NCBI GenBank assembly: GCA_029261215.1
Contig: JAJDBT010000113.1
Location: 2,308 to 66,307 of the forward strand
Reading direction: 5' to 3'
Length of the DNA: 64,000 bases
Source: Nitrospirota bacterium
Lineage (GTDB): Bacteria; Nitrospirota; Nitrospiria; SBBL01; JAADHI01
Shown here: positions 1 through 64,000 of the stretch, one piece after another
Layout: each line of letters begins with the position of its first letter
How positions within the stretch are numbered: position 1 is the first letter of the stretch
Translations under genes and position numbers: made by a program
Notes under the pieces: model-generated
Told to the model about the DNA's origin: nothing
Database searches by the model: none
Seen by the model: the letters and a program-made list of their open reading frames with translations, nothing else

Positions 1-1334
1 ACAATAAAGAGCATTGCCCGACCTGTTAAAAATAACAATAAGATGGATACCGCAAGACCCGCCGCGACCGATGTGCCGAGCTTCCAGGAGCCTGCCTGCC
101 AGATGGCCAGTGCAATCCATCCCACCACCAAAGCGCCGATCAAATAAAGGCGATTCATGAAGTCTTTTCGTTGACTTTTGATTTCTAAAACCTCGACTTC
201 GTGGCGAAACACACGTGCCGGAGAGATATTTCCCACTACACGAAGCGGCCAGACCGAAAAAAGCAAGGTCGTCAAAAGGCCCATCGTTACCCCCTGAAAT
301 ACGGGTGCAGGGGCCAGTTCAAAAATAAATCCGGGAGGCAGAAAATCAGAAAGCAACCCGCTTAAAACAAAATAAATCCCGATGCCCAATGCAATGCCAA
401 TCACGCTGCCAATGCCGCCTAAAAGCAGCACCAGAAACAGGTAGATTTTTAAAATGGAGGACGAGGCCGTACCGAGGGATTTTAAGATGGCAATCGTTTC
501 AATGCGCTCCGTCAAAAAAGCATGCACATTTCCGCCAACGCCAATGCCGCCAATCATGAGCGTAATCAGGCCGACAAGTCCGAGATAGGTGGTGAAGTTA
601 TCCAGAAAACGCCGCAGACGCGGCTGAACCTCCCGATACGTTTTAATGCGGACACCTTCCTCTTGTAAATCCACTTCCAGTTTTTCTTTGAGGGCGTCCG
701 GCGACCACTGTCCTTCTGTTTTAATCAGCAGTTTACGGCGCACCCGGCTGCCGAGTTTCACCAAACCCGCGCGATCCAGCGCTTCTTTCGAAAGCAGCAC
801 CCTCGGCCCCAAACTAAAAGGTCCGGCGACTTTGTCCGGCTCCTTTTTGACCATGCCGCCGATGATAAAATCATGGTCGCCCAGACCGATCCGGTCGCCC
901 ACAGCAAGCTTGAGACGGAGCAGCAGTCCTTCCTCGACATAAACGGCATCCGGATTCTGAAAGGGATTGCTCACCGGAGGTTCAATCACCAGTCGTCCGT
1001 AAAATGGGTATCCTGGCTCGACGGCCTTGACCTCGACCAATTGCGTCTGTGTGCTCACGGGATTGGAGGCCATTCCGATGAGCTCCGCTATAAGAACGGC
1101 GCTGACGCCTTTTTCTTTTAATGGTTCAATAATGCTTTTTCCCGCATCGGACAAAGGCTGGGAAAGCCGTACCTCCAGATCGGCCGCAAGCAGGTTTTTG
1201 GCTTCATGCTGGGTCATGGCCTCAAAATTGGCGGCGATATTGCCGACACCGACAATCGATCCGACTCCGATGGCAATGGAAATCAGGAAAAACAGAAAAT
1301 GCCGCAAAGAACCACGGACTTCGCGGAGCACCAT
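1..1334 (-). CDS. ABC transporter permease, FtsX/YbbP-like (N-terminal part only; gene runs off the window start)
   Basis: My own minus-strand translation from ATG at 1334 gives MVLREVRGSLRHFLFFLISIAIGVGS..., then a large loop and an FtsX-type segment (ETIAILKSLGTASSSILKIYLF). The frame stays open to position 1. It starts 22 nt downstream of the ABC ATPase. It is absent from the ORF track because it is truncated. Confidence 0.75.
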   Translation of the reverse strand, partial: MVLREVRGSLRHFLFFLISIAIGVGSIVGVGNIAANFEAMTQHEAKNLLAADLEVRLSQPLSDAGKSIIEPLKEKGVSAVLIAELIGMASNPVSTQTQLVEVKAVEPGYPFYGRLVIEPPVSNPFQNPDAVYVEEGLLLRLKLAVGDRIGLGDHDFIIGGMVKKEPDKVAGPFSLGPRVLLSKEALDRAGLVKLGSRVRRKLLIKTEGQWSPDALKEKLEVDLQEEGVRIKTYREVQPRLRRFLDNFTTYLGLVGLITLMIGGIGVGGNVHAFLTERIETIAILKSLGTASSSILKIYLFLVLLLGGIGSVIGIALGIGIYFVLSGLLSDFLPPGFIFELAPAPVFQGVTMGLLTTLLFSVWPLRVVGNISPARVFRHEVEVLEIKSQRKDFMNRLYLIGALVVGWIALAIWQAGSWKLGTSVAAGLAVSILLLFLTGRAMLFI

Positions 1335-1356
1335 TTTGAATACAAATGAGGTGGAT

Positions 1357-2031
1357 TTATGTGTGGGTGTGTTCTTCAACGATTTCACCGTCCCGCAAGG
1401 TGATGATCCGATCCGCACGCTCGGCCAGGGCCATGTCGTGCGTCACCAGCACAAAAGTATTGCCCAAGTCCCGATGTAGGTCCAAAAGCAGATCAATGAC
1501 CCGTGTCCCGTTTTTTGAATCGAGGTTCCCTGTCGGCTCGTCCGCCAAAAGCAGCGCGGGTGATCCGGCATAGGCACGGGCGACGGCGACACGTTGCTGC
1601 TCCCCGCCCGAAAGCTGCACGGGATAATGATCAAACCTTGCTTCAAGTCCCACTGCGGTCATCAGACGTTTCGCTTCTTGTGCGGCGTTTGTTTTGCCTT
1701 GAAGCTCCAGCGGAATTTGCACGTTTTCAAGCGCGGTCATCGTCGGAATCAAATGAAAGGATTGAAAAACCATGCCAATTTTTTCACGGCGAAGTGTCGC
1801 CAGCGCGTCTTCAGAAAGTGTGGAAAGATCAATGCCGTCAATGACAATCGACCCGGCTGTAGGCCGGTCCAGTCCTGCCATCAAACCGAGCAATGTGGAT
1901 TTTCCGCTGCCGGAAGGGCCGACAATCGCCAGGAGTTCTTTTTGAGGGACATGAAGATAAATCTCTTTCAGAATGGTGACGGGCCGCCCTGCACTGGAGA
2001 GCGACATGGAGAGATTTTGAATATCGATCAT
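1357..2031 (-). CDS. ABC transporter ATP-binding protein (YbbA/LolD-like)
   Basis: Walker A GPSGSGKST, ABC signature LSGGEQQRVAVARA and Walker B LLLADEPTGNLD. It is followed by an FtsX-type permease. Confidence 0.88.
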   Translation of the reverse strand: MIDIQNLSMSLSSAGRPVTILKEIYLHVPQKELLAIVGPSGSGKSTLLGLMAGLDRPTAGSIVIDGIDLSTLSEDALATLRREKIGMVFQSFHLIPTMTALENVQIPLELQGKTNAAQEAKRLMTAVGLEARFDHYPVQLSGGEQQRVAVARAYAGSPALLLADEPTGNLDSKNGTRVIDLLLDLHRDLGNTFVLVTHDMALAERADRIITLRDGEIVEEHTHT

Positions 2032-2055
2032 CGGCCCGGCCCCCTCATGAAAGCA

Positions 2056-3222
2056 CTAGAAACGTTTGAATTGTTTGCTCAGGGACAATCCTTGAGACTG
2101 ATAGGATGAACCAATCTCGACACCGTAGGTTTTTTCGGGACGACCCAGAAGCTGCTCATAGATCAGACGACCGACAAACTGGCCGTCTTCAAGGAGAAAA
2201 GGGACTTCATGAGAGCGGACTTCAAGCACGGCGTGGGTGCCCTTGATATCATTATTCCCGTAGCCAAAACCCGGATCAAAAAAACCGGCATAATGAATTC
2301 TGAACTCTCCGACGGAAGGGTCATAGGCCACCATTTCTGCAGCAAAGGCAGGTGGAATCCGCACTTTTTCTTTTGAAAGCAGGATATAAAAGTCATCAGG
2401 GTTTAAGAGCAGGCCATCCGCCTTGGGGGCTGGAATCGGCTCCCAAAAATCGTTTGGATCGTAATAATTAATTTTACTTAGATCAATCAAAGGGGCGTGG
2501 TGCTTGGCCCGATATCCGATAATATCCGCCCCTGAAATACCCTGGAGGTCAATCGAAATACGTAAACCTTGCAATATGGTGGCGTCCACCGCTTCATCAT
2601 TGGCCATGTACACCAGGGTCTCTTCCCGATCGAGTTTATCCAGTTTATGATCGGAATGCGGCGGATCAAAACCCCGGATAAAACGAAGCTGATTGAGTTT
2701 TGTGCCTTCCCGAACCAGAACGCTAAAGGTGCGCGGAACCACTTCGACATACAAATCGCCCTTGTAACCGGCTTGAACCCGCTCAAACTCGGTGCCGTAA
2801 TCACTGATGAGCCGTGTAAACACATCCAATCGCCCGGTCGTGCTTTTCGGGTTGGCCCGTGCTGAAATTTCCTGCGGCAGGCGAAGCGTCTCCATCAGCG
2901 GGATAATATAGACACAGCCCTTTTCAAGGACAGCTGCACTGGAAAGATCAATCTCGTGCATTTTTAAGGCTTCAATTTTTCGCTTCACTGTGGAATTTCG
3001 GCCAGGCAAAAAGCTGGCCCGAACACGATAAGCAACTGCCCCCAGCCTTAAATCGATACTTGCAGGTTGAATTTGATCTTCCGAAAGACGTTGCGGCGCG
3101 CTGACATAGCCACTGTTAATTAATTCTTTAATTTTTTCTGCGGGCAGTACACCCTTGTTTTGAAATGCACTCAAATCCCGTTCGAGTTCCGGGAAAAGGT
3201 TGGCCATGTCGCCACTCATCAT
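2056..3222 (-). CDS. 2'-deoxycytidine 5'-triphosphate deaminase, long (about 390 aa) DCD-family form
   Basis: dCTP-deaminase-like N-terminus (LPAEKIKELINSGYV...IQPASIDLRLG) and about twice the length of classical Dcd, consistent with the long DCD family. Assignment is from motif memory. Confidence 0.65.
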   Translation of the reverse strand: MMSGDMANLFPELERDLSAFQNKGVLPAEKIKELINSGYVSAPQRLSEDQIQPASIDLRLGAVAYRVRASFLPGRNSTVKRKIEALKMHEIDLSSAAVLEKGCVYIIPLMETLRLPQEISARANPKSTTGRLDVFTRLISDYGTEFERVQAGYKGDLYVEVVPRTFSVLVREGTKLNQLRFIRGFDPPHSDHKLDKLDREETLVYMANDEAVDATILQGLRISIDLQGISGADIIGYRAKHHAPLIDLSKINYYDPNDFWEPIPAPKADGLLLNPDDFYILLSKEKVRIPPAFAAEMVAYDPSVGEFRIHYAGFFDPGFGYGNNDIKGTHAVLEVRSHEVPFLLEDGQFVGRLIYEQLLGRPEKTYGVEIGSSYQSQGLSLSKQFKRF

Positions 3223-3330
3223 TGAATCTCCATATGTCCACTTGAAGAAGAGGATCTTAACGGAAAAAAGACTTCTTTAGCAAGCCAAGGAGGGTTTGAA
3301 GTCCATTCAACGATCAGCTACACTATCCCT

Positions 3331-3987
3331 ATGCTTTACAGCTCAAGATATCGTTTTATCAGACTTATTCTTGTCCTTGGCTTTTTGTTTGCCTTTAATC
3401 CCTTTTCCACCTTACGCCCCTCGCTTGCCACAAAAGAACGGGTTATTGTCGCATTCGGGAACAGCCTGACAGCGGGCCTCGGCGTCCCTTCAGACCAGTC
3501 TTACCCGGCCTTGCTGGCTAAAAAATTAGGAGAAGAAGGATTTTCCTACAAGGTCATCAATGCCGGCGTCAGCGGAGAAACCACGGCGGGCGGGCTTCGG
3601 CGTGTGTCCTGGGTTTTAAAAAATCAGCCCGATGTGGTAATTTTGGAATTGGGCGCAAACGATGGTCTGCGCGGTTTAAATCTAAAAGAAATGGAGAAAA
3701 ACCTGGCGCGGATTATTCAGCAATTGCAGGAAAACAAGGTTGAAGTCATTCTCGCAGGCATGAAAATTCCGCCCAACTATGGCACACGATACACAAGTGC
3801 CTTTGAAGCAATTTACCCCAAACTCGCAACACGGTTTAAGATTTCCCTGATTCCCTTTTTTCTGGAAGGCGTTGCCACAAAACCGGACTTAAACCAGGCA
3901 GATGGCATTCATCCTACGGCGCAGGGTTACGAAGTGATTCTTAAAGAAATTTGGCCTATTATCCTAAAAGTCATTGAAGAAAAATAA
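3331..3987 (+). CDS. tesA: SGNH/GDSL hydrolase, TesA-like arylesterase/lysophospholipase with signal peptide
   Basis: Block I VAFGNSLTAGLG (Asn replaces the usual Asp of GDSL; Ser nucleophile present), block III GANDGLRG and block V DGIHPT. Hydrophobic N-terminus. Confidence 0.7.
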   Translation: MLYSSRYRFIRLILVLGFLFAFNPFSTLRPSLATKERVIVAFGNSLTAGLGVPSDQSYPALLAKKLGEEGFSYKVINAGVSGETTAGGLRRVSWVLKNQPDVVILELGANDGLRGLNLKEMEKNLARIIQQLQENKVEVILAGMKIPPNYGTRYTSAFEAIYPKLATRFKISLIPFFLEGVATKPDLNQADGIHPTAQGYEVILKEIWPIILKVIEEK

Positions 3988-3990
3988 CGT

Positions 3991-5226
3991 TTAGAGCGCC
4001 TCCACCAGTTTTTTTGTCCATGCAGCGGCTTCCTGCTCTGCAGAAAACAACCTCGACAAATCCAATTGACATTGATCCACCAATGTCTCAACTGCCAAAT
4101 AATCAGACTGCTCAACCTTTTCGACAAGCATGAGCAGACGGCCCAAGTCTCCTTTTCGTTCGAGCAAGGCCTCAGAGATGGGATCGGCCAGGGTAAGATC
4201 CGCCAAAACTTCCGACATGGGCCGAAGGAGCAGGGCATCAATTAACGACAAAATCCCCGTCATAAATGCCATATCGACTTCTTTTTTCTCTCCACCCAGG
4301 GCACCTTTTTGAACGAGAAGTTCCATAAAACGGCCTCTCATCACAGCGGTCTGCAATAAGGGGTTTTGTTGTCCAGGCGTATCTCCGTAAGTAAATAGCA
4401 GCACCTGGGCCCATCGGTTCAGCTGGGCTCTCCCCAGAAGCACGATGGCCTGACGAATGGTTTCAATTTGAGTTCGGATATTCAGTGCAGCAGAATTGAC
4501 AAGACGCAGCAAATGATAACTCAAGGAGGGACTGGCGTGAAATGTTTCTTCTATTTCGCTTAATTCTGCATCCCGTGAAACCTGATACATCAACTTCATG
4601 ACAGAGACACTCGAAGGGTCAATTTTTTTACCGCCGACAATCGATGGGCGTTCAAAATAATAGCCTTGAAATAACTCAAAACCCAATGCCCGCGTCCGAT
4701 CAAATTGATACATATCCTCGACTTTTTCCGCCAAAAAGGTCAGAGGCCAACGTTTGAGCGGCACTAGCATTTCTTCAATGAATTCCGGGCTTACGGTCAT
4801 CAAATCAAATTTGATGATATCAATAGATTCAAAAATGGCTTGATAAGTGGGTTTATAGATAAAGTTAGACAAAGCCAGGGTATACCCCATTGCTTTTAAA
4901 GACTTACAGCGATTGAGCACCCTTTGGTTCATTTCAATGCTTTCAAGCAATTCGATGACCATTTGCGCTCTTGGGAATAATTCGATCCAATCGCTCATTA
5001 AGATTTCACTGTTCACCTTCAAAAAAATCTTATGGCGATTCCCGACAACCTCTTCCAGTCCAAAATCATACAAGGTTTCCATGATGCCATCGACAGAGCT
5101 TTGCTCAGTGCACAACAGATTGGAACCAGCGTTCTGATCAGAACGCAGCAGCACTTCAAATCCGTGCAGCTGATTTTTAAGATCCAGAATGGGTTGTCTG
5201 CTAATATAAATTTTTTCACTCACCAT
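3991..5226 (-). CDS. EAL-like plus HDOD domain signalling protein (COG3434-type)
   Basis: N-terminal EAL-like motifs (QPILD...FEVLLR, AEKVE, QGYYFERP) with LALSNF where DDFG is expected. The C-terminal half is HDOD-like (HLLRLVNSAALN..., LLFTYG). Confidence 0.7.
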   Translation of the reverse strand: MVSEKIYISRQPILDLKNQLHGFEVLLRSDQNAGSNLLCTEQSSVDGIMETLYDFGLEEVVGNRHKIFLKVNSEILMSDWIELFPRAQMVIELLESIEMNQRVLNRCKSLKAMGYTLALSNFIYKPTYQAIFESIDIIKFDLMTVSPEFIEEMLVPLKRWPLTFLAEKVEDMYQFDRTRALGFELFQGYYFERPSIVGGKKIDPSSVSVMKLMYQVSRDAELSEIEETFHASPSLSYHLLRLVNSAALNIRTQIETIRQAIVLLGRAQLNRWAQVLLFTYGDTPGQQNPLLQTAVMRGRFMELLVQKGALGGEKKEVDMAFMTGILSLIDALLLRPMSEVLADLTLADPISEALLERKGDLGRLLMLVEKVEQSDYLAVETLVDQCQLDLSRLFSAEQEAAAWTKKLVEAL

Positions 5227-5330
5227 ACGATTTACCTATATTTCCTGATTCAAGCACAACATGGTGTCTGAATCAGACCTTTAAATACATTGTGGATGTT
5301 AGAAAACAATCACGCCTCTCCCCTGTCACA

Positions 5331-6014
5331 TTATTTTAAAAATAAAATATCGACCCTTCTGTTTTTTGCTCGATTTGATGCGGTGTCATTTGAGACGAGC
5401 GGGCGGCTGTCGCCATATCCCGCCACAGAAAAACGTTCCGGTTTTAGTTTTTGATCTTTTAACATGTAGCGGACAACACTCCCGGCACGCGCCACAGAAA
5501 GATCCCAATTTGAATGAAAACGCGGTGTCGAAATGGCTTGATTGTCAGTATGTCCGCCGACTTGAATCCCATAGGTGGCTCCCTGGGTGATTCGGACAAT
5601 TTCATCCAAAACCTCTTCCGCTTCATGCCGCAGGTTTGCTTCACCCGAATAAAACAAGATCTCGCTCGATACCGAAATAATTACACCTTCTTTTTCCCGC
5701 CTTAACTCCACTTTTCCTTGAAGCCGCGTGGTGTCGAACATTTTTTTGACTTCCGAAGGAGAAAATTGTTTCATGACACGAGGATCAAACAAGCCGGATT
5801 CTGGCGGCATGACGGGCATATCGGTTCCTGACCGGAGCACCCCAATCCCCCCCTGGCGAAAATAACCTAATGTTTCTTCCAACTTTCCCTGGTCTACGGA
5901 TTTCATGGCAAAAAGCAGCACAAAGAAAGTCAGCATCAAACTCAGCAGGTCGGCAAAAGTCGCCATCCACGCGTCGGTATCCTCCTTTTCCTCTACCTTT
6001 TTTTGTCGCCCCAT
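5331..6014 (-). CDS. motB: Flagellar stator protein MotB (OmpA-like peptidoglycan-binding C-terminus)
   Basis: N-terminal TM WMATFADLLSLMLTFFVLLFA carries the conserved channel Asp. OmpA-like C-terminus GGHTDN...NWDLSVARA...NRRVDILF. Its start abuts the stop of the upstream paralogue. Confidence 0.85.
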   Translation of the reverse strand: MGRQKKVEEKEDTDAWMATFADLLSLMLTFFVLLFAMKSVDQGKLEETLGYFRQGGIGVLRSGTDMPVMPPESGLFDPRVMKQFSPSEVKKMFDTTRLQGKVELRREKEGVIISVSSEILFYSGEANLRHEAEEVLDEIVRITQGATYGIQVGGHTDNQAISTPRFHSNWDLSVARAGSVVRYMLKDQKLKPERFSVAGYGDSRPLVSNDTASNRAKNRRVDILFLK

Positions 6015-6713
6015 TTACTCCGCAGCCTCAAGCAATACGATACGAACCCGTCGATTTTTTGCCCTGTTCTTAGGGCGGTCATTGGGTACAACGGGTCTAA
6101 ACTCACTGAAGCCCACAGCCGTCATGCGGCTGGCCGATATCTTTTTTTCATTCTGGAGATACTGCAAAACAGCCGCCGCACGAGAAGCGGAAAGTTCCCA
6201 GTTCGATGGAAATTTCAAACTGGCCACCGGAATATTATCGGTATACCCTTCAATCCTTATAGGATATGGATATTTTTCTATGATTCGCCCCACTTCAGAC
6301 AATAAATGTTTTGATTCCCCTCGAAGAACGGCCTCGCCTGAAGGAAAAAGAAATTTTTCTGCCACATGGATAATCAGGTCATCGCCCTCTTTCGTAATCA
6401 TCGTTTCTTCATCATAGGCATTTTCAGAAATCATCCGCGTAAATTCCCTGCCCACAGAAAGATGGGATTCACCAAAAGAAAGCATCGGCGCACCCGGAAC
6501 TAGGATTTTCTTCCCTTCACTCAGGTGAAGACCGCTGGGCAGCATCCCAAATGTACCCGCCAGTGATCCGAGCGCTTTTTTTATTTTTTTGTCATCATCC
6601 ACTCCAATCGAATTCAAATAGACAAAGAAAATAACCAGGATGAGGTTCAATGAAACCATCATCACCATGAGTCCAGATTTTGCCTCTTCGTCTTCCTGTT
6701 TCTTTCTTCCCAT
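6015..6713 (-). CDS. MotB-like paralogue with no acidic residue in the TM helix
   Basis: Same architecture as MotB (basic N-terminus, one TM, OmpA-like EGYTDN...NWELSASRA...NRRVRIVLL), but the TM reads LMVMMVSLNLILVIFFVYL with no Asp or Glu. Confidence 0.7.
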   Translation of the reverse strand: MGRKKQEDEEAKSGLMVMMVSLNLILVIFFVYLNSIGVDDDKKIKKALGSLAGTFGMLPSGLHLSEGKKILVPGAPMLSFGESHLSVGREFTRMISENAYDEETMITKEGDDLIIHVAEKFLFPSGEAVLRGESKHLLSEVGRIIEKYPYPIRIEGYTDNIPVASLKFPSNWELSASRAAAVLQYLQNEKKISASRMTAVGFSEFRPVVPNDRPKNRAKNRRVRIVLLEAAE

Positions 6714-6748
6714 GATGCTTTATCCGACCCTCATGCTGAGCAAATCCA

Positions 6749-7516
6749 TTATGCTTCTGCCGCGACGCTTCGATGGCTGGGTGATAAAAAGACCTGAAGT
6801 TTTTGCTCCATGACCCTTGGGTTTTCACCCGAGGCAATGGATAAGATTCCTTCTAAAATGAGTTCCTTCACGAGCATTTCTTCTTTATTTCTCTTTTTGA
6901 GTTTTCCCGCCATCGGTAAAAAGATCAGGTTTGCCGTCAGTGCGCCGTAAAACGTCGTGATCAATGCCACCGCCATGGCAGGACCAATTTTACTCGGGTC
7001 ATCCAGCTTTTGAAGCATTTGCACGAGACCAATCAGTGTTCCGATCATCCCTAATGCAGGCGCAAATGTGGCAAGGGTCGTGAGGATTTCCGCCCCCAGT
7101 TTATGCCGATCTTCGACGTAGTCCACCTCTTTTTCCAACACGGATTGAATGGAGCTGACTTCAATCCCGTCAATGAGCATTTGCATCCCTTTTGAGAGAA
7201 ACCCGTCTTTGATGTCTTTGATCATGGGTTCGATGGAAAGAATGCCTCCGGTACGGTTTTTATTGGCCATATCCACAAGTATTTCAATGAGTTCGCTGCC
7301 CGATTGCAGTTTAAACAAAAAGACATTTTTCACGACCTTGACCACGCTGAAGAAATCTTTTAGAGGGTAATTGATCAGCGTCACCCCTACCGTCCCTCCA
7401 AGCACAATCGCGGCCGAAGCCGCATCCCAGAAAATAAGCAAAGTCCCCCCGCTTAAAATACCGAAAAGGACAAGCCCAAAAGCAACGACTACACCGATGA
7501 GTGATGCGAGATCCAT
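6749..7516 (-). CDS. motA: Flagellar stator protein MotA/PomA
   Basis: 255 aa with four TM segments and the MotA/TolQ/ExbB signature (ATFAPALGMIGTLIGLV...AVALITTFYGALTANLIFLP). Confidence 0.88.
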   Translation of the reverse strand: MDLASLIGVVVAFGLVLFGILSGGTLLIFWDAASAAIVLGGTVGVTLINYPLKDFFSVVKVVKNVFLFKLQSGSELIEILVDMANKNRTGGILSIEPMIKDIKDGFLSKGMQMLIDGIEVSSIQSVLEKEVDYVEDRHKLGAEILTTLATFAPALGMIGTLIGLVQMLQKLDDPSKIGPAMAVALITTFYGALTANLIFLPMAGKLKKRNKEEMLVKELILEGILSIASGENPRVMEQKLQVFLSPSHRSVAAEA

Positions 7517-7586
7517 CTAATCCTCTCTTTCAGCCAATCTATCCGTGAACAGGTCGACACGTATCAACAGGCGATTTTCAACAAAG

Positions 7587-7988
7587 TTACCCCATTGATT
7601 CATTTCTAAGCTGATCAAGATGGGTATTAATTTCAGTTTCGATCTTTTCAACATGCGTATCCGCGTTATAAAGCACTAACTTCTGGAGATGTCCGTAACT
7701 CTCAAGACCAAGATGACTGACAAATTGCACCCCCATGCCCAATGCATTGGTATAGACCACCCTCACCTTCGAATGGACAAGCACCTCGTTGTCGCTGCCA
7801 GGCACAAAGAGCCTCACGATACATTCAGATCCGGCCAGATAGGGTGTTTCCAAATGCACAAAAAGGCCACTGATGCTAATGTTCTCGGTTTTCCCAGTTC
7901 GTATCTGGTGATCGGAGAGACGTTCCATTTCAAGGTCTATTTTCAAAGATATCCGGGTATAGCCTCTTACGTTGATATCAGCATTCAT
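7587..7988 (-). CDS. Stand-alone PilZ domain protein (putative c-di-GMP receptor)
   Basis: It has both c-di-GMP binding motifs: RxxxR (RGYTR) and N-x-S-x-x-G (NISISG). 133 aa, located directly upstream of motA. Confidence 0.75.
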   Translation of the reverse strand: MNADINVRGYTRISLKIDLEMERLSDHQIRTGKTENISISGLFVHLETPYLAGSECIVRLFVPGSDNEVLVHSKVRVVYTNALGMGVQFVSHLGLESYGHLQKLVLYNADTHVEKIETEINTHLDQLRNESMG

Positions 7989-8048
7989 ACAGTAATCTCC
8001 AATAACGATCCTCTCATATTCATAGTGTTCGGGGTCCCCGACTTTAGA

Positions 8049-8741
8049 CTAAAAACCATATTCCTTTAAGACACGATCAACGAGTTGCTGATCCAGTTTT
8101 TCCCCTGAAGCAGAATATTCAAGTTCGCTCAAAAGCGCTTCTTTGTGCTCCGGGCCGGGATCAGATTCAGGGTTATTTTGACCAAAGGTGACGACCATTT
8201 TTAAAAGACGAGACTGAAACACCTTCAACATGGCATTCACTTTTCTGAGCTGTTGTCCGGCGGGATCCTGAAAAGAAAGCGTCCCGACAAGGTTCATCAT
8301 TGTGAGCTTGTTTTCGTCCAGCAATTGCGTCAGGTGCTTTAAATTCGCTTCAAGGTTTTCTTTTTCAATAGGCGATTCATGATTTAAAGCGGTTTGAATG
8401 TCCTCTATGCGTTCCGACATCAAGCTATGATTCTCAACGATTTTATCGGCATCATCCAGAATTTTGGTCGTGGCTTCTTCGGTTTTACGGTGGACATCCT
8501 GCAATTCGTCTCTTCCAATGTGAAGTTCGCTTGAAACACTCTCCATGATAGAACCTGCCGTTCGAACCTTCGTCACCATTTTATTTAAATAAAGAGCCAA
8601 TTCACCTACTTCGGCATAAAGATCAGGACCCATTAGAGATTTTGATGCATTCTCATGATTTTCGGAGCTCTTTTTCATATTCAAATGCGCCTTATGCGCC
8701 TCATCTCCATCGTGCTCTTCTTTTATATGGGGAACCGGCAT
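8049..8741 (-). CDS. cheZ: CheY-P phosphatase CheZ-like
   Basis: Catalytic motif SFQDPAGQQ (compare E. coli FQDLTGQ with D143/Q147). The C-terminal peptide LVDRVLKEYGF resembles the CheY-binding tail ...DDLLDSLGF. Located immediately downstream of cheY. Confidence 0.72.
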   Translation of the reverse strand: MPVPHIKEEHDGDEAHKAHLNMKKSSENHENASKSLMGPDLYAEVGELALYLNKMVTKVRTAGSIMESVSSELHIGRDELQDVHRKTEEATTKILDDADKIVENHSLMSERIEDIQTALNHESPIEKENLEANLKHLTQLLDENKLTMMNLVGTLSFQDPAGQQLRKVNAMLKVFQSRLLKMVVTFGQNNPESDPGPEHKEALLSELEYSASGEKLDQQLVDRVLKEYGF

Positions 8742-8765
8742 TAATGTTTTCTCCTATATTATGCA

Positions 8766-9146
8766 TCAGTTTGGAAATATTTTTTCAATTTTTTCTTTTA
8801 AGGCATCGGCCGTAAATGGCTTAACAATGTAATTGGTCGCTCCGGCGCGAATGGCTTCCAATACACATTTCTGTGAGGCCTGGGCCGTCACCATCAATAC
8901 GGGCAGTTCCCTGAAAGCCGCATCTTCGCGAATGGACTTCAACATGCCCAATCCATCCAGGTTTGGCATGTTCCAGTCCGATATGACAAGATCTATTCCA
9001 CCCTCTTTCACCTTGTCCAATCCGACTTGACCATCTTCTGCTTCCTCCAGCTTGCTAAATCCCAGCTGTCTGAGCGCATTTTTTATGATTCTCCGCATTG
9101 TGGACATATCATCCACAATTAAAATTTGCATATTTAAGTCTGGCAT
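8766..9146 (-). CDS. cheY: Chemotaxis response regulator CheY
   Basis: 126-aa single receiver: ILIVDDMSTMRR, SDWNMPNLDG, MVTAQA and YIVKPF. Confidence 0.9.
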   Translation of the reverse strand: MPDLNMQILIVDDMSTMRRIIKNALRQLGFSKLEEAEDGQVGLDKVKEGGIDLVISDWNMPNLDGLGMLKSIREDAAFRELPVLMVTAQASQKCVLEAIRAGATNYIVKPFTADALKEKIEKIFPN

Positions 9147-10015
9147 ACCCTTCTCCTTTTTATATCCGGCACGTCCCCCTGTTTATCAGGATAAAAACTA
9201 TTTTTTATTTTATAAAAACCCGCCTTCTTTTCATCTACTCGGACCAGAGACGTATTGAGCCCGAATAAACCCTCTGTTCCCCCCAAAAACAATACCCCTT
9301 CAGGAGCAAGCAAATTCGTGATCCGGTCAATCACATTTTGTTTTGTTTTTGTGTCAAGATAAATGAGGATATTTCGACAAAAAACAATGTCCATCTGACC
9401 GATGGATGAAAAAGGAGACAAGAGGTTCAGACGTCGAAAATGAACCAATTCCTGAAGTTTGGGTTTAATCTGCCAGGTCAGTCCAACCTGGGTAAAATGA
9501 CGAAGCAGTTGATGTGCTGTGAGCCCTCTCTGGACTTCATGCTGGGAATAAACGCCAGTTTTGGCCCGAATCAGAACAGACTCGGAAATATCAGACGCCA
9601 TAATCTGAATATCCCAGCCATCCAGCATCGATCCCATTTCGCTCAATAAAATAGCCAAACTATAAGGCTCCTGCCCCGTTGAACAGGCAGCAGACCATAT
9701 CCGTAATTTGCGTGATGCGCTGTTTGAAGCCAATAACCCGGGAATCAGCACTTCTCTTAAAACAGAATAAGCAGGACTATCTCTAAAAAACGAGGTTTCA
9801 TTGGTCGTCATTGCATCGACCACTTTTTCTCGAAGCGAACGGTTCCCTGTCTGCATGAGCTGATGCCCAAGCATTTCTATTGAATCAAAACCTTCTTGTA
9901 CAGCAAGGGGTTCAAGCCGTGATTCAATGAGGTAGGTTTTTGACTCATCAAGTAAAAGACCACTCTCCTGGTAAAGTAGTTTAAAATAGAATTGCAGCAT
10001 TTCTTTAGAAACCAT
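9134..10015 (-). CDS. cheR: Chemotaxis protein methyltransferase CheR
   Basis: CheR N-terminal helical domain plus a SAM-binding domain (ETSFFRD, IWSAACSTGQEPYSLAILL, FCRNILIYLD). Confidence 0.9.
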   Translation of the reverse strand: MVSKEMLQFYFKLLYQESGLLLDESKTYLIESRLEPLAVQEGFDSIEMLGHQLMQTGNRSLREKVVDAMTTNETSFFRDSPAYSVLREVLIPGLLASNSASRKLRIWSAACSTGQEPYSLAILLSEMGSMLDGWDIQIMASDISESVLIRAKTGVYSQHEVQRGLTAHQLLRHFTQVGLTWQIKPKLQELVHFRRLNLLSPFSSIGQMDIVFCRNILIYLDTKTKQNVIDRITNLLAPEGVLFLGGTEGLFGLNTSLVRVDEKKAGFYKIKNSFYPDKQGDVPDIKRRRVCQT

Positions 10016-10028
10016 TGAAGTCCCTTGA

Positions 10029-11147
10029 TTACCTTGATGCCATAAGTGATGGGCCTTTTAAAACACAGTGTTCTATCGTTTCAGCCAGCTGATTCAAAGG
10101 GAGCACCTGGTCTGCCAAACCTTCATTGACGACACACGAAGGCATTCCCCAAACCACACTCGTGGCTTCATCCTGGACAATGATGCTCGCCCCTGCTTTT
10201 TTCATCATTCTTGATCCCTGAAGCCCGTCTTTCCCCATGCCGGTCATGATCACACCCAAAGAAAAAGCGCCATATACTTCAGCGACAGATCTAAAAAGAA
10301 CATCTGCGGCCGGGCGACAAGAATTTTCAGGAGGATTCTGATTAATAGACAAACAAAACTTGCTGCCTTTTTGCACGACAAGCATGTGATAATTCCCTGG
10401 CGCAAAATAGGCAGTACCCGCTTTAAGGAACATCCCGTCTTCGCCTTCCAAAACCTGTATCTTTGAATTGCTGTCCAGGCGTTTGGAGAGCAGTTTTGTA
10501 AACAAAGGCGGCATGTGTTGCACAATGACAATGGGTACCGGGAAATCGGCAGATAACAGCGGCAGGACAGCTGAAAGGGCTTCAGGGCCACCCGTCGAAA
10601 TACCAATCGCCACCACCTTCGGTTTATTGATGACAGAATCATCCTGAACATGCCTTGTCGGTGGAACCGCCTCATAGGAAACCCGCTTTGGAAGCGTTAT
10701 TGGCGGGTGCGACCGGGATCGGAATTGCTTGATTTTTGGAATCAATTCGAATGCAATTCCATCAACTCTTTCTTTATAACTCGTATTTCTCGCATCCGTG
10801 CAGGGTTTTGAAACATAGTCATTTGCACCCAGGGACAAGGCTTTAATGGTTTGCATGGCCCCTCGCTCGGTCAGCGTGCTAAACATGATCACCCGAATCA
10901 AAGAACGTTTGGCCCGGAGCGTTTGCAGAACCTCAAACCCATTGCAAACCGGCATTTCAATGTCGAGGATCAAAACATCAGGCGAGAGTTCAGAAATTTT
11001 TTCCAAAGCAATTTCCCCATTAACTGCTGTCCCGACGACATCAATCCCCGGATCAGACTCCAAGGCGTCGCTCACCGCCTTTCTCACCACAATGGAGTCG
11101 TCTACAATCAATACACGCACCGGAGAGGCACCCAATCTATTGAACAT
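10029..11147 (-). CDS. cheB: Chemotaxis response regulator protein-glutamate methylesterase CheB
   Basis: N-terminal receiver (VLIVDDSIVVRK, LDIEMP) plus a methylesterase domain (GISTGGPEAL, IVQHMPPLFT, GMGKDG). Confidence 0.9.
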   Translation of the reverse strand: MFNRLGASPVRVLIVDDSIVVRKAVSDALESDPGIDVVGTAVNGEIALEKISELSPDVLILDIEMPVCNGFEVLQTLRAKRSLIRVIMFSTLTERGAMQTIKALSLGANDYVSKPCTDARNTSYKERVDGIAFELIPKIKQFRSRSHPPITLPKRVSYEAVPPTRHVQDDSVINKPKVVAIGISTGGPEALSAVLPLLSADFPVPIVIVQHMPPLFTKLLSKRLDSNSKIQVLEGEDGMFLKAGTAYFAPGNYHMLVVQKGSKFCLSINQNPPENSCRPAADVLFRSVAEVYGAFSLGVIMTGMGKDGLQGSRMMKKAGASIIVQDEATSVVWGMPSCVVNEGLADQVLPLNQLAETIEHCVLKGPSLMASR

Positions 11148-11520
11148 TTTTGTCCCCTGAAAACCCTAAACTCATTATTTTTTCCTCTAAAATCTCTTTT
11201 GTAAAAGGCTTCATCACATATTCGTCCACGCCAAGCTCCATCGCACTTTCGATCTTGTTTTCAGTGTTGACAGTCGTAACCATAATGACCTTTGGTCGCA
11301 CACTCAGACCGGCTGTTTTCATCCATTTCAATAATGCCATGCCGTCCATGACGGGCATATGCCAATCCAGCAAAATCAGTCGGATGTCTTCATGGGTATT
11401 GAGTTGAGTCATTGCTTCTTTTCCATGCGTGGCTTCCACATAGTCTAGGTGCATACTGGTCAGCATTCTTCCTATAATTTTTCGAATTGGAGAGGCATCA
11501 TCAACGATTAGTACTTTCAT
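11137..11520 (-). CDS. Second CheY-like single-domain response regulator
   Basis: 127-aa receiver: VLIVDDASPIRK, LDWHMPVMDG, YVMKPF. Located between cheW and cheB. Confidence 0.82.
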   Translation of the reverse strand: MKVLIVDDASPIRKIIGRMLTSMHLDYVEATHGKEAMTQLNTHEDIRLILLDWHMPVMDGMALLKWMKTAGLSVRPKVIMVTTVNTENKIESAMELGVDEYVMKPFTKEILEEKIMSLGFSGDKNVQ

Positions 11521-11547
11521 TCAATTACTCCAGATTTTAATATGCTC

Positions 11548-12078
11548 CTAAGCGACCTGAACCGCACATTCCGTATTTAAGGCCAATAAGAGTTTGCCCT
11601 CTAACTTATAGACGCCCTCAATGGCCATCCCTAACTGTTGTTCCAGGGTTTTAGGGGGTAATTCAAACAGATCAGGCCTTACACGGATGACATCGCCGAT
11701 TTGATCGACCAATAAATTCACGGGACCATCGGATGTTCTGACCACAATACTCATGGGCGCTTCACCCGTAGAATTCTCTTTAAAACCCAGACGTTTTCTC
11801 AAATCAATGCTCATGATGATTTGCCCACGCAGATTGATGAGTCCTGCAACCGAGGCGGGGGACTTGGGCACCGAAGTCATTTCTTTAGACAAAAACACTT
11901 CCTGAACCTGTTCAATTTCAATCCCCAGAAAATGATCGTCCAGATAAAAGGTTGCATACTGACGGTTATTTTCAAAACGCCGATCCGAAATGGAGACACG
12001 TCGATCCGTCTCTAAAGACGGCTCAGGGTTTTCTGCACGTCGTTCTTTGCCTCGCGCCAGCATTTCTTCTTCATTCAT
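11548..12078 (-). CDS. cheW: Chemotaxis coupling protein CheW (start probably ATG at 12078; the ORF is open to 12114)
   Basis: CheW domain (YATFYLDDHFLGIEIEQVQEV...AGLINLRGQIIMSIDLRKRLG) with an N-terminal extension of about 45 aa. A GGAGAAAAGG Shine-Dalgarno-like sequence precedes ATG 12078. Confidence 0.85.
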   Translation of the reverse strand: MNEEEMLARGKERRAENPEPSLETDRRVSISDRRFENNRQYATFYLDDHFLGIEIEQVQEVFLSKEMTSVPKSPASVAGLINLRGQIIMSIDLRKRLGFKENSTGEAPMSIVVRTSDGPVNLLVDQIGDVIRVRPDLFELPPKTLEQQLGMAIEGVYKLEGKLLLALNTECAVQVA

Positions 12079-12126
12079 AACCTTTTCTCCACCCATATGC
12101 GGGAAACCCTTCACCTAACGAAATCC

Positions 12127-14484
12127 TCAAACAAACGTCTCTTCCATCCATTCTGGAATCACACATGAAATCACCTGATCCACATCCAGCAAGTCTGTAC
12201 TCTTCTCCTGAATAACAATCGACCCCCGGATCCCCGGCGTGCTCCCTGATGGATGGTGAAGATGCAAAGGCACATTGACAATATCCATGATCTTGCCGAC
12301 GACCATCCCCACGCTTTTCTGGTTTCGTGTGCACACAATCACCGAAACATGCTCAGAGACTTCAAGGCCGCTCATATCGATATTCAAAGCATTCTCGATA
12401 TGAATAAGCGGCAAAAGATCATCTCGGTACTGAATCACCTCTTGTCCAGAGGAGTGCTCGACTCTATCCGGAAGAAACTCTTCCAATCGGGTGATCTCTG
12501 AAAGAGAGACGGCATAACGGTCTTCCCCATTCATTGAGAAAAGTACAAAGGCTGCTGTCTTTTCTTCTGTTTCAACTACAGACGCTTCTTCAAGGCTCAT
12601 GGCCGTCTCATGGGCCCCGCCCCCCAGTAAACTACCCTCCTCCGCAACCCCCATGACATCCAGAATCAAGGCCACACAGCCATCACCCAATATCGTCGCC
12701 CCAGCCAAATAAGCCAGACTCCTCAATTGCCGGTTGACAGGTTTCACCACAATTTCTTCGCTATCATTGACAAAATCCACAACAAGCCCAAATGAATGTT
12801 CATTCACTTTTAAAACAACAATATTTATCCCGATATCATGTAGCGCCCCCGCACGAGAGGCCTGTTCTGTGAGGCCAAGCACTTCATTCAGATAGATCAG
12901 AGGCAAAAGAACGCCTCTTAATCGATAAAAGTGAGCCCCTCGGATCACTTCAATCTGTTGACGACACTCTTCATTCACCAGAACCAGTTCAATCAGACTT
13001 GCCTGCGGAATCGCAAAAGGCGCTCCGCCTGAAACAACCATCAAAGCCGGGATAATGGCCAGGGTCAAAGGGATTTCTATTCTCATTTCAGTCCCTTCGC
13101 CCAAGCGGCTGCTCATGCTGACCGTCCCGCCGATTTTTTCGATATTTGTTTTAACCACATCCATTCCCACGCCTCGACCGGAAACATGAGTCACCTGCTT
13201 TGCTGTGGATAATCCGGGATGAAAGATTAAATGAAGCGCTTCTCTTTCAGACATGCGGTCGGCCAGGGCTTGTGTGATCAGTTCTTTTTCAATCGCCTTG
13301 ATTTTTACGCGTTCAATATCGATTCCGGCACCGTCATCCGAAATTTGAATAACGATACGACCTCCTTCATGAAAGGCTTTGAGAAAAAGGGTTCCTTTCT
13401 CATTTTTTCCCTGTTCCCTTCGGATATCAGCAGACTCGATTCCATGATCCACCGCATTTCGAATAATATGGGTCATCGGGTCTTTAATCGCTTCAAGCAG
13501 GGTTTTATCCAGTTCTGTTTCGGCCCCTTTCATCACGAGATCAACCGATTTACCATTTGCATGGGCCAAATCACGGATCATGCGTGGAAACTTGTCCCAC
13601 ACGTTTTTAATCGGCTGCATGCGGGTTTTCATCACAGTATCTTGCAGTTCCGTTGTAATGAGATTGATCTGTTGAACGGTTCCGCTTTTCGCCTTTGTGG
13701 AAGATGTTCCGTCCTGATCCCGGGCTTGCTGCAATAATTGATTCCGGGCTAAAACCAGCTCACCCACCAAATTGATCAATTGGTCCAAAAGATGGACATC
13801 CACCCGAATCGCAGATTCTGCCAATGCCGGTTTCTTTTTATCTATGTTTTCATTCCCAGAAACGGGTTTCTCATTTTGGACGGGAGAAACAGTCGCTTCC
13901 TCGTCTGCACGGGCTTCCGTCTTTTTCGAGTCTTTGTTTCCTTCGCTTATCGCTGTTTCACTCGCGGCTTCTTCTGCTTCAGTCCTTGTCTTTTCTGGGG
14001 CCTTATTGAGAAGCGCATCCGCCTCGAGGTCTTTCATGATGGCATCAACTCTCAAGGCTTCTTCATCTGTTATCGGTTTTGATTCCGATGCGCTCGACCC
14101 GCTTTCTAAAAAAGCATCCAGTTTCTGGCGCATGGGGCTATAGTCTGTTTCAGGCTCTTTACGTTCCGTTTCGATATGCGCAAGAATCTCCTTAATGACA
14201 TCCACCGCTTCCAGCAGAATCGTAATGCCATCGGAGGTGACGCGCATCTCGCGATCCCGCATCACAGAAAGGATGTTCTCTGTTCCATGCGCGACATTTT
14301 CAAGTTTTGGCAAACCCAAAAAACCGCAAGTCCCTTTGATGGTATGCACCGCTCGAAAAATGCTTCCTAATAAATCAGCATTCCCCGGATCTTCCTCCAA
14401 AGCGACAAACTCCTGATCAAGGTGTTCAAGACTTTCTGAACACTCGACAAGAAACTCATCTAGAATTTCGTCTTCTTCTTCCAT
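12127..14484 (-). CDS. cheA: Chemotaxis histidine kinase CheA with two C-terminal CheW-like domains
   Basis: Hpt domain (FRAVHTIKGTCGFLG), dimerisation region, HATPase (HIIRNAVDHG, DDGAGI, GRGVGMD), a P5 CheW-like domain, and a second CheW-like repeat (FVLFSMNGEDRYAVSLSEITRLEE...GMVVGKIMDIV). Confidence 0.9.
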   Translation of the reverse strand: MEEEDEILDEFLVECSESLEHLDQEFVALEEDPGNADLLGSIFRAVHTIKGTCGFLGLPKLENVAHGTENILSVMRDREMRVTSDGITILLEAVDVIKEILAHIETERKEPETDYSPMRQKLDAFLESGSSASESKPITDEEALRVDAIMKDLEADALLNKAPEKTRTEAEEAASETAISEGNKDSKKTEARADEEATVSPVQNEKPVSGNENIDKKKPALAESAIRVDVHLLDQLINLVGELVLARNQLLQQARDQDGTSSTKAKSGTVQQINLITTELQDTVMKTRMQPIKNVWDKFPRMIRDLAHANGKSVDLVMKGAETELDKTLLEAIKDPMTHIIRNAVDHGIESADIRREQGKNEKGTLFLKAFHEGGRIVIQISDDGAGIDIERVKIKAIEKELITQALADRMSEREALHLIFHPGLSTAKQVTHVSGRGVGMDVVKTNIEKIGGTVSMSSRLGEGTEMRIEIPLTLAIIPALMVVSGGAPFAIPQASLIELVLVNEECRQQIEVIRGAHFYRLRGVLLPLIYLNEVLGLTEQASRAGALHDIGINIVVLKVNEHSFGLVVDFVNDSEEIVVKPVNRQLRSLAYLAGATILGDGCVALILDVMGVAEEGSLLGGGAHETAMSLEEASVVETEEKTAAFVLFSMNGEDRYAVSLSEITRLEEFLPDRVEHSSGQEVIQYRDDLLPLIHIENALNIDMSGLEVSEHVSVIVCTRNQKSVGMVVGKIMDIVNVPLHLHHPSGSTPGIRGSIVIQEKSTDLLDVDQVISCVIPEWMEETFV

Positions 14485-14537
14485 CGACTCCCTTTTTATC
14501 TCAATCCTTTTAAAATGAGCACAACCCCTATTCTCTC

Positions 14538-14565
14538 GTATCGGCAGTACAATAAAATTTCTTTA
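14538..14565 (-). promoter_or_regulatory. Sigma-28 (FliA)-type promoter candidate upstream of cheA
   Basis: The minus strand reads CTAAAG-N15-GCCGATAC (consensus TAAA-N15-GCCGATAA; here the spacer is N16 counted from TAAA). It lies about 55 nt upstream of the cheA ATG at 14484. Confidence 0.45.
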
Positions 14566-14609
14566 GAAAACAGCCTTCAAACATCCTGAATTTACCTGCG
14601 TGTAAGCAA

Positions 14610-15920
14610 TCAGCGCGCGTTCAATAAGTAGTCCACCTCAACCGTGTTTCCACCATTCAAAAAATGAACCCTGCTCGACAGTGAATGAATCAAGGTGATG
14701 CCTTTTCCAGAAGGGACACTCGTATGATCGTCTTGCCTTTTAGGGTAGTCATGAGTGTCAAAACCTTCCCCGCTGTCTTCAATACGGAGCCTTATCCAAT
14801 CTTTGCCAGACTCCGCCCTCCGTTCCATAAAAATATCGACGCGGCCTTCTTCAAGAAGATGCAGTCTCTGGGAACGTTGGTTTAAATACCCTTCAAAACC
14901 CGTAGAAGACGATTTGAGCCCCGAATCCAATCCGAGCAATCCATGATCAACGGCATTGGTATAAAGTTCTGTCAGGATAAGAAAAAGACGCTGTGTATCC
15001 CTCTGCGCGATGCTGGCTTGTTTTAGCCAGGTCAGTAAAATCGGGAGTACATCAATGTTTTTAATATCTGCTTCACTTAAATGAAGCGAAACACGCCAGT
15101 GATGCGGACCACTGTTTTGAGATTCTTTTGGAAGTGCCTCAATCGCTTTTTGAGGAAAAACGCCAAGACCGCAATTCACCACAATAAGAGAAATATCATC
15201 TTCCGCTTCCTTCTCGCCGAGATAATCCATCACGCTTTTCTTTAAGTTTTGGAAACGATGGGGCGCGTCTGCATGAAATAGCGTCTCCTCTAATCTCGAG
15301 GTGCCAAAAAGCTGATCGCTTTCATCTCTCGCATCAATTAAACCATCTGAGTGCAGATAGAGCTGCCCAGGCTTGTCCCATTGAAAATAGGAGACTTTCT
15401 CATCAAAATCTTTGTCGGAAAGCACACCGATCGGCAGGTGATTCGATTTCCAGCGCTGAACAATCTCACCGTCCTCACTCATAAAAAAAGGAGTCGGTCC
15501 GCCGCCATTCCAAATCTCAATGGTTCGATTTGACGGATTCACAGAAGCCAGCGTCGCGGCAATAAAACGATCCCTGGGTAAGAGGGTATGCATTTTTTTG
15601 TTTAATTCTTTGGCAATGCTCCCGATTGGAAAACCTTTGCCCGTCATCGCATAAAAGATTTCTGAAACAGGCATCATACAAAGCGCTGTGGCAAGTCCGT
15701 GTCCAGTGCCGTCCCCTAAAATGACATGCAGACGATCTCCCGCCGTCATCCGGGCGGCAATCACATCTCCGGAAAACTCTGCGGCGGGAAGAAGCCAATG
15801 CTGGAACAAATCGGGATCGACTTGAATATCACGAACCAGATTCCCCATGACGTAGCGGGCCAGACTCAGGCTTTTTTCAGTGCCGTCGCGATACCTTTGA
15901 TGATGAGTGACTGAATTCAC
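14610..15920 (-). CDS. Fused PP2C (SpoIIE-type) phosphatase and RsbW/SpoIIAB-type Ser kinase (HATPase_c), HsbR-like but without a receiver domain
   Basis: PP2C motifs ILGDGTGHG, LHSDGLID and DDISLIVV. C-terminal HATPase has N-box ELYTNAVDHG, G1 DSGEGF and G2 GKGITLI. Only about 50 aa precede the PP2C domain. Confidence 0.8.
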   Translation of the reverse strand: MNSVTHHQRYRDGTEKSLSLARYVMGNLVRDIQVDPDLFQHWLLPAAEFSGDVIAARMTAGDRLHVILGDGTGHGLATALCMMPVSEIFYAMTGKGFPIGSIAKELNKKMHTLLPRDRFIAATLASVNPSNRTIEIWNGGGPTPFFMSEDGEIVQRWKSNHLPIGVLSDKDFDEKVSYFQWDKPGQLYLHSDGLIDARDESDQLFGTSRLEETLFHADAPHRFQNLKKSVMDYLGEKEAEDDISLIVVNCGLGVFPQKAIEALPKESQNSGPHHWRVSLHLSEADIKNIDVLPILLTWLKQASIAQRDTQRLFLILTELYTNAVDHGLLGLDSGLKSSSTGFEGYLNQRSQRLHLLEEGRVDIFMERRAESGKDWIRLRIEDSGEGFDTHDYPKRQDDHTSVPSGKGITLIHSLSSRVHFLNGGNTVEVDYLLNAR

Positions 15921-15937
15921 GGTGCATCCTTTTCTGA

Positions 15938-16249
15938 TTACTGGATCGCAAACAACTTGCCGAAGTTCACAATCTCTAAAATCTCGCGAACGGTCTCCTG
16001 ACAGTTTGTGAGTTTGATCATCCTGTTTTCTTCATCTGCCCGCTCTTTAAACAAAAGCAGCATGCCGAGCGCAGAGCTGTCCATATAATCCACTCCGCTT
16101 AAATCAACCGTAATCGCACCCGTGGACACATCATTGAGTCCCGATTCATAGGCCTTCCTGAATTCCTTATTTGAATTAAAATCAAAACGTCCCGCCAGAA
16201 GAAATTTGAGTTTCCCCTGATCTTTATTAATTGTGACACTCAGTGACAT
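15938..16249 (-). CDS. STAS-domain anti-sigma-factor antagonist (SpoIIAA/RsbV/HsbA-like)
   Basis: 103 aa with DLSGVDYMDSSALGML, which contains the conserved phosphorylatable Ser context (DSS-x-LG). Confidence 0.85.
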   Translation of the reverse strand: MSLSVTINKDQGKLKFLLAGRFDFNSNKEFRKAYESGLNDVSTGAITVDLSGVDYMDSSALGMLLLFKERADEENRMIKLTNCQETVREILEIVNFGKLFAIQ

Positions 16250-16288
16250 ACTCTCCTCACTTTCTAATCAACTCTGTCATTCTCTTCA

Positions 16289-16912
16289 TCAAGGCGCTAT
16301 CCCGTTTTTCGGGGACACCCCTTCAATACAGTCCTTTTTATAGGCCTCTTCACGAATCAGGATGGTCTTGTTTCGCATTCGGGTGATTTTTTTCATCAGC
16401 ACACGACCGGTATCTGTATAAAAATAAATCTTCCTCGGGTAAACATCGCCAATATCTGACTTCAGCAGCCTGAGATTCTCTTTTTTTAGATATTCCACGA
16501 TCCACTCAAAAGGATTCGGGGCCTTCGTTTTCATCCCCTCTTCGAGTGCCGCACCTCCAAAAACCTTCACTTCCATCCTGTTTTTGGCTCCCCCCTGCTT
16601 GATGACTTCGCTGACCAGACGATCCATCGCATCCCGGCGATCCGTCTCGGCGCTTTTCTTCACTTCATCATCAAGACCTTCATTTGCATTGGGAACGATG
16701 AAATGATTCATTCCGCCAATTCTGGCCACCGGATCCGTTACACAGGCGGAAAAAAATGAACCGACAACCGTATACACCACAGTCGGCGTTCGGCTGACAT
16801 AAAATTCACCTGGCAGAATCTGGGCGACTTTGTGCGGAAACCGTCCATCACAAATCAGCCGAATGTGCGAAAAGTCGCCATGACCTGCTCCATTCTCAGT
16901 ATGAGAAGACAT
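16289..16912 (-). CDS. cheD: CheD-like chemoreceptor glutamine deamidase homologue (atypical active site, extended termini)
   Basis: CheD core: LPGEFYVS...YTVVGSFFSACVTDPVARIGGMNHFIVP...KVFGGA. GSF sits where GSC (the catalytic Cys) is expected. AAGGAA Shine-Dalgarno before the ATG. Confidence 0.68.
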   Translation of the reverse strand: MSSHTENGAGHGDFSHIRLICDGRFPHKVAQILPGEFYVSRTPTVVYTVVGSFFSACVTDPVARIGGMNHFIVPNANEGLDDEVKKSAETDRRDAMDRLVSEVIKQGGAKNRMEVKVFGGAALEEGMKTKAPNPFEWIVEYLKKENLRLLKSDIGDVYPRKIYFYTDTGRVLMKKITRMRNKTILIREEAYKKDCIEGVSPKNGIAP

Positions 16913-17029
16913 CGTCGTTCCTTACTAAATTGAAAATGTGGCACAAAGGACATCCCCTTTGGCCATTTATTTCCATAAACGCTTTTTCTGGAAAACTGTA
17001 TTGGGCGAAAAACACCCCCCTCCATCTTC

Positions 17030-17057
17030 TTATCGGTTTTCCGGAGCCAGGTCTTTA
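17030..17057 (-). promoter_or_regulatory. Sigma-28 (FliA)-type promoter candidate upstream of cheD
   Basis: The minus strand reads CTAAAG-N15-ACCGATAA. It begins 16 nt after the fliA stop and lies about 120 nt upstream of the cheD ATG at 16912. Confidence 0.45.
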
Positions 17058-17072
17058 GCCAAGAGATCGCTA

Positions 17073-17819
17073 TCATTCAGATAAGACCCCCTTCAATTTC
17101 AACATTGCTCTGGAATGAAGCTGACACACACGTGATTCAGACACTTTTAAAACCAGGCCAATTTCTTTCATGGTCAGTTCTTCGTCATAATAAAGCGAGA
17201 CCACCATCTGCTCCTTTTTGTTGAGATGCTCAATCGCTTCAATCATTCGATCCCTGGCATTTTGTGAAAGCAGGAAAAGCAGCGGATCTTCACTATTCGG
17301 ATCGGCCATCGCTTCAATCAATCGCCACTCTCCGCCGTCTTTAATGCCCAGATCATCCAGACTCAAAAGCGTCGCCCCCCGTGCCTGAAAAACAAAGTCA
17401 TCAAAAACGGCCTGATCCATTTCAAGGGCCTCTATGAGCTCTTCTTCTGTCGGAGGTCGCCCCTTTATTTTGACAATCTCATCAGAGGCTTTTTTTAACT
17501 TTTTTGTCTTGTCGTGAACAGATCTCGGCACCCAGTCGAGTGTGCGGATTTCGTCGAGCATCGCCCCTCGTATTCTAAATTCAGCATAGGTTTTAAAGCG
17601 GGCATTAATAGACGGATCATACCGTTCCAGCGCCTTCATCAAACCGATAACTCCGGAGTGAATCAAGTCTTCAACGTCAAGAGACGAAGGCAGTCTGTAG
17701 GCCAGTCGTTGCGCGATCATGCGAATCATTGGCGCAAATTCTTCAAGAAGCGTGTCCATTTGCAAGTCATCCGGTTTTTCCTTAATCACTTCCGGCTTTG
17801 CTTCTTTCGCTGTTTTCAT
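17073..17819 (-). CDS. fliA: Flagellar sigma factor FliA (sigma-28)
   Basis: Sigma-70 family regions 2-4 (LIHSGVIGLMKALERYDP, YAEFRIRGAMLDEIR, LSLYYDEELTMKEIGLVLKVSESRVCQLHSRA). Positioned after flhF-flhG. Confidence 0.9.
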   Translation of the reverse strand: MKTAKEAKPEVIKEKPDDLQMDTLLEEFAPMIRMIAQRLAYRLPSSLDVEDLIHSGVIGLMKALERYDPSINARFKTYAEFRIRGAMLDEIRTLDWVPRSVHDKTKKLKKASDEIVKIKGRPPTEEELIEALEMDQAVFDDFVFQARGATLLSLDDLGIKDGGEWRLIEAMADPNSEDPLLFLLSQNARDRMIEAIEHLNKKEQMVVSLYYDEELTMKEIGLVLKVSESRVCQLHSRAMLKLKGVLSE

Positions 17820-17838
17820 AAAAATAATTCCTATTGGC

Positions 17839-18708
17839 TTATTCGCCTAAAAACCGTTTCCAGAGGAACTGGACGTTGCCCTTGGGTGATTTGCTCACAG
17901 GCCATTCCAATATATTCTTGGCCAGTTCAACAAAACTTTCGCTGGATTTTGCCTGGGGATAAACATCCACCACCGCCCGTTGTTCCAGAACCGCCATGCG
18001 AAGATAATCGTCTTGTGGAATAAACCCGCAATAGTCGATGGCGATATCCAGAAATTGATCGGAAACGAGGGTTAATTTCCGATAAACATCCTTCGATTCC
18101 CGAATACTGCGGGACATGTTCACCAGAAGTTTGAAGCGTTTTTCCCCGTGACGTTTCGACAGGATCTTCATGATGGCATAGGCATCGGTCACAGAGGTCG
18201 GATCGGCCGTCGCGACTACGAGAATCTCCTGGGCCACGGTGTTAAAATAGAGCACATTCGAAGAAATACCCGCCGCCGTATCAATCAAAAAAATATCGAC
18301 GGATTTCTCCAATTGATCCAATTCGGAAAGAAAGACGAGCTTCTGTTCAGTGCTTAAATTTGTGACATCTTCAGAGCCGGAACTTGTCGGAAGAATTTTA
18401 ATGCCCAAAGGTCCTTCAACAATGACCTCTGAAAGCTTCTTTTCTCCAAGCAGAACATGTTCTATCGTAAATTTTGGAATAATCCCAAATAGCACATCGA
18501 CGTTGCCAAGCCCCAGATCTGCATCCAGAATAACGACGGACTTCCCCAGACGGGCGAGTGCGACCGCAAGGTTCGCAACAACATTCGTTTTTCCAACCCC
18601 CCCTTTCCCGCTGGTCACGGCAATCACTTTTGGAACACATGTCGTCTTAGGTGCTTGATTGGAAAGGACACCCTTGCCATTTCCGTTGATTATCCCGGCT
18701 TGTTCCAT
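17839..18708 (-). CDS. flhG: MinD/ParA-type ATPase FlhG (FleN/YlxH)
   Basis: Deviant Walker A VTSGKGGVGKTNV. Located between flhF and fliA. Confidence 0.85.
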   Translation of the reverse strand: MEQAGIINGNGKGVLSNQAPKTTCVPKVIAVTSGKGGVGKTNVVANLAVALARLGKSVVILDADLGLGNVDVLFGIIPKFTIEHVLLGEKKLSEVIVEGPLGIKILPTSSGSEDVTNLSTEQKLVFLSELDQLEKSVDIFLIDTAAGISSNVLYFNTVAQEILVVATADPTSVTDAYAIMKILSKRHGEKRFKLLVNMSRSIRESKDVYRKLTLVSDQFLDIAIDYCGFIPQDDYLRMAVLEQRAVVDVYPQAKSSESFVELAKNILEWPVSKSPKGNVQFLWKRFLGE

Positions 18709-18758
18709 TTTATAAGTTCCTCTCGTTTTCTGGATCGCTTGCTTATAAGATCATCTCT

Positions 18759-20027
18759 TTAAACAGGCTGCATCGCATTTTTTAACATCAAATCCGTAAA
18801 TCGTTTTGCCGTGGCCGCCTCGATATCATCCGGCACCTGACGGCCGGTCGTAAAATAGGAAACAGGCTTTCGTTTTCTTCCCATCGCCGATAAAAGAGGG
18901 CCGTAACGTTGTGTTTCATCCATTTTTGTAAAAAGCAGAGAATCAATCGGAATCACTGAAAAACGGTCAATCATTTCTGACAGATCGCAGCCTTTGATAT
19001 TGGCTGAAAGCACCAAGTGGGTCTCCAGCGGCATCTCAAGTGAAGTCAGCCCTTTTAAAATGCGGACCTCTCCCGGATTGAGGTGACTTCGACCCGAGGT
19101 ATCGACAAGAATGAGTTCTCCTTTTTCCCTTTGGGCCACCAGTCTGCCCAATCCCCTCCATGAAGCAACCTTGACTGCCGGAAGACCATGCTGATCCGCA
19201 TAATGATTCAAGGGGTCGATATTTTGAGTCTGTGTTTCAATCAGAGAAACCAGGGTGACGGGTCTTTTTTGTTTTTTCCATTCGACCCCGAGCTTGGCAA
19301 TGGTTGTCGTTTTTCCAACACCCGTCGGGCCAATCAGGGCCACGACTTTTGGGCCGGATGAAGCATCCGTTTCATCACAATGAAAAGGCCCGGTAACTTG
19401 AACCAATCCTTCAATGATTTTCTGAATAGACTGCTGAACCTGACTGGGTTTCCATAATGCCTCCTGAGAGAGTTCTTCTGTCACGGCCTGAACAAGGTGC
19501 TGTGCCGTAGTTGAATCCACTCCGCTCATCATCAACTGCTCATGCAGACGAACCAGGGTATTTTCTTGAGGCGCACCTTTATTTGCATTTTGCAAATCGC
19601 TTAAAGACTTCAGCATGATTTTCATTTCAAGCCAGGTCTCGTGGATGTTTTTCTCAGATGCTTCTTCTGATGGACCTTGTTTGTGCGCATGCGCACCGCT
19701 TGTGACACGCTCTTCATGACCCTGCTTCAAGGAAGCGAGAGAAGACTTGATTTGTTGAAGTTCTTTATAAAGATCTCCCTGAATCGCCTGTTTTAATGTG
19801 GTTTCAAAAGGCGCTGAAACTTCAGCTTCTACCGGTTGTTCAAAGACCTCCAGATCAATCGCCGCCGTAATCTCAACGACCGGGATTGTTTTAAATCCGC
19901 CTTCAGGAATTAACGCCCGACGTTTCACCTCGCGCGTTGAGAGAATCACGGCCTCCTCCCCTAATTCCAACTTGATCGCCTTCAGGACCTCATTGATTTC
20001 TGTGCCTTCAAACTTTTTAATTTTCAT
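18759..20027 (-). CDS. flhF: SRP-type GTPase FlhF
   Basis: G-motifs LIGPTGVGKTTTIAKL, LVDTSGRS and FTKMDET. N-terminal MKIKKF...EAVILSTRE. Confidence 0.87.
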   Translation of the reverse strand: MKIKKFEGTEINEVLKAIKLELGEEAVILSTREVKRRALIPEGGFKTIPVVEITAAIDLEVFEQPVEAEVSAPFETTLKQAIQGDLYKELQQIKSSLASLKQGHEERVTSGAHAHKQGPSEEASEKNIHETWLEMKIMLKSLSDLQNANKGAPQENTLVRLHEQLMMSGVDSTTAQHLVQAVTEELSQEALWKPSQVQQSIQKIIEGLVQVTGPFHCDETDASSGPKVVALIGPTGVGKTTTIAKLGVEWKKQKRPVTLVSLIETQTQNIDPLNHYADQHGLPAVKVASWRGLGRLVAQREKGELILVDTSGRSHLNPGEVRILKGLTSLEMPLETHLVLSANIKGCDLSEMIDRFSVIPIDSLLFTKMDETQRYGPLLSAMGRKRKPVSYFTTGRQVPDDIEAATAKRFTDLMLKNAMQPV

Positions 20028-22110
20028 CGCTTAACCTCACGATTTTGACGGTTTTTAATTTCGCCGTCGATGCAATTTCATTGGAGGACAGCACAACCAG
20101 GTTTGGGATAAATCGTTCTGCCATTTTTCTGAGGTGAAAACGAATGGCTGGGGAACACATAATCACCGGGGTATGGCCATTCATCGCAACCTCCTCTGAA
20201 GCCTGTCGAATTTTCAACATGATTTTCTGGGTCACCAGGGGATCGAGTGTCATGGAAATGCCTTGTTCAGTCGCCTGGATGGCCTGAAAAATCATCTGAT
20301 CAAGATAGGGGTCAATACTGATGACCGATAAAACCCCCTCGACCCCTTCGTGCTGCTTGGTGATCGAGCGTGCAAGCGCCTGTCGGCAATATTCGGTGAG
20401 CTGCCCCGTATCTTTTGTCATGGGCGCAACATCCGCCAGGGTTTCGAGAATCGTGCGTAAATCCCGAACGGGGACCCTTTCCTTTAATAAATTCCCAAGG
20501 ACTTTCACCACACTCCCCAGAGACAAGAGGTTTGGGATGAGCTCCTCGACAACCTTGGGATTACTCTTTCCAAACTGGTCGATCAAATGCTGTACTTCCT
20601 GTCTTCCGATCAGCTCCGCAGAATGGCTTCGAATGGTTTCCGTTAAATGGGTTGCGATCACCGAAGGCACATCGACCACAGTGAATCCCTCCAGTTGTGC
20701 CCGTTCTTTTTCCTTTTCTGTGATCCAGAGTGCATTCAGTCCAAAACAGGGTTCTTTTGTCGGAATGCCTTCAACGCCAAGTTTTTCATCTCCCCCTGGA
20801 TTCATTGCGAGAAAATGACGCGGCAAGACTTCTCCACGGCTGACTTCCACCCCTTTGACAACAATCAGGTATTCATTGGGTTTGATTTGAAGATTGTCCC
20901 GAATATGAATCGGCGGCACCACAAAACCCAGCTCAAGGGCAAGCTGTCTGCGAATAGCTGTAATACGTTTGAGCAAGTCTCCGTCCTGCGCTTCGTCCAC
21001 AAGCGGAATCAAGCCATAGCCGACGTTCAATTCCATTAAATCCAGCGGCACGATCCATTCGTCTTTATTCGGCGCTTTTTGCACTTCCGGTTTTTGTGCG
21101 CTTGCCTGTGCTTTGGCTGTTTTTTGAGCCGCTTTGGACGAGTAGCCGAGAAAGGCGATTCCTCCGGCCAAGGCAAAAAAGGCGAGATGCGGCAAACCCG
21201 GAATAAGGCCAAAAATCATGATAATGGCTGCGGCGCCCATCAGGGCGCTGGGATGAATCAACATTTGCCGCGTCACATCCGTCCCCAGATTGGATTCTGA
21301 GGCCGCCCGTGTAACGACAATACCTGAGGCCGTGGAAATAATCAGGGCCGGGATTTGCCCAACCAGGCCGTCACCGATACTTAAGAGGGTATAATTTTGA
21401 GCCGCCGTCGTAATGGCCATGCCCTGCTGAAGCACACCAATGACAAAACCGCCGATGATGTTGACCAATATAATCAGAATGCCTGCAATCGCGTCTCCAC
21501 GGACAAACTTGCTCGCACCGTCCATCGCGCCATAGAAATCGGCTTCCATCGAGATTTCTTCCCGTCGCTGCTTTGCCACCTTTTCATTAATCAGGCCCGC
21601 ATTTAAGTCCGCATCGATACTCATCTGCTTTCCAGGCATCGCGTCCAGCATAAATCGGGCGGCCACCTCTGCGATACGGCCCGCACCCTTTGTAATCACG
21701 ACAAAGTTGATCACGACTAAAATGATAAAAATCACAAGCCCGACAGCGTAATTGGAGCCAATCATCAGGTTTCCGAAAGTTTCAATCACTTTACCTGCGG
21801 CTCCGACACCAGTATTGCCATTGATTAAAATGGATCGGGTTGTAGCGATATTAAGCGCCAGTCGAAACAGGGTTGAAATCAGCAAAATGGAAGGAAAAGA
21901 AGAAAACTCGACCGGCTTGACCGTGTGCAATGACACAAATAAAATCACCAAACCGGAACTGATACTAAAGGCCAAAAGCAGGTCGAGGATGACCGTGGGG
22001 GTTGGCAAAATCATCAAGAGCAAAATGCCGATGACCCCAAAGGCCATAATCGCATCCCCGCTTTTTGTGATCCAGTCGAACGGTTTGTTTTCCACTATTG
22101 TCTGCGCCAT
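20017..22110 (-). CDS. flhA: Flagellar type III export apparatus protein FlhA
   Basis: 697 aa with an N-terminal polytopic TM domain (FVRGDAIAGILI, MSIDADLNAGLI) and a large cytoplasmic C-terminal domain. Confidence 0.95.
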   Translation of the reverse strand: MAQTIVENKPFDWITKSGDAIMAFGVIGILLLMILPTPTVILDLLLAFSISSGLVILFVSLHTVKPVEFSSFPSILLISTLFRLALNIATTRSILINGNTGVGAAGKVIETFGNLMIGSNYAVGLVIFIILVVINFVVITKGAGRIAEVAARFMLDAMPGKQMSIDADLNAGLINEKVAKQRREEISMEADFYGAMDGASKFVRGDAIAGILIILVNIIGGFVIGVLQQGMAITTAAQNYTLLSIGDGLVGQIPALIISTASGIVVTRAASESNLGTDVTRQMLIHPSALMGAAAIIMIFGLIPGLPHLAFFALAGGIAFLGYSSKAAQKTAKAQASAQKPEVQKAPNKDEWIVPLDLMELNVGYGLIPLVDEAQDGDLLKRITAIRRQLALELGFVVPPIHIRDNLQIKPNEYLIVVKGVEVSRGEVLPRHFLAMNPGGDEKLGVEGIPTKEPCFGLNALWITEKEKERAQLEGFTVVDVPSVIATHLTETIRSHSAELIGRQEVQHLIDQFGKSNPKVVEELIPNLLSLGSVVKVLGNLLKERVPVRDLRTILETLADVAPMTKDTGQLTEYCRQALARSITKQHEGVEGVLSVISIDPYLDQMIFQAIQATEQGISMTLDPLVTQKIMLKIRQASEEVAMNGHTPVIMCSPAIRFHLRKMAERFIPNLVVLSSNEIASTAKLKTVKIVRLSDEN

Positions 22111-22176
22111 GTTAAATGACCTGCCTTTTAATGCCGGACCTGAAAAAGAGACGGGTGTTTATGACTTTTTTTGCCT

Positions 22177-23241
22177 TCATCCCCGTTTTCCCTTGAGCTT
22201 GTAAACATAAGAAAGAATCTCCGCGACGGCTCTGTAAATCGCAGATGGAATCGGATGTCCCACTTCAACTGTTTTGAAAAGGGACCGTGCAATCGGTTTG
22301 TTTTCAACCAAGGGCACACCATTTTCCCGTGCAATTTCCCTGATTTTTTCTGCCATAAACCCCGCGCCTTTGGCGACAACGACTGGCGCAGCCATGCGGT
22401 CCGGTTTATAACTTAACGCCACGGCCAAATGGGTCGGGTTGGTAATCACCACATCGGCTTTGGGCACATCCGCCATCATGCGTTTCTTCGCCATTTCTCT
22501 TTGCAAACTGCGAATCCTCGATTTCACCAGAGGCGTCCCTTCGGTCTGCTTATTCTCTTCTTTGATCTCTTGCTTGCTCATGCGAAGCTTCTTCTCATGT
22601 TCCCACCACTGGAAACCGAAATCGGCCGCGCCAATAACCGCCACAACCCCGCCACAACGCAGAATCAGCGTTGTCATCATTTTTCCCGATAAATAAATCA
22701 TTTCTCCGGGCGTCAATTGTCCCAAAACAAGCACGGACGGCATTTTTTCAAGAATGGCAAAATAGGCCACACTGCCAATGACAAGAAACTTCAAAAATGT
22801 CTTGAGGCCGTTCACAAGCCCTTCTATCGACAAAACACGTTTAAACCCTGAAAGTGGATTGATTCGCCCCCAGTCTGGCATCAGCGGGTCTGTCGTAAAG
22901 AGAACCCCATGCTGAACCACGATAGAGAGCCCGCCAACCAGTGCCATAAAAGCGGTCACGGGCATGATCATCATAAAAAACTGCATCATGCCTTTTTGCA
23001 TCAGCTCATTAAAAATAGCAGGGGTCATCTCAAGAGATGAAAGACCTGAAAATGTTTCAATCATCGTTGTTCGCATTCCCAAAATCAGATCCAATCCAAA
23101 GTTTTTAAAAATGAGCACAGAGAATAAAATCAATAAAGCGGAACTCAGCTCTCGGCTGGTGACCACCTGCCCCTTGCGGCGGGATTCTTCCCGCCGCTTA
23201 GGAGTCGCCCGCTCTGTTTTTTCCTGATCATCCGCCGCCAT
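22177..23241 (-). CDS. flhB: Flagellar export apparatus switch protein FlhB
   Basis: N-terminal EKTERATPKRREE and the autocleavage motif NPTH (VVITNPTHLAVAL). Confidence 0.95.
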   Translation of the reverse strand: MAADDQEKTERATPKRREESRRKGQVVTSRELSSALLILFSVLIFKNFGLDLILGMRTTMIETFSGLSSLEMTPAIFNELMQKGMMQFFMMIMPVTAFMALVGGLSIVVQHGVLFTTDPLMPDWGRINPLSGFKRVLSIEGLVNGLKTFLKFLVIGSVAYFAILEKMPSVLVLGQLTPGEMIYLSGKMMTTLILRCGGVVAVIGAADFGFQWWEHEKKLRMSKQEIKEENKQTEGTPLVKSRIRSLQREMAKKRMMADVPKADVVITNPTHLAVALSYKPDRMAAPVVVAKGAGFMAEKIREIARENGVPLVENKPIARSLFKTVEVGHPIPSAIYRAVAEILSYVYKLKGKRG

Positions 23242-23290
23242 ATATCTTTCCTAATCCAAAAAATCTACAGAGCAATCTCACTATCATCCG

Positions 23291-24076
23291 CTATGGCCTC
23301 ATCCGCATGAGCAAGCCCGGAAAAACCGTTCTTAAAGTGGTGATTTCTTCTGTCAAAATGCCGACAAACATCGGGAGCGATAAACCCACAATTAAAAGTC
23401 CCAGGGTAATGGTGACTGGAAAACTAAAGAGCAGCACGTTCATTTGAGGAATGACGCGGGCAAAGATGCCGATGGTGACATTGGCCATGAGCAGTGCAAC
23501 GATGACCGGAATGCCGATTTTGAGACCAATTAAAAAGATTCTGGATGCCAGCTTCATGAGGTATTCAATCAGCGGACCCGAAGGATAAAAACCGCTTGAA
23601 GGAATCAGCTCGAAACTTAAGACCAAGCTTTCGATTAGAATATAATGCCCATTGACCGCCAAAAAGATCAGCATGGCCACCATGCCCTGCATCCGGGCAA
23701 TCAGCGAGACCTGTTTGTTTGAAATCGGATCAAACAGGTTCGCGCTGCCAAAACCCATCTGTAAGCCAATGACCTCCGAACCCATCTCAACGGCTGAAAA
23801 CAGCATATTGATGGCAAGACTCATAATCAGCCCGATCAGGACTTCACCAAGTAAACCCAGGGTCAGTGAAAGGAAGGTAAGGGGCGGCTGCGCCTGAATG
23901 TCCATCACTTGAAAGAGGACAAAAGTCATGGAAATCACCAGCATGACTTTCACCATGACCGGCACACTGGCACCACCGATCAGCGGCATTGCCGCCAAAA
24001 AGGCGCCGACACGGAACAAAATAAAGAGGAAGGCCGCTTGGTTTTCTAATATATTTTGAATCAGGGGTATCGTCAT
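23291..24076 (-). CDS. fliR: Flagellar export apparatus protein FliR
   Basis: 261-aa polytopic membrane protein in the fliPQR-flhB order. Confidence 0.88.
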   Translation of the reverse strand: MTIPLIQNILENQAAFLFILFRVGAFLAAMPLIGGASVPVMVKVMLVISMTFVLFQVMDIQAQPPLTFLSLTLGLLGEVLIGLIMSLAINMLFSAVEMGSEVIGLQMGFGSANLFDPISNKQVSLIARMQGMVAMLIFLAVNGHYILIESLVLSFELIPSSGFYPSGPLIEYLMKLASRIFLIGLKIGIPVIVALLMANVTIGIFARVIPQMNVLLFSFPVTITLGLLIVGLSLPMFVGILTEEITTLRTVFPGLLMRMRP

Positions 24077-24089
24077 CTTTTCATCCAGT

Positions 24090-24359
24090 TCAGCCTGTGT
24101 AATTGGGAAGGTTCATCAAAATGCCGCTGGTAAATCCGACAATGACCCTCAGCATCCAGGGAAGGAAAAAAGCCAGGGCAAGCCCTGCGATCAATATTTT
24201 GGGCAAAAACGTTAAAGTGGCCTCGTTGATCTGTGTCACGGCTTGAAACAGACTGACCACCAAACCGATCAGAAGACTGGAAACCAGAACAGGCGCGGCC
24301 AGCATCACGGAAACTTCAACCGTCCGCTGAACCATCTCTATGACAAATTCCGGCGTCAT
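24090..24359 (-). CDS. fliQ: Flagellar export apparatus protein FliQ (89 aa; the annotated 122-aa ORF is over-extended)
   Basis: The internal start MTPEFVIEMVQRTVEVSVMLAAPVL... matches FliQ length and N-terminus. The upstream extension overlaps the fliP 3' end (fliP stop at 24427). Confidence 0.88.
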   Translation of the reverse strand: MTPEFVIEMVQRTVEVSVMLAAPVLVSSLLIGLVVSLFQAVTQINEATLTFLPKILIAGLALAFFLPWMLRVIVGFTSGILMNLPNYTG

Positions 24360-24426
24360 TCGCACACTCCACGACACAGCAATAGATACTTCAAAAAACG
24401 ACCTCCTGTTCCCATGTCCGCCACAT

Positions 24427-25230
24427 TCATGCGAAGCCTTTGACCAGAGACCCGACAATCAAATACCAGCCGTCTGCAAGCACAAAAAGGATGAGTTTAA
24501 AGGGAAGAGAAATCATCACTGGCGGCAACATCATCATCCCCATCGACATGAGAATGCTGGCCACCACGATATCAATAACGAGAAAGGGCAAAAAAACGAG
24601 AAAACCGATTTGAAATGCCGTCCGTAACTCGCTGATCATGAAGGCCGGAATGATGGTAAACGTGGGCAGTTCGGATGGATTTTTGGGCTGAGGAAGTTTC
24701 GCAATTTTTACAAATAAAGAAAGGTCTTTTTCACGAACCTGTTTCAACATAAAATTTCGAACCGGAACCATCGCAAGATCAAGGGCATCCTGCTGAGAAA
24801 TCTCCTCTTCGAGATAGGGCTGCAAGGCTTCAGTATTCACTTGCTGCCAGACAGGCGCCATCACAAGAAATGTCAAGAAAAGGGCCAGGCCAATCAAGAC
24901 CTGAGTCGGCGGCGATTGCTGCGTCCCAAAGGCTTGACGCATAAAAGAGAGCACAACGACGATACGGGTAAAAGCGGTCATCATGATAAAAATCGCCGGA
25001 GCAAGCGAAAGAACGGTCAATAAGATTAAAATCTGGATGGCGACAGAAAAACGCTCGGAAGACCCTTCTCCCAGACTCAATGTGACCGACGGCGCGCCAG
25101 AGACCGCTTCTTGTGCGACGGCAAGTGAAGACAAATAAAAAACACAAAAAACCGTTACCCCCACGATCAGCAGCAGATAAAGAGAAGATGATTTTTTTTC
25201 TTTGAGATTTCTTTTCAATCTAATCCACAT
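24427..25230 (-). CDS. fliP: Flagellar export apparatus protein FliP
   Basis: Signal sequence plus conserved FRIVVVLSFMRQAFG, TAFQIGFLVFLPFLVIDIVVASILMSMGMMMLPP. Confidence 0.92.
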   Translation of the reverse strand: MWIRLKRNLKEKKSSSLYLLLIVGVTVFCVFYLSSLAVAQEAVSGAPSVTLSLGEGSSERFSVAIQILILLTVLSLAPAIFIMMTAFTRIVVVLSFMRQAFGTQQSPPTQVLIGLALFLTFLVMAPVWQQVNTEALQPYLEEEISQQDALDLAMVPVRNFMLKQVREKDLSLFVKIAKLPQPKNPSELPTFTIIPAFMISELRTAFQIGFLVFLPFLVIDIVVASILMSMGMMMLPPVMISLPFKLILFVLADGWYLIVGSLVKGFA

Positions 25231-25525
25231 CCTTCATTGTTTTTTTCTGATGCAACAAGGGCGATTCATCCAATCGCGTCAGTAGGGATATCTGATTTGG
25301 CGTAACGCCCACCACAAGATATTGTTCTCCGACTTCTATCACCGAGACCTCTCTTTTTGGACCCAGATAGGTTGTCGAAATGACCTGAATCAAAGGCGCA
25401 TTTTGCCACCGACTAAACCGGGAGCGCATAAAACGCTTTGCCCCAAACGCCACGGCCAGGATAAGACCTAAAACCAAGAGGAGTGAAGAGATCATCTTCA
25501 CCAAACTTGAGAAGGGATCATCCAT
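25220..25525 (-). CDS. fliO: Flagellar protein FliO
   Basis: 101 aa, single TM then ...LGPKREVSVIEVGEQYLVVGVTPNQISLL. Located upstream of and overlapping fliP. Confidence 0.72.
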   Translation of the reverse strand: MDDPFSSLVKMISSLLLVLGLILAVAFGAKRFMRSRFSRWQNAPLIQVISTTYLGPKREVSVIEVGEQYLVVGVTPNQISLLTRLDESPLLHQKKTMKDVD

Positions 25526-25633
25526 TTCTCAGCCTTTTTTTTCTCCAAAAAACAAGGATTTCTGAATCACTTAACTCAACAAAAATCATCATGCAGTACA
25601 TTCCTTTTAAGATCGCCATGCATCCTTCGTTTT

Positions 25634-26140
25634 TTATCCAAGGTTTTGAATGCGGTCAACGGTGCTCACAATATCGGTCAAACGCACACCAAATTTTTCG
25701 TTGACAACCACAACATCCCCCCGGGCCACCAGCTTATCCCCGATAAGGACATCCATCGGTTCACCCGACAATTTTTCCAACTCAACAATGGAGCCTTGTC
25801 CCAGCTGCAAAAGTTCCTTGATCAGCATGCGGGTATTCCCCAGGTTCACCGTCACCTGAAGCGGCACATCCAGCAAAAAGTCAATATTCCCTAAAGGCGG
25901 GCCTCCTTCTGTCGGCTCCAGTGTCGAGAGCGCTTTGGGTTTCATTTGTTTCTTGACCTCAGGCGCTTGATCAGGCGCTTCGGATACCGGTTTGGCTTTC
26001 GCCTCTGCGCCGCTGTTTTCTTTTGGCGATTCTTCTTGAGCAAGCGCTTGCGCTTCTTCTTTCATCGCCTCAGCCATTTCACGCGCCATCTCATCTTCTC
26101 CCTCTTCAGGAGCAGCCTGTTTTTCTAAATCATCTGCCAT
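25634..26140 (-). CDS. fliN: Flagellar motor switch protein FliN
   Basis: Acidic N-terminus and a C-terminal SpoA domain (LDVPLQVTVNLGNTRMLIKELLQLGQGSIVELEKLSGEPMDVLIGDKLVARGDVVVVNEKFGVRL). Confidence 0.88.
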   Translation of the reverse strand: MADDLEKQAAPEEGEDEMAREMAEAMKEEAQALAQEESPKENSGAEAKAKPVSEAPDQAPEVKKQMKPKALSTLEPTEGGPPLGNIDFLLDVPLQVTVNLGNTRMLIKELLQLGQGSIVELEKLSGEPMDVLIGDKLVARGDVVVVNEKFGVRLTDIVSTVDRIQNLG

Positions 26141-26155
26141 TGCGTTCCTCCAGCA

Positions 26156-27151
26156 TTATTCTTCTATTTTTTTGCGGCTTTCATCTATCGCGGTAATCTG
26201 AAGAGAGACATTGCCTTGATGAAGACCTGCCTTACCCTGAAAAACGGTCACGCCTTCCACTTTTAAGTCCAGCGCGTCATTGACACCTTTATTCAACATA
26301 ATCACATCGCCGGCTGCGAGACGGGACACCTCACGAACCGTGATATCTGAAACCCCGATTTCAGCGACAACCTTTAAAGGACTCTCAATCAGCTGCGCTT
26401 TAAACCGTTTTGCCCATGTTTTATTCACTTCATCCTGATCACTCTGGAATCCGCCGTAGAACTTTTCCCGGATGGGTTCAACGTTTGAATACGGGATACA
26501 AATAAAAATATCCCCGCCCTCTCCATTGATTTCAATCTTGAAGAGTGAGGTAATCACAACCTCGTTTGGCGCAACGACAGCAGCAAACCTTGGATTGATT
26601 TCCGTTCGAACGTACGATATATCGATCGGAAAAACGCGCTGCCAGGCTTTTTCAAGATCAAGCAGAACCAGATCGACCACTTTTTTAATAATGCCTTGCT
26701 CAATGGCTGTAAAACTTCTGCCTTCGATTTTGACGTATGTTTGCCCCGACCCACCGAAATACAACTCAACCAGGCGGTAAATAAATTTTGGATCGAGAAT
26801 GATCAGGCTATAACCCAAGAGCGGATTCAGCGTGACAATGTTTATGCTGCTTGGCAGGGGAATCTTTCGCATCAAAACCCCAAATCGCGGCACTTCGATG
26901 GAAACAGGCATCACTTCGATATCTCGTTTGATGAAATTATTCATGGACGTCTGAAAGTACGAGGCAAAACGTTCATTCATGATTTCAAGACCTGCCATTC
27001 GCCCACGGGTAATGCGTTCCTGATTGACGAATTCATAGGCCTGCACTTCAGCCGGATTCCCACTGGCCTCACCTTCAGTGTCTATTTTTCCGCCCTGAAC
27101 ACCTTGAAGGAGCGCTTCAACTTCATCTTGAGATAGGATTTTTTCTGCCAT
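26156..27151 (-). CDS. fliM: Flagellar motor switch protein FliM
   Basis: N-terminal CheY-P binding motif LSQDEVEALL plus FliM middle and SpoA-like C-terminal domains. Confidence 0.92.
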   Translation of the reverse strand: MAEKILSQDEVEALLQGVQGGKIDTEGEASGNPAEVQAYEFVNQERITRGRMAGLEIMNERFASYFQTSMNNFIKRDIEVMPVSIEVPRFGVLMRKIPLPSSINIVTLNPLLGYSLIILDPKFIYRLVELYFGGSGQTYVKIEGRSFTAIEQGIIKKVVDLVLLDLEKAWQRVFPIDISYVRTEINPRFAAVVAPNEVVITSLFKIEINGEGGDIFICIPYSNVEPIREKFYGGFQSDQDEVNKTWAKRFKAQLIESPLKVVAEIGVSDITVREVSRLAAGDVIMLNKGVNDALDLKVEGVTVFQGKAGLHQGNVSLQITAIDESRKKIEE

Positions 27152-27160
27152 TTTTTCCGC

Positions 27161-27703
27161 TTATTGCGTTACAAAATCGGTAAAATAAGCCATCTTCACT
27201 TTGTTGTTTCTAAAAATGGCATTCACACGTTGAAGCACTTCATCCCGTAATTCCATTTTGCCTTCCACTGTCCGAATGGATGCAAATTCCTTACTGCTAA
27301 GAAGCAGCAACAAGGTATCTCGAATCTGCGGGAGCCGCGCATTCAGGTCATCTGAATTTTTGGCGCGTATCAATTCCAGTTTGATTGTAATTTTCAGATA
27401 GCGAATTTTGGAGGTATCCGCCAAATTGACAATAAAAGGCTCAAGATCAAAAATGGCCCCGCCATCATCCTCAGCAGCACCTTCACCATCACCCCCTCCC
27501 CCATCATCAGCCTTTTTTGCGGCGTCCCCCGCTTCTTCCTCTCCCGTAGACGCCGCTGCAACCTCAACCGCTTTTTCAGGAGGACTCTGTCCTTTTAGAA
27601 AAAAGAAGGCTCCGCCGCCAATGGCCGCGCCCACAACAACGCCTATGATTATGATGAGCTTTAATCCAGGCCCTTTTTTTACCGGAACTTCTTCGTCCGC
27701 CAT
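27161..27703 (-). CDS. fliL: Flagellar basal-body-associated protein FliL (start at ATG 27703; the 203-aa GTG-started ORF is over-extended)
   Basis: MADEEVPVKKGPGLKLIIIIGVVVGAAIGG... has the typical FliL topology. GGGAGG Shine-Dalgarno lies 5 nt upstream. C-terminus FASIRTVEGKMELRDEVLQRVN. Confidence 0.82.
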   Translation of the reverse strand: MADEEVPVKKGPGLKLIIIIGVVVGAAIGGGAFFFLKGQSPPEKAVEVAAASTGEEEAGDAAKKADDGGGGDGEGAAEDDGGAIFDLEPFIVNLADTSKIRYLKITIKLELIRAKNSDDLNARLPQIRDTLLLLLSSKEFASIRTVEGKMELRDEVLQRVNAIFRNNKVKMAYFTDFVTQ

Positions 27704-27801
27704 GCATTCCTCCCAAGGGACGCAGCACACCCCTGTTAAAAAATCTATGTCAGAAAAACGGCCGTGCTGCACAGCCCGCCTTCCCGTTCACTGACTGTAC
27801 T

Positions 27802-27817
27802 AGCAATCCTTATGCCG
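27802..27817 (-). promoter_or_regulatory. Sigma-54-type promoter candidate upstream of fliL
   Basis: The minus strand reads CGGCAT-AAGGA-TTGCT with correct GG-N10-GC spacing. It lies about 100 nt upstream of the fliL ATG and downstream of the flgE terminator. Confidence 0.4.
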
Positions 27818-28017
27818 TTTGAATCTGTGCAATTACAGAGGTGTCTTAAGTCATTTGAAGTCTGTTTAAACCTTAATAGTCGTCAAGCGGGAAGATTGAG
27901 ATGTCATGATATTGACAGGGATGAAGGAGTGAAAATGGGGCTAAAACAGTGTTTTCAGGCGACAGCGACAAACAGGATGCAGTGTCTTTTTCTAAGGTCT
28001 ATCTGTGGGATACACAC

Positions 28018-28063
28018 AAAAAAAGAGGAAGGAATGCAGCAAAACAACAGCCGCAGACCTTCC
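28018..28063 (-). terminator. Rho-independent terminator after flgE
   Basis: The minus-strand RNA folds as GGAAGG-TC-TGCGGC-(9-nt loop)-GCTGCA-TT-CCTTCC followed by TC-TTTTTTT. It starts 27 nt after the flgE stop. Confidence 0.65.
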
Positions 28064-28089
28064 CCTTCACAGACGAGGTTGATGGGAGA

Positions 28090-29394
28090 TTATCTTCTAA
28101 TATTGACCAACTCCTGAAGAAGATCATCTGTTGTGGAAATCACCCGTGAATTGGCCTGAAAGCCTCTTTGATACTCAATCAATTTTACAAATTGTTGCGC
28201 CAGATCGGCATTCGAAAGCTCCAGCGAATTAGAAAGAATACGGCCACTGCCAGCGGCATTGGGCGCACCCAGCACGGGCTGACCCGAATCTGCGGTAATG
28301 GTATAAAAATTATCACCGACCTTGCTCAAACCCTGTTTGTTGTTAAAGCGGGCCAGGGTCAGCTCTGCCAAGGTTCGACTTTCACCATTGGTAAAAAGAC
28401 CCGTCACGATGCCATCTTGATTGATGGCGACTGAAGACAGTGTTCCTGAGGCAAAACCGTCTTGTGTCTGAATCAAGTTACCCGAGGCTGCACCAAATTG
28501 CGTGAGGCCGTCCAGTCCCGTACCGCCTGCGCCGGTGCTGGTTCCAAAATCAAAGGCAATGATCTGATTTTGGGTCGCACCGCCCGAAAAATCAAAACCA
28601 CCGAGCGGATAGGTCGTCGCACTGGCGGTCGCCAACTGCCCATTCGAATCAAAAGTAAGTGTCCCGCTCGCCATAATGGTATCTACCCCGGTCGTGGCCG
28701 GCGCGATAGGTTCGGCATCTGCTGCATCCACAACAGAAAAATATTCCCATGAATTTGCAGAGGGCGCGGTCACGTCTTTTCTAAAATAAATGGAGACCAG
28801 ATGCCCATTCCCCAGAGAATCGTTGACCGTAATGCTTGTTGAAAAACTGGACGTCTCTGTCGGCGTATTGACATCAAATGCAGGAGGAATACTTGCCCTG
28901 GAATCCAGGTTGGCCACAACATCAATCTGAGTCGTCGCAAAGGGAGGAAAGGTGGTTTGAGAGAGGTTGATATTGGATATTTGTCCGGTGAGCACTCCCG
29001 ACTGGTTTGCCTGAGTTCCTTGCAACAAGAGGCCCGCCGAATTTTCGACCAGACCATCCTGCCCGATATTAAAAGCGCCGCTCCGGGTATAAAACTCTGC
29101 ACCCGCCGAATCTTTCAGCACAAAAAACCCTTCTCCCTCGACCGCAAGATCCAGATTATTCCCGGTGGTTTCAAATGAACCCTGTTCAAAGTTCGTTCGC
29201 ACATCATTCACAAACACCCCCCGGCCAATCTGCCGCCGTCCCGTGCCACTACTAATGAGATCCGCAAAAGAAATCTCTCCATTTTTAAAACCAACCGTGT
29301 TCATATTGGCAATATTGTCACTGACCACTGAAAGCCCTGAACTAAAGGCATTTAAACCACTGACTCCTGAAAATAACGATGTTAAGATCGCCAT
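28090..29394 (-). CDS. flgE: Flagellar hook protein FlgE
   Basis: N-terminal SGVSGLNAFSSGLSVVSDNIANMNTVGFK and C-terminal LSNSLELSNADLAQQFVKLIEYQRGFQANSRVISTTDDLLQELVNI. Confidence 0.92.
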   Translation of the reverse strand: MAILTSLFSGVSGLNAFSSGLSVVSDNIANMNTVGFKNGEISFADLISSGTGRRQIGRGVFVNDVRTNFEQGSFETTGNNLDLAVEGEGFFVLKDSAGAEFYTRSGAFNIGQDGLVENSAGLLLQGTQANQSGVLTGQISNINLSQTTFPPFATTQIDVVANLDSRASIPPAFDVNTPTETSSFSTSITVNDSLGNGHLVSIYFRKDVTAPSANSWEYFSVVDAADAEPIAPATTGVDTIMASGTLTFDSNGQLATASATTYPLGGFDFSGGATQNQIIAFDFGTSTGAGGTGLDGLTQFGAASGNLIQTQDGFASGTLSSVAINQDGIVTGLFTNGESRTLAELTLARFNNKQGLSKVGDNFYTITADSGQPVLGAPNAAGSGRILSNSLELSNADLAQQFVKLIEYQRGFQANSRVISTTDDLLQELVNIRR

Positions 29395-29451
29395 GATGTT
29401 CCTCCTTAAAGTAAATTATTCCATGAATAACGGGCCGTATACGCTCTTCGA

Positions 29452-30063
29452 TTACTGAACAGATACAACATTGGTTGCAGGGACTTTTTCACCATTCACC
29501 ATAAGATAAGACACGCCTTCTTCATAAAGCACACTGCTTACTCTTCCCTGGCTAAACTGTTTTATTGAAACAGGCACCCCTTCGATATCTCGTGCAGTGA
29601 CATTAAAGGAATACGCACCTGGGGCCAATGCAGTCCCATTTTGATCCCGGCCATCCCAATGGATCGACTGAGGGCCTGTCGCCTGATTGCCCACCTGCAG
29701 GGTTCGAACAATTTTTCCCACGGCATTTGAAACCTGAATACTCACTTCTTGTGCATCCCCTTCAAGCTGATAGGAAAGTTCGGAAGCTTCACTTTCTACC
29801 AGGCTTACCGCGCCACCCAGTGTCTTGACATTTTTACCAATCAAACTCGTGACGCCGTATTGGTTTAAATCCGCATTCCCCTGAACCAATTCCTGCAGCC
29901 GTTCGTTCATACTTGTAGATTGCTCAAGTTGTGTAAATTGCGCCAGCTGCGCCACGAACTCGGTGCCATCCATCGGTTCAAGTGGATCCTGATGTTTCAA
30001 TTGTGTGGTGAGCAATCTTAAAAAAACATCTTTTCCAAAAGGTTCAGTCGCCGTCGTGGCCAT
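29452..30063 (-). CDS. flgD: Flagellar hook assembly/capping protein FlgD
   Basis: FLRLLTTQLKHQDPLEPMDGTEFVAQLAQFTQLEQ plus a FlgD Ig-like C-terminus. Confidence 0.9.
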   Translation of the reverse strand: MATTATEPFGKDVFLRLLTTQLKHQDPLEPMDGTEFVAQLAQFTQLEQSTSMNERLQELVQGNADLNQYGVTSLIGKNVKTLGGAVSLVESEASELSYQLEGDAQEVSIQVSNAVGKIVRTLQVGNQATGPQSIHWDGRDQNGTALAPGAYSFNVTARDIEGVPVSIKQFSQGRVSSVLYEEGVSYLMVNGEKVPATNVVSVQ

Positions 30064-30076
30064 GTTTCATCCCTCC

Positions 30077-31492
30077 TTAAATATAAATACTTAATCGACC
30101 TGCTTCCCACATGCCTCTGCCTGATCCTGAAAATGGACTCTCCCGCGTATCGAGTTCAGATGAAGCAGGAGATATCGGCCCCCTGAAGTGTTGTGCTTTG
30201 TGTTGATTCATAAAGCCTTTTTGTTCACCCAAACCCACGGAAAACTGCTGAACATCAAAACCCTGCGCTTTCAGTCCGGTCTGTAAAAAGCCCTGATTAT
30301 CCTCAAGTAAGGCTTTAACAAATGGATCTGCCGTGAGCATATGGGCAGTCACGCCTTTTTCGTGAAACAAAATCTCGACCTGAAGCATGCCCAACTGCTT
30401 TGGCTGGAGTAAAAAACGAAGCGGCTCATTCTGTCCTGGTTTCCACAAACGAAGCTCATGTGCCACCTGTTTCAAAATAGCCGCTTCATCCGGCGCCTCA
30501 AAACCCGACTCTAAAAGAGATTGGAAATCCGATTTCACAGATCGAATACGGGATGGTCCTTCTTCCCCTGATAAACCTGAAGAAAAAGGAACCGTCGAAC
30601 GCTCAAAGAATGGCCCCTCTTCTCCACCCAGACTCCCCTCCTGATTATCAGAAACCGCTGAGATTGCCAAAGCGCCGCTGTCCTTCAGCATCTCAGAGGC
30701 CGAAGCTGGGGCTTTTTCGCTGGTTGCGCCTTCGTTTACCTTTACAGGAAGTGAATCTTTTAAATCAGGGATGACCTCGTTTGCTTTCATCTTTGTCAGT
30801 TCAATCGGTGCTGTTTTTTCAGACGATGCCGCTTCAGCTTTTTGCTTCAAACCTTCAAACTTTGAGTCATCTAAATGACCAAGGGTTTTCACTGCATTCT
30901 TTTTGTCGTCTGTCTTTCCACTTAAAACAACTTCCTCTGTAAGCGTTACGGACTCTGAAGTGACCAGAGATGCGTCTCCCAAAGACAATAAACGCTGATC
31001 CAAAACCGCCGGGGTCGGCTGCGATGTTGACGGAACAATCGCTTGGTTTTCTGTTGACTGGGCAGAACCCGTTTCGGGTTTTAGCTGTGAGGGCGTCAAG
31101 ATCGTCTTGATCTCTGCTCCGGCTTGCTCGGACAAGAACCTTCCCATACCAGTGTTTAGACCTTCTATCCCTACCCTGGGCTGAGAAATTAAAACAGATG
31201 AAAGTATCGGGACAGCTTGGTTCTGCATACGTGTTTCGTCGTCCTGGGCAAGCGTCTCCTCTACTGAAAGATTCTCAAGGGATTCAATCGTTTCTGGAAA
31301 AACTTCCTGCCTTTCTGTTGTTGTGGCCAATACCTTTGAAAAGGGCTCACGCGAAAGATCAGCACCCAAAGCCTTTTGAGCAAGAGGCTTGTTAGGGTTT
31401 TCTCCATTCATCAAATGGGACACGGGATTGCTGTCCACTGGAAACATTTTTTGGAAACCGTTCATCGTCAGCAGTTCTTCCGGGTGCAACAC
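30077..31492 (-). CDS. fliK: Flagellar hook-length control protein FliK (GTG start at 31492; alternative ATG at 31465)
   Basis: Low-complexity S/T/E/P-rich N-terminal two thirds and a C-terminal Flg_hook domain (LRFLLQPKQLGMLQVEILFHEKGVTAHMLTADPFVKALLEDNQGFLQTGLKAQGF). Located upstream of flgD. Confidence 0.75.
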   Translation of the reverse strand: MLHPEELLTMNGFQKMFPVDSNPVSHLMNGENPNKPLAQKALGADLSREPFSKVLATTTERQEVFPETIESLENLSVEETLAQDDETRMQNQAVPILSSVLISQPRVGIEGLNTGMGRFLSEQAGAEIKTILTPSQLKPETGSAQSTENQAIVPSTSQPTPAVLDQRLLSLGDASLVTSESVTLTEEVVLSGKTDDKKNAVKTLGHLDDSKFEGLKQKAEAASSEKTAPIELTKMKANEVIPDLKDSLPVKVNEGATSEKAPASASEMLKDSGALAISAVSDNQEGSLGGEEGPFFERSTVPFSSGLSGEEGPSRIRSVKSDFQSLLESGFEAPDEAAILKQVAHELRLWKPGQNEPLRFLLQPKQLGMLQVEILFHEKGVTAHMLTADPFVKALLEDNQGFLQTGLKAQGFDVQQFSVGLGEQKGFMNQHKAQHFRGPISPASSELDTRESPFSGSGRGMWEAGRLSIYI

Positions 31493-31512
31493 ATCTTCTC
31501 AACCCTAGTCAT

Positions 31513-31528
31513 AGCAAAAGCGGGGCCA
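31513..31528 (-). promoter_or_regulatory. Sigma-54-type promoter candidate upstream of fliK
   Basis: The minus strand reads TGGCCC-CGCTT-TTGCT with GG-N10-GC spacing, against consensus TGGCAC-N5-TTGCW. It lies 21-48 nt upstream of the candidate fliK starts. Confidence 0.5.
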
Positions 31529-31709
31529 ACCCTCTGTGGGCATTTATGCTGGGCATTCTGATCATATCTTCCATTTCTAGTCATCATTTGGCTCATAAAT
31601 CATCCTATTTTGCCTAGTACTGGGAATAAATTTCCTGACCGACAAAAACTTGACAGTCTTAAGATTTGGCATTAAGCTATTTTTATCCCTAGATACACTT
31701 GTGAGCAAT

Positions 31710-33248
31710 ATGACCCTACAAAAAACACGTCCTGGCGTCCTACATTTCCAAAAAGCACTCGGTTTGAGTGAAAACGGACTCCTCCTTCAAGATAGAGCGG
31801 GCCAACCGATCTATTCCAACCAGGCCTTCTGTCATATCTTTGGCGCATCAGAATCGGAAATCCTCGAAGGGGGACTTGAAAGACTCTTTCCTATCTTAAG
31901 CCTTGAAAAGATTCAGAAAAAAATCCTGCCAGAGACCCTTCGCTTCGGCAACGGAAAGGCCCAGATCGAAGGCATCAATCAGGACGGGGAGCATTTTCCC
32001 CTCTCGATTTCTACAATGGCCGTTCAGGAGGGAGAAGAAGATGCGATTGGCTTTGTTTCTCTCTGTAAAGATCTCTCGGAAGAAATCGCATTTCGGCAGC
32101 ACCGCCAGCATTCGGAAAAACTGGCCGCCGTAGGCGAGATGCTTGCGGGTGTGGCCCATGAACTCAATAATCCACTGACCAGCGTCGTCGGGTTTTCAGA
32201 ACTGCTTTTAAGAAAACGGGTCAGCCCGGACATTAAACGCGGCTTGCGCATGATTTCTTCTGAAGCCATCCGCACATCCAAAATCGTACAAAACCTCCTT
32301 GCCGTGGTCCGGTCTCATAAACCTGAAAAGCGGCGCGTTGGCATTAATGGCGTGATTCAGAATGTACTGGAATTGAAAGGCCGCCAACTTCATATCGACA
32401 ATATCCGGGTCATCAGGCGTCTTGCTGACGACCATGCGCTGCCTAAAGTCGTCGGCGATTACCAACAATTAATTGAAGTCTTTTTAAATCTGATTAACAA
32501 CGCGCATCAAGCCATGTCCGCCGATCAGGGAAAAGGCGCACTCAGTATTCAAACGACATCAAACGATGGGGCCGTCATCATCCGCATACGTGATACAGGC
32601 CCCGGCATTCCGGTCTCCGTACAAAAAAAACTGTTTCAACCTTTTTGCACAACCAAGGCGGATGGTTCGGGGCTGGGACTCAACATCAGCCAAAAAATCA
32701 TTCGCGAGCATGGCGGCAATATCACCTTTGAAAACCTGCCAAAAAGAGGCTGTGTTTTCAGCATCTGTCTACCCCTTGCAGAACCGGATTTCCCTGAATT
32801 TGAACCCGTCTTGAAATCGGCCGACAAAGCGCTCCAAGCCCTCAATATCATGGTTGTTGATGACGAGGCAGTCATACTAGACCTTCAATACCATCTGTTA
32901 AGCCAGCTTGGACACAAAGCCACTCTCTTCAAATCAGCCTCTGAAGCCCTTGCGGCCCTTGATCATCATCATTTTGACCTGATTTTAAGCGACATGAAAA
33001 TGCCTCGAATGAATGGCAAACAATTCTACGCCCATTTAGAGAAACACCATCCACACATGATCAAAAAAATCATATTCGTCACAGGCGATACCTTGAGCAA
33101 AACAAACACTGCGTTTTATAAAATGCAGCATCTCAACCTGCTCTATAAACCCTTTATCCTGAAACAACTCGAAGAAACCATTCAACAGGCTCTCGATAGT
33201 TCGATACATTCGATAAAGCCCCTTGTCCAACAGAAAGCAGATATTTAA
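31710..33248 (+). CDS. Hybrid sensor histidine kinase (PAS-HisKA-HATPase-receiver)
   Basis: PAS-like N-terminus, H-box AHELNNPL, N-box LINNAHQA, G1 DTGPGI, G2 GSGLGL, and a C-terminal receiver (IMVVDDE...LILSDMKMPRMNG...FVTGD). The ORF-track TTG start at 31650 is itself a TTGACA -35-like hexamer, so ATG 31710 is preferred. Confidence 0.82.
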   Translation: MTLQKTRPGVLHFQKALGLSENGLLLQDRAGQPIYSNQAFCHIFGASESEILEGGLERLFPILSLEKIQKKILPETLRFGNGKAQIEGINQDGEHFPLSISTMAVQEGEEDAIGFVSLCKDLSEEIAFRQHRQHSEKLAAVGEMLAGVAHELNNPLTSVVGFSELLLRKRVSPDIKRGLRMISSEAIRTSKIVQNLLAVVRSHKPEKRRVGINGVIQNVLELKGRQLHIDNIRVIRRLADDHALPKVVGDYQQLIEVFLNLINNAHQAMSADQGKGALSIQTTSNDGAVIIRIRDTGPGIPVSVQKKLFQPFCTTKADGSGLGLNISQKIIREHGGNITFENLPKRGCVFSICLPLAEPDFPEFEPVLKSADKALQALNIMVVDDEAVILDLQYHLLSQLGHKATLFKSASEALAALDHHHFDLILSDMKMPRMNGKQFYAHLEKHHPHMIKKIIFVTGDTLSKTNTAFYKMQHLNLLYKPFILKQLEETIQQALDSSIHSIKPLVQQKADI

Positions 33249-33249
33249 T

Positions 33250-34674
33250 ATGAGCGATGAACGTATTCTGATAGTCGAAGATGATGAGAGCGTCCGGGAA
33301 ACCCTCACCATCCTGCTTAAAAAATCCGGTTATGATGTGGAATCAGCGGCAGACGGCCCTCCAGCCATCATGCTCGCAAAGCGCACTTCTTTTGATCTCT
33401 ACATGATTGACCTTCGACTCCCAAGTCTGTTCGGGATTGAAGTCATGGAACAAATAAAAAAAATCCATTCTGAAGCGGTTTGTATCGTATTAACCGCAGA
33501 TGCAACCATCGAAATTTCAGTCCAGGTGATGAAAGCCGGAGCCTTTGACTTTATCGGAAAACCCTTTCAGATTGATGTGGTCCTCACCAAGATCAAGAAA
33601 GCGCTGGAGTTCAGCCAGCTCAAATCCGAAAATCTTTCTCTTAAAAAAATGGTGAGGGATAAGTATCGTTTTGAAAATATGGTGGGCTCATCACCTCAAA
33701 TGAACCGGGTCTATGAACTCATCGAGCGGGTTTCCGACAGCGGCAGTACCATCCTCATTCAAGGCGAAAGCGGCACAGGGAAAGAAATTGTCGCCAACAC
33801 CATCCACTACAACAGCCCAAGACGCGATAAACCCTTGATTCCGATCAACTGCGGAGCCATTCCTGAAGCATTGCTTGAAAGTGAACTCTTCGGTCATGAA
33901 AAAGGCGCCTTCACCGGCGCATCCTCATCGAGAACAGGCCGTTTTGAGCTGGCGCATGGCGGCACACTTTTTTTAGACGAAATTGGGGAAATGCCGCTTT
34001 CTCTGCAAGTCAAACTACTCCGGGTTCTACAGGAGCAGACATTTGAACGTGTGGGCGGCGTTCGGTCCATTCAGGTCGATGTCCGAATTATTGCGGCCAC
34101 CAATCAGGATCTTGAAGTCGCGATTGAGGAAAAACGTTTCCGGGAAGATCTCTACTATCGCCTGAATGTCATTCCCATCACCATCCCACCCCTTCGAAAA
34201 CGTAAGGAGGATATTCCGCTTCTGGTTGAGCATTTCATCAACAAGTTTAATGTAAAGAAAGACAAAGAGGTTAAAGGGATCACAGGGGAAGCCCTGAACC
34301 TGCTCAATCACTATTACTGGCCTGGCAATATCAGGGAACTTGAAAACCTGGTTGAACGGATGATGGTCTTGATGGACAACAATAGCTTTATTGCGGCAGA
34401 AGATGTTCCGGAAAAACTGATTCAGTCCCGCCGAAAATCTTCTCCGTTTCAATTTGAGCTTCCGGAAGACGGGATTGTTTTTTCTGATGTGGTTTCAGCC
34501 TTTGAGAATCAGATCCTCGATTTATCTCTAACGCGTGCGAACGGGGTGAAAAACAGGGCGGCCCAACTGCTTCATATGAATCGCACCACTCTGGTAGAAA
34601 AACTCAAAAAACGAAGACTCGCCGCAGCCCATAGCTCACAAGCTGACCGATCACAATACTACCGGGAAGAATAA
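33250..34674 (+). CDS. Sigma-54-dependent response regulator (NtrC family: REC-AAA+-HTH)
   Basis: Receiver [12 protein letters not shown], Walker A GESGTGKE, sigma-54 contact loop [15 protein letters not shown], Walker [10 protein letters not shown], and a C-terminal Fis-type HTH ([20 protein letters not shown]). ATG lies 1 nt after the kinase stop. Confidence 0.88.
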
Positions 34675-34916
34675 GGTTGCCAAAAATGCCTTTTATCTTT
34701 TTCCCTGGGCAGGTCATATCATTTTCCTCAAGGCACTGCCCTTGACTTCACTCGTCAAAGCTTTGACAAGAAACCCGAAATACTCCAAATCTCTTGGCTG
34801 CATTTAAATCGCCTCAAACGACAAAAAACCGCCCTAGCCCCCTCTATTCTTTCAATTTCATCAAATAGTGATGCGAACCGCCCTGATTTAGATCTAAAAA
34901 TTCATGCGATGATGTA

Positions 34917-34932
34917 TGGCATTCATTTTGCT
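34917..34932 (+). promoter_or_regulatory. Sigma-54-type promoter candidate upstream of the TPR-HK-RR-flgB operon
   Basis: TGGCAT-TCATT-TTGCT with exact GG-N10-GC spacing, ending 59 nt upstream of the ATG at 34991. Confidence 0.55.
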
Positions 34933-34990
34933 ATTACTTCTACTGATATGTAGTTGCACCGAATGATACTCGTCCCGGGAAGATTTTTTA

Positions 34991-37003
34991 ATGGTACGCA
35001 TTTTTCTAATCGTCAATATTATGCTTCTTTTTGCATTTCAAGCCCGCCTCTTCGCATTTACGGAAGAGCAGCCGCCTGCGCCCTATGGAAACTTCATTCC
35101 CGACAATCCAGATTTTAAGCCGGTGAGAGAGGCCTTTAAAAGTTTCAACTTTCTAAAGGCCATACAGGAAACAGAGCAGCTGATGCGCCAACGAAACAAC
35201 CCTGAAAATGCAGAATTGGCCGCTTATCTTTTGGGAGATCTCTACTTGACCATGGCTGAACGAAACCGGCCCTTACTTTTTAAAAACGCAGTGAATGCCT
35301 ATCGAAACGCGAGAATCAGATACCCCGATTCAGAAAGCGCCCTCCCCACACTGATGAAAATGGGGATGGTGTATACAAAAAGCGCGCTCTATTACGAAGC
35401 CTTGGCCAGTTATGACCGCATCATCAAAAATCATCCCAAGAGTCCTTATGTCATACCTGCCCGTATTTTTAGGGGCGATGTCTATTTAAAATGGGGAAAG
35501 CTTGATAAAGCAATTCAGGCTTTTGATGATATCGATCCGGTCATTTTGTCCGAAGAAGATCGGGTTGGGCTTCTCTTAAAATATGCGGAAGTCTATTTTT
35601 TAATGGATCAGCTTGAGACCGCCTACGAATACTACAAACTCATTTCTCTACAAAACGTTATCATACAATCTTCCCCCAATGATCTGTATCAGTACGGGGT
35701 GACCGCCTATCGCTCACAGTCTTTCAAAATCGCCCGCGAAGCCTTGTTTATTCTGAACAATAAATACCCCAGAGGCAGTCACTCTCTCTTAGCCATGGCC
35801 AGGATTGGGGATAGCTATCGGCTTGAAGGACAACTCGAACGGGCGAAAAAAGCATATGCAGAGGTCTACGCCGCACGCAAAAACAAAGCCGGCTACAACG
35901 TTTCCAATCTGGTCGCTTCTGTCGGTATCCTGCATCTTGAGGGCTGCAATAAAACACAATGCGTTCCGATGCAGGCTCTGAAAACAGAGAACGGTCGTTC
36001 CGCGCTAAAAAAGATTAAAGAGACGAGCCTTTTTCTATTAAAAAAGCAACGCTCTGCTTTCACAGAAAGTCTGGTCATGGAAGCGGCACTGGCTTTGGAA
36101 GAACACGCCATTTATGAAGATGCACATACATTACTTTCTCTAATGAAACCCAAAAGGGTGAAAACCGATTTTCAAAAAGCAATCGCAGACGCATTACACA
36201 GAACAACGCTTTTAAGCGTCAATCGATTATTGGACAAAGAAGCATTTACCGAAGCGATCAAGCTTTATTACGGCCATCAGGACGCCTTTACAAAAGACAT
36301 TCTTGCCGGAGAAATGGGCTTAAAACTCAGCATCGGCTTTGCCAGAACCGGCCTTTATCAAGCATCAACCCACTTACTGCTCTCCATTACAAATGATGTA
36401 AAAAACGTCCATCAACAAAAAGCGCTCCTCCAGCTTGCACAAAACAGCTTTCATCAAAACGAATATGCGGAGGCTAAAAAACAGATCAAGAAATATCGCA
36501 CCCTTTATTCAAAAGGCCCTGAGTGGTCTTCGCTTGAACTTTTATTGGCCGAAATGGCCTATCAGGAAGGCAAGACAGTCCAGGCGATTAAAGCCTACAG
36601 CCGCTGGCTCATTCGATATCCAGGACATCAGAAACGCACTGAGATACTGATCCGATTGGCAGATGCTTATGTTAAAAGCAAAAATTACAGCCAAGCCGTC
36701 ATTATCTACGAAAAAGCCGTTTCTGAAGAAAAATCGCCCATTTCCGGACTCTCTATTAAAATAGCCGACGCCTATTTTCGCCTGAAAAATTATAAGAACA
36801 GCCTTCCCTATTATAAAAAAGCGATTCAGGAAGGGGGGACAGCCGAACAGATCGACTGGGCGACCTTTCAATTGGCCCAGAGTTACGAAAAGCTCGGATT
36901 AAAAGAAAAGGGAGTGCCCTTCTACGAAGGATTAGAAAAAAATGCTGCAGAAGGTTTAATTCAGGCCTTATCGAGACAAAAAACGCTGGAACCCGCATTT
37001 TAG
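34991..37003 (+). CDS. Large TPR-repeat protein with N-terminal signal peptide
   Basis: Hydrophobic leader IFLIVNIMLLFAFQARLFA followed by many 34-aa TPR-like units (for example YLLGDLYL...A..AY, AKKAYAEVY, IKIADAYFRLKNYKNSLPYYKKAI). Confidence 0.75.
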   Translation: MVRIFLIVNIMLLFAFQARLFAFTEEQPPAPYGNFIPDNPDFKPVREAFKSFNFLKAIQETEQLMRQRNNPENAELAAYLLGDLYLTMAERNRPLLFKNAVNAYRNARIRYPDSESALPTLMKMGMVYTKSALYYEALASYDRIIKNHPKSPYVIPARIFRGDVYLKWGKLDKAIQAFDDIDPVILSEEDRVGLLLKYAEVYFLMDQLETAYEYYKLISLQNVIIQSSPNDLYQYGVTAYRSQSFKIAREALFILNNKYPRGSHSLLAMARIGDSYRLEGQLERAKKAYAEVYAARKNKAGYNVSNLVASVGILHLEGCNKTQCVPMQALKTENGRSALKKIKETSLFLLKKQRSAFTESLVMEAALALEEHAIYEDAHTLLSLMKPKRVKTDFQKAIADALHRTTLLSVNRLLDKEAFTEAIKLYYGHQDAFTKDILAGEMGLKLSIGFARTGLYQASTHLLLSITNDVKNVHQQKALLQLAQNSFHQNEYAEAKKQIKKYRTLYSKGPEWSSLELLLAEMAYQEGKTVQAIKAYSRWLIRYPGHQKRTEILIRLADAYVKSKNYSQAVIIYEKAVSEEKSPISGLSIKIADAYFRLKNYKNSLPYYKKAIQEGGTAEQIDWATFQLAQSYEKLGLKEKGVPFYEGLEKNAAEGLIQALSRQKTLEPAF

Positions 37004-37044
37004 TCGGCAGGGAAAAATCCTGACCGAAGACAAAAGGAGTCAGA

Positions 37045-37914
37045 ATGGCTGTTAAAGATCAAAATCTTAAAATCCTGGAAAAAGCGTTTAGCCAGTTTAA
37101 TGCCAGTTCTTTCACGCTTGCAGAAACCTATCGGGCACTCAAAGAAGAAGTTGCCGACCTCAAAGCACAGCTTCGGGAAAGTCAGATCGAAAAAGAACAG
37201 CTTCAGGAAGAAGCGGAAAGAAACCACCGTCTGGCGCTTGTCGGAGAGATGTCTGCCAGAATGGCGCATGAACTCAGAAACCCCCTGGGCAGCATAGAGC
37301 TTTTTTCAGCCCTGCTTCAAAAAGAAATCACGCGACACACAGACGACCCGGAAAAACAGTCATGGGGGAAACACCTCTCAAGCGCCGTCAAAACGATGGA
37401 TCACACAATTACAAACCTGCTCTTCTATACCTGCAAACCCGATCCTGAATATCAGGCCGTGAATATTGATGAGATGCTTGCAGAACTTCTCGCCTTTGTG
37501 GAACACCTGCTTCAGCAACAACGGATTGAAGTGATTGTAATAACAGACCCGAATTCCGGCCCAATCTGGTGTGATGAAGATCTCTTAAGACAGGCCATAC
37601 TCAACCTCATCATCAATGCCATTGATGCCATTCCTGAAACAGGACAACTGACCCTGAAGGCCCATACGACACAGAAGGACGGAAAGACGGAATACCTGAT
37701 TCAGGTCTCGGATACAGGTCAAGGCATCGCATCGCATGATCTCAAGAAGATTTTTGATCCTTTTTTTACAACAAAAAAAACGGGCACGGGACTTGGGCTG
37801 GCCATCGCCCAAAATGCCATTACCGCACATCAAGGAACGATCCGGGTCGAGAGTAAATCCCAACAGGGCACCTGTTTTACGATCTGCATTCCTCAGACAA
37901 AGGAGCGAGACTAA
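37045..37914 (+). CDS. Soluble histidine kinase (coiled coil-HisKA-HATPase), FlrB/FleS-like by context
   Basis: AAGGAG Shine-Dalgarno. H-box AHELRNPL, N-box LIINAIDA, G1 DTGQGI, G2 GTGLGL. No TM segments. Confidence 0.82.
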   Translation: MAVKDQNLKILEKAFSQFNASSFTLAETYRALKEEVADLKAQLRESQIEKEQLQEEAERNHRLALVGEMSARMAHELRNPLGSIELFSALLQKEITRHTDDPEKQSWGKHLSSAVKTMDHTITNLLFYTCKPDPEYQAVNIDEMLAELLAFVEHLLQQQRIEVIVITDPNSGPIWCDEDLLRQAILNLIINAIDAIPETGQLTLKAHTTQKDGKTEYLIQVSDTGQGIASHDLKKIFDPFFTTKKTGTGLGLAIAQNAITAHQGTIRVESKSQQGTCFTICIPQTKERD

Positions 37915-39305
37915 TGCAAGCAGAACGGATGGAAAAGACAATGAACCCGATTCTGATTGTAGATGATGAAGCCGCAATGCGCGTTGCATTGAGTGCCACT
38001 CTGCGATCTGAAGGATATCCTGTTTTAACCGCATCAAGTGGCGAAGAGGCCCTGCAAATCTGTACAAAACGTTCTCAAACCTCCCCTTTCAGCGCGATTC
38101 TCACAGACATTAAAATGCCGGGTTTGAGCGGAATAGACCTTTTTTACCAGGTCCGTAAAAAATGGCTCAATATTCCAGTCATTTTAACCTCGGCTTTCGG
38201 AACCGTCGAAGGCGCGGTCGAAGCCATAAAGTCCGGGGTTTTTGATTACCTGGTCAAACCTTTTTCAGAGGATGCTCTGATCACCAGCATTCAAAAAGCC
38301 TTGAGCCCTGTAAAAAAAGAGTCCCGCATTAAACGTTCCAGCGAAAAACAACTTGTGACGGAAGATCCCGGCATGAAAAAAATGCTTAAAATGGCGGAAG
38401 TCGTCGCCGCAAGTCAGGCAACGGTACTGATTCAAGCCGAAAGCGGGACAGGAAAAGAACTGCTTGCGCGTTTTATTCATGATAAAAGTCCGCGTGCACA
38501 TCGTCCTTTTGTCGCCATTAACTGCGCGGCCGTGCCAGAAACGCTTTTGGAAAGTGAACTCTTTGGATATGAAAAAGGGGCCTTTACCGGAGCCTCTGCA
38601 AAAAAGGCCGGACGCTTTGAATTGGCCAACATGGGCACCCTTTTGCTCGACGAAGTCAGTGAAATGCAGTTTTCGCTTCAAGCCAAATTACTGCGCGTAC
38701 TCCAGGAACGGGAAGTCGATGTTCTGGGAAGCAAAACAACCCTGCCCATTAATATCCGGGTCATCGCGACCACCAACCGCCCCTTGCTGGATGAAGTCAA
38801 GGCCGGCCGCTTCCGGGAAGATTTATATTACCGCCTCAACGTCTTTCCACTTAAAATCCCCCCGCTTCGGGATCGGCCCGGAGATATCGTTATACTCGCC
38901 GAACACTTTATCAAACTGGGTTCAATTAAAAATGGCATCAACAGACCTTCCATCAGCGCACAAGCCCTTACGGACTTAAAATCCATGCCCTGGCCCGGGA
39001 ATGTGCGGGAGTTTGAAAATATCATTGAACGGGCCCTGCTTTTATCTGCAGGAGATCTCATCACCCAGGATCATCTGCTCTTTCCGGAAACTGACTCTGA
39101 ACACACCGAAACAACACAATCCCCCATCACCACAGTTTGGGAAGCCGAACGCAGTCTCATTCTCGATACGCTCTCGAAGGTTTCGGGCAATCGCACCCAT
39201 GCAGCCCGCATATTAGGGATCAGCATCCGAACACTTAGAAATAAACTGAAAGAGTATCAGCGGCTCGATCCGGATTGTGAAACAAGTGCTGCGAATCGAC
39301 TATAG
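37914..39305 (+). CDS. Sigma-54-dependent response regulator, FlrC/FleR-like by context (alternative start ATG 37941)
   Basis: Receiver ILIVDDEAAMR...TDIKMPGLSG, Walker [33 protein letters not shown] and a C-terminal HTH (HAARILGISIRTLRNKLKE). Its ATG overlaps the kinase TAA (TAATG). Confidence 0.88.
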   Translation: MQAERMEKTMNPILIVDDEAAMRVALSATLRSEGYPVLTASSGEEALQICTKRSQTSPFSAILTDIKMPGLSGIDLFYQVRKKWLNIPVILTSAFGTVEGAVEAIKSGVFDYLVKPFSEDALITSIQKALSPVKKESRIKRSSEKQLVTEDPGMKKMLKMAEVVAASQATVLIQAESGTGKELLARFIHDKSPRAHRPFVAINCAAVPETLLESELFGYEKGAFTGASAKKAGRFELANMGTLLLDEVSEMQFSLQAKLLRVLQEREVDVLGSKTTLPINIRVIATTNRPLLDEVKAGRFREDLYYRLNVFPLKIPPLRDRPGDIVILAEHFIKLGSIKNGINRPSISAQALTDLKSMPWPGNVREFENIIERALLLSAGDLITQDHLLFPETDSEHTETTQSPITTVWEAERSLILDTLSKVSGNRTHAARILGISIRTLRNKLKEYQRLDPDCETSAANRL

Positions 39306-39325
39306 CGCATAAAGAAGGAGGAGTA

Positions 39326-39736
39326 ATGATCAAATTAGTGGATCAATCTGTGGCGGCATTGGAAAAAGCACTGGATGTCCGAAGCGCCAAACATGCCGTT
39401 ATTACCAGCAACATTTCTAACCAGGATACGCCCGGCTATAAATCTAAAAACATTGATTTCAAAAATGCAATGGCCGATGCCGCAGGGACAGGCCCAGGTT
39501 TGAAAATGGAAAAAACAAAAACAAATCACCTGACTTCCGGGCAATCAGGATTAGACAACGCGACCCAGGTCACCCTCTCTTCAACAAACGGGACGAAACG
39601 ACTGGACGGGAATACCGTCAATGCAGAAAAAGAGATGACGCATCTGGCCGAAAACACCTTTATGTACCAGGCTACGGCCCAATTTATCGCTAAAAAATTC
39701 AGGGGGATAAAAAATGCCATCAACGAGGGCCGATAA
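39326..39736 (+). CDS. flgB: Flagellar basal-body rod protein FlgB
   Basis: GGAGGAG Shine-Dalgarno. ITSNISNQDTPGYK rod N-terminal motif. 136 aa. Confidence 0.9.
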   Translation: MIKLVDQSVAALEKALDVRSAKHAVITSNISNQDTPGYKSKNIDFKNAMADAAGTGPGLKMEKTKTNHLTSGQSGLDNATQVTLSSTNGTKRLDGNTVNAEKEMTHLAENTFMYQATAQFIAKKFRGIKNAINEGR

Positions 39737-39785
39737 AGCCTTGCCTCAGCATTATTCCGGTCTATCAAGAATAGGAGATTAAAAC

Positions 39786-40220
39786 ATGAATATTTCACAG
39801 GCTTTTTCCATTCCGGCGGCGGCGCTGGATGCACAACGAGAGCGGCTTAATATCATCTCCAGTAATCTCGCCAACGTGGATTCAACCGAAACCGCTGAAG
39901 GCGGACCTTATCGTCGTCGTGATGTCGTTTTTTCCGCGGTGCCTCTGGATGGCAGCTTTGAAACGACACTCAATCAGGAAATGGGAGCGGTCAAACAAGT
40001 CAAGGTTTCCAATATCGTCTTTGACCCGCGCCCCTTCAAAAAAGTCTTCGAGCCCAGTCATCCCAGCGCCGATGCCGAAGGATATGTCGAATATCCCAAT
40101 GTCAATGCAATGGAAGAAATGGTGAACATGATTTCCGCGTTACGCTCTTACGAAGCCAATGTCACCGTTTTAAATTCGATCAAAAGCATGGCGCTCAAGG
40201 CACTCGAAATCGGAAGATAA
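39786..40220 (+). CDS. flgC: Flagellar basal-body rod protein FlgC
   Basis: LNIISSNLANVDST...GPYRRR... and C-terminal NAMEEMVNMISALRSYEANV. Confidence 0.92.
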   Translation: MNISQAFSIPAAALDAQRERLNIISSNLANVDSTETAEGGPYRRRDVVFSAVPLDGSFETTLNQEMGAVKQVKVSNIVFDPRPFKKVFEPSHPSADAEGYVEYPNVNAMEEMVNMISALRSYEANVTVLNSIKSMALKALEIGR

Positions 40221-40249
40221 GTTTCATCGTTTCTAGGGAGGTTTAATTA

Positions 40250-40546
40250 ATGGACATTAAAGCAACAGGACAATCCTCGATTCCTGAGTTGATATCAAAG
40301 GGCATTGAAAGCACAAACAAGTCTGAAAAACCCTTTATTGAGTCACTGAAGGAATCCCTTTCAACAGTGAATGAACTCCAGCAAACAGCAAGTAATGCGG
40401 TCACTGACCTGGCCGTTGGGAAAGATCAAAGCCTTCACCAAACGATGATCGCAGTCGAAAAAGCGGACGTTTCATTTCAGTTGATGATGCAGGTGAGAAA
40501 CAAGATTCTTTCCGCCTATGAAGAGATTAACCGGATGCAGATATAA
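40250..40546 (+). CDS. fliE: Flagellar hook-basal body complex protein FliE
   Basis: 98 aa with C-terminal LHQTMIAVEKADVSFQLMMQVRNKILSAYEEINRMQI. Confidence 0.88.
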   Translation: MDIKATGQSSIPELISKGIESTNKSEKPFIESLKESLSTVNELQQTASNAVTDLAVGKDQSLHQTMIAVEKADVSFQLMMQVRNKILSAYEEINRMQI

Positions 40547-40566
40547 ATCGATTAAGGATCTAGGGA

Positions 40567-42159
40567 ATGAGTGAACTTTTTGAACGACTCAGCAAAAATC
40601 TTTCTAATCTCAGCATGGGCAAAAAAATCGTCATGGCCACGATATTTGCCGGAGGGCTTGCCACCCTTGCCGTCATTTGGCTTTGGGTGCAGAAACCCGA
40701 CTTTCGTATTTTGTTTACCAACCTCAGTTCGGAGGATGCGGGCGGCGTCGTTGAAAAACTCAAAGAAATGAGCGTGCCTTATCAGTTTTCTGAAAACGGC
40801 AAGTCACTGCTTGTTCCCTCGGAACGGGTCCATGAGTTGCGGCTTCTCCTTGCAAGCGAAGGTCTGCCGCAAGGAGGCGGTGTGGGTTTTGAGATTTTTG
40901 ATCAAAATTCATTTGGTACGACTGAATTTGCACAAAAGCTGAATTACAAACGGGCGCTTCAGGGAGAACTGGCCAGAACAATTAGTCAGCTTGAAGAAAT
41001 CAGCAATGCACGGGTGCATCTCGTCATCCCCGAACCCAGTCTCTTTTCAGAGCAGGAAGAACTGACACGGGCTGCGGTCGTCATCAACCTTAAACCGGGA
41101 AAAGTGCTCAGTGAATCCCAGATACAAGGCATTACCCACCTCGTATCGGGCAGCGTCGAAGGATTAAAACCTGAAGCCGTGACCATTGTGGACAGCCGGG
41201 GAAAAATCAGATCCACAGGCTCGGAAGGCTCCAGCGTCATGCAAATGAGCGGATCTCAACAGGATTACCAAAAAGATCTGGAACAAAAAATCCAACAAAA
41301 AATTCAATCTATGTTGGGAAAAGTGGTCGGCCCGGATAAAGCCCTGGTTCGCGTGACGGCGATGCTGGATCTCCGGCAAGTCGAGTTAACCGAAGAAAAG
41401 TTTGATCCGGACACACAAGTGGTGCGAAGCCAGCAACGCTCGCAGGGCAATTCGAATGGCAGCTCCAACACAAGCGGCCCCAACGGCGTTCCGGGCGTCA
41501 GCTCCAATGTCCCGCCAGGCGGACAACAATCCGGTGTCGGCGCGGCCAATCAAAATACAACAAACAATTCAAACGAAGTCATTAATTACGAAATCAGCAA
41601 AACAGTTAGTCGTGTCGTCGAACCCTTTGGCACCATCAAACGGCTCTCGGTCGCCGCCCTCATCGACGGAACATACAAAGAAGTCACAAATGAGGAGGGT
41701 TTGAGTACCCAGGAATACGTTCCACGAGGCGAAGAGGAAATGGCAACCCTGCACGCCATTGTCAAAAAAGCGATGGGTTTTTCAGCGGAGCGACTGGATG
41801 AAGTAGAAGTCGTGAATATTCCTTTTAAAGGAGGGAAATCCTTAATCCCGGACGAAATCATCGAAGATACGATGATTGAAAAAATCATGCGATGGCTGCC
41901 TGTCATCCGGCAAATTCTAGGACCCCTGCTCATTTTACTGGTACTCGCTGCGATTGTTCGCCCAATTCTAAAGGTGGTCACAGCACCGCCTCCCCGTCCG
42001 GCGACCTTGCCCGATCCGCTTCTGGTGGATGGCGGCGGACGTACCCAAATCGCGGGCAATGAAAGACCTAAAACCACGCAGGATCAAATTATACAACTGG
42101 CAGACAAGCACCCGGAGACCGCTTCACTACTGGTTAAAAAATGGGTTAAAGAAGGATAG
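40567..42159 (+). CDS. fliF: Flagellar MS-ring protein FliF
   Basis: 530 aa with N-terminal TM, LPQGGGVGFEIFD, FAQKLNYKRALQGELARTI, and a C-terminal TM plus FliG-binding tail. Confidence 0.92.
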   Translation: MSELFERLSKNLSNLSMGKKIVMATIFAGGLATLAVIWLWVQKPDFRILFTNLSSEDAGGVVEKLKEMSVPYQFSENGKSLLVPSERVHELRLLLASEGLPQGGGVGFEIFDQNSFGTTEFAQKLNYKRALQGELARTISQLEEISNARVHLVIPEPSLFSEQEELTRAAVVINLKPGKVLSESQIQGITHLVSGSVEGLKPEAVTIVDSRGKIRSTGSEGSSVMQMSGSQQDYQKDLEQKIQQKIQSMLGKVVGPDKALVRVTAMLDLRQVELTEEKFDPDTQVVRSQQRSQGNSNGSSNTSGPNGVPGVSSNVPPGGQQSGVGAANQNTTNNSNEVINYEISKTVSRVVEPFGTIKRLSVAALIDGTYKEVTNEEGLSTQEYVPRGEEEMATLHAIVKKAMGFSAERLDEVEVVNIPFKGGKSLIPDEIIEDTMIEKIMRWLPVIRQILGPLLILLVLAAIVRPILKVVTAPPPRPATLPDPLLVDGGGRTQIAGNERPKTTQDQIIQLADKHPETASLLVKKWVKEG

Positions 42160-42161
42160 AT

Positions 42162-43175
42162 TTGATGGAGAACGGCTACTACAAAGCGGCGATTTTATTG
42201 GCGACACTCGGCGAAGACCATGCCGCCGAAATCATGAAAACCCTGGACCCGAAAACGCTGAAAAAAGTAGGGACTAAAATTACGGAGCTTTCCGACATTC
42301 CAGAGGCCGATTTAAAGGAAATCTACGAAGAATTCATGAAAACCACAACCAAAACCGGGGGCTTAAACATTGAGGGACGGCAATACATCCAAAAAGTACT
42401 CTCGAAAACAATGGGAGAGGAAAAAGCCGGACAATTTATCGAAAACATGACGGATGAGACCGACGAAGACGGAATGGGTGCACTTCAATGGATGGATCCG
42501 AAATCCCTTGCAGCCCTGATAAAAGGAGAACATCCGCAAACCATCACCCTGATTCTCAGCAGCCTCGACGCCGAACAAGCGAGTAAAATCTTACCCAACT
42601 TGCCTGACACGCTCCGCAGTGATGTCATGATTCGCATGGCGACCCTGGAAGACATTCCGCCCGGCGTCATGAAAGAAATCAGTGACGCACTTAAAAATGA
42701 ATCCACTCAAGAAGGAGGAGAAGAAAGCCCGCTCACCCCCAAAAAAGTAAAAGGGGTCAAGCTTGTCGCCAATATATTGAATCAGATCGCCCAGGATTCA
42801 GAAAAGACCATTATGGACGCGATTACTGAAAACAATGCTGAACTGGCCGAACATATTCGATCCCTCATGTTTGTCTTCGATGACTTAAATGAATTGGATA
42901 GCCGAAGCGTGCAGGAGCTTCTTAAAGAAATCAACAAAGAAGAACTGGCCATTGCACTCAGGGCTGCTAAAGACAGTGTTAAAGAAAAATTCTTCTCAAA
43001 TATGTCGGACCGGGCGTCACAACTCTTTAAAGAAGACATGGCCGCAAAAGGTCCGGTCAAAATTTCTGCGGTCGAGGAAGCACAACAAAACATTATCAAA
43101 ATAGCAAAACGTCTTGCAGAGGCCGGAACCATTTCGCTTGGCGGGAAGGGCGGTGGTGGCGAAGCACTTATCTAA
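42162..43175 (+). CDS. fliG: Flagellar motor switch protein FliG
   Basis: YKAAILLATLGEDHAAEIMK, the MFVFDDL motif, and C-terminal QQNIIKIAKRLAEAGTI. Confidence 0.92.
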   Translation: MMENGYYKAAILLATLGEDHAAEIMKTLDPKTLKKVGTKITELSDIPEADLKEIYEEFMKTTTKTGGLNIEGRQYIQKVLSKTMGEEKAGQFIENMTDETDEDGMGALQWMDPKSLAALIKGEHPQTITLILSSLDAEQASKILPNLPDTLRSDVMIRMATLEDIPPGVMKEISDALKNESTQEGGEESPLTPKKVKGVKLVANILNQIAQDSEKTIMDAITENNAELAEHIRSLMFVFDDLNELDSRSVQELLKEINKEELAIALRAAKDSVKEKFFSNMSDRASQLFKEDMAAKGPVKISAVEEAQQNIIKIAKRLAEAGTISLGGKGGGGEALI

Positions 43176-43866
43176 AATTATTAAATCGGATCTCTATAAG
43201 GCATCTGAAGCCTTCGACTTTACGTTTCAGGAGATGTCTTGGGTTCACCCTTTAATAAAAAATGAGGAGATGGGAAACAAGAATCAGGCCTCGGGTGACA
43301 AAAATGACCCCTCTCGTGAGGACAACGACTCAATAGAAGAAGAAAAAATTGGAGGCAAACTCTCTGAAATCGAACAGGAAGCCTATGAAAAAGGATTTGC
43401 GGCGGGTGAAGACGCTGGTCGGATACTGGGATTTAAAAAACTCGATCCTCTCGAAAAGACCTTGCTGAGCCTGATTGATGAGGTGAGACACTTTAAAGAG
43501 ACGCTTTTAAAAGAATCTGAAGAAGATATTCTCACCATCGCCCTCGCCATTTCCCGACAAATCATACGGCAGGAGGTCAGAGAAAATCCGGAAGTCATCG
43601 TGAAAAACATTCAAACAGCGATCAACAAAATTGGGCAGACTGGAAAAATTTTGATTCGACTGCATCCAGACGATCTCGAGGTCATTACACAAGAAGCAGA
43701 AAGCATGATCGGATCGACAAAACAGGAAATAAACCTGAGATTTGAAAGCGATTTGGGACTCAACCCGGGGGATTGCATTATCGAAGGGGAAGAAAGAATG
43801 GTGGATGGACGTCTTAAAAGCCAACTGGATATCTTTGAAGAAGTCTTAAAAAAAGGCAATGAATGA
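43153..43866 (+). CDS. fliH: Flagellar export protein FliH (start uncertain: GTG 43153/43156 preferred; the ORF track uses 43114)
   Basis: FliH/NtpE-like C-terminal domain (LTIALAISRQIIRQEVRENPEVIVKNIQTAINKI...IRLHPDDLEVI) between fliG and fliI. GGGAAGGG Shine-Dalgarno-like sequence before the GTG codons. Confidence 0.7.
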   Translation: MVAKHLSKIIKSDLYKASEAFDFTFQEMSWVHPLIKNEEMGNKNQASGDKNDPSREDNDSIEEEKIGGKLSEIEQEAYEKGFAAGEDAGRILGFKKLDPLEKTLLSLIDEVRHFKETLLKESEEDILTIALAISRQIIRQEVRENPEVIVKNIQTAINKIGQTGKILIRLHPDDLEVITQEAESMIGSTKQEINLRFESDLGLNPGDCIIEGEERMVDGRLKSQLDIFEEVLKKGNE

Positions 43867-45212
43867 ATGACTTTTTAACAAACACAATCGCGACTATTGA
43901 ACACATAGATCCCCTGCCCGCCCTTGGGAAAATATCAGAAGCCATCGGCCTCGTTTTGGAAGGGTTTGCGCCCCATTCGACCATTGGCGAAGTCTGCAAA
44001 ATCGCCTTGACCAAAACAGATCAACACCTGCTCGCAGAAGTGGTCGGTTTTCGCGGAGAAAAGGTACTGATGATGCCTTTGGGCGATATCAGGGGTATCG
44101 GACCAGGGGCTCCCGTGATCATTCGCGGACATCAGGCCGAAGCAACGATAGGAGACCAACTGCTCGGCCGGGTTATTGATGGCCTTGGAAACCCGATCGA
44201 TGATAAAGGCGATCTTAAAACCACACAAAAACAGCCCCTCTATCGTCCTCCCGTCAACCCGCTCTCTCGAAGCCGCATTCAAAAACCGCTTGATCTCGGC
44301 ATTCGCTCTATCAATGGTTTACTGACTTGCGGCAGTGGACAGCGCGTAGGCATATTTGCGGGAAGCGGCGTTGGCAAAAGTGTATTGCTGGGCATGATCG
44401 CCCGTTACACGAGCGCAGATGTCAATGTGATCGCACTCATTGGAGAGCGCGGCCGGGAAGCCAAAGAGTTTATCGAAAAAGAGCTCAAGGAAGAGGGACT
44501 CAAGCGCTCCGTCGTCATTGTTGTGACCTCTGACCAGCCCCCTCTCATTCGTCGCCGGGGGGCTTTTTTAGCCATTACCATTGCCGAATATTTTAGGGAA
44601 CGCGGCAAACAGGTCCTCTTCATGATGGATTCTCTCACCCGTCTGGCGCATGCACAACGGGAAATTGGCCTTGCCATCGGTGAGCCCCCCACAACAAAAG
44701 GGTACACGCCTTCTGTATTCACCCTGCTGCCCAGCTTTCTGGAACGTGCGGGAACCTCATCGGGGGAAGGAAGCATTACGGGGCTCTATACCGTACTGGT
44801 TGAGGGAGATGATTTGAATGATCCGATTTCGGATGCCGCACGATCTATTCTGGACGGCCATATCGTGCTTTCACGGGCCCTTGCTGCAAACAACCATTAT
44901 CCAGCAATAGACGTCCTCAACAGTAAAAGCCGTGTCATGATTGACATAAGCGATCAGAAACATCAGGAACATGCCAACAAGCTCGTGGACATGATCGCAA
45001 CCTATAAAAATGCAGAAGATTTGATTAATATTGGGGCCTACAAAAAAGGAAGCAACCCAAAAATAGACCGCAGCATCGCGCTTTGGGATTCGATTGAATC
45101 GTATCTGAAACAAGAGACTCAGACAAAAACAAGCATACAAGAAAGTGTCGATTCGCTTTACAGACTCTTCGAATCCACAAAAAATGAACCGCATCAACTC
45201 ATGGAACAATAA
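43863..45212 (+). CDS. fliI: Flagellum-specific ATPase FliI
   Basis: Walker A GSGVGKSVLLGM, Walker B VLFMMDSLTRLA, F1-ATPase beta-like fold. ATG overlaps the fliH stop. Confidence 0.95.
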   Translation: MNDFLTNTIATIEHIDPLPALGKISEAIGLVLEGFAPHSTIGEVCKIALTKTDQHLLAEVVGFRGEKVLMMPLGDIRGIGPGAPVIIRGHQAEATIGDQLLGRVIDGLGNPIDDKGDLKTTQKQPLYRPPVNPLSRSRIQKPLDLGIRSINGLLTCGSGQRVGIFAGSGVGKSVLLGMIARYTSADVNVIALIGERGREAKEFIEKELKEEGLKRSVVIVVTSDQPPLIRRRGAFLAITIAEYFRERGKQVLFMMDSLTRLAHAQREIGLAIGEPPTTKGYTPSVFTLLPSFLERAGTSSGEGSITGLYTVLVEGDDLNDPISDAARSILDGHIVLSRALAANNHYPAIDVLNSKSRVMIDISDQKHQEHANKLVDMIATYKNAEDLINIGAYKKGSNPKIDRSIALWDSIESYLKQETQTKTSIQESVDSLYRLFESTKNEPHQLMEQ

Positions 45213-45214
45213 AA

Positions 45215-45658
45215 ATGGCCCGTTACCACTCTCATCTTGAAGGACTCCTGAAAGCAAGACGATTTCAGCAAGAAGTCATTTATCGGGAGCTGATCGAACA
45301 AGAAAACCTCCTCTCCATAGAAAGCGCTCTGTTACAAGAGTGGGTCGAAGCCTCTGACGCGGCAGTAGAACGACTGAGCACATATCAAAAATCAGGAGGG
45401 AATCCAGCCGAGATAGAAAGTCATTATGCATTCATTCGATTCCAAGCCGAAAAAATAAAAATACAACAGAAAAAAATTAGAATTCAGAGAAAATCTGTCG
45501 AAAAAAAAAGACAAGAGCTTTCAGAAGTCGTTCAAGAGAAAAAGATTGTAGAAAAAATAGAAACCCGTCAGAGGGATGCCTACTTTAAAAACATAAAGAA
45601 AAAAGAGGATATGCTGCTGGATGAAATGGCGGGACGTCTGCACAGGAGATCGGAATGA
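45215..45658 (+). CDS. fliJ: Flagellar export chaperone FliJ
   Basis: 147-aa predicted coiled coil immediately after fliI, with a typical FliJ N-terminus (LEGLLKARRFQQEVIYRELIE). Confidence 0.7.
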   Translation: MARYHSHLEGLLKARRFQQEVIYRELIEQENLLSIESALLQEWVEASDAAVERLSTYQKSGGNPAEIESHYAFIRFQAEKIKIQQKKIRIQRKSVEKKRQELSEVVQEKKIVEKIETRQRDAYFKNIKKKEDMLLDEMAGRLHRRSE

Positions 45659-46176
45659 ACATCATAAGGTTTTTAAAAAAAAACAACTTAGCGCTATGGC
45701 TGACCCTCTTCATCTTCAGCCTTGTCTTTTTACCAATAAAAAAGGCGGATGCTACAGAAAAAGAAGCGCCTGCGGCGCTTCTTACCGCCATTAAAGAACA
45801 CACCACCAGGCTGAATGCACGTGATCAAAACCTCAGCGAACGGGAAAATCGATTAAATCTTCTGGAGGAAGAAGTTCAGGAAATGTTGAACAAGTACATC
45901 AGGCTGAAAGAAGAAATCGATCAAAACAAATCCGTGGAAGCGATCGCAGCAAAAAAATTGGAAGAAGAACGCATCGACCGACTTGCCAAAATCTATCAAT
46001 CCATGGAAGCAAAAGACGCGGCCTCCCGGATTCAGAAAATGGAAAAAAAAATCGCATTAGGCCTGTTAAGAAAAATAAAAGAGAAACAAGCCGCAAAAAT
46101 CCTCAGTAATATGAGCGCTGATAAAGCAACGCTATTTAGTGAAGCCTTCATTAAAGCGGACAAGTCACAGCCTTAA
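45655..46176 (+). CDS. Flagellar-operon membrane-anchored coiled-coil protein with MgtE_N-like C-terminus (FlbB/YlxF/MotE-like)
   Basis: ATGA overlap with fliJ. N-terminal TM/signal LWLTLFIFSLVFLPI. C-terminus RLAKIYQSMEAKDAASRIQKM...AAKILSNMSADKATLFSEAF resembles the MgtE_N/MotE pattern. Confidence 0.5.
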   Translation: MNIIRFLKKNNLALWLTLFIFSLVFLPIKKADATEKEAPAALLTAIKEHTTRLNARDQNLSERENRLNLLEEEVQEMLNKYIRLKEEIDQNKSVEAIAAKKLEEERIDRLAKIYQSMEAKDAASRIQKMEKKIALGLLRKIKEKQAAKILSNMSADKATLFSEAFIKADKSQP

Positions 46177-46250
46177 TTTCTGGAACCAGATTCTTTATAA
46201 AATATGAATTAGTGTGATAAAGTACCATCGTATTTTTAAGGAGTCCCCTT

Positions 46251-46412
46251 ATGTTGACCCGCATGGTTGGCTTTATCACTACAATCCTCATCGCACTTTC
46301 TGTATTAGATTATTATGATTTAATACAAGTGACTGCGCCCCCTTTAAAACAACTGATCGAAGCGATTATCAAGCTTGGAGAAGTAATCAAATCAAAAATA
46401 TCCACCTTTTGA
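46251..46412 (+). CDS. Small (53 aa) predicted single-TM protein, not in the supplied ORF track
   Basis: My own translation: MLTRMVGFITTILIALSVLDYYDLIQVTAPPLKQLIEAIIKLGEVIKSKISTF. AAGGAG Shine-Dalgarno lies 7 nt upstream of the ATG. Confidence 0.3.
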   Translation: MLTRMVGFITTILIALSVLDYYDLIQVTAPPLKQLIEAIIKLGEVIKSKISTF

Positions 46413-46437
46413 CTTTAATGGGATAAAGATGTAGAAT
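46409..46437 (+). promoter_or_regulatory. Sigma-70-type promoter candidate for the HU gene
   Basis: TTGACT-N17-TAGAAT, ending about 57 nt upstream of the ATG at 46494. Confidence 0.4.
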
Positions 46438-46493
46438 CCGCCCGTTTCATCAGTCACGACTCAAAACAATTTCAGCTCAAGGAGAAATTCAAT

Positions 46494-46772
46494 ATGACAA
46501 AGCGGGAGTTTATTGAAGCAGTTTCAAAACCTCAGGAAAATGCAGGCGTTTCAAAAAAAAAGGTTGAAGAAATTATCGCAGAAGCTTTTTCAGTCATGGG
46601 TGACTCAATTAAAAAGACAGGCCGCTTTACCTATCCCAGTTTCGGCACATTCACGGTCACAAAGCGGGCCGAACGCAAAGGCCGAAATCCTCGAACTGGA
46701 GAGGCCATTACAATCAAAGCCTCCAAATCAGTCAAATTTAAAGCAACGCCGACTTTAAAAGAAAGTTTATAA
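46494..46772 (+). CDS. hup: HU/IHF-family nucleoid-associated DNA-binding protein
   Basis: 92 aa with FGTFTVTKRAERKGRNPRTGEAITIKASKSVKFKA (HU arm motif). AAGGAG Shine-Dalgarno. Confidence 0.9.
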   Translation: MTKREFIEAVSKPQENAGVSKKKVEEIIAEAFSVMGDSIKKTGRFTYPSFGTFTVTKRAERKGRNPRTGEAITIKASKSVKFKATPTLKESL

Positions 46773-47053
46773 TCCTCTGAGAAGGCTAGCTCTTTTCATC
46801 CTCATTTCTCAAAAGTAGGAGAATTTGCGAAACCTCCAGATTTTAAAATCATCTCGTGAGAAAAACATCGCTTAGAAACACAATCAACGAGCGCATCGTG
46901 GTTGTTCTGTAAGCCCATTTTTCTCTGATGGCCCGCATATGCTATTTCTTCATAACGTCACATGTAAATAAATCCAATCAATTCTTGAAATATGAAGAGG
47001 TCTTTAAGATAATGGAGCAGTTAGGGTAAAGTGTTCACAGGGGGTTCCTTTAG

Positions 47054-47518
47054 ATGAGTCTGTTAAAAAAAATGACGGTCTGCGCCACATTCATCATACT
47101 GCTTGGTTCCAATGCTCATTTTCATCCACTTCAAGCCGATGAAGGCCATGCCCAGCACGAAATGAAAATGGATGGTCAAGAAAAGATGATGGAGCATCAT
47201 GAAGAAAAAGAAGAGATGCACCATCATGCGCCAACAAAAAAAGACAGAGGACCCGATCTCCCCCCTGGAACAAAAGAAGTCGTCGTTGATCTCAGTGGGC
47301 CTTTTTGCGATAGGCATCCAAAAGAAATCATTTCAGCATTGATGGCACTTGACGGCGTTTTACACGTGGAGGCTTTTAACCGCCGCGATTATATCCTGGT
47401 TCATTTTAATGGGGATCTGGTCAATCCAGATACAATCGCTACGACAATTGACGGTCTCAAAGGCAGTGGCTGGCGTTGTGATGGGACCGTATCTACCCGA
47501 AAGCGAACCGAACGCTAA
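47054..47518 (+). CDS. Secreted His/Met-rich protein with a C-terminal HMA-like (ferredoxin-fold) domain; putative periplasmic metal binding
   Basis: Signal peptide. HAQHEMKMDGQEKMMEHHEEKEEMHHH tract. The beta-alpha-beta-beta-alpha-beta pattern starts at EVVVDLSGPFCDRHPKEIISAL, with C-x-x-H where GMTCxxC is expected. Confidence 0.45.
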   Translation: MSLLKKMTVCATFIILLGSNAHFHPLQADEGHAQHEMKMDGQEKMMEHHEEKEEMHHHAPTKKDRGPDLPPGTKEVVVDLSGPFCDRHPKEIISALMALDGVLHVEAFNRRDYILVHFNGDLVNPDTIATTIDGLKGSGWRCDGTVSTRKRTER

Positions 47519-47578
47519 GTTGAAAAAAGCATGTACCCTGATGCTTCATTTATTGATCAATCATCTCCATCCTAAAAA

Positions 47579-48589
47579 ATGAGATGCGCCGCTCAGAGTA
47601 AAATCATTAAAAATCTCACACAGGAAATTAAGGCTATTGCGCGCGATTTAGGATTTCACGCCGTCGGCATTACCTCTGCCGAGCCAGTCGTCGAGGCGGG
47701 AAAACATTTTAATCAATGGCTTTCGGACGGATTTTCTGGAGAAATGTCCTATCTAAAAAAATCCCCCGAGATCCGCTTTGACCCAAAACGCCGTTTTCCA
47801 GAAGCAAAATCCGTCATCGCACTTGCTTTAAATTATTATCAAGACAACCCTTCATCTGAAAATCAAAAAAATGACTCAGAAGTACTTGAAGGGAAAATCG
47901 CACGCTATGCCTGGGGAGAAGATTATCACCGCATTATCGAAAATAAACTGGAACAACTGATCCAGGCCATTACTGAAAGAAAAGGACGATGCTGGAAAGG
48001 CTATGTGGATCACGGCCCACTCCTGGAACGGGCTTTTGCAGAACGCGCGGGTTTAGGTTTTATCGGGAAAAACACCCATCTAATTACCCCCGAGTTCGGC
48101 TCCTGGGTTTTTTTGGCTGAGGTCATCACAGACCTGGTTCTGGAGGAAGATTTGCCCGCGACGGGCCAATGCGGCACTTGCAAACGTTGTATCGAAGCTT
48201 GCCCCACTGACGCTCTGAATGAACCCTACCGATTGGATGCACGCCGCTGTATTTCCTACTTGACCATTGAGAATAAAGGGGAAATACCGGAAACATTTAC
48301 CTCCAAAATGGAAAACATGCTTTTTGGCTGCGATATTTGTCAGGAAGTCTGCCCCTTTAACGGAATAGGAGTTCAAACCGATGTGCCAGGATTTTCAATC
48401 ACACGGGGCGCAGGGCCTTCTCTTAAACTAGATGAAATCGACGCGCTTTCGGACAATGCCGCTTTTAAACAACGGTTTTCAAAAAGCCCTCTACTCAGAG
48501 CAAAATACTCGGGTTTGGTCCGTAATGCAGACGCGCTTCGTGTTCACAACAAAACCCTCAAGGATACGATAAAAAATGAAACCCTATAA
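47579..48589 (+). CDS. queG: tRNA epoxyqueuosine(34) reductase QueG
   Basis: FSGEMSYL, two 4Fe-4S ferredoxin motifs (CGTCKRCIEACP, CDICQEVCPFN) and CISYLTIE. Confidence 0.85.
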   Translation: MRCAAQSKIIKNLTQEIKAIARDLGFHAVGITSAEPVVEAGKHFNQWLSDGFSGEMSYLKKSPEIRFDPKRRFPEAKSVIALALNYYQDNPSSENQKNDSEVLEGKIARYAWGEDYHRIIENKLEQLIQAITERKGRCWKGYVDHGPLLERAFAERAGLGFIGKNTHLITPEFGSWVFLAEVITDLVLEEDLPATGQCGTCKRCIEACPTDALNEPYRLDARRCISYLTIENKGEIPETFTSKMENMLFGCDICQEVCPFNGIGVQTDVPGFSITRGAGPSLKLDEIDALSDNAAFKQRFSKSPLLRAKYSGLVRNADALRVHNKTLKDTIKNETL

Positions 48590-49322
48590 AGCCATTCTTT
48601 TTGATCTTTGCGGTACAGTCATGCAATACCGGATTGATCGCATCCCGATGATTGAAATTCAGGGTGAACACATACAAAGCACAAGTCCTCTGCTTTATGC
48701 ATGTTTTAGAGAGTTTGACAGAGGCAAGATTTCTTACGAGACCTTCCACAATATTTTTATCGAAACCTCTGAAGCGCTGTCACTCGAGAAAAAGAAAAGC
48801 GGGAGAGAAATCTCATCCCACGACCGATTTACACTTTTTTTGAAAAAACTCGATACCGATTTAGGCCCAAGGCATAGCGAAGTTCATCGATTACTGAAAG
48901 ATATTCATTTGGAACGCGTCGCAAAGTGTCTGGAGCTTTTACCACGCCATCATGGACTTTTGCAGACATGGAAAACCTTGTACCCTATGGGCTTGATCAC
49001 AAACTTTGACGATACACAAACTGTTTACAAGGTTTTGGAAAGAGATCAAATTGCTTTGTTTTTTAAAACAACGGTGATTTCCGCTGAAATAGGGCTTCGC
49101 AAACCCCGCAAGGAAATTTTTTTGGCGGCCTGCGAAAAAATGAATACGACACCTGCTGAAACGCTTTTTGTAGGGGATAATTGGGAAGAAGATATCCTCG
49201 GCGCAAAAGGGGTCGGCATGTCCACCGCCTGGATCAATCCGGATCGGCATCCCCGGCCAGAGGGTCAAGTGCAAACAGACTTTGACCTTTCGGACCTCTC
49301 AGAACTTCAACGCATTCTTTAA
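48576..49322 (+). CDS. HAD-superfamily hydrolase
   Basis: Motif I ILFDLCGTV (D-x-C-x-T variant), motif II GLITNF, motif III K (LRKP) and motif IV FVGDNWEEDILGA. Confidence 0.75.
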   Translation: MKPYKAILFDLCGTVMQYRIDRIPMIEIQGEHIQSTSPLLYACFREFDRGKISYETFHNIFIETSEALSLEKKKSGREISSHDRFTLFLKKLDTDLGPRHSEVHRLLKDIHLERVAKCLELLPRHHGLLQTWKTLYPMGLITNFDDTQTVYKVLERDQIALFFKTTVISAEIGLRKPRKEIFLAACEKMNTTPAETLFVGDNWEEDILGAKGVGMSTAWINPDRHPRPEGQVQTDFDLSDLSELQRIL

Positions 49323-49822
49323 CAAACGGTATCGCTTGAATCAAGATTTTCCTTAAAACCCATACTCGCCACTTCCACAATCATTTCCACTTCAACCGGA
49401 GCATCAAGTGGCAAAACCACAGCACCTAGGGCCAACCGTGCATGTCGTCCAGGCGAATCAAAAATTTGGACCAGTAAGTCCGAGGCCCCGTTTGCAACAG
49501 CGGACTGCTGGATAAAGTCTGGTGTGGATGAGACATGAATTGCAAGCCTTACGATTTTCTCAATCGCGTTTAAAGACCCCACTTCAGCTTTAATCACTGA
49601 AAGCGCATTTAAAATGGCAATTTGCGCGGCTTTTTGCCCTTGCTCAATCGACAGTTCTTTTCCAAGTTTTCCTGTCAAAGTCAGTTTTCCACCCACTAAG
49701 GGAAGAATGCCCGACAAAAAAAGTAGGTTTCCACTTCTGACAACGGGGACATAGCTTGCAAGCGGTTTTGGGGGCGGAGGAAGCGTATGACCAAGAGATT
49801 GAAGTCTATTTTCGTAATTCAT
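49319..49822 (-). CDS. RidA/YjgF/TdcF-family protein
   Basis: 167 aa with YVPVVRSGNLLFLSGILP...ARLALGAVVLPLDAPVEVEMIVE, typical of the RidA-family fold. Confidence 0.72.
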   Translation of the reverse strand: MNYENRLQSLGHTLPPPPKPLASYVPVVRSGNLLFLSGILPLVGGKLTLTGKLGKELSIEQGQKAAQIAILNALSVIKAEVGSLNAIEKIVRLAIHVSSTPDFIQQSAVANGASDLLVQIFDSPGRHARLALGAVVLPLDAPVEVEMIVEVASMGFKENLDSSDTVC

Positions 49823-49870
49823 ATGAGATAAATCCTATTTTTTGTACATTAATTCAAACACACGGGGCAT

Positions 49871-50902
49871 TTATCCGCCTTCTCCCCCGCAGGTTCGGCA
49901 CATCGCTTCATCATTTTCCTTGCGTTGGTATTTTCTCACAGCCTCATTATGTTCCCGAAGTGTTGTGGAAAAATGGTGTTCTCCATTGTTTTTAGAAACA
50001 AAAAAAATGTAATCCACATCTGCGGGAAAAAGCGCCGCATAAATGGCTTCCCGGCCAGGATTTGAAATCGGCCCTGGAGGAAGTCCCGCAACGCGATAGG
50101 TGTTATAGGGAGAGTTGTTTAGCAAATCTTTTTTTCGAATATCTCCATCGAAATCGACCAAAGAAAAAATGACCGTGGGATCACTTTGAAGCCGCATTTT
50201 CCGTTTCAGGCGGTTGTGAAACACACCTGAAATAATGGTCCGCTCCGATGGCGTCCCCGTCTCTTTTTCGATAATTGAGGCAAGGGTGAGTACTTCCTGC
50301 TGGCTCAGCCCCAGTTTCTCAGCCTGCTCTGAGAAGCTTTTGTCATAAACAGCTTGGAATTGTCTTGTCATCATCCCAACAACCTGTTCTGCTGATGTCT
50401 GCTTTGTAAAGTGATAGGTATCAGGGAATAGATAGCCTTCCAGGCTATCCCCCTCAAAACCCAGACTTTGAATCAATACTTTATTGTGCGCGGTCTCATA
50501 AAAAAGATCGGCGTCAATCAAGCCCGCAGATTCGAGGATTTTGCCAATCTCTCGTGAAGCCGTCCCTTCCGGGATAACAACGGTGTACTTTAAAACATCT
50601 CCCTGAACAAGGGTATCCAGTATTTCCATGGGGCGCATGGCACGATGAAGACGGTACTCGCCGGGCTTGATTCGGGATTCATTTTGAGTGAGTTTACCCA
50701 ATAGACGAAAAGAGATCGGACTCGCGATTAATTCATCTTGTTTTAAAAGCCGCGTCACTTCGATAAAGGTCGCACCTGTGTCAATTTCAATCGTTCTGTA
50801 AATGGCTTCCGAAGAAGAGGGTTTTTGGAGGAAGAGATAGGCTTGTATCAGCCCACCGATTAAAAGAAGACTTAAAACAAATGGTATTGATCGTTTTCCC
50901 AT
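49871..50902 (-). CDS. mltG: Endolytic murein transglycosylase MltG (YceG-like)
   Basis: N-terminal TM, LysM-like region and YceG core (LTLASIIEKETG...ISGVFHNRLKRKMRLQSDPTV...YNTYRVAGLPPGPISNPG). Confidence 0.87.
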   Translation of the reverse strand: MGKRSIPFVLSLLLIGGLIQAYLFLQKPSSSEAIYRTIEIDTGATFIEVTRLLKQDELIASPISFRLLGKLTQNESRIKPGEYRLHRAMRPMEILDTLVQGDVLKYTVVIPEGTASREIGKILESAGLIDADLFYETAHNKVLIQSLGFEGDSLEGYLFPDTYHFTKQTSAEQVVGMMTRQFQAVYDKSFSEQAEKLGLSQQEVLTLASIIEKETGTPSERTIISGVFHNRLKRKMRLQSDPTVIFSLVDFDGDIRKKDLLNNSPYNTYRVAGLPPGPISNPGREAIYAALFPADVDYIFFVSKNNGEHHFSTTLREHNEAVRKYQRKENDEAMCRTCGGEGG

Positions 50903-50995
50903 TTTTCGCCCCTCCTTCCTAAAGTCTTCAAATCAGACTTCTACACTAAAACAGAGGATTGATATTCCCCGGATAAAGCGACAATAGACCCTCTG

Positions 50996-51035
50996 AAAAA
51001 AAGGAGGGATACGTATTTATTTGAGTACGCCTCCC
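50996..51035 (-). terminator. Rho-independent terminator candidate after alaS
   Basis: Minus-strand RNA: GGAGGCGTAC-(12-nt loop)-GTATCCCTCC (5+3 bp stem with a 2x2 internal loop) followed by TTTTTTT. It lies 68 nt after the alaS stop. Confidence 0.5.
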
Positions 51036-51102
51036 TCAAGGGAAGGAGACGATCAGTGTTCAAACGATGTTCTGCGAAGATAAAAAGTACGAAATAACTG
51101 CG

Positions 51103-53745
51103 CTACATCCCCTCAATTATTTTAATCGATTCGGTGAAAATCAGGTCAAAATGCGCCACATCTTTTCCACCTGCCTGCGCCATCTCGGGCTTTCCACCCC
51201 CACTGCCATCAATTAATACAGCGAGTTTTTTTGCAATGTCACCGGCTTTGTAGCTTTTTGTCCAATCAGGCGTCACCATCACCACCAGCGAAACTTTTTG
51301 ACCATCCAGCGCCTCTGCACCGACTATGATAATACCAGATTTTAGCCGATCCCGTAAATGATCGGCCCGCGCCCGAATCTCCTTCAATTCGGCAGGTGCC
51401 AGCTTTTCAGCCAAGACAGAGAGGTCTCCGATTTTTTTTACAGCAGAAAGCGGATCTTCTACCGAGGCATGCTGTTGTGAACGAAGGCGCTCGATTTCGT
51501 GTTGTTTTTCTTCGAGTTGCTGCAACAGCCGTTCTGATTTAATCAGAATTTCTTCGGGATGACCCTTGAGGAGACTTGAAAGACTTCGGATGATCCCCTC
51601 CTGTTTTTTGACCCATTGATATGCAGCCGAACCCGTCACAGCTTCAAGTCTTCTCACACCCGAGGCGACGCTTCCTTGTTTAACAATCTTGAAAAGACCA
51701 ATCTCACCTGCGGTTCGACAATGAGTCCCTCCGCAAAGCTCCCGGCTATACTCTCCAACCGAAACCACACGCACTTCATCCCCGTATTTTTCCCCAAAAA
51801 GTGCCATCGCACCCGAATCCACAGCCTCTTTCATATCCATGAGCGTGGTCTGGACGGGCTCATCCGAGAGAATTTGTGTATTCACTTCGGCCTCAATCCG
51901 ATCAATTTCCTCCTCCGATAAAGCGGACGAATGCTGAAAATCAAAGCGGAGCCGGTCTGGCGCAACGAGAGAACCGGCCTGTTTCACATGATCGCCCAAG
52001 ACATTTCTCAACACGGCATGAAGCAGATGGGTCCCGGTATGATTTCTGGCGGTATTATGTCGCAGCAGACCGTTCACTTCGGCCTCAAAATGATCGCCGG
52101 TCTTGACGGCGCCCTGGGTAATTTTTGCGTGATGAAGAATTAAATCGGTCAAGGGTTTAGACGTTTGATCAATTTCAACTTGCGCAAGTTCAGACACAAG
52201 TCGGCCCTGATCGCCCACCTGTCCGCCCGCTTCGGCATAAAAAGGCGTTTTATTAAAAACCAGGGCCACTTCATCCCCCGCCCGCGCCGAATCGACAATT
52301 TCCGTCTCTTTCAATATGGCCAGTAGTGTGACATGTTCTTGCAACAGGTCATACCCTACAAATTGTGTTGCGCCAATCTGCGAGCGTAATTCTTTATAAA
52401 GATCCGTATTTTCAATGATCTTAGCCCCACGATCGGAACCAACCCATGAACGTCTTGCGCGGTCTTTTTGCGCGTCCATTGCCTCCTGATATCCTGCCGT
52501 ATCTAGGGACATGCCGTTTTCTGAAGCCACTTCTTCCGTCAAATCTATCGGGAAACCATAGGTATCGTACAAGGTAAAAAGAGACTCCCCCGGAATGACT
52601 TGCGCTCCCTTTTCCTTAAGTTCTGCAATCACCCCGTCGAGGAGCTGCATACCCTGATTGAGGGTGTGGATAAAGCGTTCTTCTTCTCCAAGCACAATGC
52701 CCTCGATAAGGCTCTGGCTTTGAAGCAACTCAGGGTAAGGTTCAGCCATTTGCGAGACGATGGTGCCGATCAGTGTATGTAAAAAAGGTTCGTACAAATC
52801 CAGCTGCCTGCCATATCGGGCCGCTCTTCGCAATATCCGCCTGAAGACATAACCACGACCCTCGTTGGCAGGAATCACACCATCCCCTGCCATAAAGGTC
52901 AACGCCCGAACATGATCCGCAATCACACGGCCCGGCATGGAAGCCATCACTTCTTTTTGAGACCGATTTGTCCGCTTTGCGATTTCTTTAAACAAAGGGG
53001 CAAATAAATCTGTTTCATAGTTATTTAAAACACCCTGACAAACTGCAGTCATGCGCTCTAACCCCATGCCGGTATCAATACTGGGTTTGGGAAGAGGAGA
53101 CAGCGTGCCGTCAGAGGCCCGATTATATTGCATGAAAACAAGGTTCCAGATTTCAAGATAGCGGTCACATTCACACACCCCGATACCGGGACAGTCCGCA
53201 TGAACGACCTCTCCCTGATCAAACATAATCTCAGAACAGGGACCACAGGGCCCTACATCTCCCATTTGCCAAAAATTGTCTTTCTCACCCAAACGAATAA
53301 TGCGATCCGCCGGCACAATTTTTTGCCATAAAGCAGCCGCTTCATCATCGTCTTTATAAATAGTAATCCAGAGTTTTGAGGGCGGAAGTTTGAAACGATT
53401 TGTCAACAATTCCCAGGCAAATGCAATCGCGTCTTTTTTAAAATAATCCCCAAAAGAGAAGTTCCCCAGCATTTCAAAAAAAGTGTGGTGACGCGCGGTT
53501 TGCCCCACATTTTCGAGGTCATTATGTTTTCCGCCCGCCCGGACACATTTTTGCGAACTGACAGCACGCAGATAAGGTCTTGACTCTTCACCTAAAAATG
53601 TCTGCTTAAACTGAACCATGCCCGCATTATTAAAGAGGAGGGTGGGATCTCCTTCAGGGATTAGAGAGGCACTGGGAACAATTTCGTGGCCCTGTTCAGA
53701 GAAATATTGAATAAATAACGCACGCACTTCTGAAGAAGTCATCAA
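51103..53745 (-). CDS. alaS: Alanine--tRNA ligase
   Basis: 880 aa with FNNAGMVQFK, GNFSFGDYFK, WNLVFMQYN, editing-domain HTGTHLLH...CGGTH and a C-terminal DHHA1-like domain. Confidence 0.96.
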   Translation of the reverse strand: MMTSSEVRALFIQYFSEQGHEIVPSASLIPEGDPTLLFNNAGMVQFKQTFLGEESRPYLRAVSSQKCVRAGGKHNDLENVGQTARHHTFFEMLGNFSFGDYFKKDAIAFAWELLTNRFKLPPSKLWITIYKDDDEAAALWQKIVPADRIIRLGEKDNFWQMGDVGPCGPCSEIMFDQGEVVHADCPGIGVCECDRYLEIWNLVFMQYNRASDGTLSPLPKPSIDTGMGLERMTAVCQGVLNNYETDLFAPLFKEIAKRTNRSQKEVMASMPGRVIADHVRALTFMAGDGVIPANEGRGYVFRRILRRAARYGRQLDLYEPFLHTLIGTIVSQMAEPYPELLQSQSLIEGIVLGEEERFIHTLNQGMQLLDGVIAELKEKGAQVIPGESLFTLYDTYGFPIDLTEEVASENGMSLDTAGYQEAMDAQKDRARRSWVGSDRGAKIIENTDLYKELRSQIGATQFVGYDLLQEHVTLLAILKETEIVDSARAGDEVALVFNKTPFYAEAGGQVGDQGRLVSELAQVEIDQTSKPLTDLILHHAKITQGAVKTGDHFEAEVNGLLRHNTARNHTGTHLLHAVLRNVLGDHVKQAGSLVAPDRLRFDFQHSSALSEEEIDRIEAEVNTQILSDEPVQTTLMDMKEAVDSGAMALFGEKYGDEVRVVSVGEYSRELCGGTHCRTAGEIGLFKIVKQGSVASGVRRLEAVTGSAAYQWVKKQEGIIRSLSSLLKGHPEEILIKSERLLQQLEEKQHEIERLRSQQHASVEDPLSAVKKIGDLSVLAEKLAPAELKEIRARADHLRDRLKSGIIIVGAEALDGQKVSLVVMVTPDWTKSYKAGDIAKKLAVLIDGSGGGKPEMAQAGGKDVAHFDLIFTESIKIIEGM

Positions 53746-54029
53746 AGCTCCATTTTATATTTTAGGGAGGGAATGCGCCCCATTGAAAAGGAGCCATTCT
53801 CTCATATCAAGACCAGGCATGCAAGATCACCGACACCCCCCAAATGAGGGGATTGACATTCATTCCAATGATGTAGAAAATGAGCCATCTTTTTAAAGTC
53901 AAAAGAAAAACAAGTCACAAATAAAGGGTAATACGCATCCCTAATCTGTGGTCTGAAGAAATTAATCCAATAAGTAAGTTATCCGATATTTTTTCAAAAA
54001 TTTCGATTTCACCGTGAGGAGTATTGAGA

Positions 54030-54650
54030 ATGAATAAGTTCAAAAAATCAATCATTAAAATGATCACTTTCGGTATTTTGAGCACCCTTCTCTTGCTGCC
54101 TCAAACTGCCTCATCAGAAGATCGACCCAGTGTGATGTTTATGATTGCAGAGCAGCATATCGGACAGGAAATCTTCATCTATTGGTGGGGCTGGTTCAGC
54201 CGTGAGATTGACTTTAAAGCCCAAGAAATTGATCTTTCGATTGGCGAAACCATTTTAAAAGAGGAATTTTTGAATGAAGGCTTTAACGTCATTGATGTTG
54301 CAAATGTCTCAGATAGGATAAAAGTCTCAAAAGCCTACAAAATAGCTGATTTGACAAAAGATGCCGCTATTGATCTTGGAAAGGATGTTGGCGCGGATGT
54401 GATTGTAAAAGGGAAGGTCATTGCCAAGCGAGGGCCCACAAACACAGGAAGCAATGTCGCCACTTATATGGCGGATATCAGTGCAACAGCATTTCGGGTA
54501 AAAGACGGCCTTGTATTGGGTTCGGGACGGGCGAGCGGTGTTTCACGTCACATTTCTGAAATAACAGGTGGAAGTCAGGCAATCGAAAAAGCTTCCCAAA
54601 AACTGGCAAAAAAAATGATTGAACAGATCAACACAAAACTCGCACGCTAA
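54030..54650 (+). CDS. Secreted protein of unknown function (first gene of the envelope triad; signal peptide, no lipobox)
   Basis: GTGAGGAG Shine-Dalgarno 8 nt before ATG 54030. Signal peptide ITFGILSTLLLLPQTASS. The alpha/beta pattern (...AAIDLGKDVGADVIVKGKVIA...) is reminiscent of the LpoB/CsgG/TolB-N-like fold. Confidence 0.5.
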   Translation: MNKFKKSIIKMITFGILSTLLLLPQTASSEDRPSVMFMIAEQHIGQEIFIYWWGWFSREIDFKAQEIDLSIGETILKEEFLNEGFNVIDVANVSDRIKVSKAYKIADLTKDAAIDLGKDVGADVIVKGKVIAKRGPTNTGSNVATYMADISATAFRVKDGLVLGSGRASGVSRHISEITGGSQAIEKASQKLAKKMIEQINTKLAR

Positions 54651-54698
54651 ATAAACTGAGATTTTTAGAACAATACAGAACTTTAGGAGAAGCATATT

Positions 54699-55469
54699 GT
54701 GAATAGAGAAAAATTTAAAATTGTATTATTACTTATACTGGCAACCTGGCTGTTTGTGGGATGTGCAGGGCCACGTGTTATTCCTGTCAATCCATCCAAC
54801 CCAATCAGACGCGTTGCTATTCTTCCGATGTTGGACAATTCTGATGATGTTGATGCGCCAACACGCGTCAGAGAGGAATTCTTCAACCGTTTGTCTAAAT
54901 ACCATTATGAAATCCAACCTCTTCAGGAAACCACCGATATTCTAAATCAACAGATGGGAATTTCAATGGGCAAACAACTTGATATGGCAACCCCCCAGGA
55001 CATCGGAAAAACATTAGGAGTGGATGGTATTTTTTATGGATATCTACTCGATTTTGAGGAAGTCACGGTTGGGGTCGCCAATACTTACAAGGTGCGTATG
55101 GGCTGGAAACTTGTTGATATAAAAACGGGTAAAATTTCCTGGGGTAAAGGAGTCGGGGTAAGAAGAACCCAATCTATCGGAGGTCTTGCTGGCTTAGGCT
55201 CCAACGAAGCCGAAAAAGTCGATGCCCTTCCCGGCTCCAATGACCCCATGAACGAGATGCCCGGCTTGGACAGGTGGATCTCAATGGGAAACCAATCAAC
55301 AGGTTTCGTCGGAGGACTGGTGTCTGGCATTGGAGGGAAACTCGTGGACGGGATTACAGGCAACAGCTTAAAAAAAGAAATCGATTTTGCTTTCAATCAT
55401 TTATTTCCTGGCATGCTTATCGGTCCAGGCAGTCAGGTAACAATGGTAAGCGATACTAAAACTCAATGA
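54699..55469 (+). CDS. Lipoprotein, DUF799/GNA1162-like (by motif memory), with a Gly-rich C-terminal extension
   Basis: GTG start. Lipobox LFVGC. RRVAILPMLDNSDDVDAPTRVREEFFNRLSKYHYEIQPL...GVDGIFYGYLLDF pattern. C-terminal GGLVSGIGGKLVDGITG. Confidence 0.55.
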   Translation: MNREKFKIVLLLILATWLFVGCAGPRVIPVNPSNPIRRVAILPMLDNSDDVDAPTRVREEFFNRLSKYHYEIQPLQETTDILNQQMGISMGKQLDMATPQDIGKTLGVDGIFYGYLLDFEEVTVGVANTYKVRMGWKLVDIKTGKISWGKGVGVRRTQSIGGLAGLGSNEAEKVDALPGSNDPMNEMPGLDRWISMGNQSTGFVGGLVSGIGGKLVDGITGNSLKKEIDFAFNHLFPGMLIGPGSQVTMVSDTKTQ

Positions 55470-55511
55470 CCTATTTTAAAACCAACCCTAAATAAGGAGG
55501 AAGCAAGGAAA

Positions 55512-56465
55512 ATGAAAAAAAACAAGACCCTTACCTATTTATCTACATTTGTCATGAGTGCACTTCTTTTTTCAGGCTGCACATCAATGGGAGGTCTGGT
55601 TAAAAAAGATGTCTCTCTAACAGATCAGACTGACAAGTTAGAGCAAGCGGGTGCAAACTACACCGGACCTCAATACACCATTGGCATCATAACCCTCTTA
55701 AACAAAACGCCTTCTAAAGTGTTAGGCATCGGAGAGGCTGCAACCGACATTCTAAGAACATCGATCAAACAGGCTGGACTGGAGCCAATCATGCTCACAA
55801 AAGATGAGCTCCAGCAACACGACACGATGATTGAACTGCAACAATCTGGAATTGTAAAAACAGGGAAAAAAGATGCTGCTGAGGGAATGGATTCGATTGA
55901 CTTCAGAATTTCTGGCGCGATCACTTCCTATTCGGAGCTCTCTGAGGGTAGCAACTTGCTCATCACAAAAACCAAAACACAGATTGCACGAGTCGGTGTA
56001 GATTATGCCCTCGTTGACATCGCCACTGGAAAAACCCTTGTTGCCAAATCCGGCCTGGGAGAATACAAAAAGAAAACCCGAAAAGTACTGGGTTTAGGAG
56101 ACTCTTCTTCAGCAGATGTGAGCCTGAGAGAAGGTGCATTAAGAGACGCCATGAACAAGGCCGTAGAAGCCATGATCATTGAACTCAGCAGTAGACCATT
56201 TCAAACGCACATTCTCATGGTAGATGGAGATGCAATTATTTTCAAAGGAGGAACGAGATCCAAGCTGGATTCGGGCGCCCGCCTGACCGTCTATCGCCCT
56301 GGAGCGGACTTGATTGATCCGGAAACAGGCCGGTCATTGGGAAAAAGAGAAAAGAAAGTCGGAGAAATTACTCTGGCGAGTCACACCAATGAAAAAATTT
56401 CAGAAGGGACGATCAGCGAGGGATCCGGGTTTAAAAAAGGGGATGTCCTGAGAGCTGTCAAATAA
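55512..56465 (+). CDS. Lipoprotein, CsgG/HfaB-family-like, with an extra C-terminal beta-rich domain
   Basis: Lipobox LLFSGC. The order of conserved blocks parallels E. coli CsgG (TIGIITLLNKT..., AATDILRTSIKQAGLEPI, DFRISGAITSYSE, IARVGVDYALVDIATGKTL). AAGGAGGAAG Shine-Dalgarno. Confidence 0.6.
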   Translation: MKKNKTLTYLSTFVMSALLFSGCTSMGGLVKKDVSLTDQTDKLEQAGANYTGPQYTIGIITLLNKTPSKVLGIGEAATDILRTSIKQAGLEPIMLTKDELQQHDTMIELQQSGIVKTGKKDAAEGMDSIDFRISGAITSYSELSEGSNLLITKTKTQIARVGVDYALVDIATGKTLVAKSGLGEYKKKTRKVLGLGDSSSADVSLREGALRDAMNKAVEAMIIELSSRPFQTHILMVDGDAIIFKGGTRSKLDSGARLTVYRPGADLIDPETGRSLGKREKKVGEITLASHTNEKISEGTISEGSGFKKGDVLRAVK

Positions 56466-56509
56466 ACGCCTAATAAAAAACCAACAAACACTCAAAACGC
56501 GACAAATCC

Positions 56510-56546
56510 GGCAGCTTTTTCAGAAAAAATCCCTGAAAAAGCTGCC
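56510..56546. terminator. Bidirectional intrinsic terminator between convergent genes
   Basis: Perfect 14-bp inverted repeat GGCAGCTTTTTCAG-(9 nt)-CTGAAAAAGCTGCC, lying between the stops at 56465 (+) and 56579 (-). The flanks are T-rich or A-rich. Confidence 0.6.
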
Positions 56547-56578
56547 TTGCTTTCTGGACGCGGCAAAGCACACAAAAC

Positions 56579-58756
56579 CTATGTGCTGACTGCGTGCTTT
56601 TTTGTCCATGCTGAGGCCCAGTGCATCATTTCATCTCCTGAAATGGGAGGAGAAAAAAAATAGCCTTGAATTTCATCACAGCCTATCCTGGCTAAGCGAT
56701 CCAGCGTCTCCTGGTCTTCCACACCCTCCGCGATGATGTTTATTCCCAGGTTGTGGGCCAGATCAATCATTGAACGCACGATGACTTCATTGTCTGTTTC
56801 ATCCAGCATGTCTTTAATAAATGAGCGATCGATCTTTATGGAATGGATCGGCAGACGTTTTAAATAACTCATCGACGAATAACCTGTCCCAAAATCATCC
56901 AACGCAAACTTAATCCCTTTCTCCCCAAGACAAGTCACAATTTCCATCGCTCGGGTCGGATCATCCATAATAATACTTTCCGTAATTTCCAGTTCAAGAT
57001 TTTCAGGACGAAAATCAGCTCTATAAATCAAATCAAAGATTTGATCGACCAGCCTCAAATCACGAAGGCTGCGGACAGAAAGGTTCACGGCAACAGACAA
57101 GTGTATTCCCTCTCGTTCCCAAGCCTTTGATTGCGCCATTGCAGTTTTCAAAACCCAAAAAGTGAGCGGTTTGATTAAACCTGTTTGTTCCGACAAGCTG
57201 ATAAATTGATCAGGAGGAATCACTCCGTACTCAGGATGGTTCCATCGAACCAGGGCTTCGACCCCGATCACCGTTTCACTTTCAAGGTGAACTTTTGGCT
57301 GATACAATAAAAACAATTCTTCATTTTGAATCGCCTGACGCAGATCACTTTTCAGAATAAGACGTTTCAGGCTGTGTTGGTCTTGCGCACCGGAATACAG
57401 CATGATGTTTGTGCCGGAAGATTTGGCCATAGACATTGCAATATCTGATTTTTGAACAAGGGTATGCACTTGCTCTCCGTGATCCGGGAAAAGAGCAATA
57501 CCAATGCTTGCACTCACTTCAAGTGAGACCCCATCAATAAGGAATGGATCTTCCAGCTTTTTTAAAATCTTTCTCGCAAAACGTTCCGCATCTTTCCCCG
57601 TTTTAGTCCCGCCCAGCAATATCGCAAACTCATCGCCTCCAAAACGCGCCAGCGTATCCGATACCCTCAAAACCCCTTTGACCCTTGAACTCACATTCTG
57701 CAATAAGATATCGCCGTATTTATGGCCCAGCGCATCATTCACCTCTTTAAAACCGTCGAGATCCATCAACAACACTGCAATACGGTCTTTATTCCTGCGG
57801 CCATTCAAAATCGCTTGTTGAAGCCGATCAAGAAAAAGAACACGATTAGGCAAATTGGTCAGGCCATCATGCAGGGCCCGATGGCGTAACAAGGCCGCCT
57901 GTTCATGATGCTCCGTTGTGTCTTGAAAACTCCATACACGGCCGATACTCTGATCATCGATCCACTGAGGATAGGAAGAACATTCCAGAACTGTTCCATT
58001 TTCAAGTTCAAAAACGTCAAAACTGACCTCTTCAGGATGACAATATGGATTGATCAACTTTTCAAGAAGCTGTCCTGAATCTCGCAATCCACCCTGCATA
58101 TGTGAGATCACCTGCTCATCCGTCGATGTAATGATCGATTTCGGGATATGCCACATTTTTACAAAATACTGATTATATCGGACAATCTTTCCAGAATGAT
58201 CAACAACCAAAATCCCGACCTGTGTCGATTCAAGGGTTGCATCCAGCAAAGCATTTGAATGCTTTAACGCCACTTCAGTTTCCTGAGGTGTTTTGGATTC
58301 CGCTTGAATAGCATCCCACAGACCCCGTAACTCAAGATGGTTGATGATTAGTCTCACAAGTGCTTTTAAAGCCTCTTGTTGTTCGTGAGTCAAAAGGCGA
58401 GGGAGAAAATCCATGACACAGACCGTGCCAAGGGCAATGCCTTCCTGAGAAATGAATGGCATGCCAGCATAATATCGAATCTTGGGCCCAGAAATGACCC
58501 ACTCCGATGCATTAAATCGCTTGTCTTTCAGCGTGTCAGGCACTTCAAAAAATTGAAGTGCCTTTATCGTATATTCACAACATCCGATATTTTGATCCAG
58601 CTTTTCAAAACCAATACAGGCTTTTGGCCAATTTCTTTCAATGTCAGTGAATACAATTTTTGCAAGAGGAGTTTGACATATTTCCTTCGCCAGACGAACG
58701 AAGTCATCCAGTGAAGGATCTTGTATTGAGCTTAACAAACTTTCATCCGGAAACAT
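56579..58756 (-). CDS. GAF-PAS-GGDEF-EAL c-di-GMP turnover protein
   Basis: GGDEF active site RFGGDEF with I-site RVSD five residues upstream. Intact EAL motifs (EALVRW, ELEITES, ALDDFGTGYSS, KIDRSF, AEGVED, QGYFFSPP). GAF-like and PAS-like N-terminus. Confidence 0.9.
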   Translation of the reverse strand: MFPDESLLSSIQDPSLDDFVRLAKEICQTPLAKIVFTDIERNWPKACIGFEKLDQNIGCCEYTIKALQFFEVPDTLKDKRFNASEWVISGPKIRYYAGMPFISQEGIALGTVCVMDFLPRLLTHEQQEALKALVRLIINHLELRGLWDAIQAESKTPQETEVALKHSNALLDATLESTQVGILVVDHSGKIVRYNQYFVKMWHIPKSIITSTDEQVISHMQGGLRDSGQLLEKLINPYCHPEEVSFDVFELENGTVLECSSYPQWIDDQSIGRVWSFQDTTEHHEQAALLRHRALHDGLTNLPNRVLFLDRLQQAILNGRRNKDRIAVLLMDLDGFKEVNDALGHKYGDILLQNVSSRVKGVLRVSDTLARFGGDEFAILLGGTKTGKDAERFARKILKKLEDPFLIDGVSLEVSASIGIALFPDHGEQVHTLVQKSDIAMSMAKSSGTNIMLYSGAQDQHSLKRLILKSDLRQAIQNEELFLLYQPKVHLESETVIGVEALVRWNHPEYGVIPPDQFISLSEQTGLIKPLTFWVLKTAMAQSKAWEREGIHLSVAVNLSVRSLRDLRLVDQIFDLIYRADFRPENLELEITESIIMDDPTRAMEIVTCLGEKGIKFALDDFGTGYSSMSYLKRLPIHSIKIDRSFIKDMLDETDNEVIVRSMIDLAHNLGINIIAEGVEDQETLDRLARIGCDEIQGYFFSPPISGDEMMHWASAWTKKHAVST

Positions 58757-58834
58757 ACTCAGCCGATCGGTCTCATTGCCTGTTTAAGGGGCAACACCCC
58801 CTTCTTCGCCTTAAAAAACCAAGCCTACTCTAAA

Positions 58835-58863
58835 ACTATAACTTCACACAAAAATACTGTCAA
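58835..58863 (-). promoter_or_regulatory. Sigma-70-type promoter candidate for the GGDEF-EAL gene
   Basis: The minus strand reads TTGACA-N17-TATAGT, about 80 nt upstream of the ATG at 58756. Confidence 0.45.
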
Positions 58864-58958
58864 TTTCACAGAAAGAAGTCTTAAGAGCCAGGTGGGAATT
58901 TCAGATTCGGTGTGAATCACAACAAATACGACGATTTGATCTAGAGAAATGCTGGCGC

Positions 58959-59537
58959 TTAACGCAGCCTTTTTTCGCGTTCCCGACGGTCGAGTCTGTT
59001 TTTTATAGAGCGTCTGTCAGACTGATTTTTCATACGATGTTCCAAGCGATCCGGGCTGTCGCCATTTTTTCGATCGATCCCCAAAAGCCCTCGGATTTCA
59101 GATCGTTTTTCAGGGGAAAGCTTTTTCCACTGCTCACGCAGTTCACGACGGCGGGCTTCCGGAAGATCCTTAAAGCGGTTTTTCTGGATCAGGAAAAAAG
59201 ACCGGTCCTCCTCTGAAAGACTTTGAAAATAATCAAAACGCTGACGAACCCGCTCTTTTCTCTTTTGGGGAAGTGTCTTCCAAAGCCGCAACTGTTCTGC
59301 GGCTTGCTTCCGCTGACTCGGCGTAAGTGTTTCCCAGCGTTTGGCTCCTGCTTTCATCCGTTTTTGCCGCTTGAGGGGCAATTGATCCCAGGTTTTTTTA
59401 AGGGGTTTTAGAATCTCTCTTTCCGTCGGACTCAGGTCTGTCCATAAAATACCTGAATCCGCAAAAACCGCAGATAGGGAAAAAATACAGGAAATGGCAA
59501 TCGCGCACATCGTATAAAAAACAACCCGCTTATTCAT
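58959..59537 (-). CDS. Secreted DUF3106-like repeat protein (start at ATG 59537 preferred over 59564)
   Basis: AGGAAGGAGG Shine-Dalgarno 5 nt before ATG 59537. Signal peptide. Seven tandem units of about 18 aa with the pattern W/F-x-x-L-x-P-x-x-R. Confidence 0.68.
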   Translation of the reverse strand: MNKRVVFYTMCAIAISCIFSLSAVFADSGILWTDLSPTEREILKPLKKTWDQLPLKRQKRMKAGAKRWETLTPSQRKQAAEQLRLWKTLPQKRKERVRQRFDYFQSLSEEDRSFFLIQKNRFKDLPEARRRELREQWKKLSPEKRSEIRGLLGIDRKNGDSPDRLEHRMKNQSDRRSIKNRLDRREREKRLR

Positions 59538-59850
59538 TTCTGCCTCCTTCCTGCACCGGCTCATTTTTCAAAGCCCTATCCCCTTTTCTGAGCGACCTCT
59601 TTTCTTGGGGCTTGTCCTCACCTTCGAGCAAATGAATATCTTTCTTTTTTCCTGCTTCATCGTCAAAAAGCAATGGATCCACCCACTCCCCTTCTTTTGT
59701 TTCCCAAGTCCCCAAAAACTCAATCAAGGCCATATCCGATGAGGTCATTTCATTTTTCTCTTCCGCCATGAGCGGCATAATCGGCCAAAAGAAAAATACA
59801 AGAATCATCCACCATTTAACCCGCACCTTCAGCCTCTGCCAGCCATCCAT
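59530..59850 (-). CDS. Small hypothetical membrane/secreted acidic protein in the ECF operon (start uncertain: 59850 or 59808)
   Basis: Hydrophobic N-terminus WWMILVFFFWPIMPLMA followed by an acidic/lysine-rich tail. Overlaps both neighbouring genes, which suggests translational coupling. Confidence 0.4.
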   Translation of the reverse strand: MDGWQRLKVRVKWWMILVFFFWPIMPLMAEEKNEMTSSDMALIEFLGTWETKEGEWVDPLLFDDEAGKKKDIHLLEGEDKPQEKRSLRKGDRALKNEPVQEGGRNE

Positions 59851-60160
59851 AAAACTCCAGTTCATCATAAAACTCAAGTGATTCCGATGCACTTAACAAT
59901 TCGATATCTTCCAGATCAGCCACCATTTCTTTTTGAACAGGGTGCCTTGTGACGAAATAAACGACAAGTACTGCGGCGCAGGTCACCACCAAACCTGCGA
60001 CCGGTTTTAGCCAGGGAATTGCAGGCTTTTCAGCCTCAAGCGCCTGACGGCGAATCACGGCAAGACGAGAAGCCGTTCGGGCATCCAGGGCGTCACTCCC
60101 CTGCTCCAAAAGCCGTTTGGCCCTTTCAACAAAAGCCTGATCTTGATCTGTTTCTTTCAT
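59816..60160 (-). CDS. DUF3619-like single-pass membrane protein, candidate anti-sigma factor
   Basis: ATGA overlap with the ECF sigma stop. The cytoplasmic N-terminus (FVERAKRLLEQGSDALDARTASRLAVIRRQAL), one TM (VAGLVVTCAAVLVVYFV) and an acidic C-terminus match the DUF3619 pattern from memory. Confidence 0.58.
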   Translation of the reverse strand: MKETDQDQAFVERAKRLLEQGSDALDARTASRLAVIRRQALEAEKPAIPWLKPVAGLVVTCAAVLVVYFVTRHPVQKEMVADLEDIELLSASESLEFYDELEFYGWLAEAEGAG

Positions 60161-60735
60161 GGTGCAAACTCCTTCAAGCGGAGACGAAGCGCCCTCACCG
60201 CCCGCGAATAATGCGTTTTAACACTGCCTTCGGAGCACGACATGGCAAACGCAGTTTCCGCGACATTGTAACCCTCCCAGGCGCGTAAAAAAAACGCCTG
60301 GCGTTGGCGCAGCGGCAAGGCGCAAAGCGCTGACTCCAGGGTCGATATCGCAGCAGCATCGGAAATTTGATCGGCGCAATCCCTTATACGAATATCCGGC
60401 AGCTGCTCAATTGGATCATCTTCCGCTTCATCATCCTTTTCTCTAAAAAACCAATGTCTCCAGCGATTTCTCACCCAGGTGCGTCGCTGCCAATCCCGTA
60501 TGCGATGTTGAAGAATGCGGTAAAATAACGGCCCCCACTCCGAGCTATCTTTTGACGCATAACGCTGTACCAGTTTAAACATGGCATCCTGAACAATATC
60601 AAGCGCTTCCTCACGATCACCCGTCGCAATCCGTGCCATATGAAAAGCGCGCCGTTCCACTCCCGCCAGAAACTGATTCAAGTCCTCCGATCGCTTGCCA
60701 ATAGTCAACTTGAAGTGATCCCATCTCATTTCCAA
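60157..60735 (-). CDS. ECF-type RNA polymerase sigma factor
   Basis: Region 2 (EEALDIVQDAMFKLVQRY...FYRILQHRIRDWQRR) and region 4 (LPLRQRQAFFLRAWEGYNVAETAFAMSCSEGSVKTHYSRAVRAL). Confidence 0.87.
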   Translation of the reverse strand: MEMRWDHFKLTIGKRSEDLNQFLAGVERRAFHMARIATGDREEALDIVQDAMFKLVQRYASKDSSEWGPLFYRILQHRIRDWQRRTWVRNRWRHWFFREKDDEAEDDPIEQLPDIRIRDCADQISDAAAISTLESALCALPLRQRQAFFLRAWEGYNVAETAFAMSCSEGSVKTHYSRAVRALRLRLKEFAP

Positions 60736-60877
60736 AAAGTATCACTGTGCAGCCCGAGTTCCACAATATCCATCAGATGAGTGGATCGGCGTATGTTCAT
60801 GTCCTGACTATCATAACGCACAAGATTGAATTGGGTTGACACATCCGGAAAAATATCGTTTACCCTTTAAAAAAAAG

Positions 60878-61660
60878 TTAAGCCGGGCATTTGGCAATGA
60901 CTGAAATCGTACTGTAATAGACAGACCAATATTTGTCATTTTTTGCGTTAGTCATATAGTCATCCAAATCAGAGGCCGAGGCTTCACCTGTAGCAATGTA
61001 TTTATCGCGTAAAGCGGCAGCGGATTCAGCCATTACTTCCGCCACAGGTGAAAGACCTGGGGCAAAATGAAGACGGGCATGCACATCAAGCACTTCAAAG
61101 CCTTCTGCTTCGAGTTTTTTGGGCAAGCTCAGACCATAGGCGGGGTTGAGCCCTAAGTCGACAAACATTTTGCAAATCGCTGTATTCACATGCAGCTGAG
61201 CTTCTTCAGCCGAATCATTCAGCAGCTTGGCCGAGGTAAAATCAGGTTCTTCCAAAACAAGCATCGCTCCCGGTTTTAAAACCTGCTTTATTTTTGAAAT
61301 CATTTGCCGCCTCTCAGGATTGTGAATCAAAACATAACGACAATGCACTACGTCAAACAAGCCTTTCATCTCGAATGCTGAAAAATCGCCCTCAAGTACT
61401 TCAAACGGGGCGCCGCCAAAATGATTGAGATATTTTGTATTTTTATCAATACCAACAACTCGCCCTTTTGAGCCGACCTTCTCCCCCATCCAGGACATCA
61501 TCGATCCTGCACCCGCGCCGATTTCCAGACAATGCGCGCCAGAGCGAATCGGCACTTTCTCCATACATGTGATTGAGGTCTCATCAAAAGCATGCTCAAT
61601 CAGCTTCAGGCGTTTCAGCTCGCGATCTGCTGTGTGTGATTCAAAGATATATCCACTCAT
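60878..61660 (-). CDS. Class I SAM-dependent methyltransferase (start ATG 61660 preferred)
   Basis: Motif I CLEIGAGAGSM, post-I VVGIDK, and FDVVHCRYVLIH. GTGAGG Shine-Dalgarno before ATG 61660. Confidence 0.8.
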   Translation of the reverse strand: MSGYIFESHTADRELKRLKLIEHAFDETSITCMEKVPIRSGAHCLEIGAGAGSMMSWMGEKVGSKGRVVGIDKNTKYLNHFGGAPFEVLEGDFSAFEMKGLFDVVHCRYVLIHNPERRQMISKIKQVLKPGAMLVLEEPDFTSAKLLNDSAEEAQLHVNTAICKMFVDLGLNPAYGLSLPKKLEAEGFEVLDVHARLHFAPGLSPVAEVMAESAAALRDKYIATGEASASDLDDYMTNAKNDKYWSVYYSTISVIAKCPA

Positions 61661-61838
61661 GATTCCTAACCTCACTTTGTCATATAAAAAAACAAACACC
61701 TCTCCCGGCTGATTTTCAAAATGATGTCATCCTCAGTTGCCGTGCGCTCAAGGCCATTGCTGACTTTTCCATCGGATACTTTTTATCACGCAATAGTTCA
61801 AAATCAGTTAAAATACGATATGAAATGGATCATAAATA

Positions 61839-62819
61839 ATGGATAACCGCTTTACGCGTCAACTGGGCATTACGATTCCGATCATCTGTGGCGCGATGTA
61901 TCCCTGTAGTAACCCTGAACTCATTGCGGCAGTTTCAGAAGCGGGCGGGATCGGAATCATCCAGCCCATTTCCCTCACCTTTGTCTATGGCTACGACTTT
62001 AGGGAAGGGATTCGACGCATTCGACAGCTCACTCAAAAACCGGTCGGGATGAATGTGTTGATCGAATCACAATCCACAACATATTATAAAAAAATGTCCA
62101 AATGGCTGGATATCGCCCTTGAAGAAGGCATCCGGTTTTTTATCACCTCCCTTGGAAAACCGGATTGGGTTGTCGAGCGCGTCCACGCGGCAGGCGGGAT
62201 TGTCTATCACGATGTCACCCATCGGCATTGGGCAGAAAAAGGCATTGAATGTGGAATTGATGGGCTCATTGCCGTCAACAATCGCGCAGGAGGACACGCT
62301 GGAGAAGAAAGCGCCGAATCATTAATGCAAAATCTCGGTGATCTTGACTTGCCCCTGATTTGCGCTGGAGGCATCGGCGATGAAAATGATTTTGCCCAGA
62401 CCTTATCGCTCGGCTATCTGGGGGTTCAGATGGGCACACGGTTTATTGCGACAAAAGAATGCCATTCCAGCGAAGCCTATAAAAATGCGATCCTCAAAGC
62501 AAAGGATCAGGATATTGTATTAAGTGAACGCATTACGGGTGTGCCTTTGTCGATTATCAAAACCCCCAATATCGACCGCATGGGTCTGAAAGCGGGCCCC
62601 ATCGCACGATGGATGCTGAATGGATCAACAACAAAACATTGGATGAGAATGCTCTACGGGATCAAATCCCTCTTTCAAATCAAAAATGCCTCTATAAAAG
62701 GGAAGCGGGCCAATGAATATTGGCAGGCAGGCAAAAGCGTGAACGGCATACAATCCATTGAAGGGGTCAGGGATATTATTCAGCGGTTTTCTGAATCAAT
62801 CAAAACGCCAACACAATGA
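61839..62819 (+). CDS. FMN-dependent NAD(P)H oxidoreductase of the nitronate monooxygenase/FabK-like family
   Basis: LGITIPIICGAMYPCSNPELIAAVSEAGGIGII, NNRAGGHAGE, GGIGDENDFAQTLSLGYLGVQMGTRF. Confidence 0.8.
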   Translation: MDNRFTRQLGITIPIICGAMYPCSNPELIAAVSEAGGIGIIQPISLTFVYGYDFREGIRRIRQLTQKPVGMNVLIESQSTTYYKKMSKWLDIALEEGIRFFITSLGKPDWVVERVHAAGGIVYHDVTHRHWAEKGIECGIDGLIAVNNRAGGHAGEESAESLMQNLGDLDLPLICAGGIGDENDFAQTLSLGYLGVQMGTRFIATKECHSSEAYKNAILKAKDQDIVLSERITGVPLSIIKTPNIDRMGLKAGPIARWMLNGSTTKHWMRMLYGIKSLFQIKNASIKGKRANEYWQAGKSVNGIQSIEGVRDIIQRFSESIKTPTQ

Positions 62820-62822
62820 TCT

Positions 62823-63224
62823 TTAATCAACACGTGTTTGTATCAAATTCGACGTTTGATCGATCACCCATTCGTCGAGGTCTGCATCAATATCAATATT
62901 TCCGCTTGCCGTCACTAAAAAGCTTTGAGGAGAAGGGCCTGCGGGCAATGTGATGGTGACCGTATAATATTTCAAAATACCCAATGTTGGGAAACCCAGT
63001 GCGCTGGGATTATCGGTATATTCCTCATATTCAACATAATAAGCCAACTCCCGTTTCGCAATCCCGGTCAACAACCCTTTGACTTCCAGGGTTCTCGCTT
63101 TTTTGAGATAATTTGAATACACGGCAAAGGATAAGGTCGACATAATGGTAATAATGGCCATCACGATTGTTAATTCTATGAGCGTAAATCCTTTTTCACG
63201 ACATCGTGTTTTAAAATCAAACAT
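62823..63224 (-). CDS. Type IV pilin-like protein (prepilin; start at ATG 63224 preferred)
   Basis: Class III signal: short basic leader MFDFKTRCREKG then FTLIELTIVMAIITIM, with Glu at +5 after the cleavage Gly. YSNYLKKARTLEVKGLL is a pilin alpha1 helix. Confidence 0.75.
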   Translation of the reverse strand: MFDFKTRCREKGFTLIELTIVMAIITIMSTLSFAVYSNYLKKARTLEVKGLLTGIAKRELAYYVEYEEYTDNPSALGFPTLGILKYYTVTITLPAGPSPQSFLVTASGNIDIDADLDEWVIDQTSNLIQTRVD

Positions 63225-63825
63225 TTTTTTGATCAAGTTGAATCCCTTCAAGGCACTGATTCAGGGCAGTCTGGCGCTTTTGAATGCTCATGAGCGATAA
63301 TTTCAAATCTTCAGGAGAGATATCGCCTTCTACTAATTGGTGATTTAAGGCATCAATTTCCTCACCTAAAAGGGCATTCTTGTTTTTCAGCTCTTGAAAA
63401 GTTTCCTGCAAGGAAACGCTCATCTCGTTGATCTCTTTCATTAAATCAACAAGGAAATCTTTTTTTCTGAGTGTGATTTTCTGAGAAAAATCTCGCTTTT
63501 TCATTGATTGAATGGCCAACTTAAAACGGTAAATTGGTCCGGCGATGCGATGACTGAGTCGAATACTTTGAAAGGCCACCAGAATAAGCAGCACAAAAAT
63601 CGCAGGCCAAAAATGCTCGTGAAGTGTAATAAAGTCTTTCCCGACACTCATCATTTCGGATGAAACGGTTTCATGATCAATGCGATAGGCCAAAGGCACA
63701 AACAAAAACAAAGCGAGCAGAAACATGTACATCATGGCGTTAATCACCACAGTCACTGCGATGCGGCCCTGAAAAGGGCGGTCAATATATTTTCTGTACC
63801 TTCGATTCGACATTTTATCCATCAT
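63217..63825 (-). CDS. Two-TM membrane protein with HAMP domain and C-terminal coiled coil, no recognisable output domain
   Basis: Two TM segments. HAMP-like SHRIAGPIYRFKLAIQSMKKRDFSQKITLRKKDFLVDLMKEINEMSVSLQ, then heptad-rich sequence. Overlaps the pilin gene start by 8 nt. Confidence 0.6.
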   Translation of the reverse strand: MMDKMSNRRYRKYIDRPFQGRIAVTVVINAMMYMFLLALFLFVPLAYRIDHETVSSEMMSVGKDFITLHEHFWPAIFVLLILVAFQSIRLSHRIAGPIYRFKLAIQSMKKRDFSQKITLRKKDFLVDLMKEINEMSVSLQETFQELKNKNALLGEEIDALNHQLVEGDISPEDLKLSLMSIQKRQTALNQCLEGIQLDQKNV

Positions 63826-63879
63826 CCTTCAAATACGATTAAACGTGAAACGGGGGGAATCAATCTACATCTCACAAAA

Positions 63880-63908
63880 AACATACCACCCGGACCAGAG
63901 TCCGTCAA
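63880..63908 (-). promoter_or_regulatory. Sigma-70-type promoter candidate for the HAMP-pilin pair
   Basis: The minus strand reads TTGACG-N17-TATGTT, about 55 nt upstream of the ATG at 63825. Confidence 0.3.
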
Positions 63909-64000
63909 AACACCGCTTTTTATAAAATACGGTTTGAAGTTCACCCTCATTGAAAGAATGGAGTCTCCTGCAAAATATTTACAAATGAAGAATATACGGT

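Follow-up and report, generated by a model that had tools for sequence, protein, structure and literature searches.

Here we report a flagellar stator locus in which a single motA is followed by two tandem motB genes, the first of which encodes a MotB-type protein (MotB', hereafter B') lacking the aspartate of the ion channel. The gene sits between motA and a canonical motB, recurs in this place in related loci, and keeps the positions expected for packing, plugging and peptidoglycan binding. We propose, with a probability that we put at roughly 45%, that B' may be part of a heteromeric MotA5:MotB'1:MotB1 stator carrying one carboxylate.

The stator locus and its gene products

The locus lies within a window of 64 kb, by which we mean the whole stretch of DNA analysed. 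The order and coordinates of the three stator genes given in the first-pass annotation are upheld by the open reading frame list, which places them on the minus strand, and Pfam assignments agree. The features discussed here are the following.

3991..5226, minus strand: EAL-HDOD protein, downstream of motB, a variable neighbour (Pfam EAL 44.9 bits, HDOD 46.5 bits)
5331..6014, minus strand: motB, canonical stator B subunit, 227 aa (Pfam MotB_plug 4e-18 and OmpA 2.2e-19)
5949..5951, minus strand: GAC codon of MotB Asp22, the channel aspartate
6012..6017, minus strand: TAA-ATG junction of motB' and motB, 0-nt spacer, common frame
6015..6713, minus strand: motB', Asp-less MotB paralogue, 232 aa (Pfam OmpA 1.6e-17; full-length match to MotB)
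6606..6671, minus strand: transmembrane (TM) helix of B', residues 15-36, LMVMMVSLNLILVIFFVYLNSI, with zero Asp or Glu
6651..6653, minus strand: TCA codon of B' Ser21, at the channel-Asp position (pairwise and multiple alignments)
6749..7516, minus strand: motA, PomA-like stator A subunit, 255 aa (Pfam MotA_ExbB 1.9e-31 and MotA_N)
7587..7988, minus strand: single-domain PilZ protein, upstream of motA, a lineage-specific neighbour (Pfam PilZ 1.4e-09)

The motA product has PomA as its top NCBIfam match (289 bits, under the PomA cut-off), and its nearest relatives in the PDB are C. sporogenes MotA (6ysf, 2e-69) and Vibrio PomA (8bri, 3e-61). It retains the Na+-site Thr residues in the motifs GT(L/I)IGL and TTFYG, and no second MotA or stator set was found beside it within the 64-kb window. 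A gap of 35 nt separates motA from motB', and there is none between motB' and motB: the boundary reads GAG-TAA-ATG-GGG, so that the B' stop directly abuts the motB start, as had been described. Scans for sigma-70 promoters and terminators found sites between the three genes no more often than in shuffled sequence, although this is a weak test, as sigma-28 and sigma-54 promoters lie outside its coverage. Neither gene proximity nor these scans pointed to separate regulation of B' and B.

B' opens with a basic N-terminus, MGRKKQEDEEAK, followed by a hydrophobic helix of 22 residues, and it aligns end to end with the adjacent MotB (BLASTP 32% identity, E 1e-40). Its best NCBIfam matches are MotB, MotD and MotS, and the PRK06667 MotB model is matched over its full length by residues 5-230. 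B' falls below every NCBIfam equivalog cut-off (PRK08944, 138.8 bits against 259; MotD, 138.3 against 283), as does its canonical partner (172 against 283). The MotB_plug family (PF13677) is matched at 65 bits by the window's MotB and at 16.3 bits, under the cut-off of 24, by its B'; other B' clades pass PF13677. In the AF2 model of B' a TM-plus-plug helix spans residues 9-54 and the periplasmic domain has a pLDDT above 90. The top Foldseek matches of this predicted domain are MotS and PomBc5 (TM-score 0.86-0.91), and the OmpA-domain residues D159, N171 and R178 are conserved. The description of both B proteins as having a basic N-terminus, one TM helix and an OmpA-like domain stands by Pfam and sequence, and for the B' helix by the AF2 model as well.

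A Pal-, OmpA- or TssL-type anchor outside stators was considered for B' and rejected, since the protein aligns over its full length with MotB and PRK06667 and is always encoded beside motA; it adjoins motA inside a flagellar/chemotaxis gene cluster in the window and in all 11 related loci. Matches to TssL and DotU span the OmpA domain only and lie far under the cut-offs, while the closest solved relatives are C. sporogenes MotB, PomB and MotS. The similarity to MotB and the conservation of the B' family are far beyond chance. B' is a true MotB paralogue, in keeping with its earlier assignment to the MotB type.

Loss of the channel aspartate in a conserved triplet

The pairwise alignment places B' Ser21 opposite Asp22 of MotB, whose TM helix in the window is WMATFADLLSLMLTFFVLLFAM, and Asn23 at the +2 position. 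That the B' helix holds no Asp or Glu, as first noticed in the window, is confirmed by the helix itself and by the alignments, and the whole family is alike in this respect. The accompanying observation of Ser and Asn at the aligned positions is correct for the window's B' but does not extend to the wider family, where Ser (25), Ala (23) and Gly (4) occupy the Asp column and the +2 residue differs between members (S, A, M and others). Ser21 and Asn23 were therefore rejected as conserved ion ligands, since the Asp column holds Ala and Gly equally often and no polar ligand is conserved. Likewise rejected was a mis-called start hiding an acidic residue: the B' ATG is preceded, at a distance of 9 nt, by an in-frame TAA, and all homologues share a common start, M-A/G-R-K-K.

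A position-specific comparison of 55 Asp-less with 77 Asp-type clusters (50% identity) separates what was lost from what was kept. All 77 Asp-type representatives have Asp in the Asp column. The hallmarks of the ion path, W-6, T-3, D0 and T/S+3, become F/W, L/M/I, S/A/G and L/I/V in B'. In the periplasmic half of the TM helix ([IL]LLxFF[IV]xLxS), and at the plug positions D+20, K+23, S+30, L+31, G+41, F+43 and G+44, conservation in B' equals that in MotB. This pattern would be expected of a chain that packs into MotA5 and against MotB without handling ions.

Conservation of the triplet across related genomes, a check suggested in the first-pass annotation, is borne out: the order motA-B'-B is found in 12 of 12 loci (the window, L001-L003, L081-L083 and L085-L089), each with one motA and an Asp-bearing partner B. 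In MAGs labelled Nitrospinota, Deltaproteobacteria and Desulfobacterales the triplet takes the place of motAB in the core operon flgE-(flbD)-motA-B'-B-fliL-fliM-fliN-fliOPQ, its usual location outside Nitrospiria, and this placement makes it a constitutive component of flagellar structure. In 9 of the 12 loci the distance from B' to B is -8 to +3 nt, and in the remaining three it is 16, 61 and 68 nt; the tight spacing is consistent with coupled, roughly equimolar synthesis.

All evidence for the B' family derives from metagenomes and from MAGs, the latter bearing the labels Nitrospiria/Nitrospirota, Nitrospinota and Deltaproteobacteria/Desulfobacterales. Among the best 150 representatives the family accounts for at least 55 clusters (50% identity), and the names returned among homologues are all those of MAGs, with no cultured host. 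Across 10 triplets B' and B have mean pairwise identities of 0.41 and 0.42, against 0.60 for A, and with pS saturated the pN values are 0.12-0.29 (B') and 0.14-0.25 (B). Within the Nitrospiria clade the TM helix of B' is nearly invariant, even at an overall identity of ~45%. Purifying selection on B' is as strong as on MotB, and a decaying duplicate or pseudogene was rejected on the same values of pN at saturated pS and on the near invariance of the helix.

In a tree built by a distance method B' forms one bipartition (bootstrap 61/100), with a topology similar to that of the partner B. This fits a single old duplication followed by co-diversification with B. In the two 'WE'-type lineages FF is preceded by Cys in B' and by Val in B, against A/I/T and Thr, respectively, elsewhere; this single event is a weak hint in favour of the heteromeric stator proposed below.

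A candidate one-carboxylate stator and its alternatives

In the arrangement that we propose, B' would be an integral stator subunit that binds no ion, filling one of the two central MotB positions in the MotA pentamer beside one canonical MotB. Both B chains would supply a TM helix, a plug helix and a peptidoglycan-binding domain, so that the heteromeric unit could assemble, plug and anchor as a normal stator does. The carboxylate for the coupling ion would be found only on the MotB chain; Ser, Ala or Gly in B', being small and neutral, would resemble a permanently neutralised Asp and pass the hydrophobic MotA interface with no ion bound or released. With a single ion site and path instead of two, a turn of the MotA ring would take ~5 rather than 10 ions. 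We infer the heterodimer itself and the one-site mechanism from the synteny and spacing of the triplet and from the position-specific conservation, selection, phylogeny and periplasmic domain of B'.

Such a unit departs from what is established. Substitutions of Asp32 in E. coli MotB, the subject of work by Zhou, Sharp and Blair in 1998, are reportedly non-functional and dominant-negative. In current models two Asp residues alternate every 36 degrees (10.64898/2026.04.14.718414), and together with the Asp32 substitutions this means that a one-Asp unit requires a modified mechanism. Also counted against the 5:1:1 arrangement are the equal possibility of A5B'2 homodimers, the 61% bootstrap for B' monophyly and the three loci with a spacing of 16-68 nt. 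That an asymmetric stator with a lone carboxylate drives the flagella of these lineages is a further step, and one that we hold to be doubtful.

The roles first listed for B', as half of a heterodimer, as an inactive unit or as an anchor, are still the right set of options. It may instead form separate, non-conducting MotA5:MotB'2 units that engage both rotor and cell wall and yield no torque, serving as a built-in brake, as a placeholder or spacer capping how many stators are active, or as a stored pool of MotA. B' has every part needed for assembly with MotA and for binding peptidoglycan, and no carboxylate, and engineered E. coli MotB Asp32 mutants reportedly act in this way, as dominant-negative units that take up motor sites. 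We nevertheless consider this somewhat unlikely. The B' gene lies upstream of motB in a tight unit, usually within the core flagellar operon, so an inhibitor would be made constitutively at the level of the subunit it inhibits, in MAGs labelled as three groups, while the known brakes YcgR, MotI and EpsE are under separate regulation. Free mixing of B' and B would yield heterodimers anyway, and the TM helix of B' is so strongly conserved that this exceeds the apparent needs of a passive plug. A place outside the MotA ring, as a membrane-anchored, peptidoglycan-binding scaffold that positions or stabilises MotA5MotB2 in the manner of MotY/T-ring, PflB or FliL rings, seems to us improbable. Its OmpA-like domain is intact, most triplets lie immediately upstream of fliL, and many lineages are reported to have gained periplasmic stator scaffolds (PMC7990780). 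However, B' keeps the conserved TM and plug positions of MotB, including the invariant FF, which a mere anchor would not need, and none of the known scaffolds is a paralogue of MotB that carries a TM helix and plug of its type.

There are two further explanations, and we attach very little weight to either. If B' conducted ions by other means, with Na+ coordinated by Ser21 and Asn23 or an acidic residue contributed by MotA, it would be a second B subunit of other ion specificity; the PomA-like MotA with its Na+-site Thr residues and the polar Ser and Asn in the window's B' helix are in line with this. Against it, the Asp column and the +2 position of the family offer no conserved polar ligand, and T-3 and T+3 have turned hydrophobic. 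We know of no carboxylate-free MotB, PomB, ExbD or TolR that conducts.

The other explanation, raised in the first-pass annotation, is that c-di-GMP decides, by way of the adjacent PilZ and EAL-HDOD proteins, whether B or B' joins MotA and with it whether the motor is active or braked. The PilZ protein scores 38.6 bits with Pfam (cut-off 22.5) and has intact RxxxR (RGYTR, R8-R12) and NxSxxG (NISISG, 36-41), putative c-di-GMP-binding motifs; no solved structural relative of it was found. Its gene lies directly upstream of motA, an adjacency retained in L002, L003 and L089, and the EAL-HDOD gene lies downstream of the triplet. Yet EAL-HDOD, found in L001-L003, is missing from the Nitrospiria relative L089, and its EAL domain is probably degenerate, with LSNF in place of the DDFG motif. 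Both proteins are absent from the triplet loci of Nitrospinota, Deltaproteobacteria and Desulfobacterales, that is, from all those outside Nitrospiria, and the proposed choice between B subunits is unsupported because these neighbours are lineage-specific. The PilZ protein is, moreover, cytoplasmic, while the differences between B and B' lie in the membrane. YcgR and MotI are PilZ proteins that act on MotA or the rotor, and characterised proteins of this kind are not known to govern the choice of B subunit. The same is reported for FlgX, a PilZ-type stator partner (PMC11725899). The likeness to YcgR, MotI/DgrA and FlgX, which extends to small size, c-di-GMP-binding motifs and here a gene directly upstream of motA, concerns the neighbour gene and not B', and is restricted to the Nitrospiria loci. 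The PilZ protein by motA is probably, and more simply, of the YcgR/MotI/FlgX type, acting on MotA.

Relation to known motors and significance

The triplet shares with the MotA5MotB2, PomA5PomB2 and MotP5MotS2 stators (6ysf, 8bri) one MotA/PomA-type A subunit, a location in a flagellar cluster, and B chains with a basic N-terminus, a TM helix with LLLxFFVxL, a plug segment and a PomB/MotS-like OmpA domain. It differs in having two B genes per motA, one of them without the invariant Asp and the neighbouring Trp and Thr hallmarks. The E. coli MotB D32N/A substitutions offer a chain that assembles without ion binding, in which a neutral residue mimics the protonated Asp. They are, however, dominant-negative laboratory alleles, whereas B' is a natural paralogue, long selected and encoded with a wild-type-like MotB.

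An operon in which one motA precedes a tandem pair of motB genes is also known from Aquifex aeolicus, where the N-terminal and TM regions of MotB1 and MotB2 are 97% identical, the periplasmic part differs (PMC4525482) and chimeras of either protein support motility (Takekawa et al. 2015, PMC4525482). In our triplet, by contrast, the divergence lies in the TM regions, and B' is without the Asp. The Desulfurobacterium locus L016 is of the Aquifex type, with Asp in both MotB copies, and the two kinds of duplication are separate in the tree and independent. The AglR-AglQ-AglS proteins of Myxococcus xanthus likewise combine one MotA/TolQ-type protein with two different MotB/TolR-type proteins, and whether these form a heterodimer is an open question in the literature (PMC9389320; PMC9120999). 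They differ in forming a gliding motor rather than a flagellar one, in having no OmpA domain and in belonging to another clade.

No description of an Asp-less MotB paralogue was found in the openly available literature searchable in full text, nor is one mentioned in a MotAB phylogeny of 379 homologues (PMC12505986). Members of the B' family are at present annotated simply as "MotB" or "OmpA family protein". The family merits a name and a curated model of its own, which would guard against misreading stator counts and predictions of ion type in these phyla.

The recurrent triplet suggests a flagellar stator with one ion site rather than two. In the accepted mechanism of MotAB, PomAB, ExbBD, TolQR and ZorAB, two identical central chains carry Asp residues that take turns in 36-degree steps. 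A conserved module in which a paralogue free of the carboxylate has long stood in for one chain offers a test of this two-Asp model that already exists in nature. If one such complex is found to drive rotation, a single site suffices, and step size, ions per revolution and torque become measurable; if B' forms dead units, a stator inhibitor is genetically built into a core flagellar operon.

A parallel exists in rotary ATPases (V-type c subunits, and c1 of Acetobacterium woodii), in which a duplicated ion-binding helix has lost its carboxylate and stays assembled, with the number of ions per revolution altered. This is an analogy only, drawn from an unrelated family and another machine, and its consequence for the stator is hypothetical. 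Should the 5:1:1 arrangement prove true, two alternating Asp residues would not be obligatory for rotation of a 5:2-type motor, and evolution would be able to halve the ion cost of a stator per revolution, a change of 'gear ratio' like that of the c subunits. It is possible that such a stator is an adaptation of energy-limited nitrite or manganese oxidisers and sulfate reducers.

Stator genes of the flagellar supercluster

Here we report that 5.3-45.2 kb of the window (5331-45212) form one supercluster with an almost complete flagellar and chemotaxis gene set, in which motA is followed by two motB paralogues: motB', whose product B' lacks the channel Asp, and the canonical, Asp-containing motB. 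The minus strand carries fliK, flgD, flgE, fliL, fliM, fliP, fliR, flhB, flhA, flhF, flhG, fliA and cheD; a SpoIIE/HATPase fusion gene with cheA, cheW, cheY, cheB, cheR, a further cheY and cheZ; and PilZ, motA, motB', motB and EAL-HDOD genes. Sigma-54 regulators, fliF, fliG, fliH and fliI lie on the plus strand. Since tblastn found no further MotA or MotB in the 64-kb window, the triplet is the stator locus of this cluster. The nearest database relatives are from MAGs that bear the labels Nitrospiria, Nitrospira sp. and Candidatus Manganitrophaceae.

The stator locus and its immediate neighbours
3991-5226, minus strand: EAL-HDOD protein; EAL match weak (Pfam, 44.9 bits)
5331-6014, minus strand: motB, 227 aa; Pfam OmpA and strong MotB_plug (65 bits)
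6015-6713, minus strand: motB', 232 aa; Pfam OmpA (1.6e-17), MotB_plug sub-threshold (16.3 bits, cut-off 24)
6749-7516, minus strand: motA, 255 aa; Pfam MotA_ExbB and MotA_N
7587-7988, minus strand: PilZ protein, 133 aa, single domain, directly upstream of motA

MotB and B' can be aligned over their whole length (32% identity, E 1e-40) and share their top NCBIfam models (MotB-family, MotD, MotS), PomA being the top model for the A subunit. Asp22 of MotB (FADLLSL) pairs with Ser21 of B', with Asn23 at +2, and the B' helix LMVMMVSLNLILVIFFVYLNSI contains no acidic residue, in agreement with the first-pass annotation, which had described a helix free of Asp and Glu with Ser/Asn at the aligned positions. 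Its description was accurate throughout: its coordinates and its gene order of motA, MotB-like gene and motB were borne out by the ORF list and the sequence, as was the abutment of the motB start on the preceding stop (GAG TAA ATG, 6012-6017, minus strand; both genes in one frame). A mis-called start hiding the Asp, which it had named as a possible refutation, is ruled out: the B' start is preceded 9 nt upstream by an in-frame TAA and the homologues all begin M-A/G-R-K-K, so the missing Asp is not an annotation artefact. Read-through of the single TAA separating motB' and motB would give a fused protein, which is probably without meaning given the protein topology.

Other genes of the region also deserve mention. 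A SpoIIE-type PP2C phosphatase fused to HATPase_c_2, an anti-sigma-like kinase (14610-15920, minus strand), lies between cheA and cheD/fliA and may regulate the flagellar sigma factor by partner switching. A CheZ-family phosphatase (8049-8741, minus strand; Pfam 3.5e-13), a protein found mostly in Proteobacteria, adjoins a CheY in a Nitrospirota-type chemotaxis operon. About 11 kb past the flagellar cluster lies a second c-di-GMP protein, of PAS-GGDEF-EAL type (56579-58756, minus strand; EAL 252 bits).

The B' family and what it has kept and lost

The comparative data are MAGs and metagenomic contigs throughout. Among 5.8 billion proteins searched with B', 42 are 43-100% identical and have OmpA but no MotB_plug match; their named members are all Nitrospiria or Nitrospirota, and more distant matches follow. 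Of the best 120 matches aligned, 58 have Ser at the Asp column, 31 Gly and 2 Ala, and only 28 have the Asp itself. How often the Asp is lost, a check proposed in the first-pass annotation, was read from a profile built on 22 diverse members and run against 1.84 billion representatives clustered at 50% identity: 55 of the best 150 lack it, with S 25, A 23, G 4, N 1, P 1, T 1 and C 1 in its place. Judged from these alignments, the Asp gives way to a small neutral residue, and no polar ligand is conserved. The Nitrospiria helix type, VMMVSLNLILLIFFVYLNSI, is almost invariant even at ~45% overall identity; others are VLFTSLSVILLAFFILLNSM in MAGs labelled Nitrospinota and Deltaproteobacteria, WEIVYSGFVLILLCFFIMLSSF in Desulfobacterales, and a further recognisable type, VLTISLFLIILIFFILLNSI. 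In database entries these proteins are named "MotB" or "OmpA family", and no curated Pfam or NCBIfam model captures the family.

When the 55 Asp-less representatives were compared column by column with 77 of Asp type, the hallmarks absent from the former all fell in the cytoplasmic half of the MotB helix.

Helix positions that differ between the groups, numbered from the Asp column
-6: Asp-type Trp (73/77); Asp-less F/W
-3: Asp-type Thr (70/77); Asp-less L/M/I
0: Asp-type Asp (77/77); Asp-less S/A/G
+3: Asp-type Thr/Ser (74/77); Asp-less L/I/V

Both groups conserve equally the periplasmic half of the helix (+4 to +16, [IL]LLxFF[IV]xLxS, second Phe invariant) and the plug segment (D+20, K/R+23, S+30, L+31, G+41, F+43, G+44), and the OmpA residues D159, N171 and R178 are conserved in family alignments. 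The AF2 model of B' (mean pLDDT 78) predicts a long helix spanning TM and plug, then a disordered linker and, with confidence, a periplasmic domain whose best structural matches are MotS and PomBc5 (TM-score 0.86-0.91). In sequence comparisons, the top-ranked protein of solved structure is MotB from the C. sporogenes stator complex 6ysf. The triplet MotAs are ordinary: the threonines of GT(L/I)IGL and TTFYG are in place, as are both conserved prolines.

Two local variations were also seen. In one B' homologue (locus L086, 1609-2388) the peptidoglycan-binding motif of OmpA has no Arg (SNWELSTVMS vs SNWELSxxRA); B' may not need to bind peptidoglycan in every case. In the two 'WE'-type lineages (L082, L087) the invariant FF is directly preceded by Cys in B' and by Val in the partner B, against A/I/T and Thr elsewhere; this could reflect co-variation across a B'-B interface, the pairing being a single phylogenetic event.

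Conservation and history of the triplet

The first-pass annotation had also called for a test of motA-motB'-motB conservation in relatives, and the order, with a single motA, recurs in 12/12 loci (the window, L001-L003, L081-L083, L085-L089). In nine of them B' and B lie -8 to +3 nt apart; the other three have spacings of 16-68 nt. Five loci (L082, L085-L088), covering Nitrospinota-, Deltaproteobacteria- and Desulfobacterales-labelled types, place the triplet in a core flagellar operon, flgE-(flbD)-motA-B'-B-fliL-fliM-fliN-fliO-fliP, where many bacteria have a plain motAB pair. L081 keeps only the fliL-fliP side, the L083 triplet lies outside any flagellar operon, and in the Nitrospiria loci cheY-cheZ-(DUF454)-PilZ lies upstream.

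Across five Nitrospiria loci with saturated pS (0.64-0.85), B' shows a non-synonymous divergence of 0.12-0.29, compared with 0.14-0.25 in B and 0.05-0.15 in A, and mean pairwise identity over ten triplets is 0.41, 0.42 and 0.60, respectively; from the similarity of the B' and B values, B' is constrained as strongly as MotB. In MAGs carrying three different group labels, B' is a constitutive, selected part of the flagellar gene complement. In a neighbour-joining distance tree, B' sequences form one bipartition with moderate support (61/100 bootstrap), partner B sequences fall within ordinary MotBs, and both show a similar branching order, a pattern consistent with a single ancient duplication and subsequent co-diversification. 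A locus from an Elusimicrobia MAG (L009, 4024-6206) has the reverse order, motA-motB(Asp)-motB2; its motB2 has Asn at the Asp column, keeps the other MotB hallmarks (WVIPYGNLMT) and clusters with its own neighbour, an independent and apparently more recent carboxylate loss.

The closest described arrangement is the motA-motB1-motB2 operon of Aquifex aeolicus, whose TM regions are 97% identical and whose copies are both functional (PMC4525482), the opposite of a triplet with an Asp-less B'. The tandem motBs of Desulfurobacterium (L016) are of this Aquifex type, with Asp in both copies, and arose independently of the triplet. AglR-AglQ-AglS likewise combines one A with two B subunits. No Asp-less B paralogue appears in a phylogenetic and structural survey of 379 MotAB homologues from 2025 (PMC12505986), nor did we find one described in the full-text literature searched, which takes in few subscription journals.

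Possible roles of B'

YcgR and MotI are PilZ-type, c-di-GMP-responsive partners of MotA. By analogy with these or with the stator-binding PilZ protein FlgX (PMC11725899), the PilZ protein here, with intact RxxxR (R8-R12) and NxSxxG (36-41) motifs, is probably another. No solved close relative of it was found. PilZ-motA adjacency is kept in the Nitrospiria loci whose upstream flank was read (L002, L003, L089). The EAL-HDOD protein has LSNF in place of the expected DDFG metal-binding motif and may be a non-catalytic c-di-GMP sensor. From these neighbours the first-pass annotation had proposed a c-di-GMP-controlled choice between B and B'. A PilZ protein with intact motifs beside motA favours the idea, but neither gene occurs in any triplet locus outside Nitrospiria, and EAL-HDOD, weak in its EAL domain and present in L001-L003, is missing from L089. 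The association is therefore a lineage-specific addition rather than the logic of the triplet, and we consider such a choice very improbable.

B' is a MotB paralogue in which the ion-binding half of the helix has been specifically lost, and that it conducts by another route is very improbable. Still present are the regions which, in stators of known structure, pack inside the MotA pentamer, make up the plug and attach to peptidoglycan. A role as a scaffold outside the MotA ring is distinctly improbable. Separate, dead A5B'2 units acting as a brake or placeholder are a stronger contender, if still unlikely, the main counterpoint being that the supposed inhibitor would be made constitutively from the same tight unit in a core operon, its gene upstream of that for the subunit it would inhibit. 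The small remaining probability falls to some role not considered.

With one motA and tightly spaced B'-B genes, the simplest use of B' would be as one of two central stator chains in a MotA5:B'1:B1 unit, to which we give a probability of about 45%. The main point against it is the dominant-negative behaviour of engineered Asp32 mutants in E. coli, so that a one-site unit would need co-adaptation. A small neutral residue at the Asp position would resemble a permanently protonated Asp, and a protonated-like position would correspond to the rotation-permissive state of current models, in which at least one protonated Asp is a prerequisite and two sites alternate (10.64898/2026.04.14.718414). A MotA5:B'1:B1 unit would then have one ion site and would use roughly half as many ions per turn.

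Follow-up and report, generated by a model that had tools for sequence, protein, structure and literature searches.

A receiver-less PP2C-kinase fusion, its STAS partner and an orphan CheD beside fliA in Nitrospirota: a probable remnant of an F7-type chemosensory cluster

Organization of the locus

The window, meaning the whole 64-kb stretch of Nitrospirota DNA that was analysed, carries on its minus strand a gene pair located between cheD/fliA and the flagellar cheA-W-Y-B-R-Y-Z operon. The larger gene (14610-15920, minus strand) encodes a PP2C-kinase fusion of 436 aa and has a GTG start with an AAGGA Shine-Dalgarno sequence upstream. Its partner (15938-16249, minus strand) encodes a STAS anti-sigma-factor antagonist of 103 aa, and 17 nt separate the STAS stop from the fusion start. 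Upstream of the pair lie an orphan cheD (207 aa, 16289-16912, minus strand) and then fliA (sigma-28; 17073-17819, minus strand), which is identified by sigma-70 regions r2, r3 and r4 and by NCBIfam TIGR02479 (FliA_WhiG, 247 bits against a cut-off of 189.6). Both ORFs of the pair are found at the positions given in the initial annotation, and each motif quoted there is present in the translations. Rfam gives no match at gathering score anywhere in the 64-kb window.

The 160-nt spacer between fliA and cheD contains a sigma-28-type promoter motif, TAAAG-N15-ACCGATAA (17031-17057, minus strand), which can also be written TAAAGACC-N12-ACCGATA[A]. The motif begins at the 16th nt past the fliA stop, in agreement with the promoter previously annotated there. 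A second motif of the same type, TAAAGAAA-N12-GCCGATA (14539-14565, minus strand), is situated upstream of cheA and bounds the cheD-STAS-fusion unit on its 3' side. Both were identified by pattern matching, and the pattern TAAAG-N14-16-CCGATA has these 2 matches in the 64-kb window against 0.08 expected. The motif after fliA would drive cheD-STAS-fusion; fliA is a candidate driver of the unit and a candidate target. Among related loci, the equivalent of the motif upstream of cheA is conserved in L002, L006, L007 and L008. The fliA-proximal motif is also present in L006, between fliA and the STAS gene; in L002, where 57 nt separate fliA from cheD, it is missing, so that FliA dependence is not clade-wide.

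Neither flgM nor a stand-alone Hpt gene, both of which had been described as missing from the locus, was found among the window ORFs scanned; the scan covered the window apart from some short ORFs and the flagellar ones at 23291-31492 and 43863-45212. The sole Hpt domain among the scanned ORFs is that of CheA. Beyond the visible 64 kb, the genome could still carry an intact F7 cluster, flgM, an Hpt protein or a stand-alone receiver that acts in trans.

Domain structure and conserved residues

The fusion consists of two domains recognized by Pfam, an N-terminal SpoIIE domain (PF07228, 1.1e-38, residues 61-249, encoded at 15174-15740) and a C-terminal HATPase_c_2 domain (PF13581, 6.6e-12, residues 294-428, encoded at 14637-15041), both encoded on the minus strand. 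On the N-terminal side, conservation of the phosphatase fold sets in near residue 15. The sequence contains the motifs ILGDGTGHG, HSDGLID and DDISLIVV of the first domain and ELYTNAVDHG, DSGEGF and GKGITLI of the second. When 24 homologues are aligned the PP2C residues D52, D70, D192, D241 and D242 are invariant, as are the kinase residues E318, N322, D325, D382, G384, G386 and G407, and G405 is kept in at least 90%. By these features the fusion is assigned as a PP2C/SpoIIE phosphatase joined to a GHKL serine kinase/anti-sigma domain of the RsbW/SpoIIAB type, receiver-less and with its catalytic motifs intact.

The best PDB match, by both sequence and fold, is 3KE6, the RsbU and RsbW domains of Rv1364c. 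In the AF2 model of the fusion (pLDDT 79.8) the individual domains are confident; the pTM is 0.57 and the relative domain orientation is left uninterpreted. An N-terminal helix (residues 2-28) is 77% conserved between the window protein and L002.

The absence of a receiver domain, as initially proposed, is borne out by the lack of a PF00072 match in the Pfam scan of the fusion, by the 17-nt gap to the STAS gene, and by the alignment, where the N-terminus of the fusion falls within the REC-PP2C linker of relatives of 565-570 aa. Below 50% identity the nearest relatives are REC-PP2C-HATPase_c_2 proteins of this length, one of which is named by JGI 'HptB-dependent secretion and biofilm response regulator'. 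The nearest proteins outside the receiver-less clade (see below) are likewise receiver-bearing, at 46-49% identity.

The STAS protein matches Pfam STAS (PF01740, 1.3e-14), STAS_2 (2.8e-13) and TIGR00377 (6.5e-14), and the solved structure nearest to it is TM1442. Its translation contains the motif DLSGVDYMDSSALG that had been quoted for it. Ser58 (codon 16076-16078) is its predicted phosphorylation site and lies in DSSALGML, a sequence shared by 90% or more of the STAS proteins from the fetched loci. The HMM searches against Pfam and NCBIfam thus confirm the original PP2C, kinase and STAS domain calls. The fusion has the PP2C metal-binding Asp residues, the GHKL N, G1 and G2 boxes, the descent and the adjacent STAS gene with its Ser that characterize the CrsR-CrsA/HsbR-HsbA partner-switch family, and lacks the N-terminal receiver. 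With receiver-bearing family members as its nearest relatives outside the clade and the catalytic and phospho-acceptor motifs conserved, the proposed kinship holds, and on sequence grounds the fusion and STAS protein belong to this family.

The cheD product matches Pfam CheD (PF03975, 1.4e-16) and NCBIfam CheD models at up to 6e-50, below their cut-offs (169 against 223 bits). It also aligns with T. maritima CheD (2F9Z, phmmer 7e-18), placing GSFF opposite GSCV. The catalytic triad of T. maritima CheD is Cys27/His44/Thr21 (PMC7022378). The window protein is a CheD by fold and sequence family and keeps the Thr and His, whereas Phe53 (codon TTT, 16754-16756) stands in place of the Cys and the triad is incomplete. 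No other CheD of the fetched loci lacks this Cys, which is also present in 118 of the 120 closest database CheD clusters. Other invariant residues have been lost as well, and the protein evolves faster than the CheD of complete clusters. Its identity is 47-50% to in-cluster CheDs of Nitrospirota relatives compared with 31-36% to proteobacterial CheDs. The retained CheD is accordingly a candidate Cys-less pseudo-enzyme, any role of which would be non-catalytic. The earlier idea that the switch might act on the CheD/chemoreceptor branch is weakened, because the window CheD has no catalytic Cys.

Gene neighbourhoods and order of losses

A survey of related loci shows the pair to be conserved in linkage with che genes, as the initial annotation would predict. 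In about 50 of 80 it ends a chemosensory cluster in the order (cheY-cheA-cheW)-MCP-cheR-cheD-cheB-STAS-fusion. The same order has been published for 'stage 1 F7' chemosensory systems (PMC7184735), and the Shewanella che1 cluster with CrsR/CrsA has the same layout, the fusion there carrying a receiver (PMC9855816). F7-type clusters widely close at their 3' end with cheR-cheD-cheB-STAS-fusion, an ancestral arrangement. The linkage to cheD is therefore inherited and is not a new functional coupling. A search for Nitrospirota-specific literature on the cheD-STAS-fusion module found nothing relevant.

Outside Nitrospirota, the fusions of Gallionellaceae L033, L038, L039, L040 and L045 have a PAS or HAMP domain in place of the receiver. 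The pair is followed directly by flhB-flhA-flhF-flhG-fliA in L033, L039, L044 and L064, and after a 1.8-kb gap in L072. In five Sulfuricella loci rpoS is convergent to a receiver-bearing pair, which by association points to a sigma factor as the target.

The stage 1 F7 set (cheY-cheA-cheW-aer2-like MCP-cheR-cheD-cheB) is reduced in the window to cheD alone; the sister genomes L003, L007, L008, L014 and L086 have it in full. Four of these (L003, L007, L008 and L086) pair a receiver-less fusion with a cluster that is still complete and has a stand-alone cheY. In the window and L002 nothing but cheD-STAS-fusion is left, and in L006 nothing but STAS-fusion, cheD having gone altogether. The receiver-bearing L014 and L088 (48-49% identity) occupy the same chromosomal slot, L014 after fliA and L088 before the flagellar cheA operon. 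The window triplet is a deletion remnant of an F7-type chemosensory cluster.

In a distance-based neighbour-joining tree (200 bootstraps) the receiver-less Nitrospirota form a clade (199/200) that sits among receiver-bearing sequences, and the window, L002 and L006 form a reduced subclade (198/200). The grouping of receiver-bearing Nitrospirota as sister of the receiver-less clade is weak (99/200). Tree and gene content together indicate that the receiver was lost first, with the cluster still complete, and that the cluster core was deleted later in the nested subclade. A stand-alone CheY (11137-11520 or 8766-9146) was considered as the split-off receiver and rejected, because both cheY genes are likewise present in the corresponding operon of the receiver-bearing L088.

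Three further short, receiver-less proteins are not counted in the clade. P0010 and P0031 fall outside it in the neighbour-joining tree, and P0071 has 38% identity only. P0031 and P0071 could represent truncated gene calls; P0010 is distinct, being followed by a PAS histidine kinase.

All three retained genes are under purifying selection. Between the window and L002, pN and pS are 0.106 and 0.77 for STAS, 0.21 and 0.78 for the fusion, and 0.25 and 0.77 for CheD; synonymous sites are saturated between the window and L002/L006 (pS 0.64-0.88), so these values can be read as pN << pS and not as dN/dS. The constraint on STAS and the fusion is similar to that on CheW, CheB and CheR. That cheD was spared while the cheR side and cheB were removed, and is itself under purifying selection, hints at a retained role beyond that of a pure relic.

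Relation to known partner switches and interpretation

The pair had been likened to HsbR/HsbA of Pseudomonas aeruginosa. As the window triplet is the remnant of an F7-type cluster, the che-cluster-embedded CrsR/CrsA of Shewanella oneidensis (che1/F7-type) is a closer analogue than the HptB-fed HsbR/HsbA. CrsR likewise combines PP2C and GHKL domains in one polypeptide with the STAS gene immediately upstream, in a cluster that also encodes CheR, CheD, CheB and MCPs. CrsR, compared here by its description, differs from the window fusion in having an N-terminal receiver, and the window is without the cheY, cheA, cheW, MCP, cheR and cheB of such a cluster. The HsbR-HsbA systems of P. aeruginosa and P. 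putida have the same PP2C-kinase core and a STAS protein with the Ser in DSS. The HsbR receiver is phosphorylated by HptB, whereas the window fusion has no receiver and no Hpt-only gene was found among the scanned ORFs. P. putida offers a precedent for FliA-dependent transcription of such a pair: hsbA and hsbR lie there in the flagellar cluster under a FliA-dependent promoter, and FliA activity is unaffected by HsbA; the HsbA-FlgM link reported for P. aeruginosa was not reproduced there (10.1101/2024.11.25.625174). RsbU/RsbV/RsbW and SpoIIE/SpoIIAA/SpoIIAB of Bacillus follow the same logic of PP2C phosphatase, STAS protein and GHKL kinase/anti-sigma factor, except that there the phosphatase and the kinase are two distinct polypeptides, with a regulatory region of its own at the N-terminus of each phosphatase.

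The initial annotation knew of no described receiver-less version sharing an operon with cheD. Receiver-less relatives headed by PAS or HAMP domains do exist in other lineages, and the PP2C-kinase fusion Rv1364c of Mycobacterium tuberculosis (3KE6) has been crystallized. The Gallionellaceae fusions likewise follow cheR-cheD-cheB-STAS, with a sensor domain where the window fusion has no input domain at all. Rv1364c also joins a PP2C domain to an RsbW-type kinase in one chain without a receiver, at only ~15% sequence identity to the window fusion and with no link to chemotaxis or flagellar genes. Its chain additionally begins with a PAS domain and ends with a STAS domain. The window locus is not of this single-chain type, its STAS being a separate gene and PAS being absent. 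What is particular here is the 'bare' PP2C-kinase fusion without any input domain; the family and the cheD linkage were already known.

The locus is probably best explained as a relic of an F7-type cluster, similar to Shewanella Che1 or Vibrio cluster III, in which the output pair was kept, the receiver and then the cluster core were deleted, and the switch is now uncoupled from phosphotransfer. The receiver would have been deleted in place. Deletion of the cluster core, with cheY-cheA-cheW-MCP-cheR removed upstream of cheD and cheB downstream, would then have reduced the cluster to cheD-STAS-fusion, caught between fliA and the flagellar cheA operon. By homology, the GHKL domain would phosphorylate Ser58 of the STAS protein and may hold a sigma factor, the PP2C domain would strip the phosphate, and the phosphorylation state of the STAS protein would set which partners bind each other. 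As the receiver and the CheA that fed it are both gone, the switch is most likely uncoupled from phosphotransfer, and would be set by sigma-28-dependent expression together with intrinsic factors (ATP/ADP, a divalent metal or another partner). The pair most likely works as an autonomous partner switch, with expression driven by a sigma-28-type promoter. The HsbR receiver is reported to turn that protein from kinase to phosphatase; deletion of a receiver is not equivalent to an unphosphorylated receiver, so either activity, kinase or phosphatase, may dominate here. In Shewanella and Pseudomonas the target is RpoS, which to our knowledge occurs only in Pseudomonadota and is missing from Nitrospirota; it is not expected as the target of the switch in this lineage. 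The target expected instead is another sigma factor, most obviously FliA, or a FlgM-like protein.

This need for a new target is shared by the unlikely alternative that the locus forms a new, dedicated module, its receiver-less switch being driven by FliA and feeding back on sigma-28, directly or via FlgM, or acting on the CheD/chemoreceptor branch, with cheD co-opted as a functional partner. The sigma-28-type promoter directly past fliA in the window and L006, the sparing of cheD by at least two deletions and its purifying selection, and the HsbA-FlgM binding reported in P. aeruginosa would all suit such a module. However, the gene order is inherited and not newly assembled, the promoter is missing in L002, no flgM lies nearby, and the CheD nucleophile and other invariant residues are lost, with cheD absent from L006; moreover, P. 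putida hsbAR has the flagellar location and FliA-dependent promoter and yet HsbA is without effect on FliA activity. Feedback of the pair on sigma-28 may nonetheless operate. A more elaborate version, which we regard as very doubtful, has the switch rewired to a self-contained sigma-28 regulator, with the GHKL domain as anti-sigma-28 factor (beside or without FlgM), STAS as its antagonist, and Cys-less CheD as a non-catalytic adaptor reporting chemoreceptor state; flagellar late-gene expression would then be tied to receptor status in a FliA-driven feedback loop.

Control in trans, whereby a stand-alone CheY-like protein or CheA (from the flagellar operon or an unlinked F7 cluster) binds the N-terminal helix or the PP2C domain and so replaces the receiver, is quite unlikely. 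The coexistence of full cluster, cheY and receiver-less fusion in L003, L007, L008 and L086 suggests that array and switch existed side by side long after receiver loss, and the conservation of the N-terminal helix fits a binding site. Yet neither flagellar-operon CheY is a split-off receiver, given that both occur in L088, and the reduced subclade dropped the F7-type cheY and cheA while keeping the switch, as expected if it was already uncoupled. Least probable is a functionless remnant heading for loss. Stepwise reduction from complete cluster to triplet to pair is indeed seen, and CheD has lost its active site and evolves faster than in complete clusters, but independently assembled genomes have the three ORFs intact at a saturated pS of ~0.77 with a pN of just 0.11-0.25, and every phosphatase and kinase catalytic residue is kept along with the STAS Ser.

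The role of the CrsR/CrsA and HsbR/HsbA switches, and signalling from array to switch, are still debated. Read as a relic of an F7-type cluster, this lineage is a natural dissection of such a system, in which loss of the receiver came first, the array could be dispensed with later, and the kinase-phosphatase/STAS core stayed under purifying selection. Its Cys-less, conserved CheD could reveal deamidation-independent functions of CheD. The clade offers a minimal two-protein system, together with close receiver-bearing relatives (48-49% identity), for studying the effect of the receiver on the balance of kinase and phosphatase. That the core was kept after the loss of both receiver and array argues that it has a function independent of phosphotransfer.

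Gene order and domain structure of the switch

All genes of the window between ~5.3 and 31.5 kb lie on the minus strand. flhB (22177–23241) is followed in order by flhA, flhF, flhG and fliA (17073–17819, FliA/WhiG score above the curated cut-off), and then by cheD (16289–16912; Pfam CheD, 1.4e-16), the gene for a 103-residue STAS protein (15938–16249) and that for a 436-residue phosphatase–kinase fusion (14610–15920). Next comes cheA (12127–14484), with cheW, cheY, cheB, cheR, cheY, cheZ, a PilZ gene directly downstream of cheZ (7587–7988), motA and two consecutive motB/OmpA-like genes (6015–6713 and 5331–6014) behind it. Also present are sigma-54 regulators resembling FleQ and FleS/FleR, and other flagellar genes. 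The motility region is flanked by several c-di-GMP-related genes, encoding, besides the PilZ protein, an EAL–HDOD protein (3991–5226) and a PAS–GGDEF–EAL protein (56579–58756), both on the minus strand. Neither FlgM nor an Hpt-only protein was found among the scanned ORFs of the window (all but a handful of short ones and the flagellar ones at 23291–31492 and 43863–45212), in line with the initial annotation.

The domains proposed in that annotation are borne out by Pfam, which places SpoIIE/PP2C at residues 61–249 (1.1e-38) and HATPase_c_2 at residues 294–428 (6.6e-12) of the fusion and assigns its partner to STAS (1.3e-14); all the motifs quoted for the two proteins are present in the translations. 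As had been claimed, there is no receiver: Pfam detects none in the fusion, whose gene starts 17 nt after the STAS stop, which leaves no space to encode one. A search against a set of 5.8 billion proteins returned 10 receiver-less proteins (433–453 residues, 52–100% identity, counting the window's own), followed without a break in identity by receiver–PP2C–HATPase_c_2 proteins of 565–570 residues (at most 49%), one of which is named ‘HptB-dependent secretion and biofilm response regulator’ by JGI. The N-terminus of the window fusion aligns within the receiver–phosphatase linker of these longer relatives.

Across an alignment of 24 sequences the PP2C metal ligands (D52, D70, D192, D241 and D242) and the kinase N box (E318, N322, D325), G1 box (D382, G384, G386) and G2 box (G405, G407) are invariant or nearly so. 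Among the STAS proteins encoded by the fetched loci, DSSALGML with the predicted acceptor Ser58 is kept in at least 90%. The top solved relative of the fusion, alike in sequence and fold, is the RsbU and RsbW domains of M. tuberculosis Rv1364c (pdb 3KE6), followed by the PP2C domains of SiaA and RssB. The AlphaFold model (pLDDT 79.8, pTM 0.57) consists of an N-terminal helix (2–28), a PP2C sandwich, a disordered linker (254–269) and a GHKL domain with a flexible lid.

Comparing the window with the related locus L002, synonymous sites are saturated (pS ~0.77) and pN is 0.106 for STAS and 0.21 for the whole fusion (0.17 for the PP2C domain, 0.25 for the kinase domain and 0.37 for the inter-domain linker), with CheW, CheB and CheR at 0.19–0.22 for comparison. 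Given such low pN against saturated pS, the switch is maintained by selection.

Chemosensory origin and reduction in Nitrospirota

Eighty loci with a related pair were fetched, one genome per species, and their ORFs labelled by BLAST against the proteins of the window and of L003, a Nitrospirota locus. In ~50 of the 80 the pair ends a (cheY-cheA-cheW)-MCP-cheR-cheD-cheB-STAS-fusion cluster at its 3′ side, with a receiver on nearly all of these fusions. This order is published for stage-1 F7 systems (PMC7184735), and the Shewanella che1 locus, encoding CrsR and CrsA, shares it (PMC9855816). The association of cheD with the STAS/phosphatase–kinase pair is therefore ancestral and previously described.

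Variation on this theme is found elsewhere in the family. Five Sulfuricella-type loci carry a sigma-factor gene, convergent, immediately after a receiver-bearing pair (L011 5652–6599, L012 6892–7830, L013 11288–12229, L017 11445–12404 and L024 8041–8982, minus strand); those of L013 and L024 are rpoS by NCBIfam (441–452 bits, curated cut-off 394) and the other three by sequence similarity only, which fits the reported CrsR–RpoS link. In Gallionellaceae and relatives the cluster-terminal fusion has PAS or HAMP domains in place of the receiver (L033 6664–9171; L038 9185–11302; L040 9479–11266), with two tandem paralogues in some loci (L039 9155–11287 and 11799–13598; L045 7365–9512 and 9452–11299). 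A second cheD-like ORF occurs in L045, L046, L051 and L053. flhB-flhA-flhF-flhG-fliA directly follows the cluster in L033, L039, L044 and L064, and follows it after a 1.8-kb gap in L072. Outside the main clade, a 437-residue receiver-less fusion (P0010, L087 1310–2623) has a multi-PAS histidine kinase behind it in place of cheA, and so may represent an independent loss of the receiver.

Within Nitrospirota the loci form a reduction series. Two retain the receiver: L014 (48% identity) has fliA, a complete cluster, STAS-fusion and then cheY-cheZ, and L088 (49%), a short contig that does not cover the region upstream of the pair, has STAS-fusion directly before the flagellar cheA-W-Y-B-R-Y-Z operon. 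The fusions of L003, L007, L008 and L086 (a Manganitrophaceae MAG, a ‘Nitrospira sp.’ MAG and two metagenome contigs; 52–62%, 444–453 residues) are receiver-less and end a complete or contig-truncated cluster, followed by the flagellar che operon. The order is fliA-cheD-STAS-fusion-cheA in the window and L002 (71%) and fliA-STAS-fusion-cheA in L006 (63%), all receiver-less. A neighbour-joining tree of the PP2C–kinase region (200 bootstraps) supports the receiver-less clade (199/200), with the complete-cluster L003 at its base, and the reduced-cluster subclade of the window, L002 and L006 (198/200).

These data show the pair to descend from modules that formed the output of chemosensory clusters and bore a receiver, and to have lost first the receiver and then the array. 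In the most parsimonious history the receiver would have been deleted in place, switch and array would have stood side by side for a long time, cheY-cheA-cheW-MCP-cheR and, separately, cheB would then have been deleted, and L006 would additionally have dropped cheD. Both stand-alone CheYs in the flagellar operon can be dismissed as the detached receiver, because receiver-bearing L088 carries both. In L014 an unlabelled ORF lies in the 713-nt stretch (383–1094) between fliA and the cheY that opens the complete cluster, at the position where stage-1 F7 clusters have an extra anti-sigma antagonist.

Promoters and the orphan CheD

A sigma-28-type motif, TAAAGACC-N12-ACCGATAA (17031–17057, minus strand), starts at the 16th nucleotide past the fliA stop, where the initial annotation had placed a promoter. 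A second, TAAAGAAA-N12-GCCGATA (14539–14565, minus strand), precedes cheA; these are the two matches to the pattern in 64 kb, against 0.08 expected. The cheA-proximal motif is kept in five genomes (the window, L002 at 11325, L006 at 11341, L007 and L008), so the flagellar che genes form a FliA-type transcription unit distinct from the switch genes. The fliA-proximal motif is common to the window and L006 and absent from the 57-nt fliA–cheD spacer of L002. A third sigma-28-like motif, TAAA-N17-GCCGATA (39708–39735, plus strand), lies at the 3′ end of a flgB-like ORF (39326–39736), just upstream of a flgC-like ORF (39786–40220).

The catalytic triad of T. maritima CheD is Cys27/His44/Thr21 (PMC7022378). 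On alignment to 2F9Z, the cysteine is replaced by Phe53 in the CheD of the window (codon 16754–16756, minus strand, TTT, one transversion from TGT) and of L002, the only exceptions in the fetched loci and in the nearest 120 CheD clusters of the database (Cys in 118). Other near-invariant residues, among them G131 and N134, are altered too. CheD ordinarily diverges less than the fusion (identity ratio 1.04–1.33 in pairs of complete-cluster genomes), but in pairs with the window or L002 it is the less conserved of the two (0.87–1.01). The ORF is nevertheless intact, with pN 0.25 against pS 0.77 (window and L002), and was spared though neighbours on both sides were deleted. Purifying selection on an ORF without the cysteine makes it a candidate pseudo-enzyme; the orphan CheD is read as such, still serving some non-catalytic role, or as a gene in early decay.

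Mechanism and significance

The genes, domains and promoter of the initial annotation are thus confirmed, and its interpretation is partly supported. The pair is a derivative of a known family that lacks receiver and input domain, in the remnant of a known chemosensory cluster type; its phosphatase, kinase and STAS motifs are intact and it is under purifying selection. By homology with HsbR/HsbA and CrsR/CrsA, the GHKL domain would phosphorylate STAS Ser58 and could sequester a sigma factor, the PP2C domain would undo the phosphorylation, and the phospho-state of STAS would set its choice of partner. In HsbR the kinase is reportedly inhibited, and the phosphatase activated, once the receiver is phosphorylated. 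As there is no receiver here, the balance must be set by other means, which may be expression level, ATP/ADP, metal availability or a further partner, and either activity may prevail.

RpoS is not known outside Pseudomonadota. Candidate targets are therefore a sigma factor, whether FliA or a different one, a FlgM-like protein and, as HsbD or CfcR are for HsbA, an enzyme of c-di-GMP metabolism. The hsbAR-hptB genes of P. putida lie in a flagellar cluster with a weak FliA-dependent promoter, yet deleting or overexpressing HsbA variants leaves FliA-dependent transcription unchanged (10.1101/2024.11.25.625174). Given this precedent, location and promoter alone would point only weakly to sigma-28 as the target.

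No description of the bare variant, the reduction series or a Cys-less CheD was found in the literature searched. The locus offers a natural test of the contributions that receiver and array make to such switches, and a minimal system for their biochemistry.
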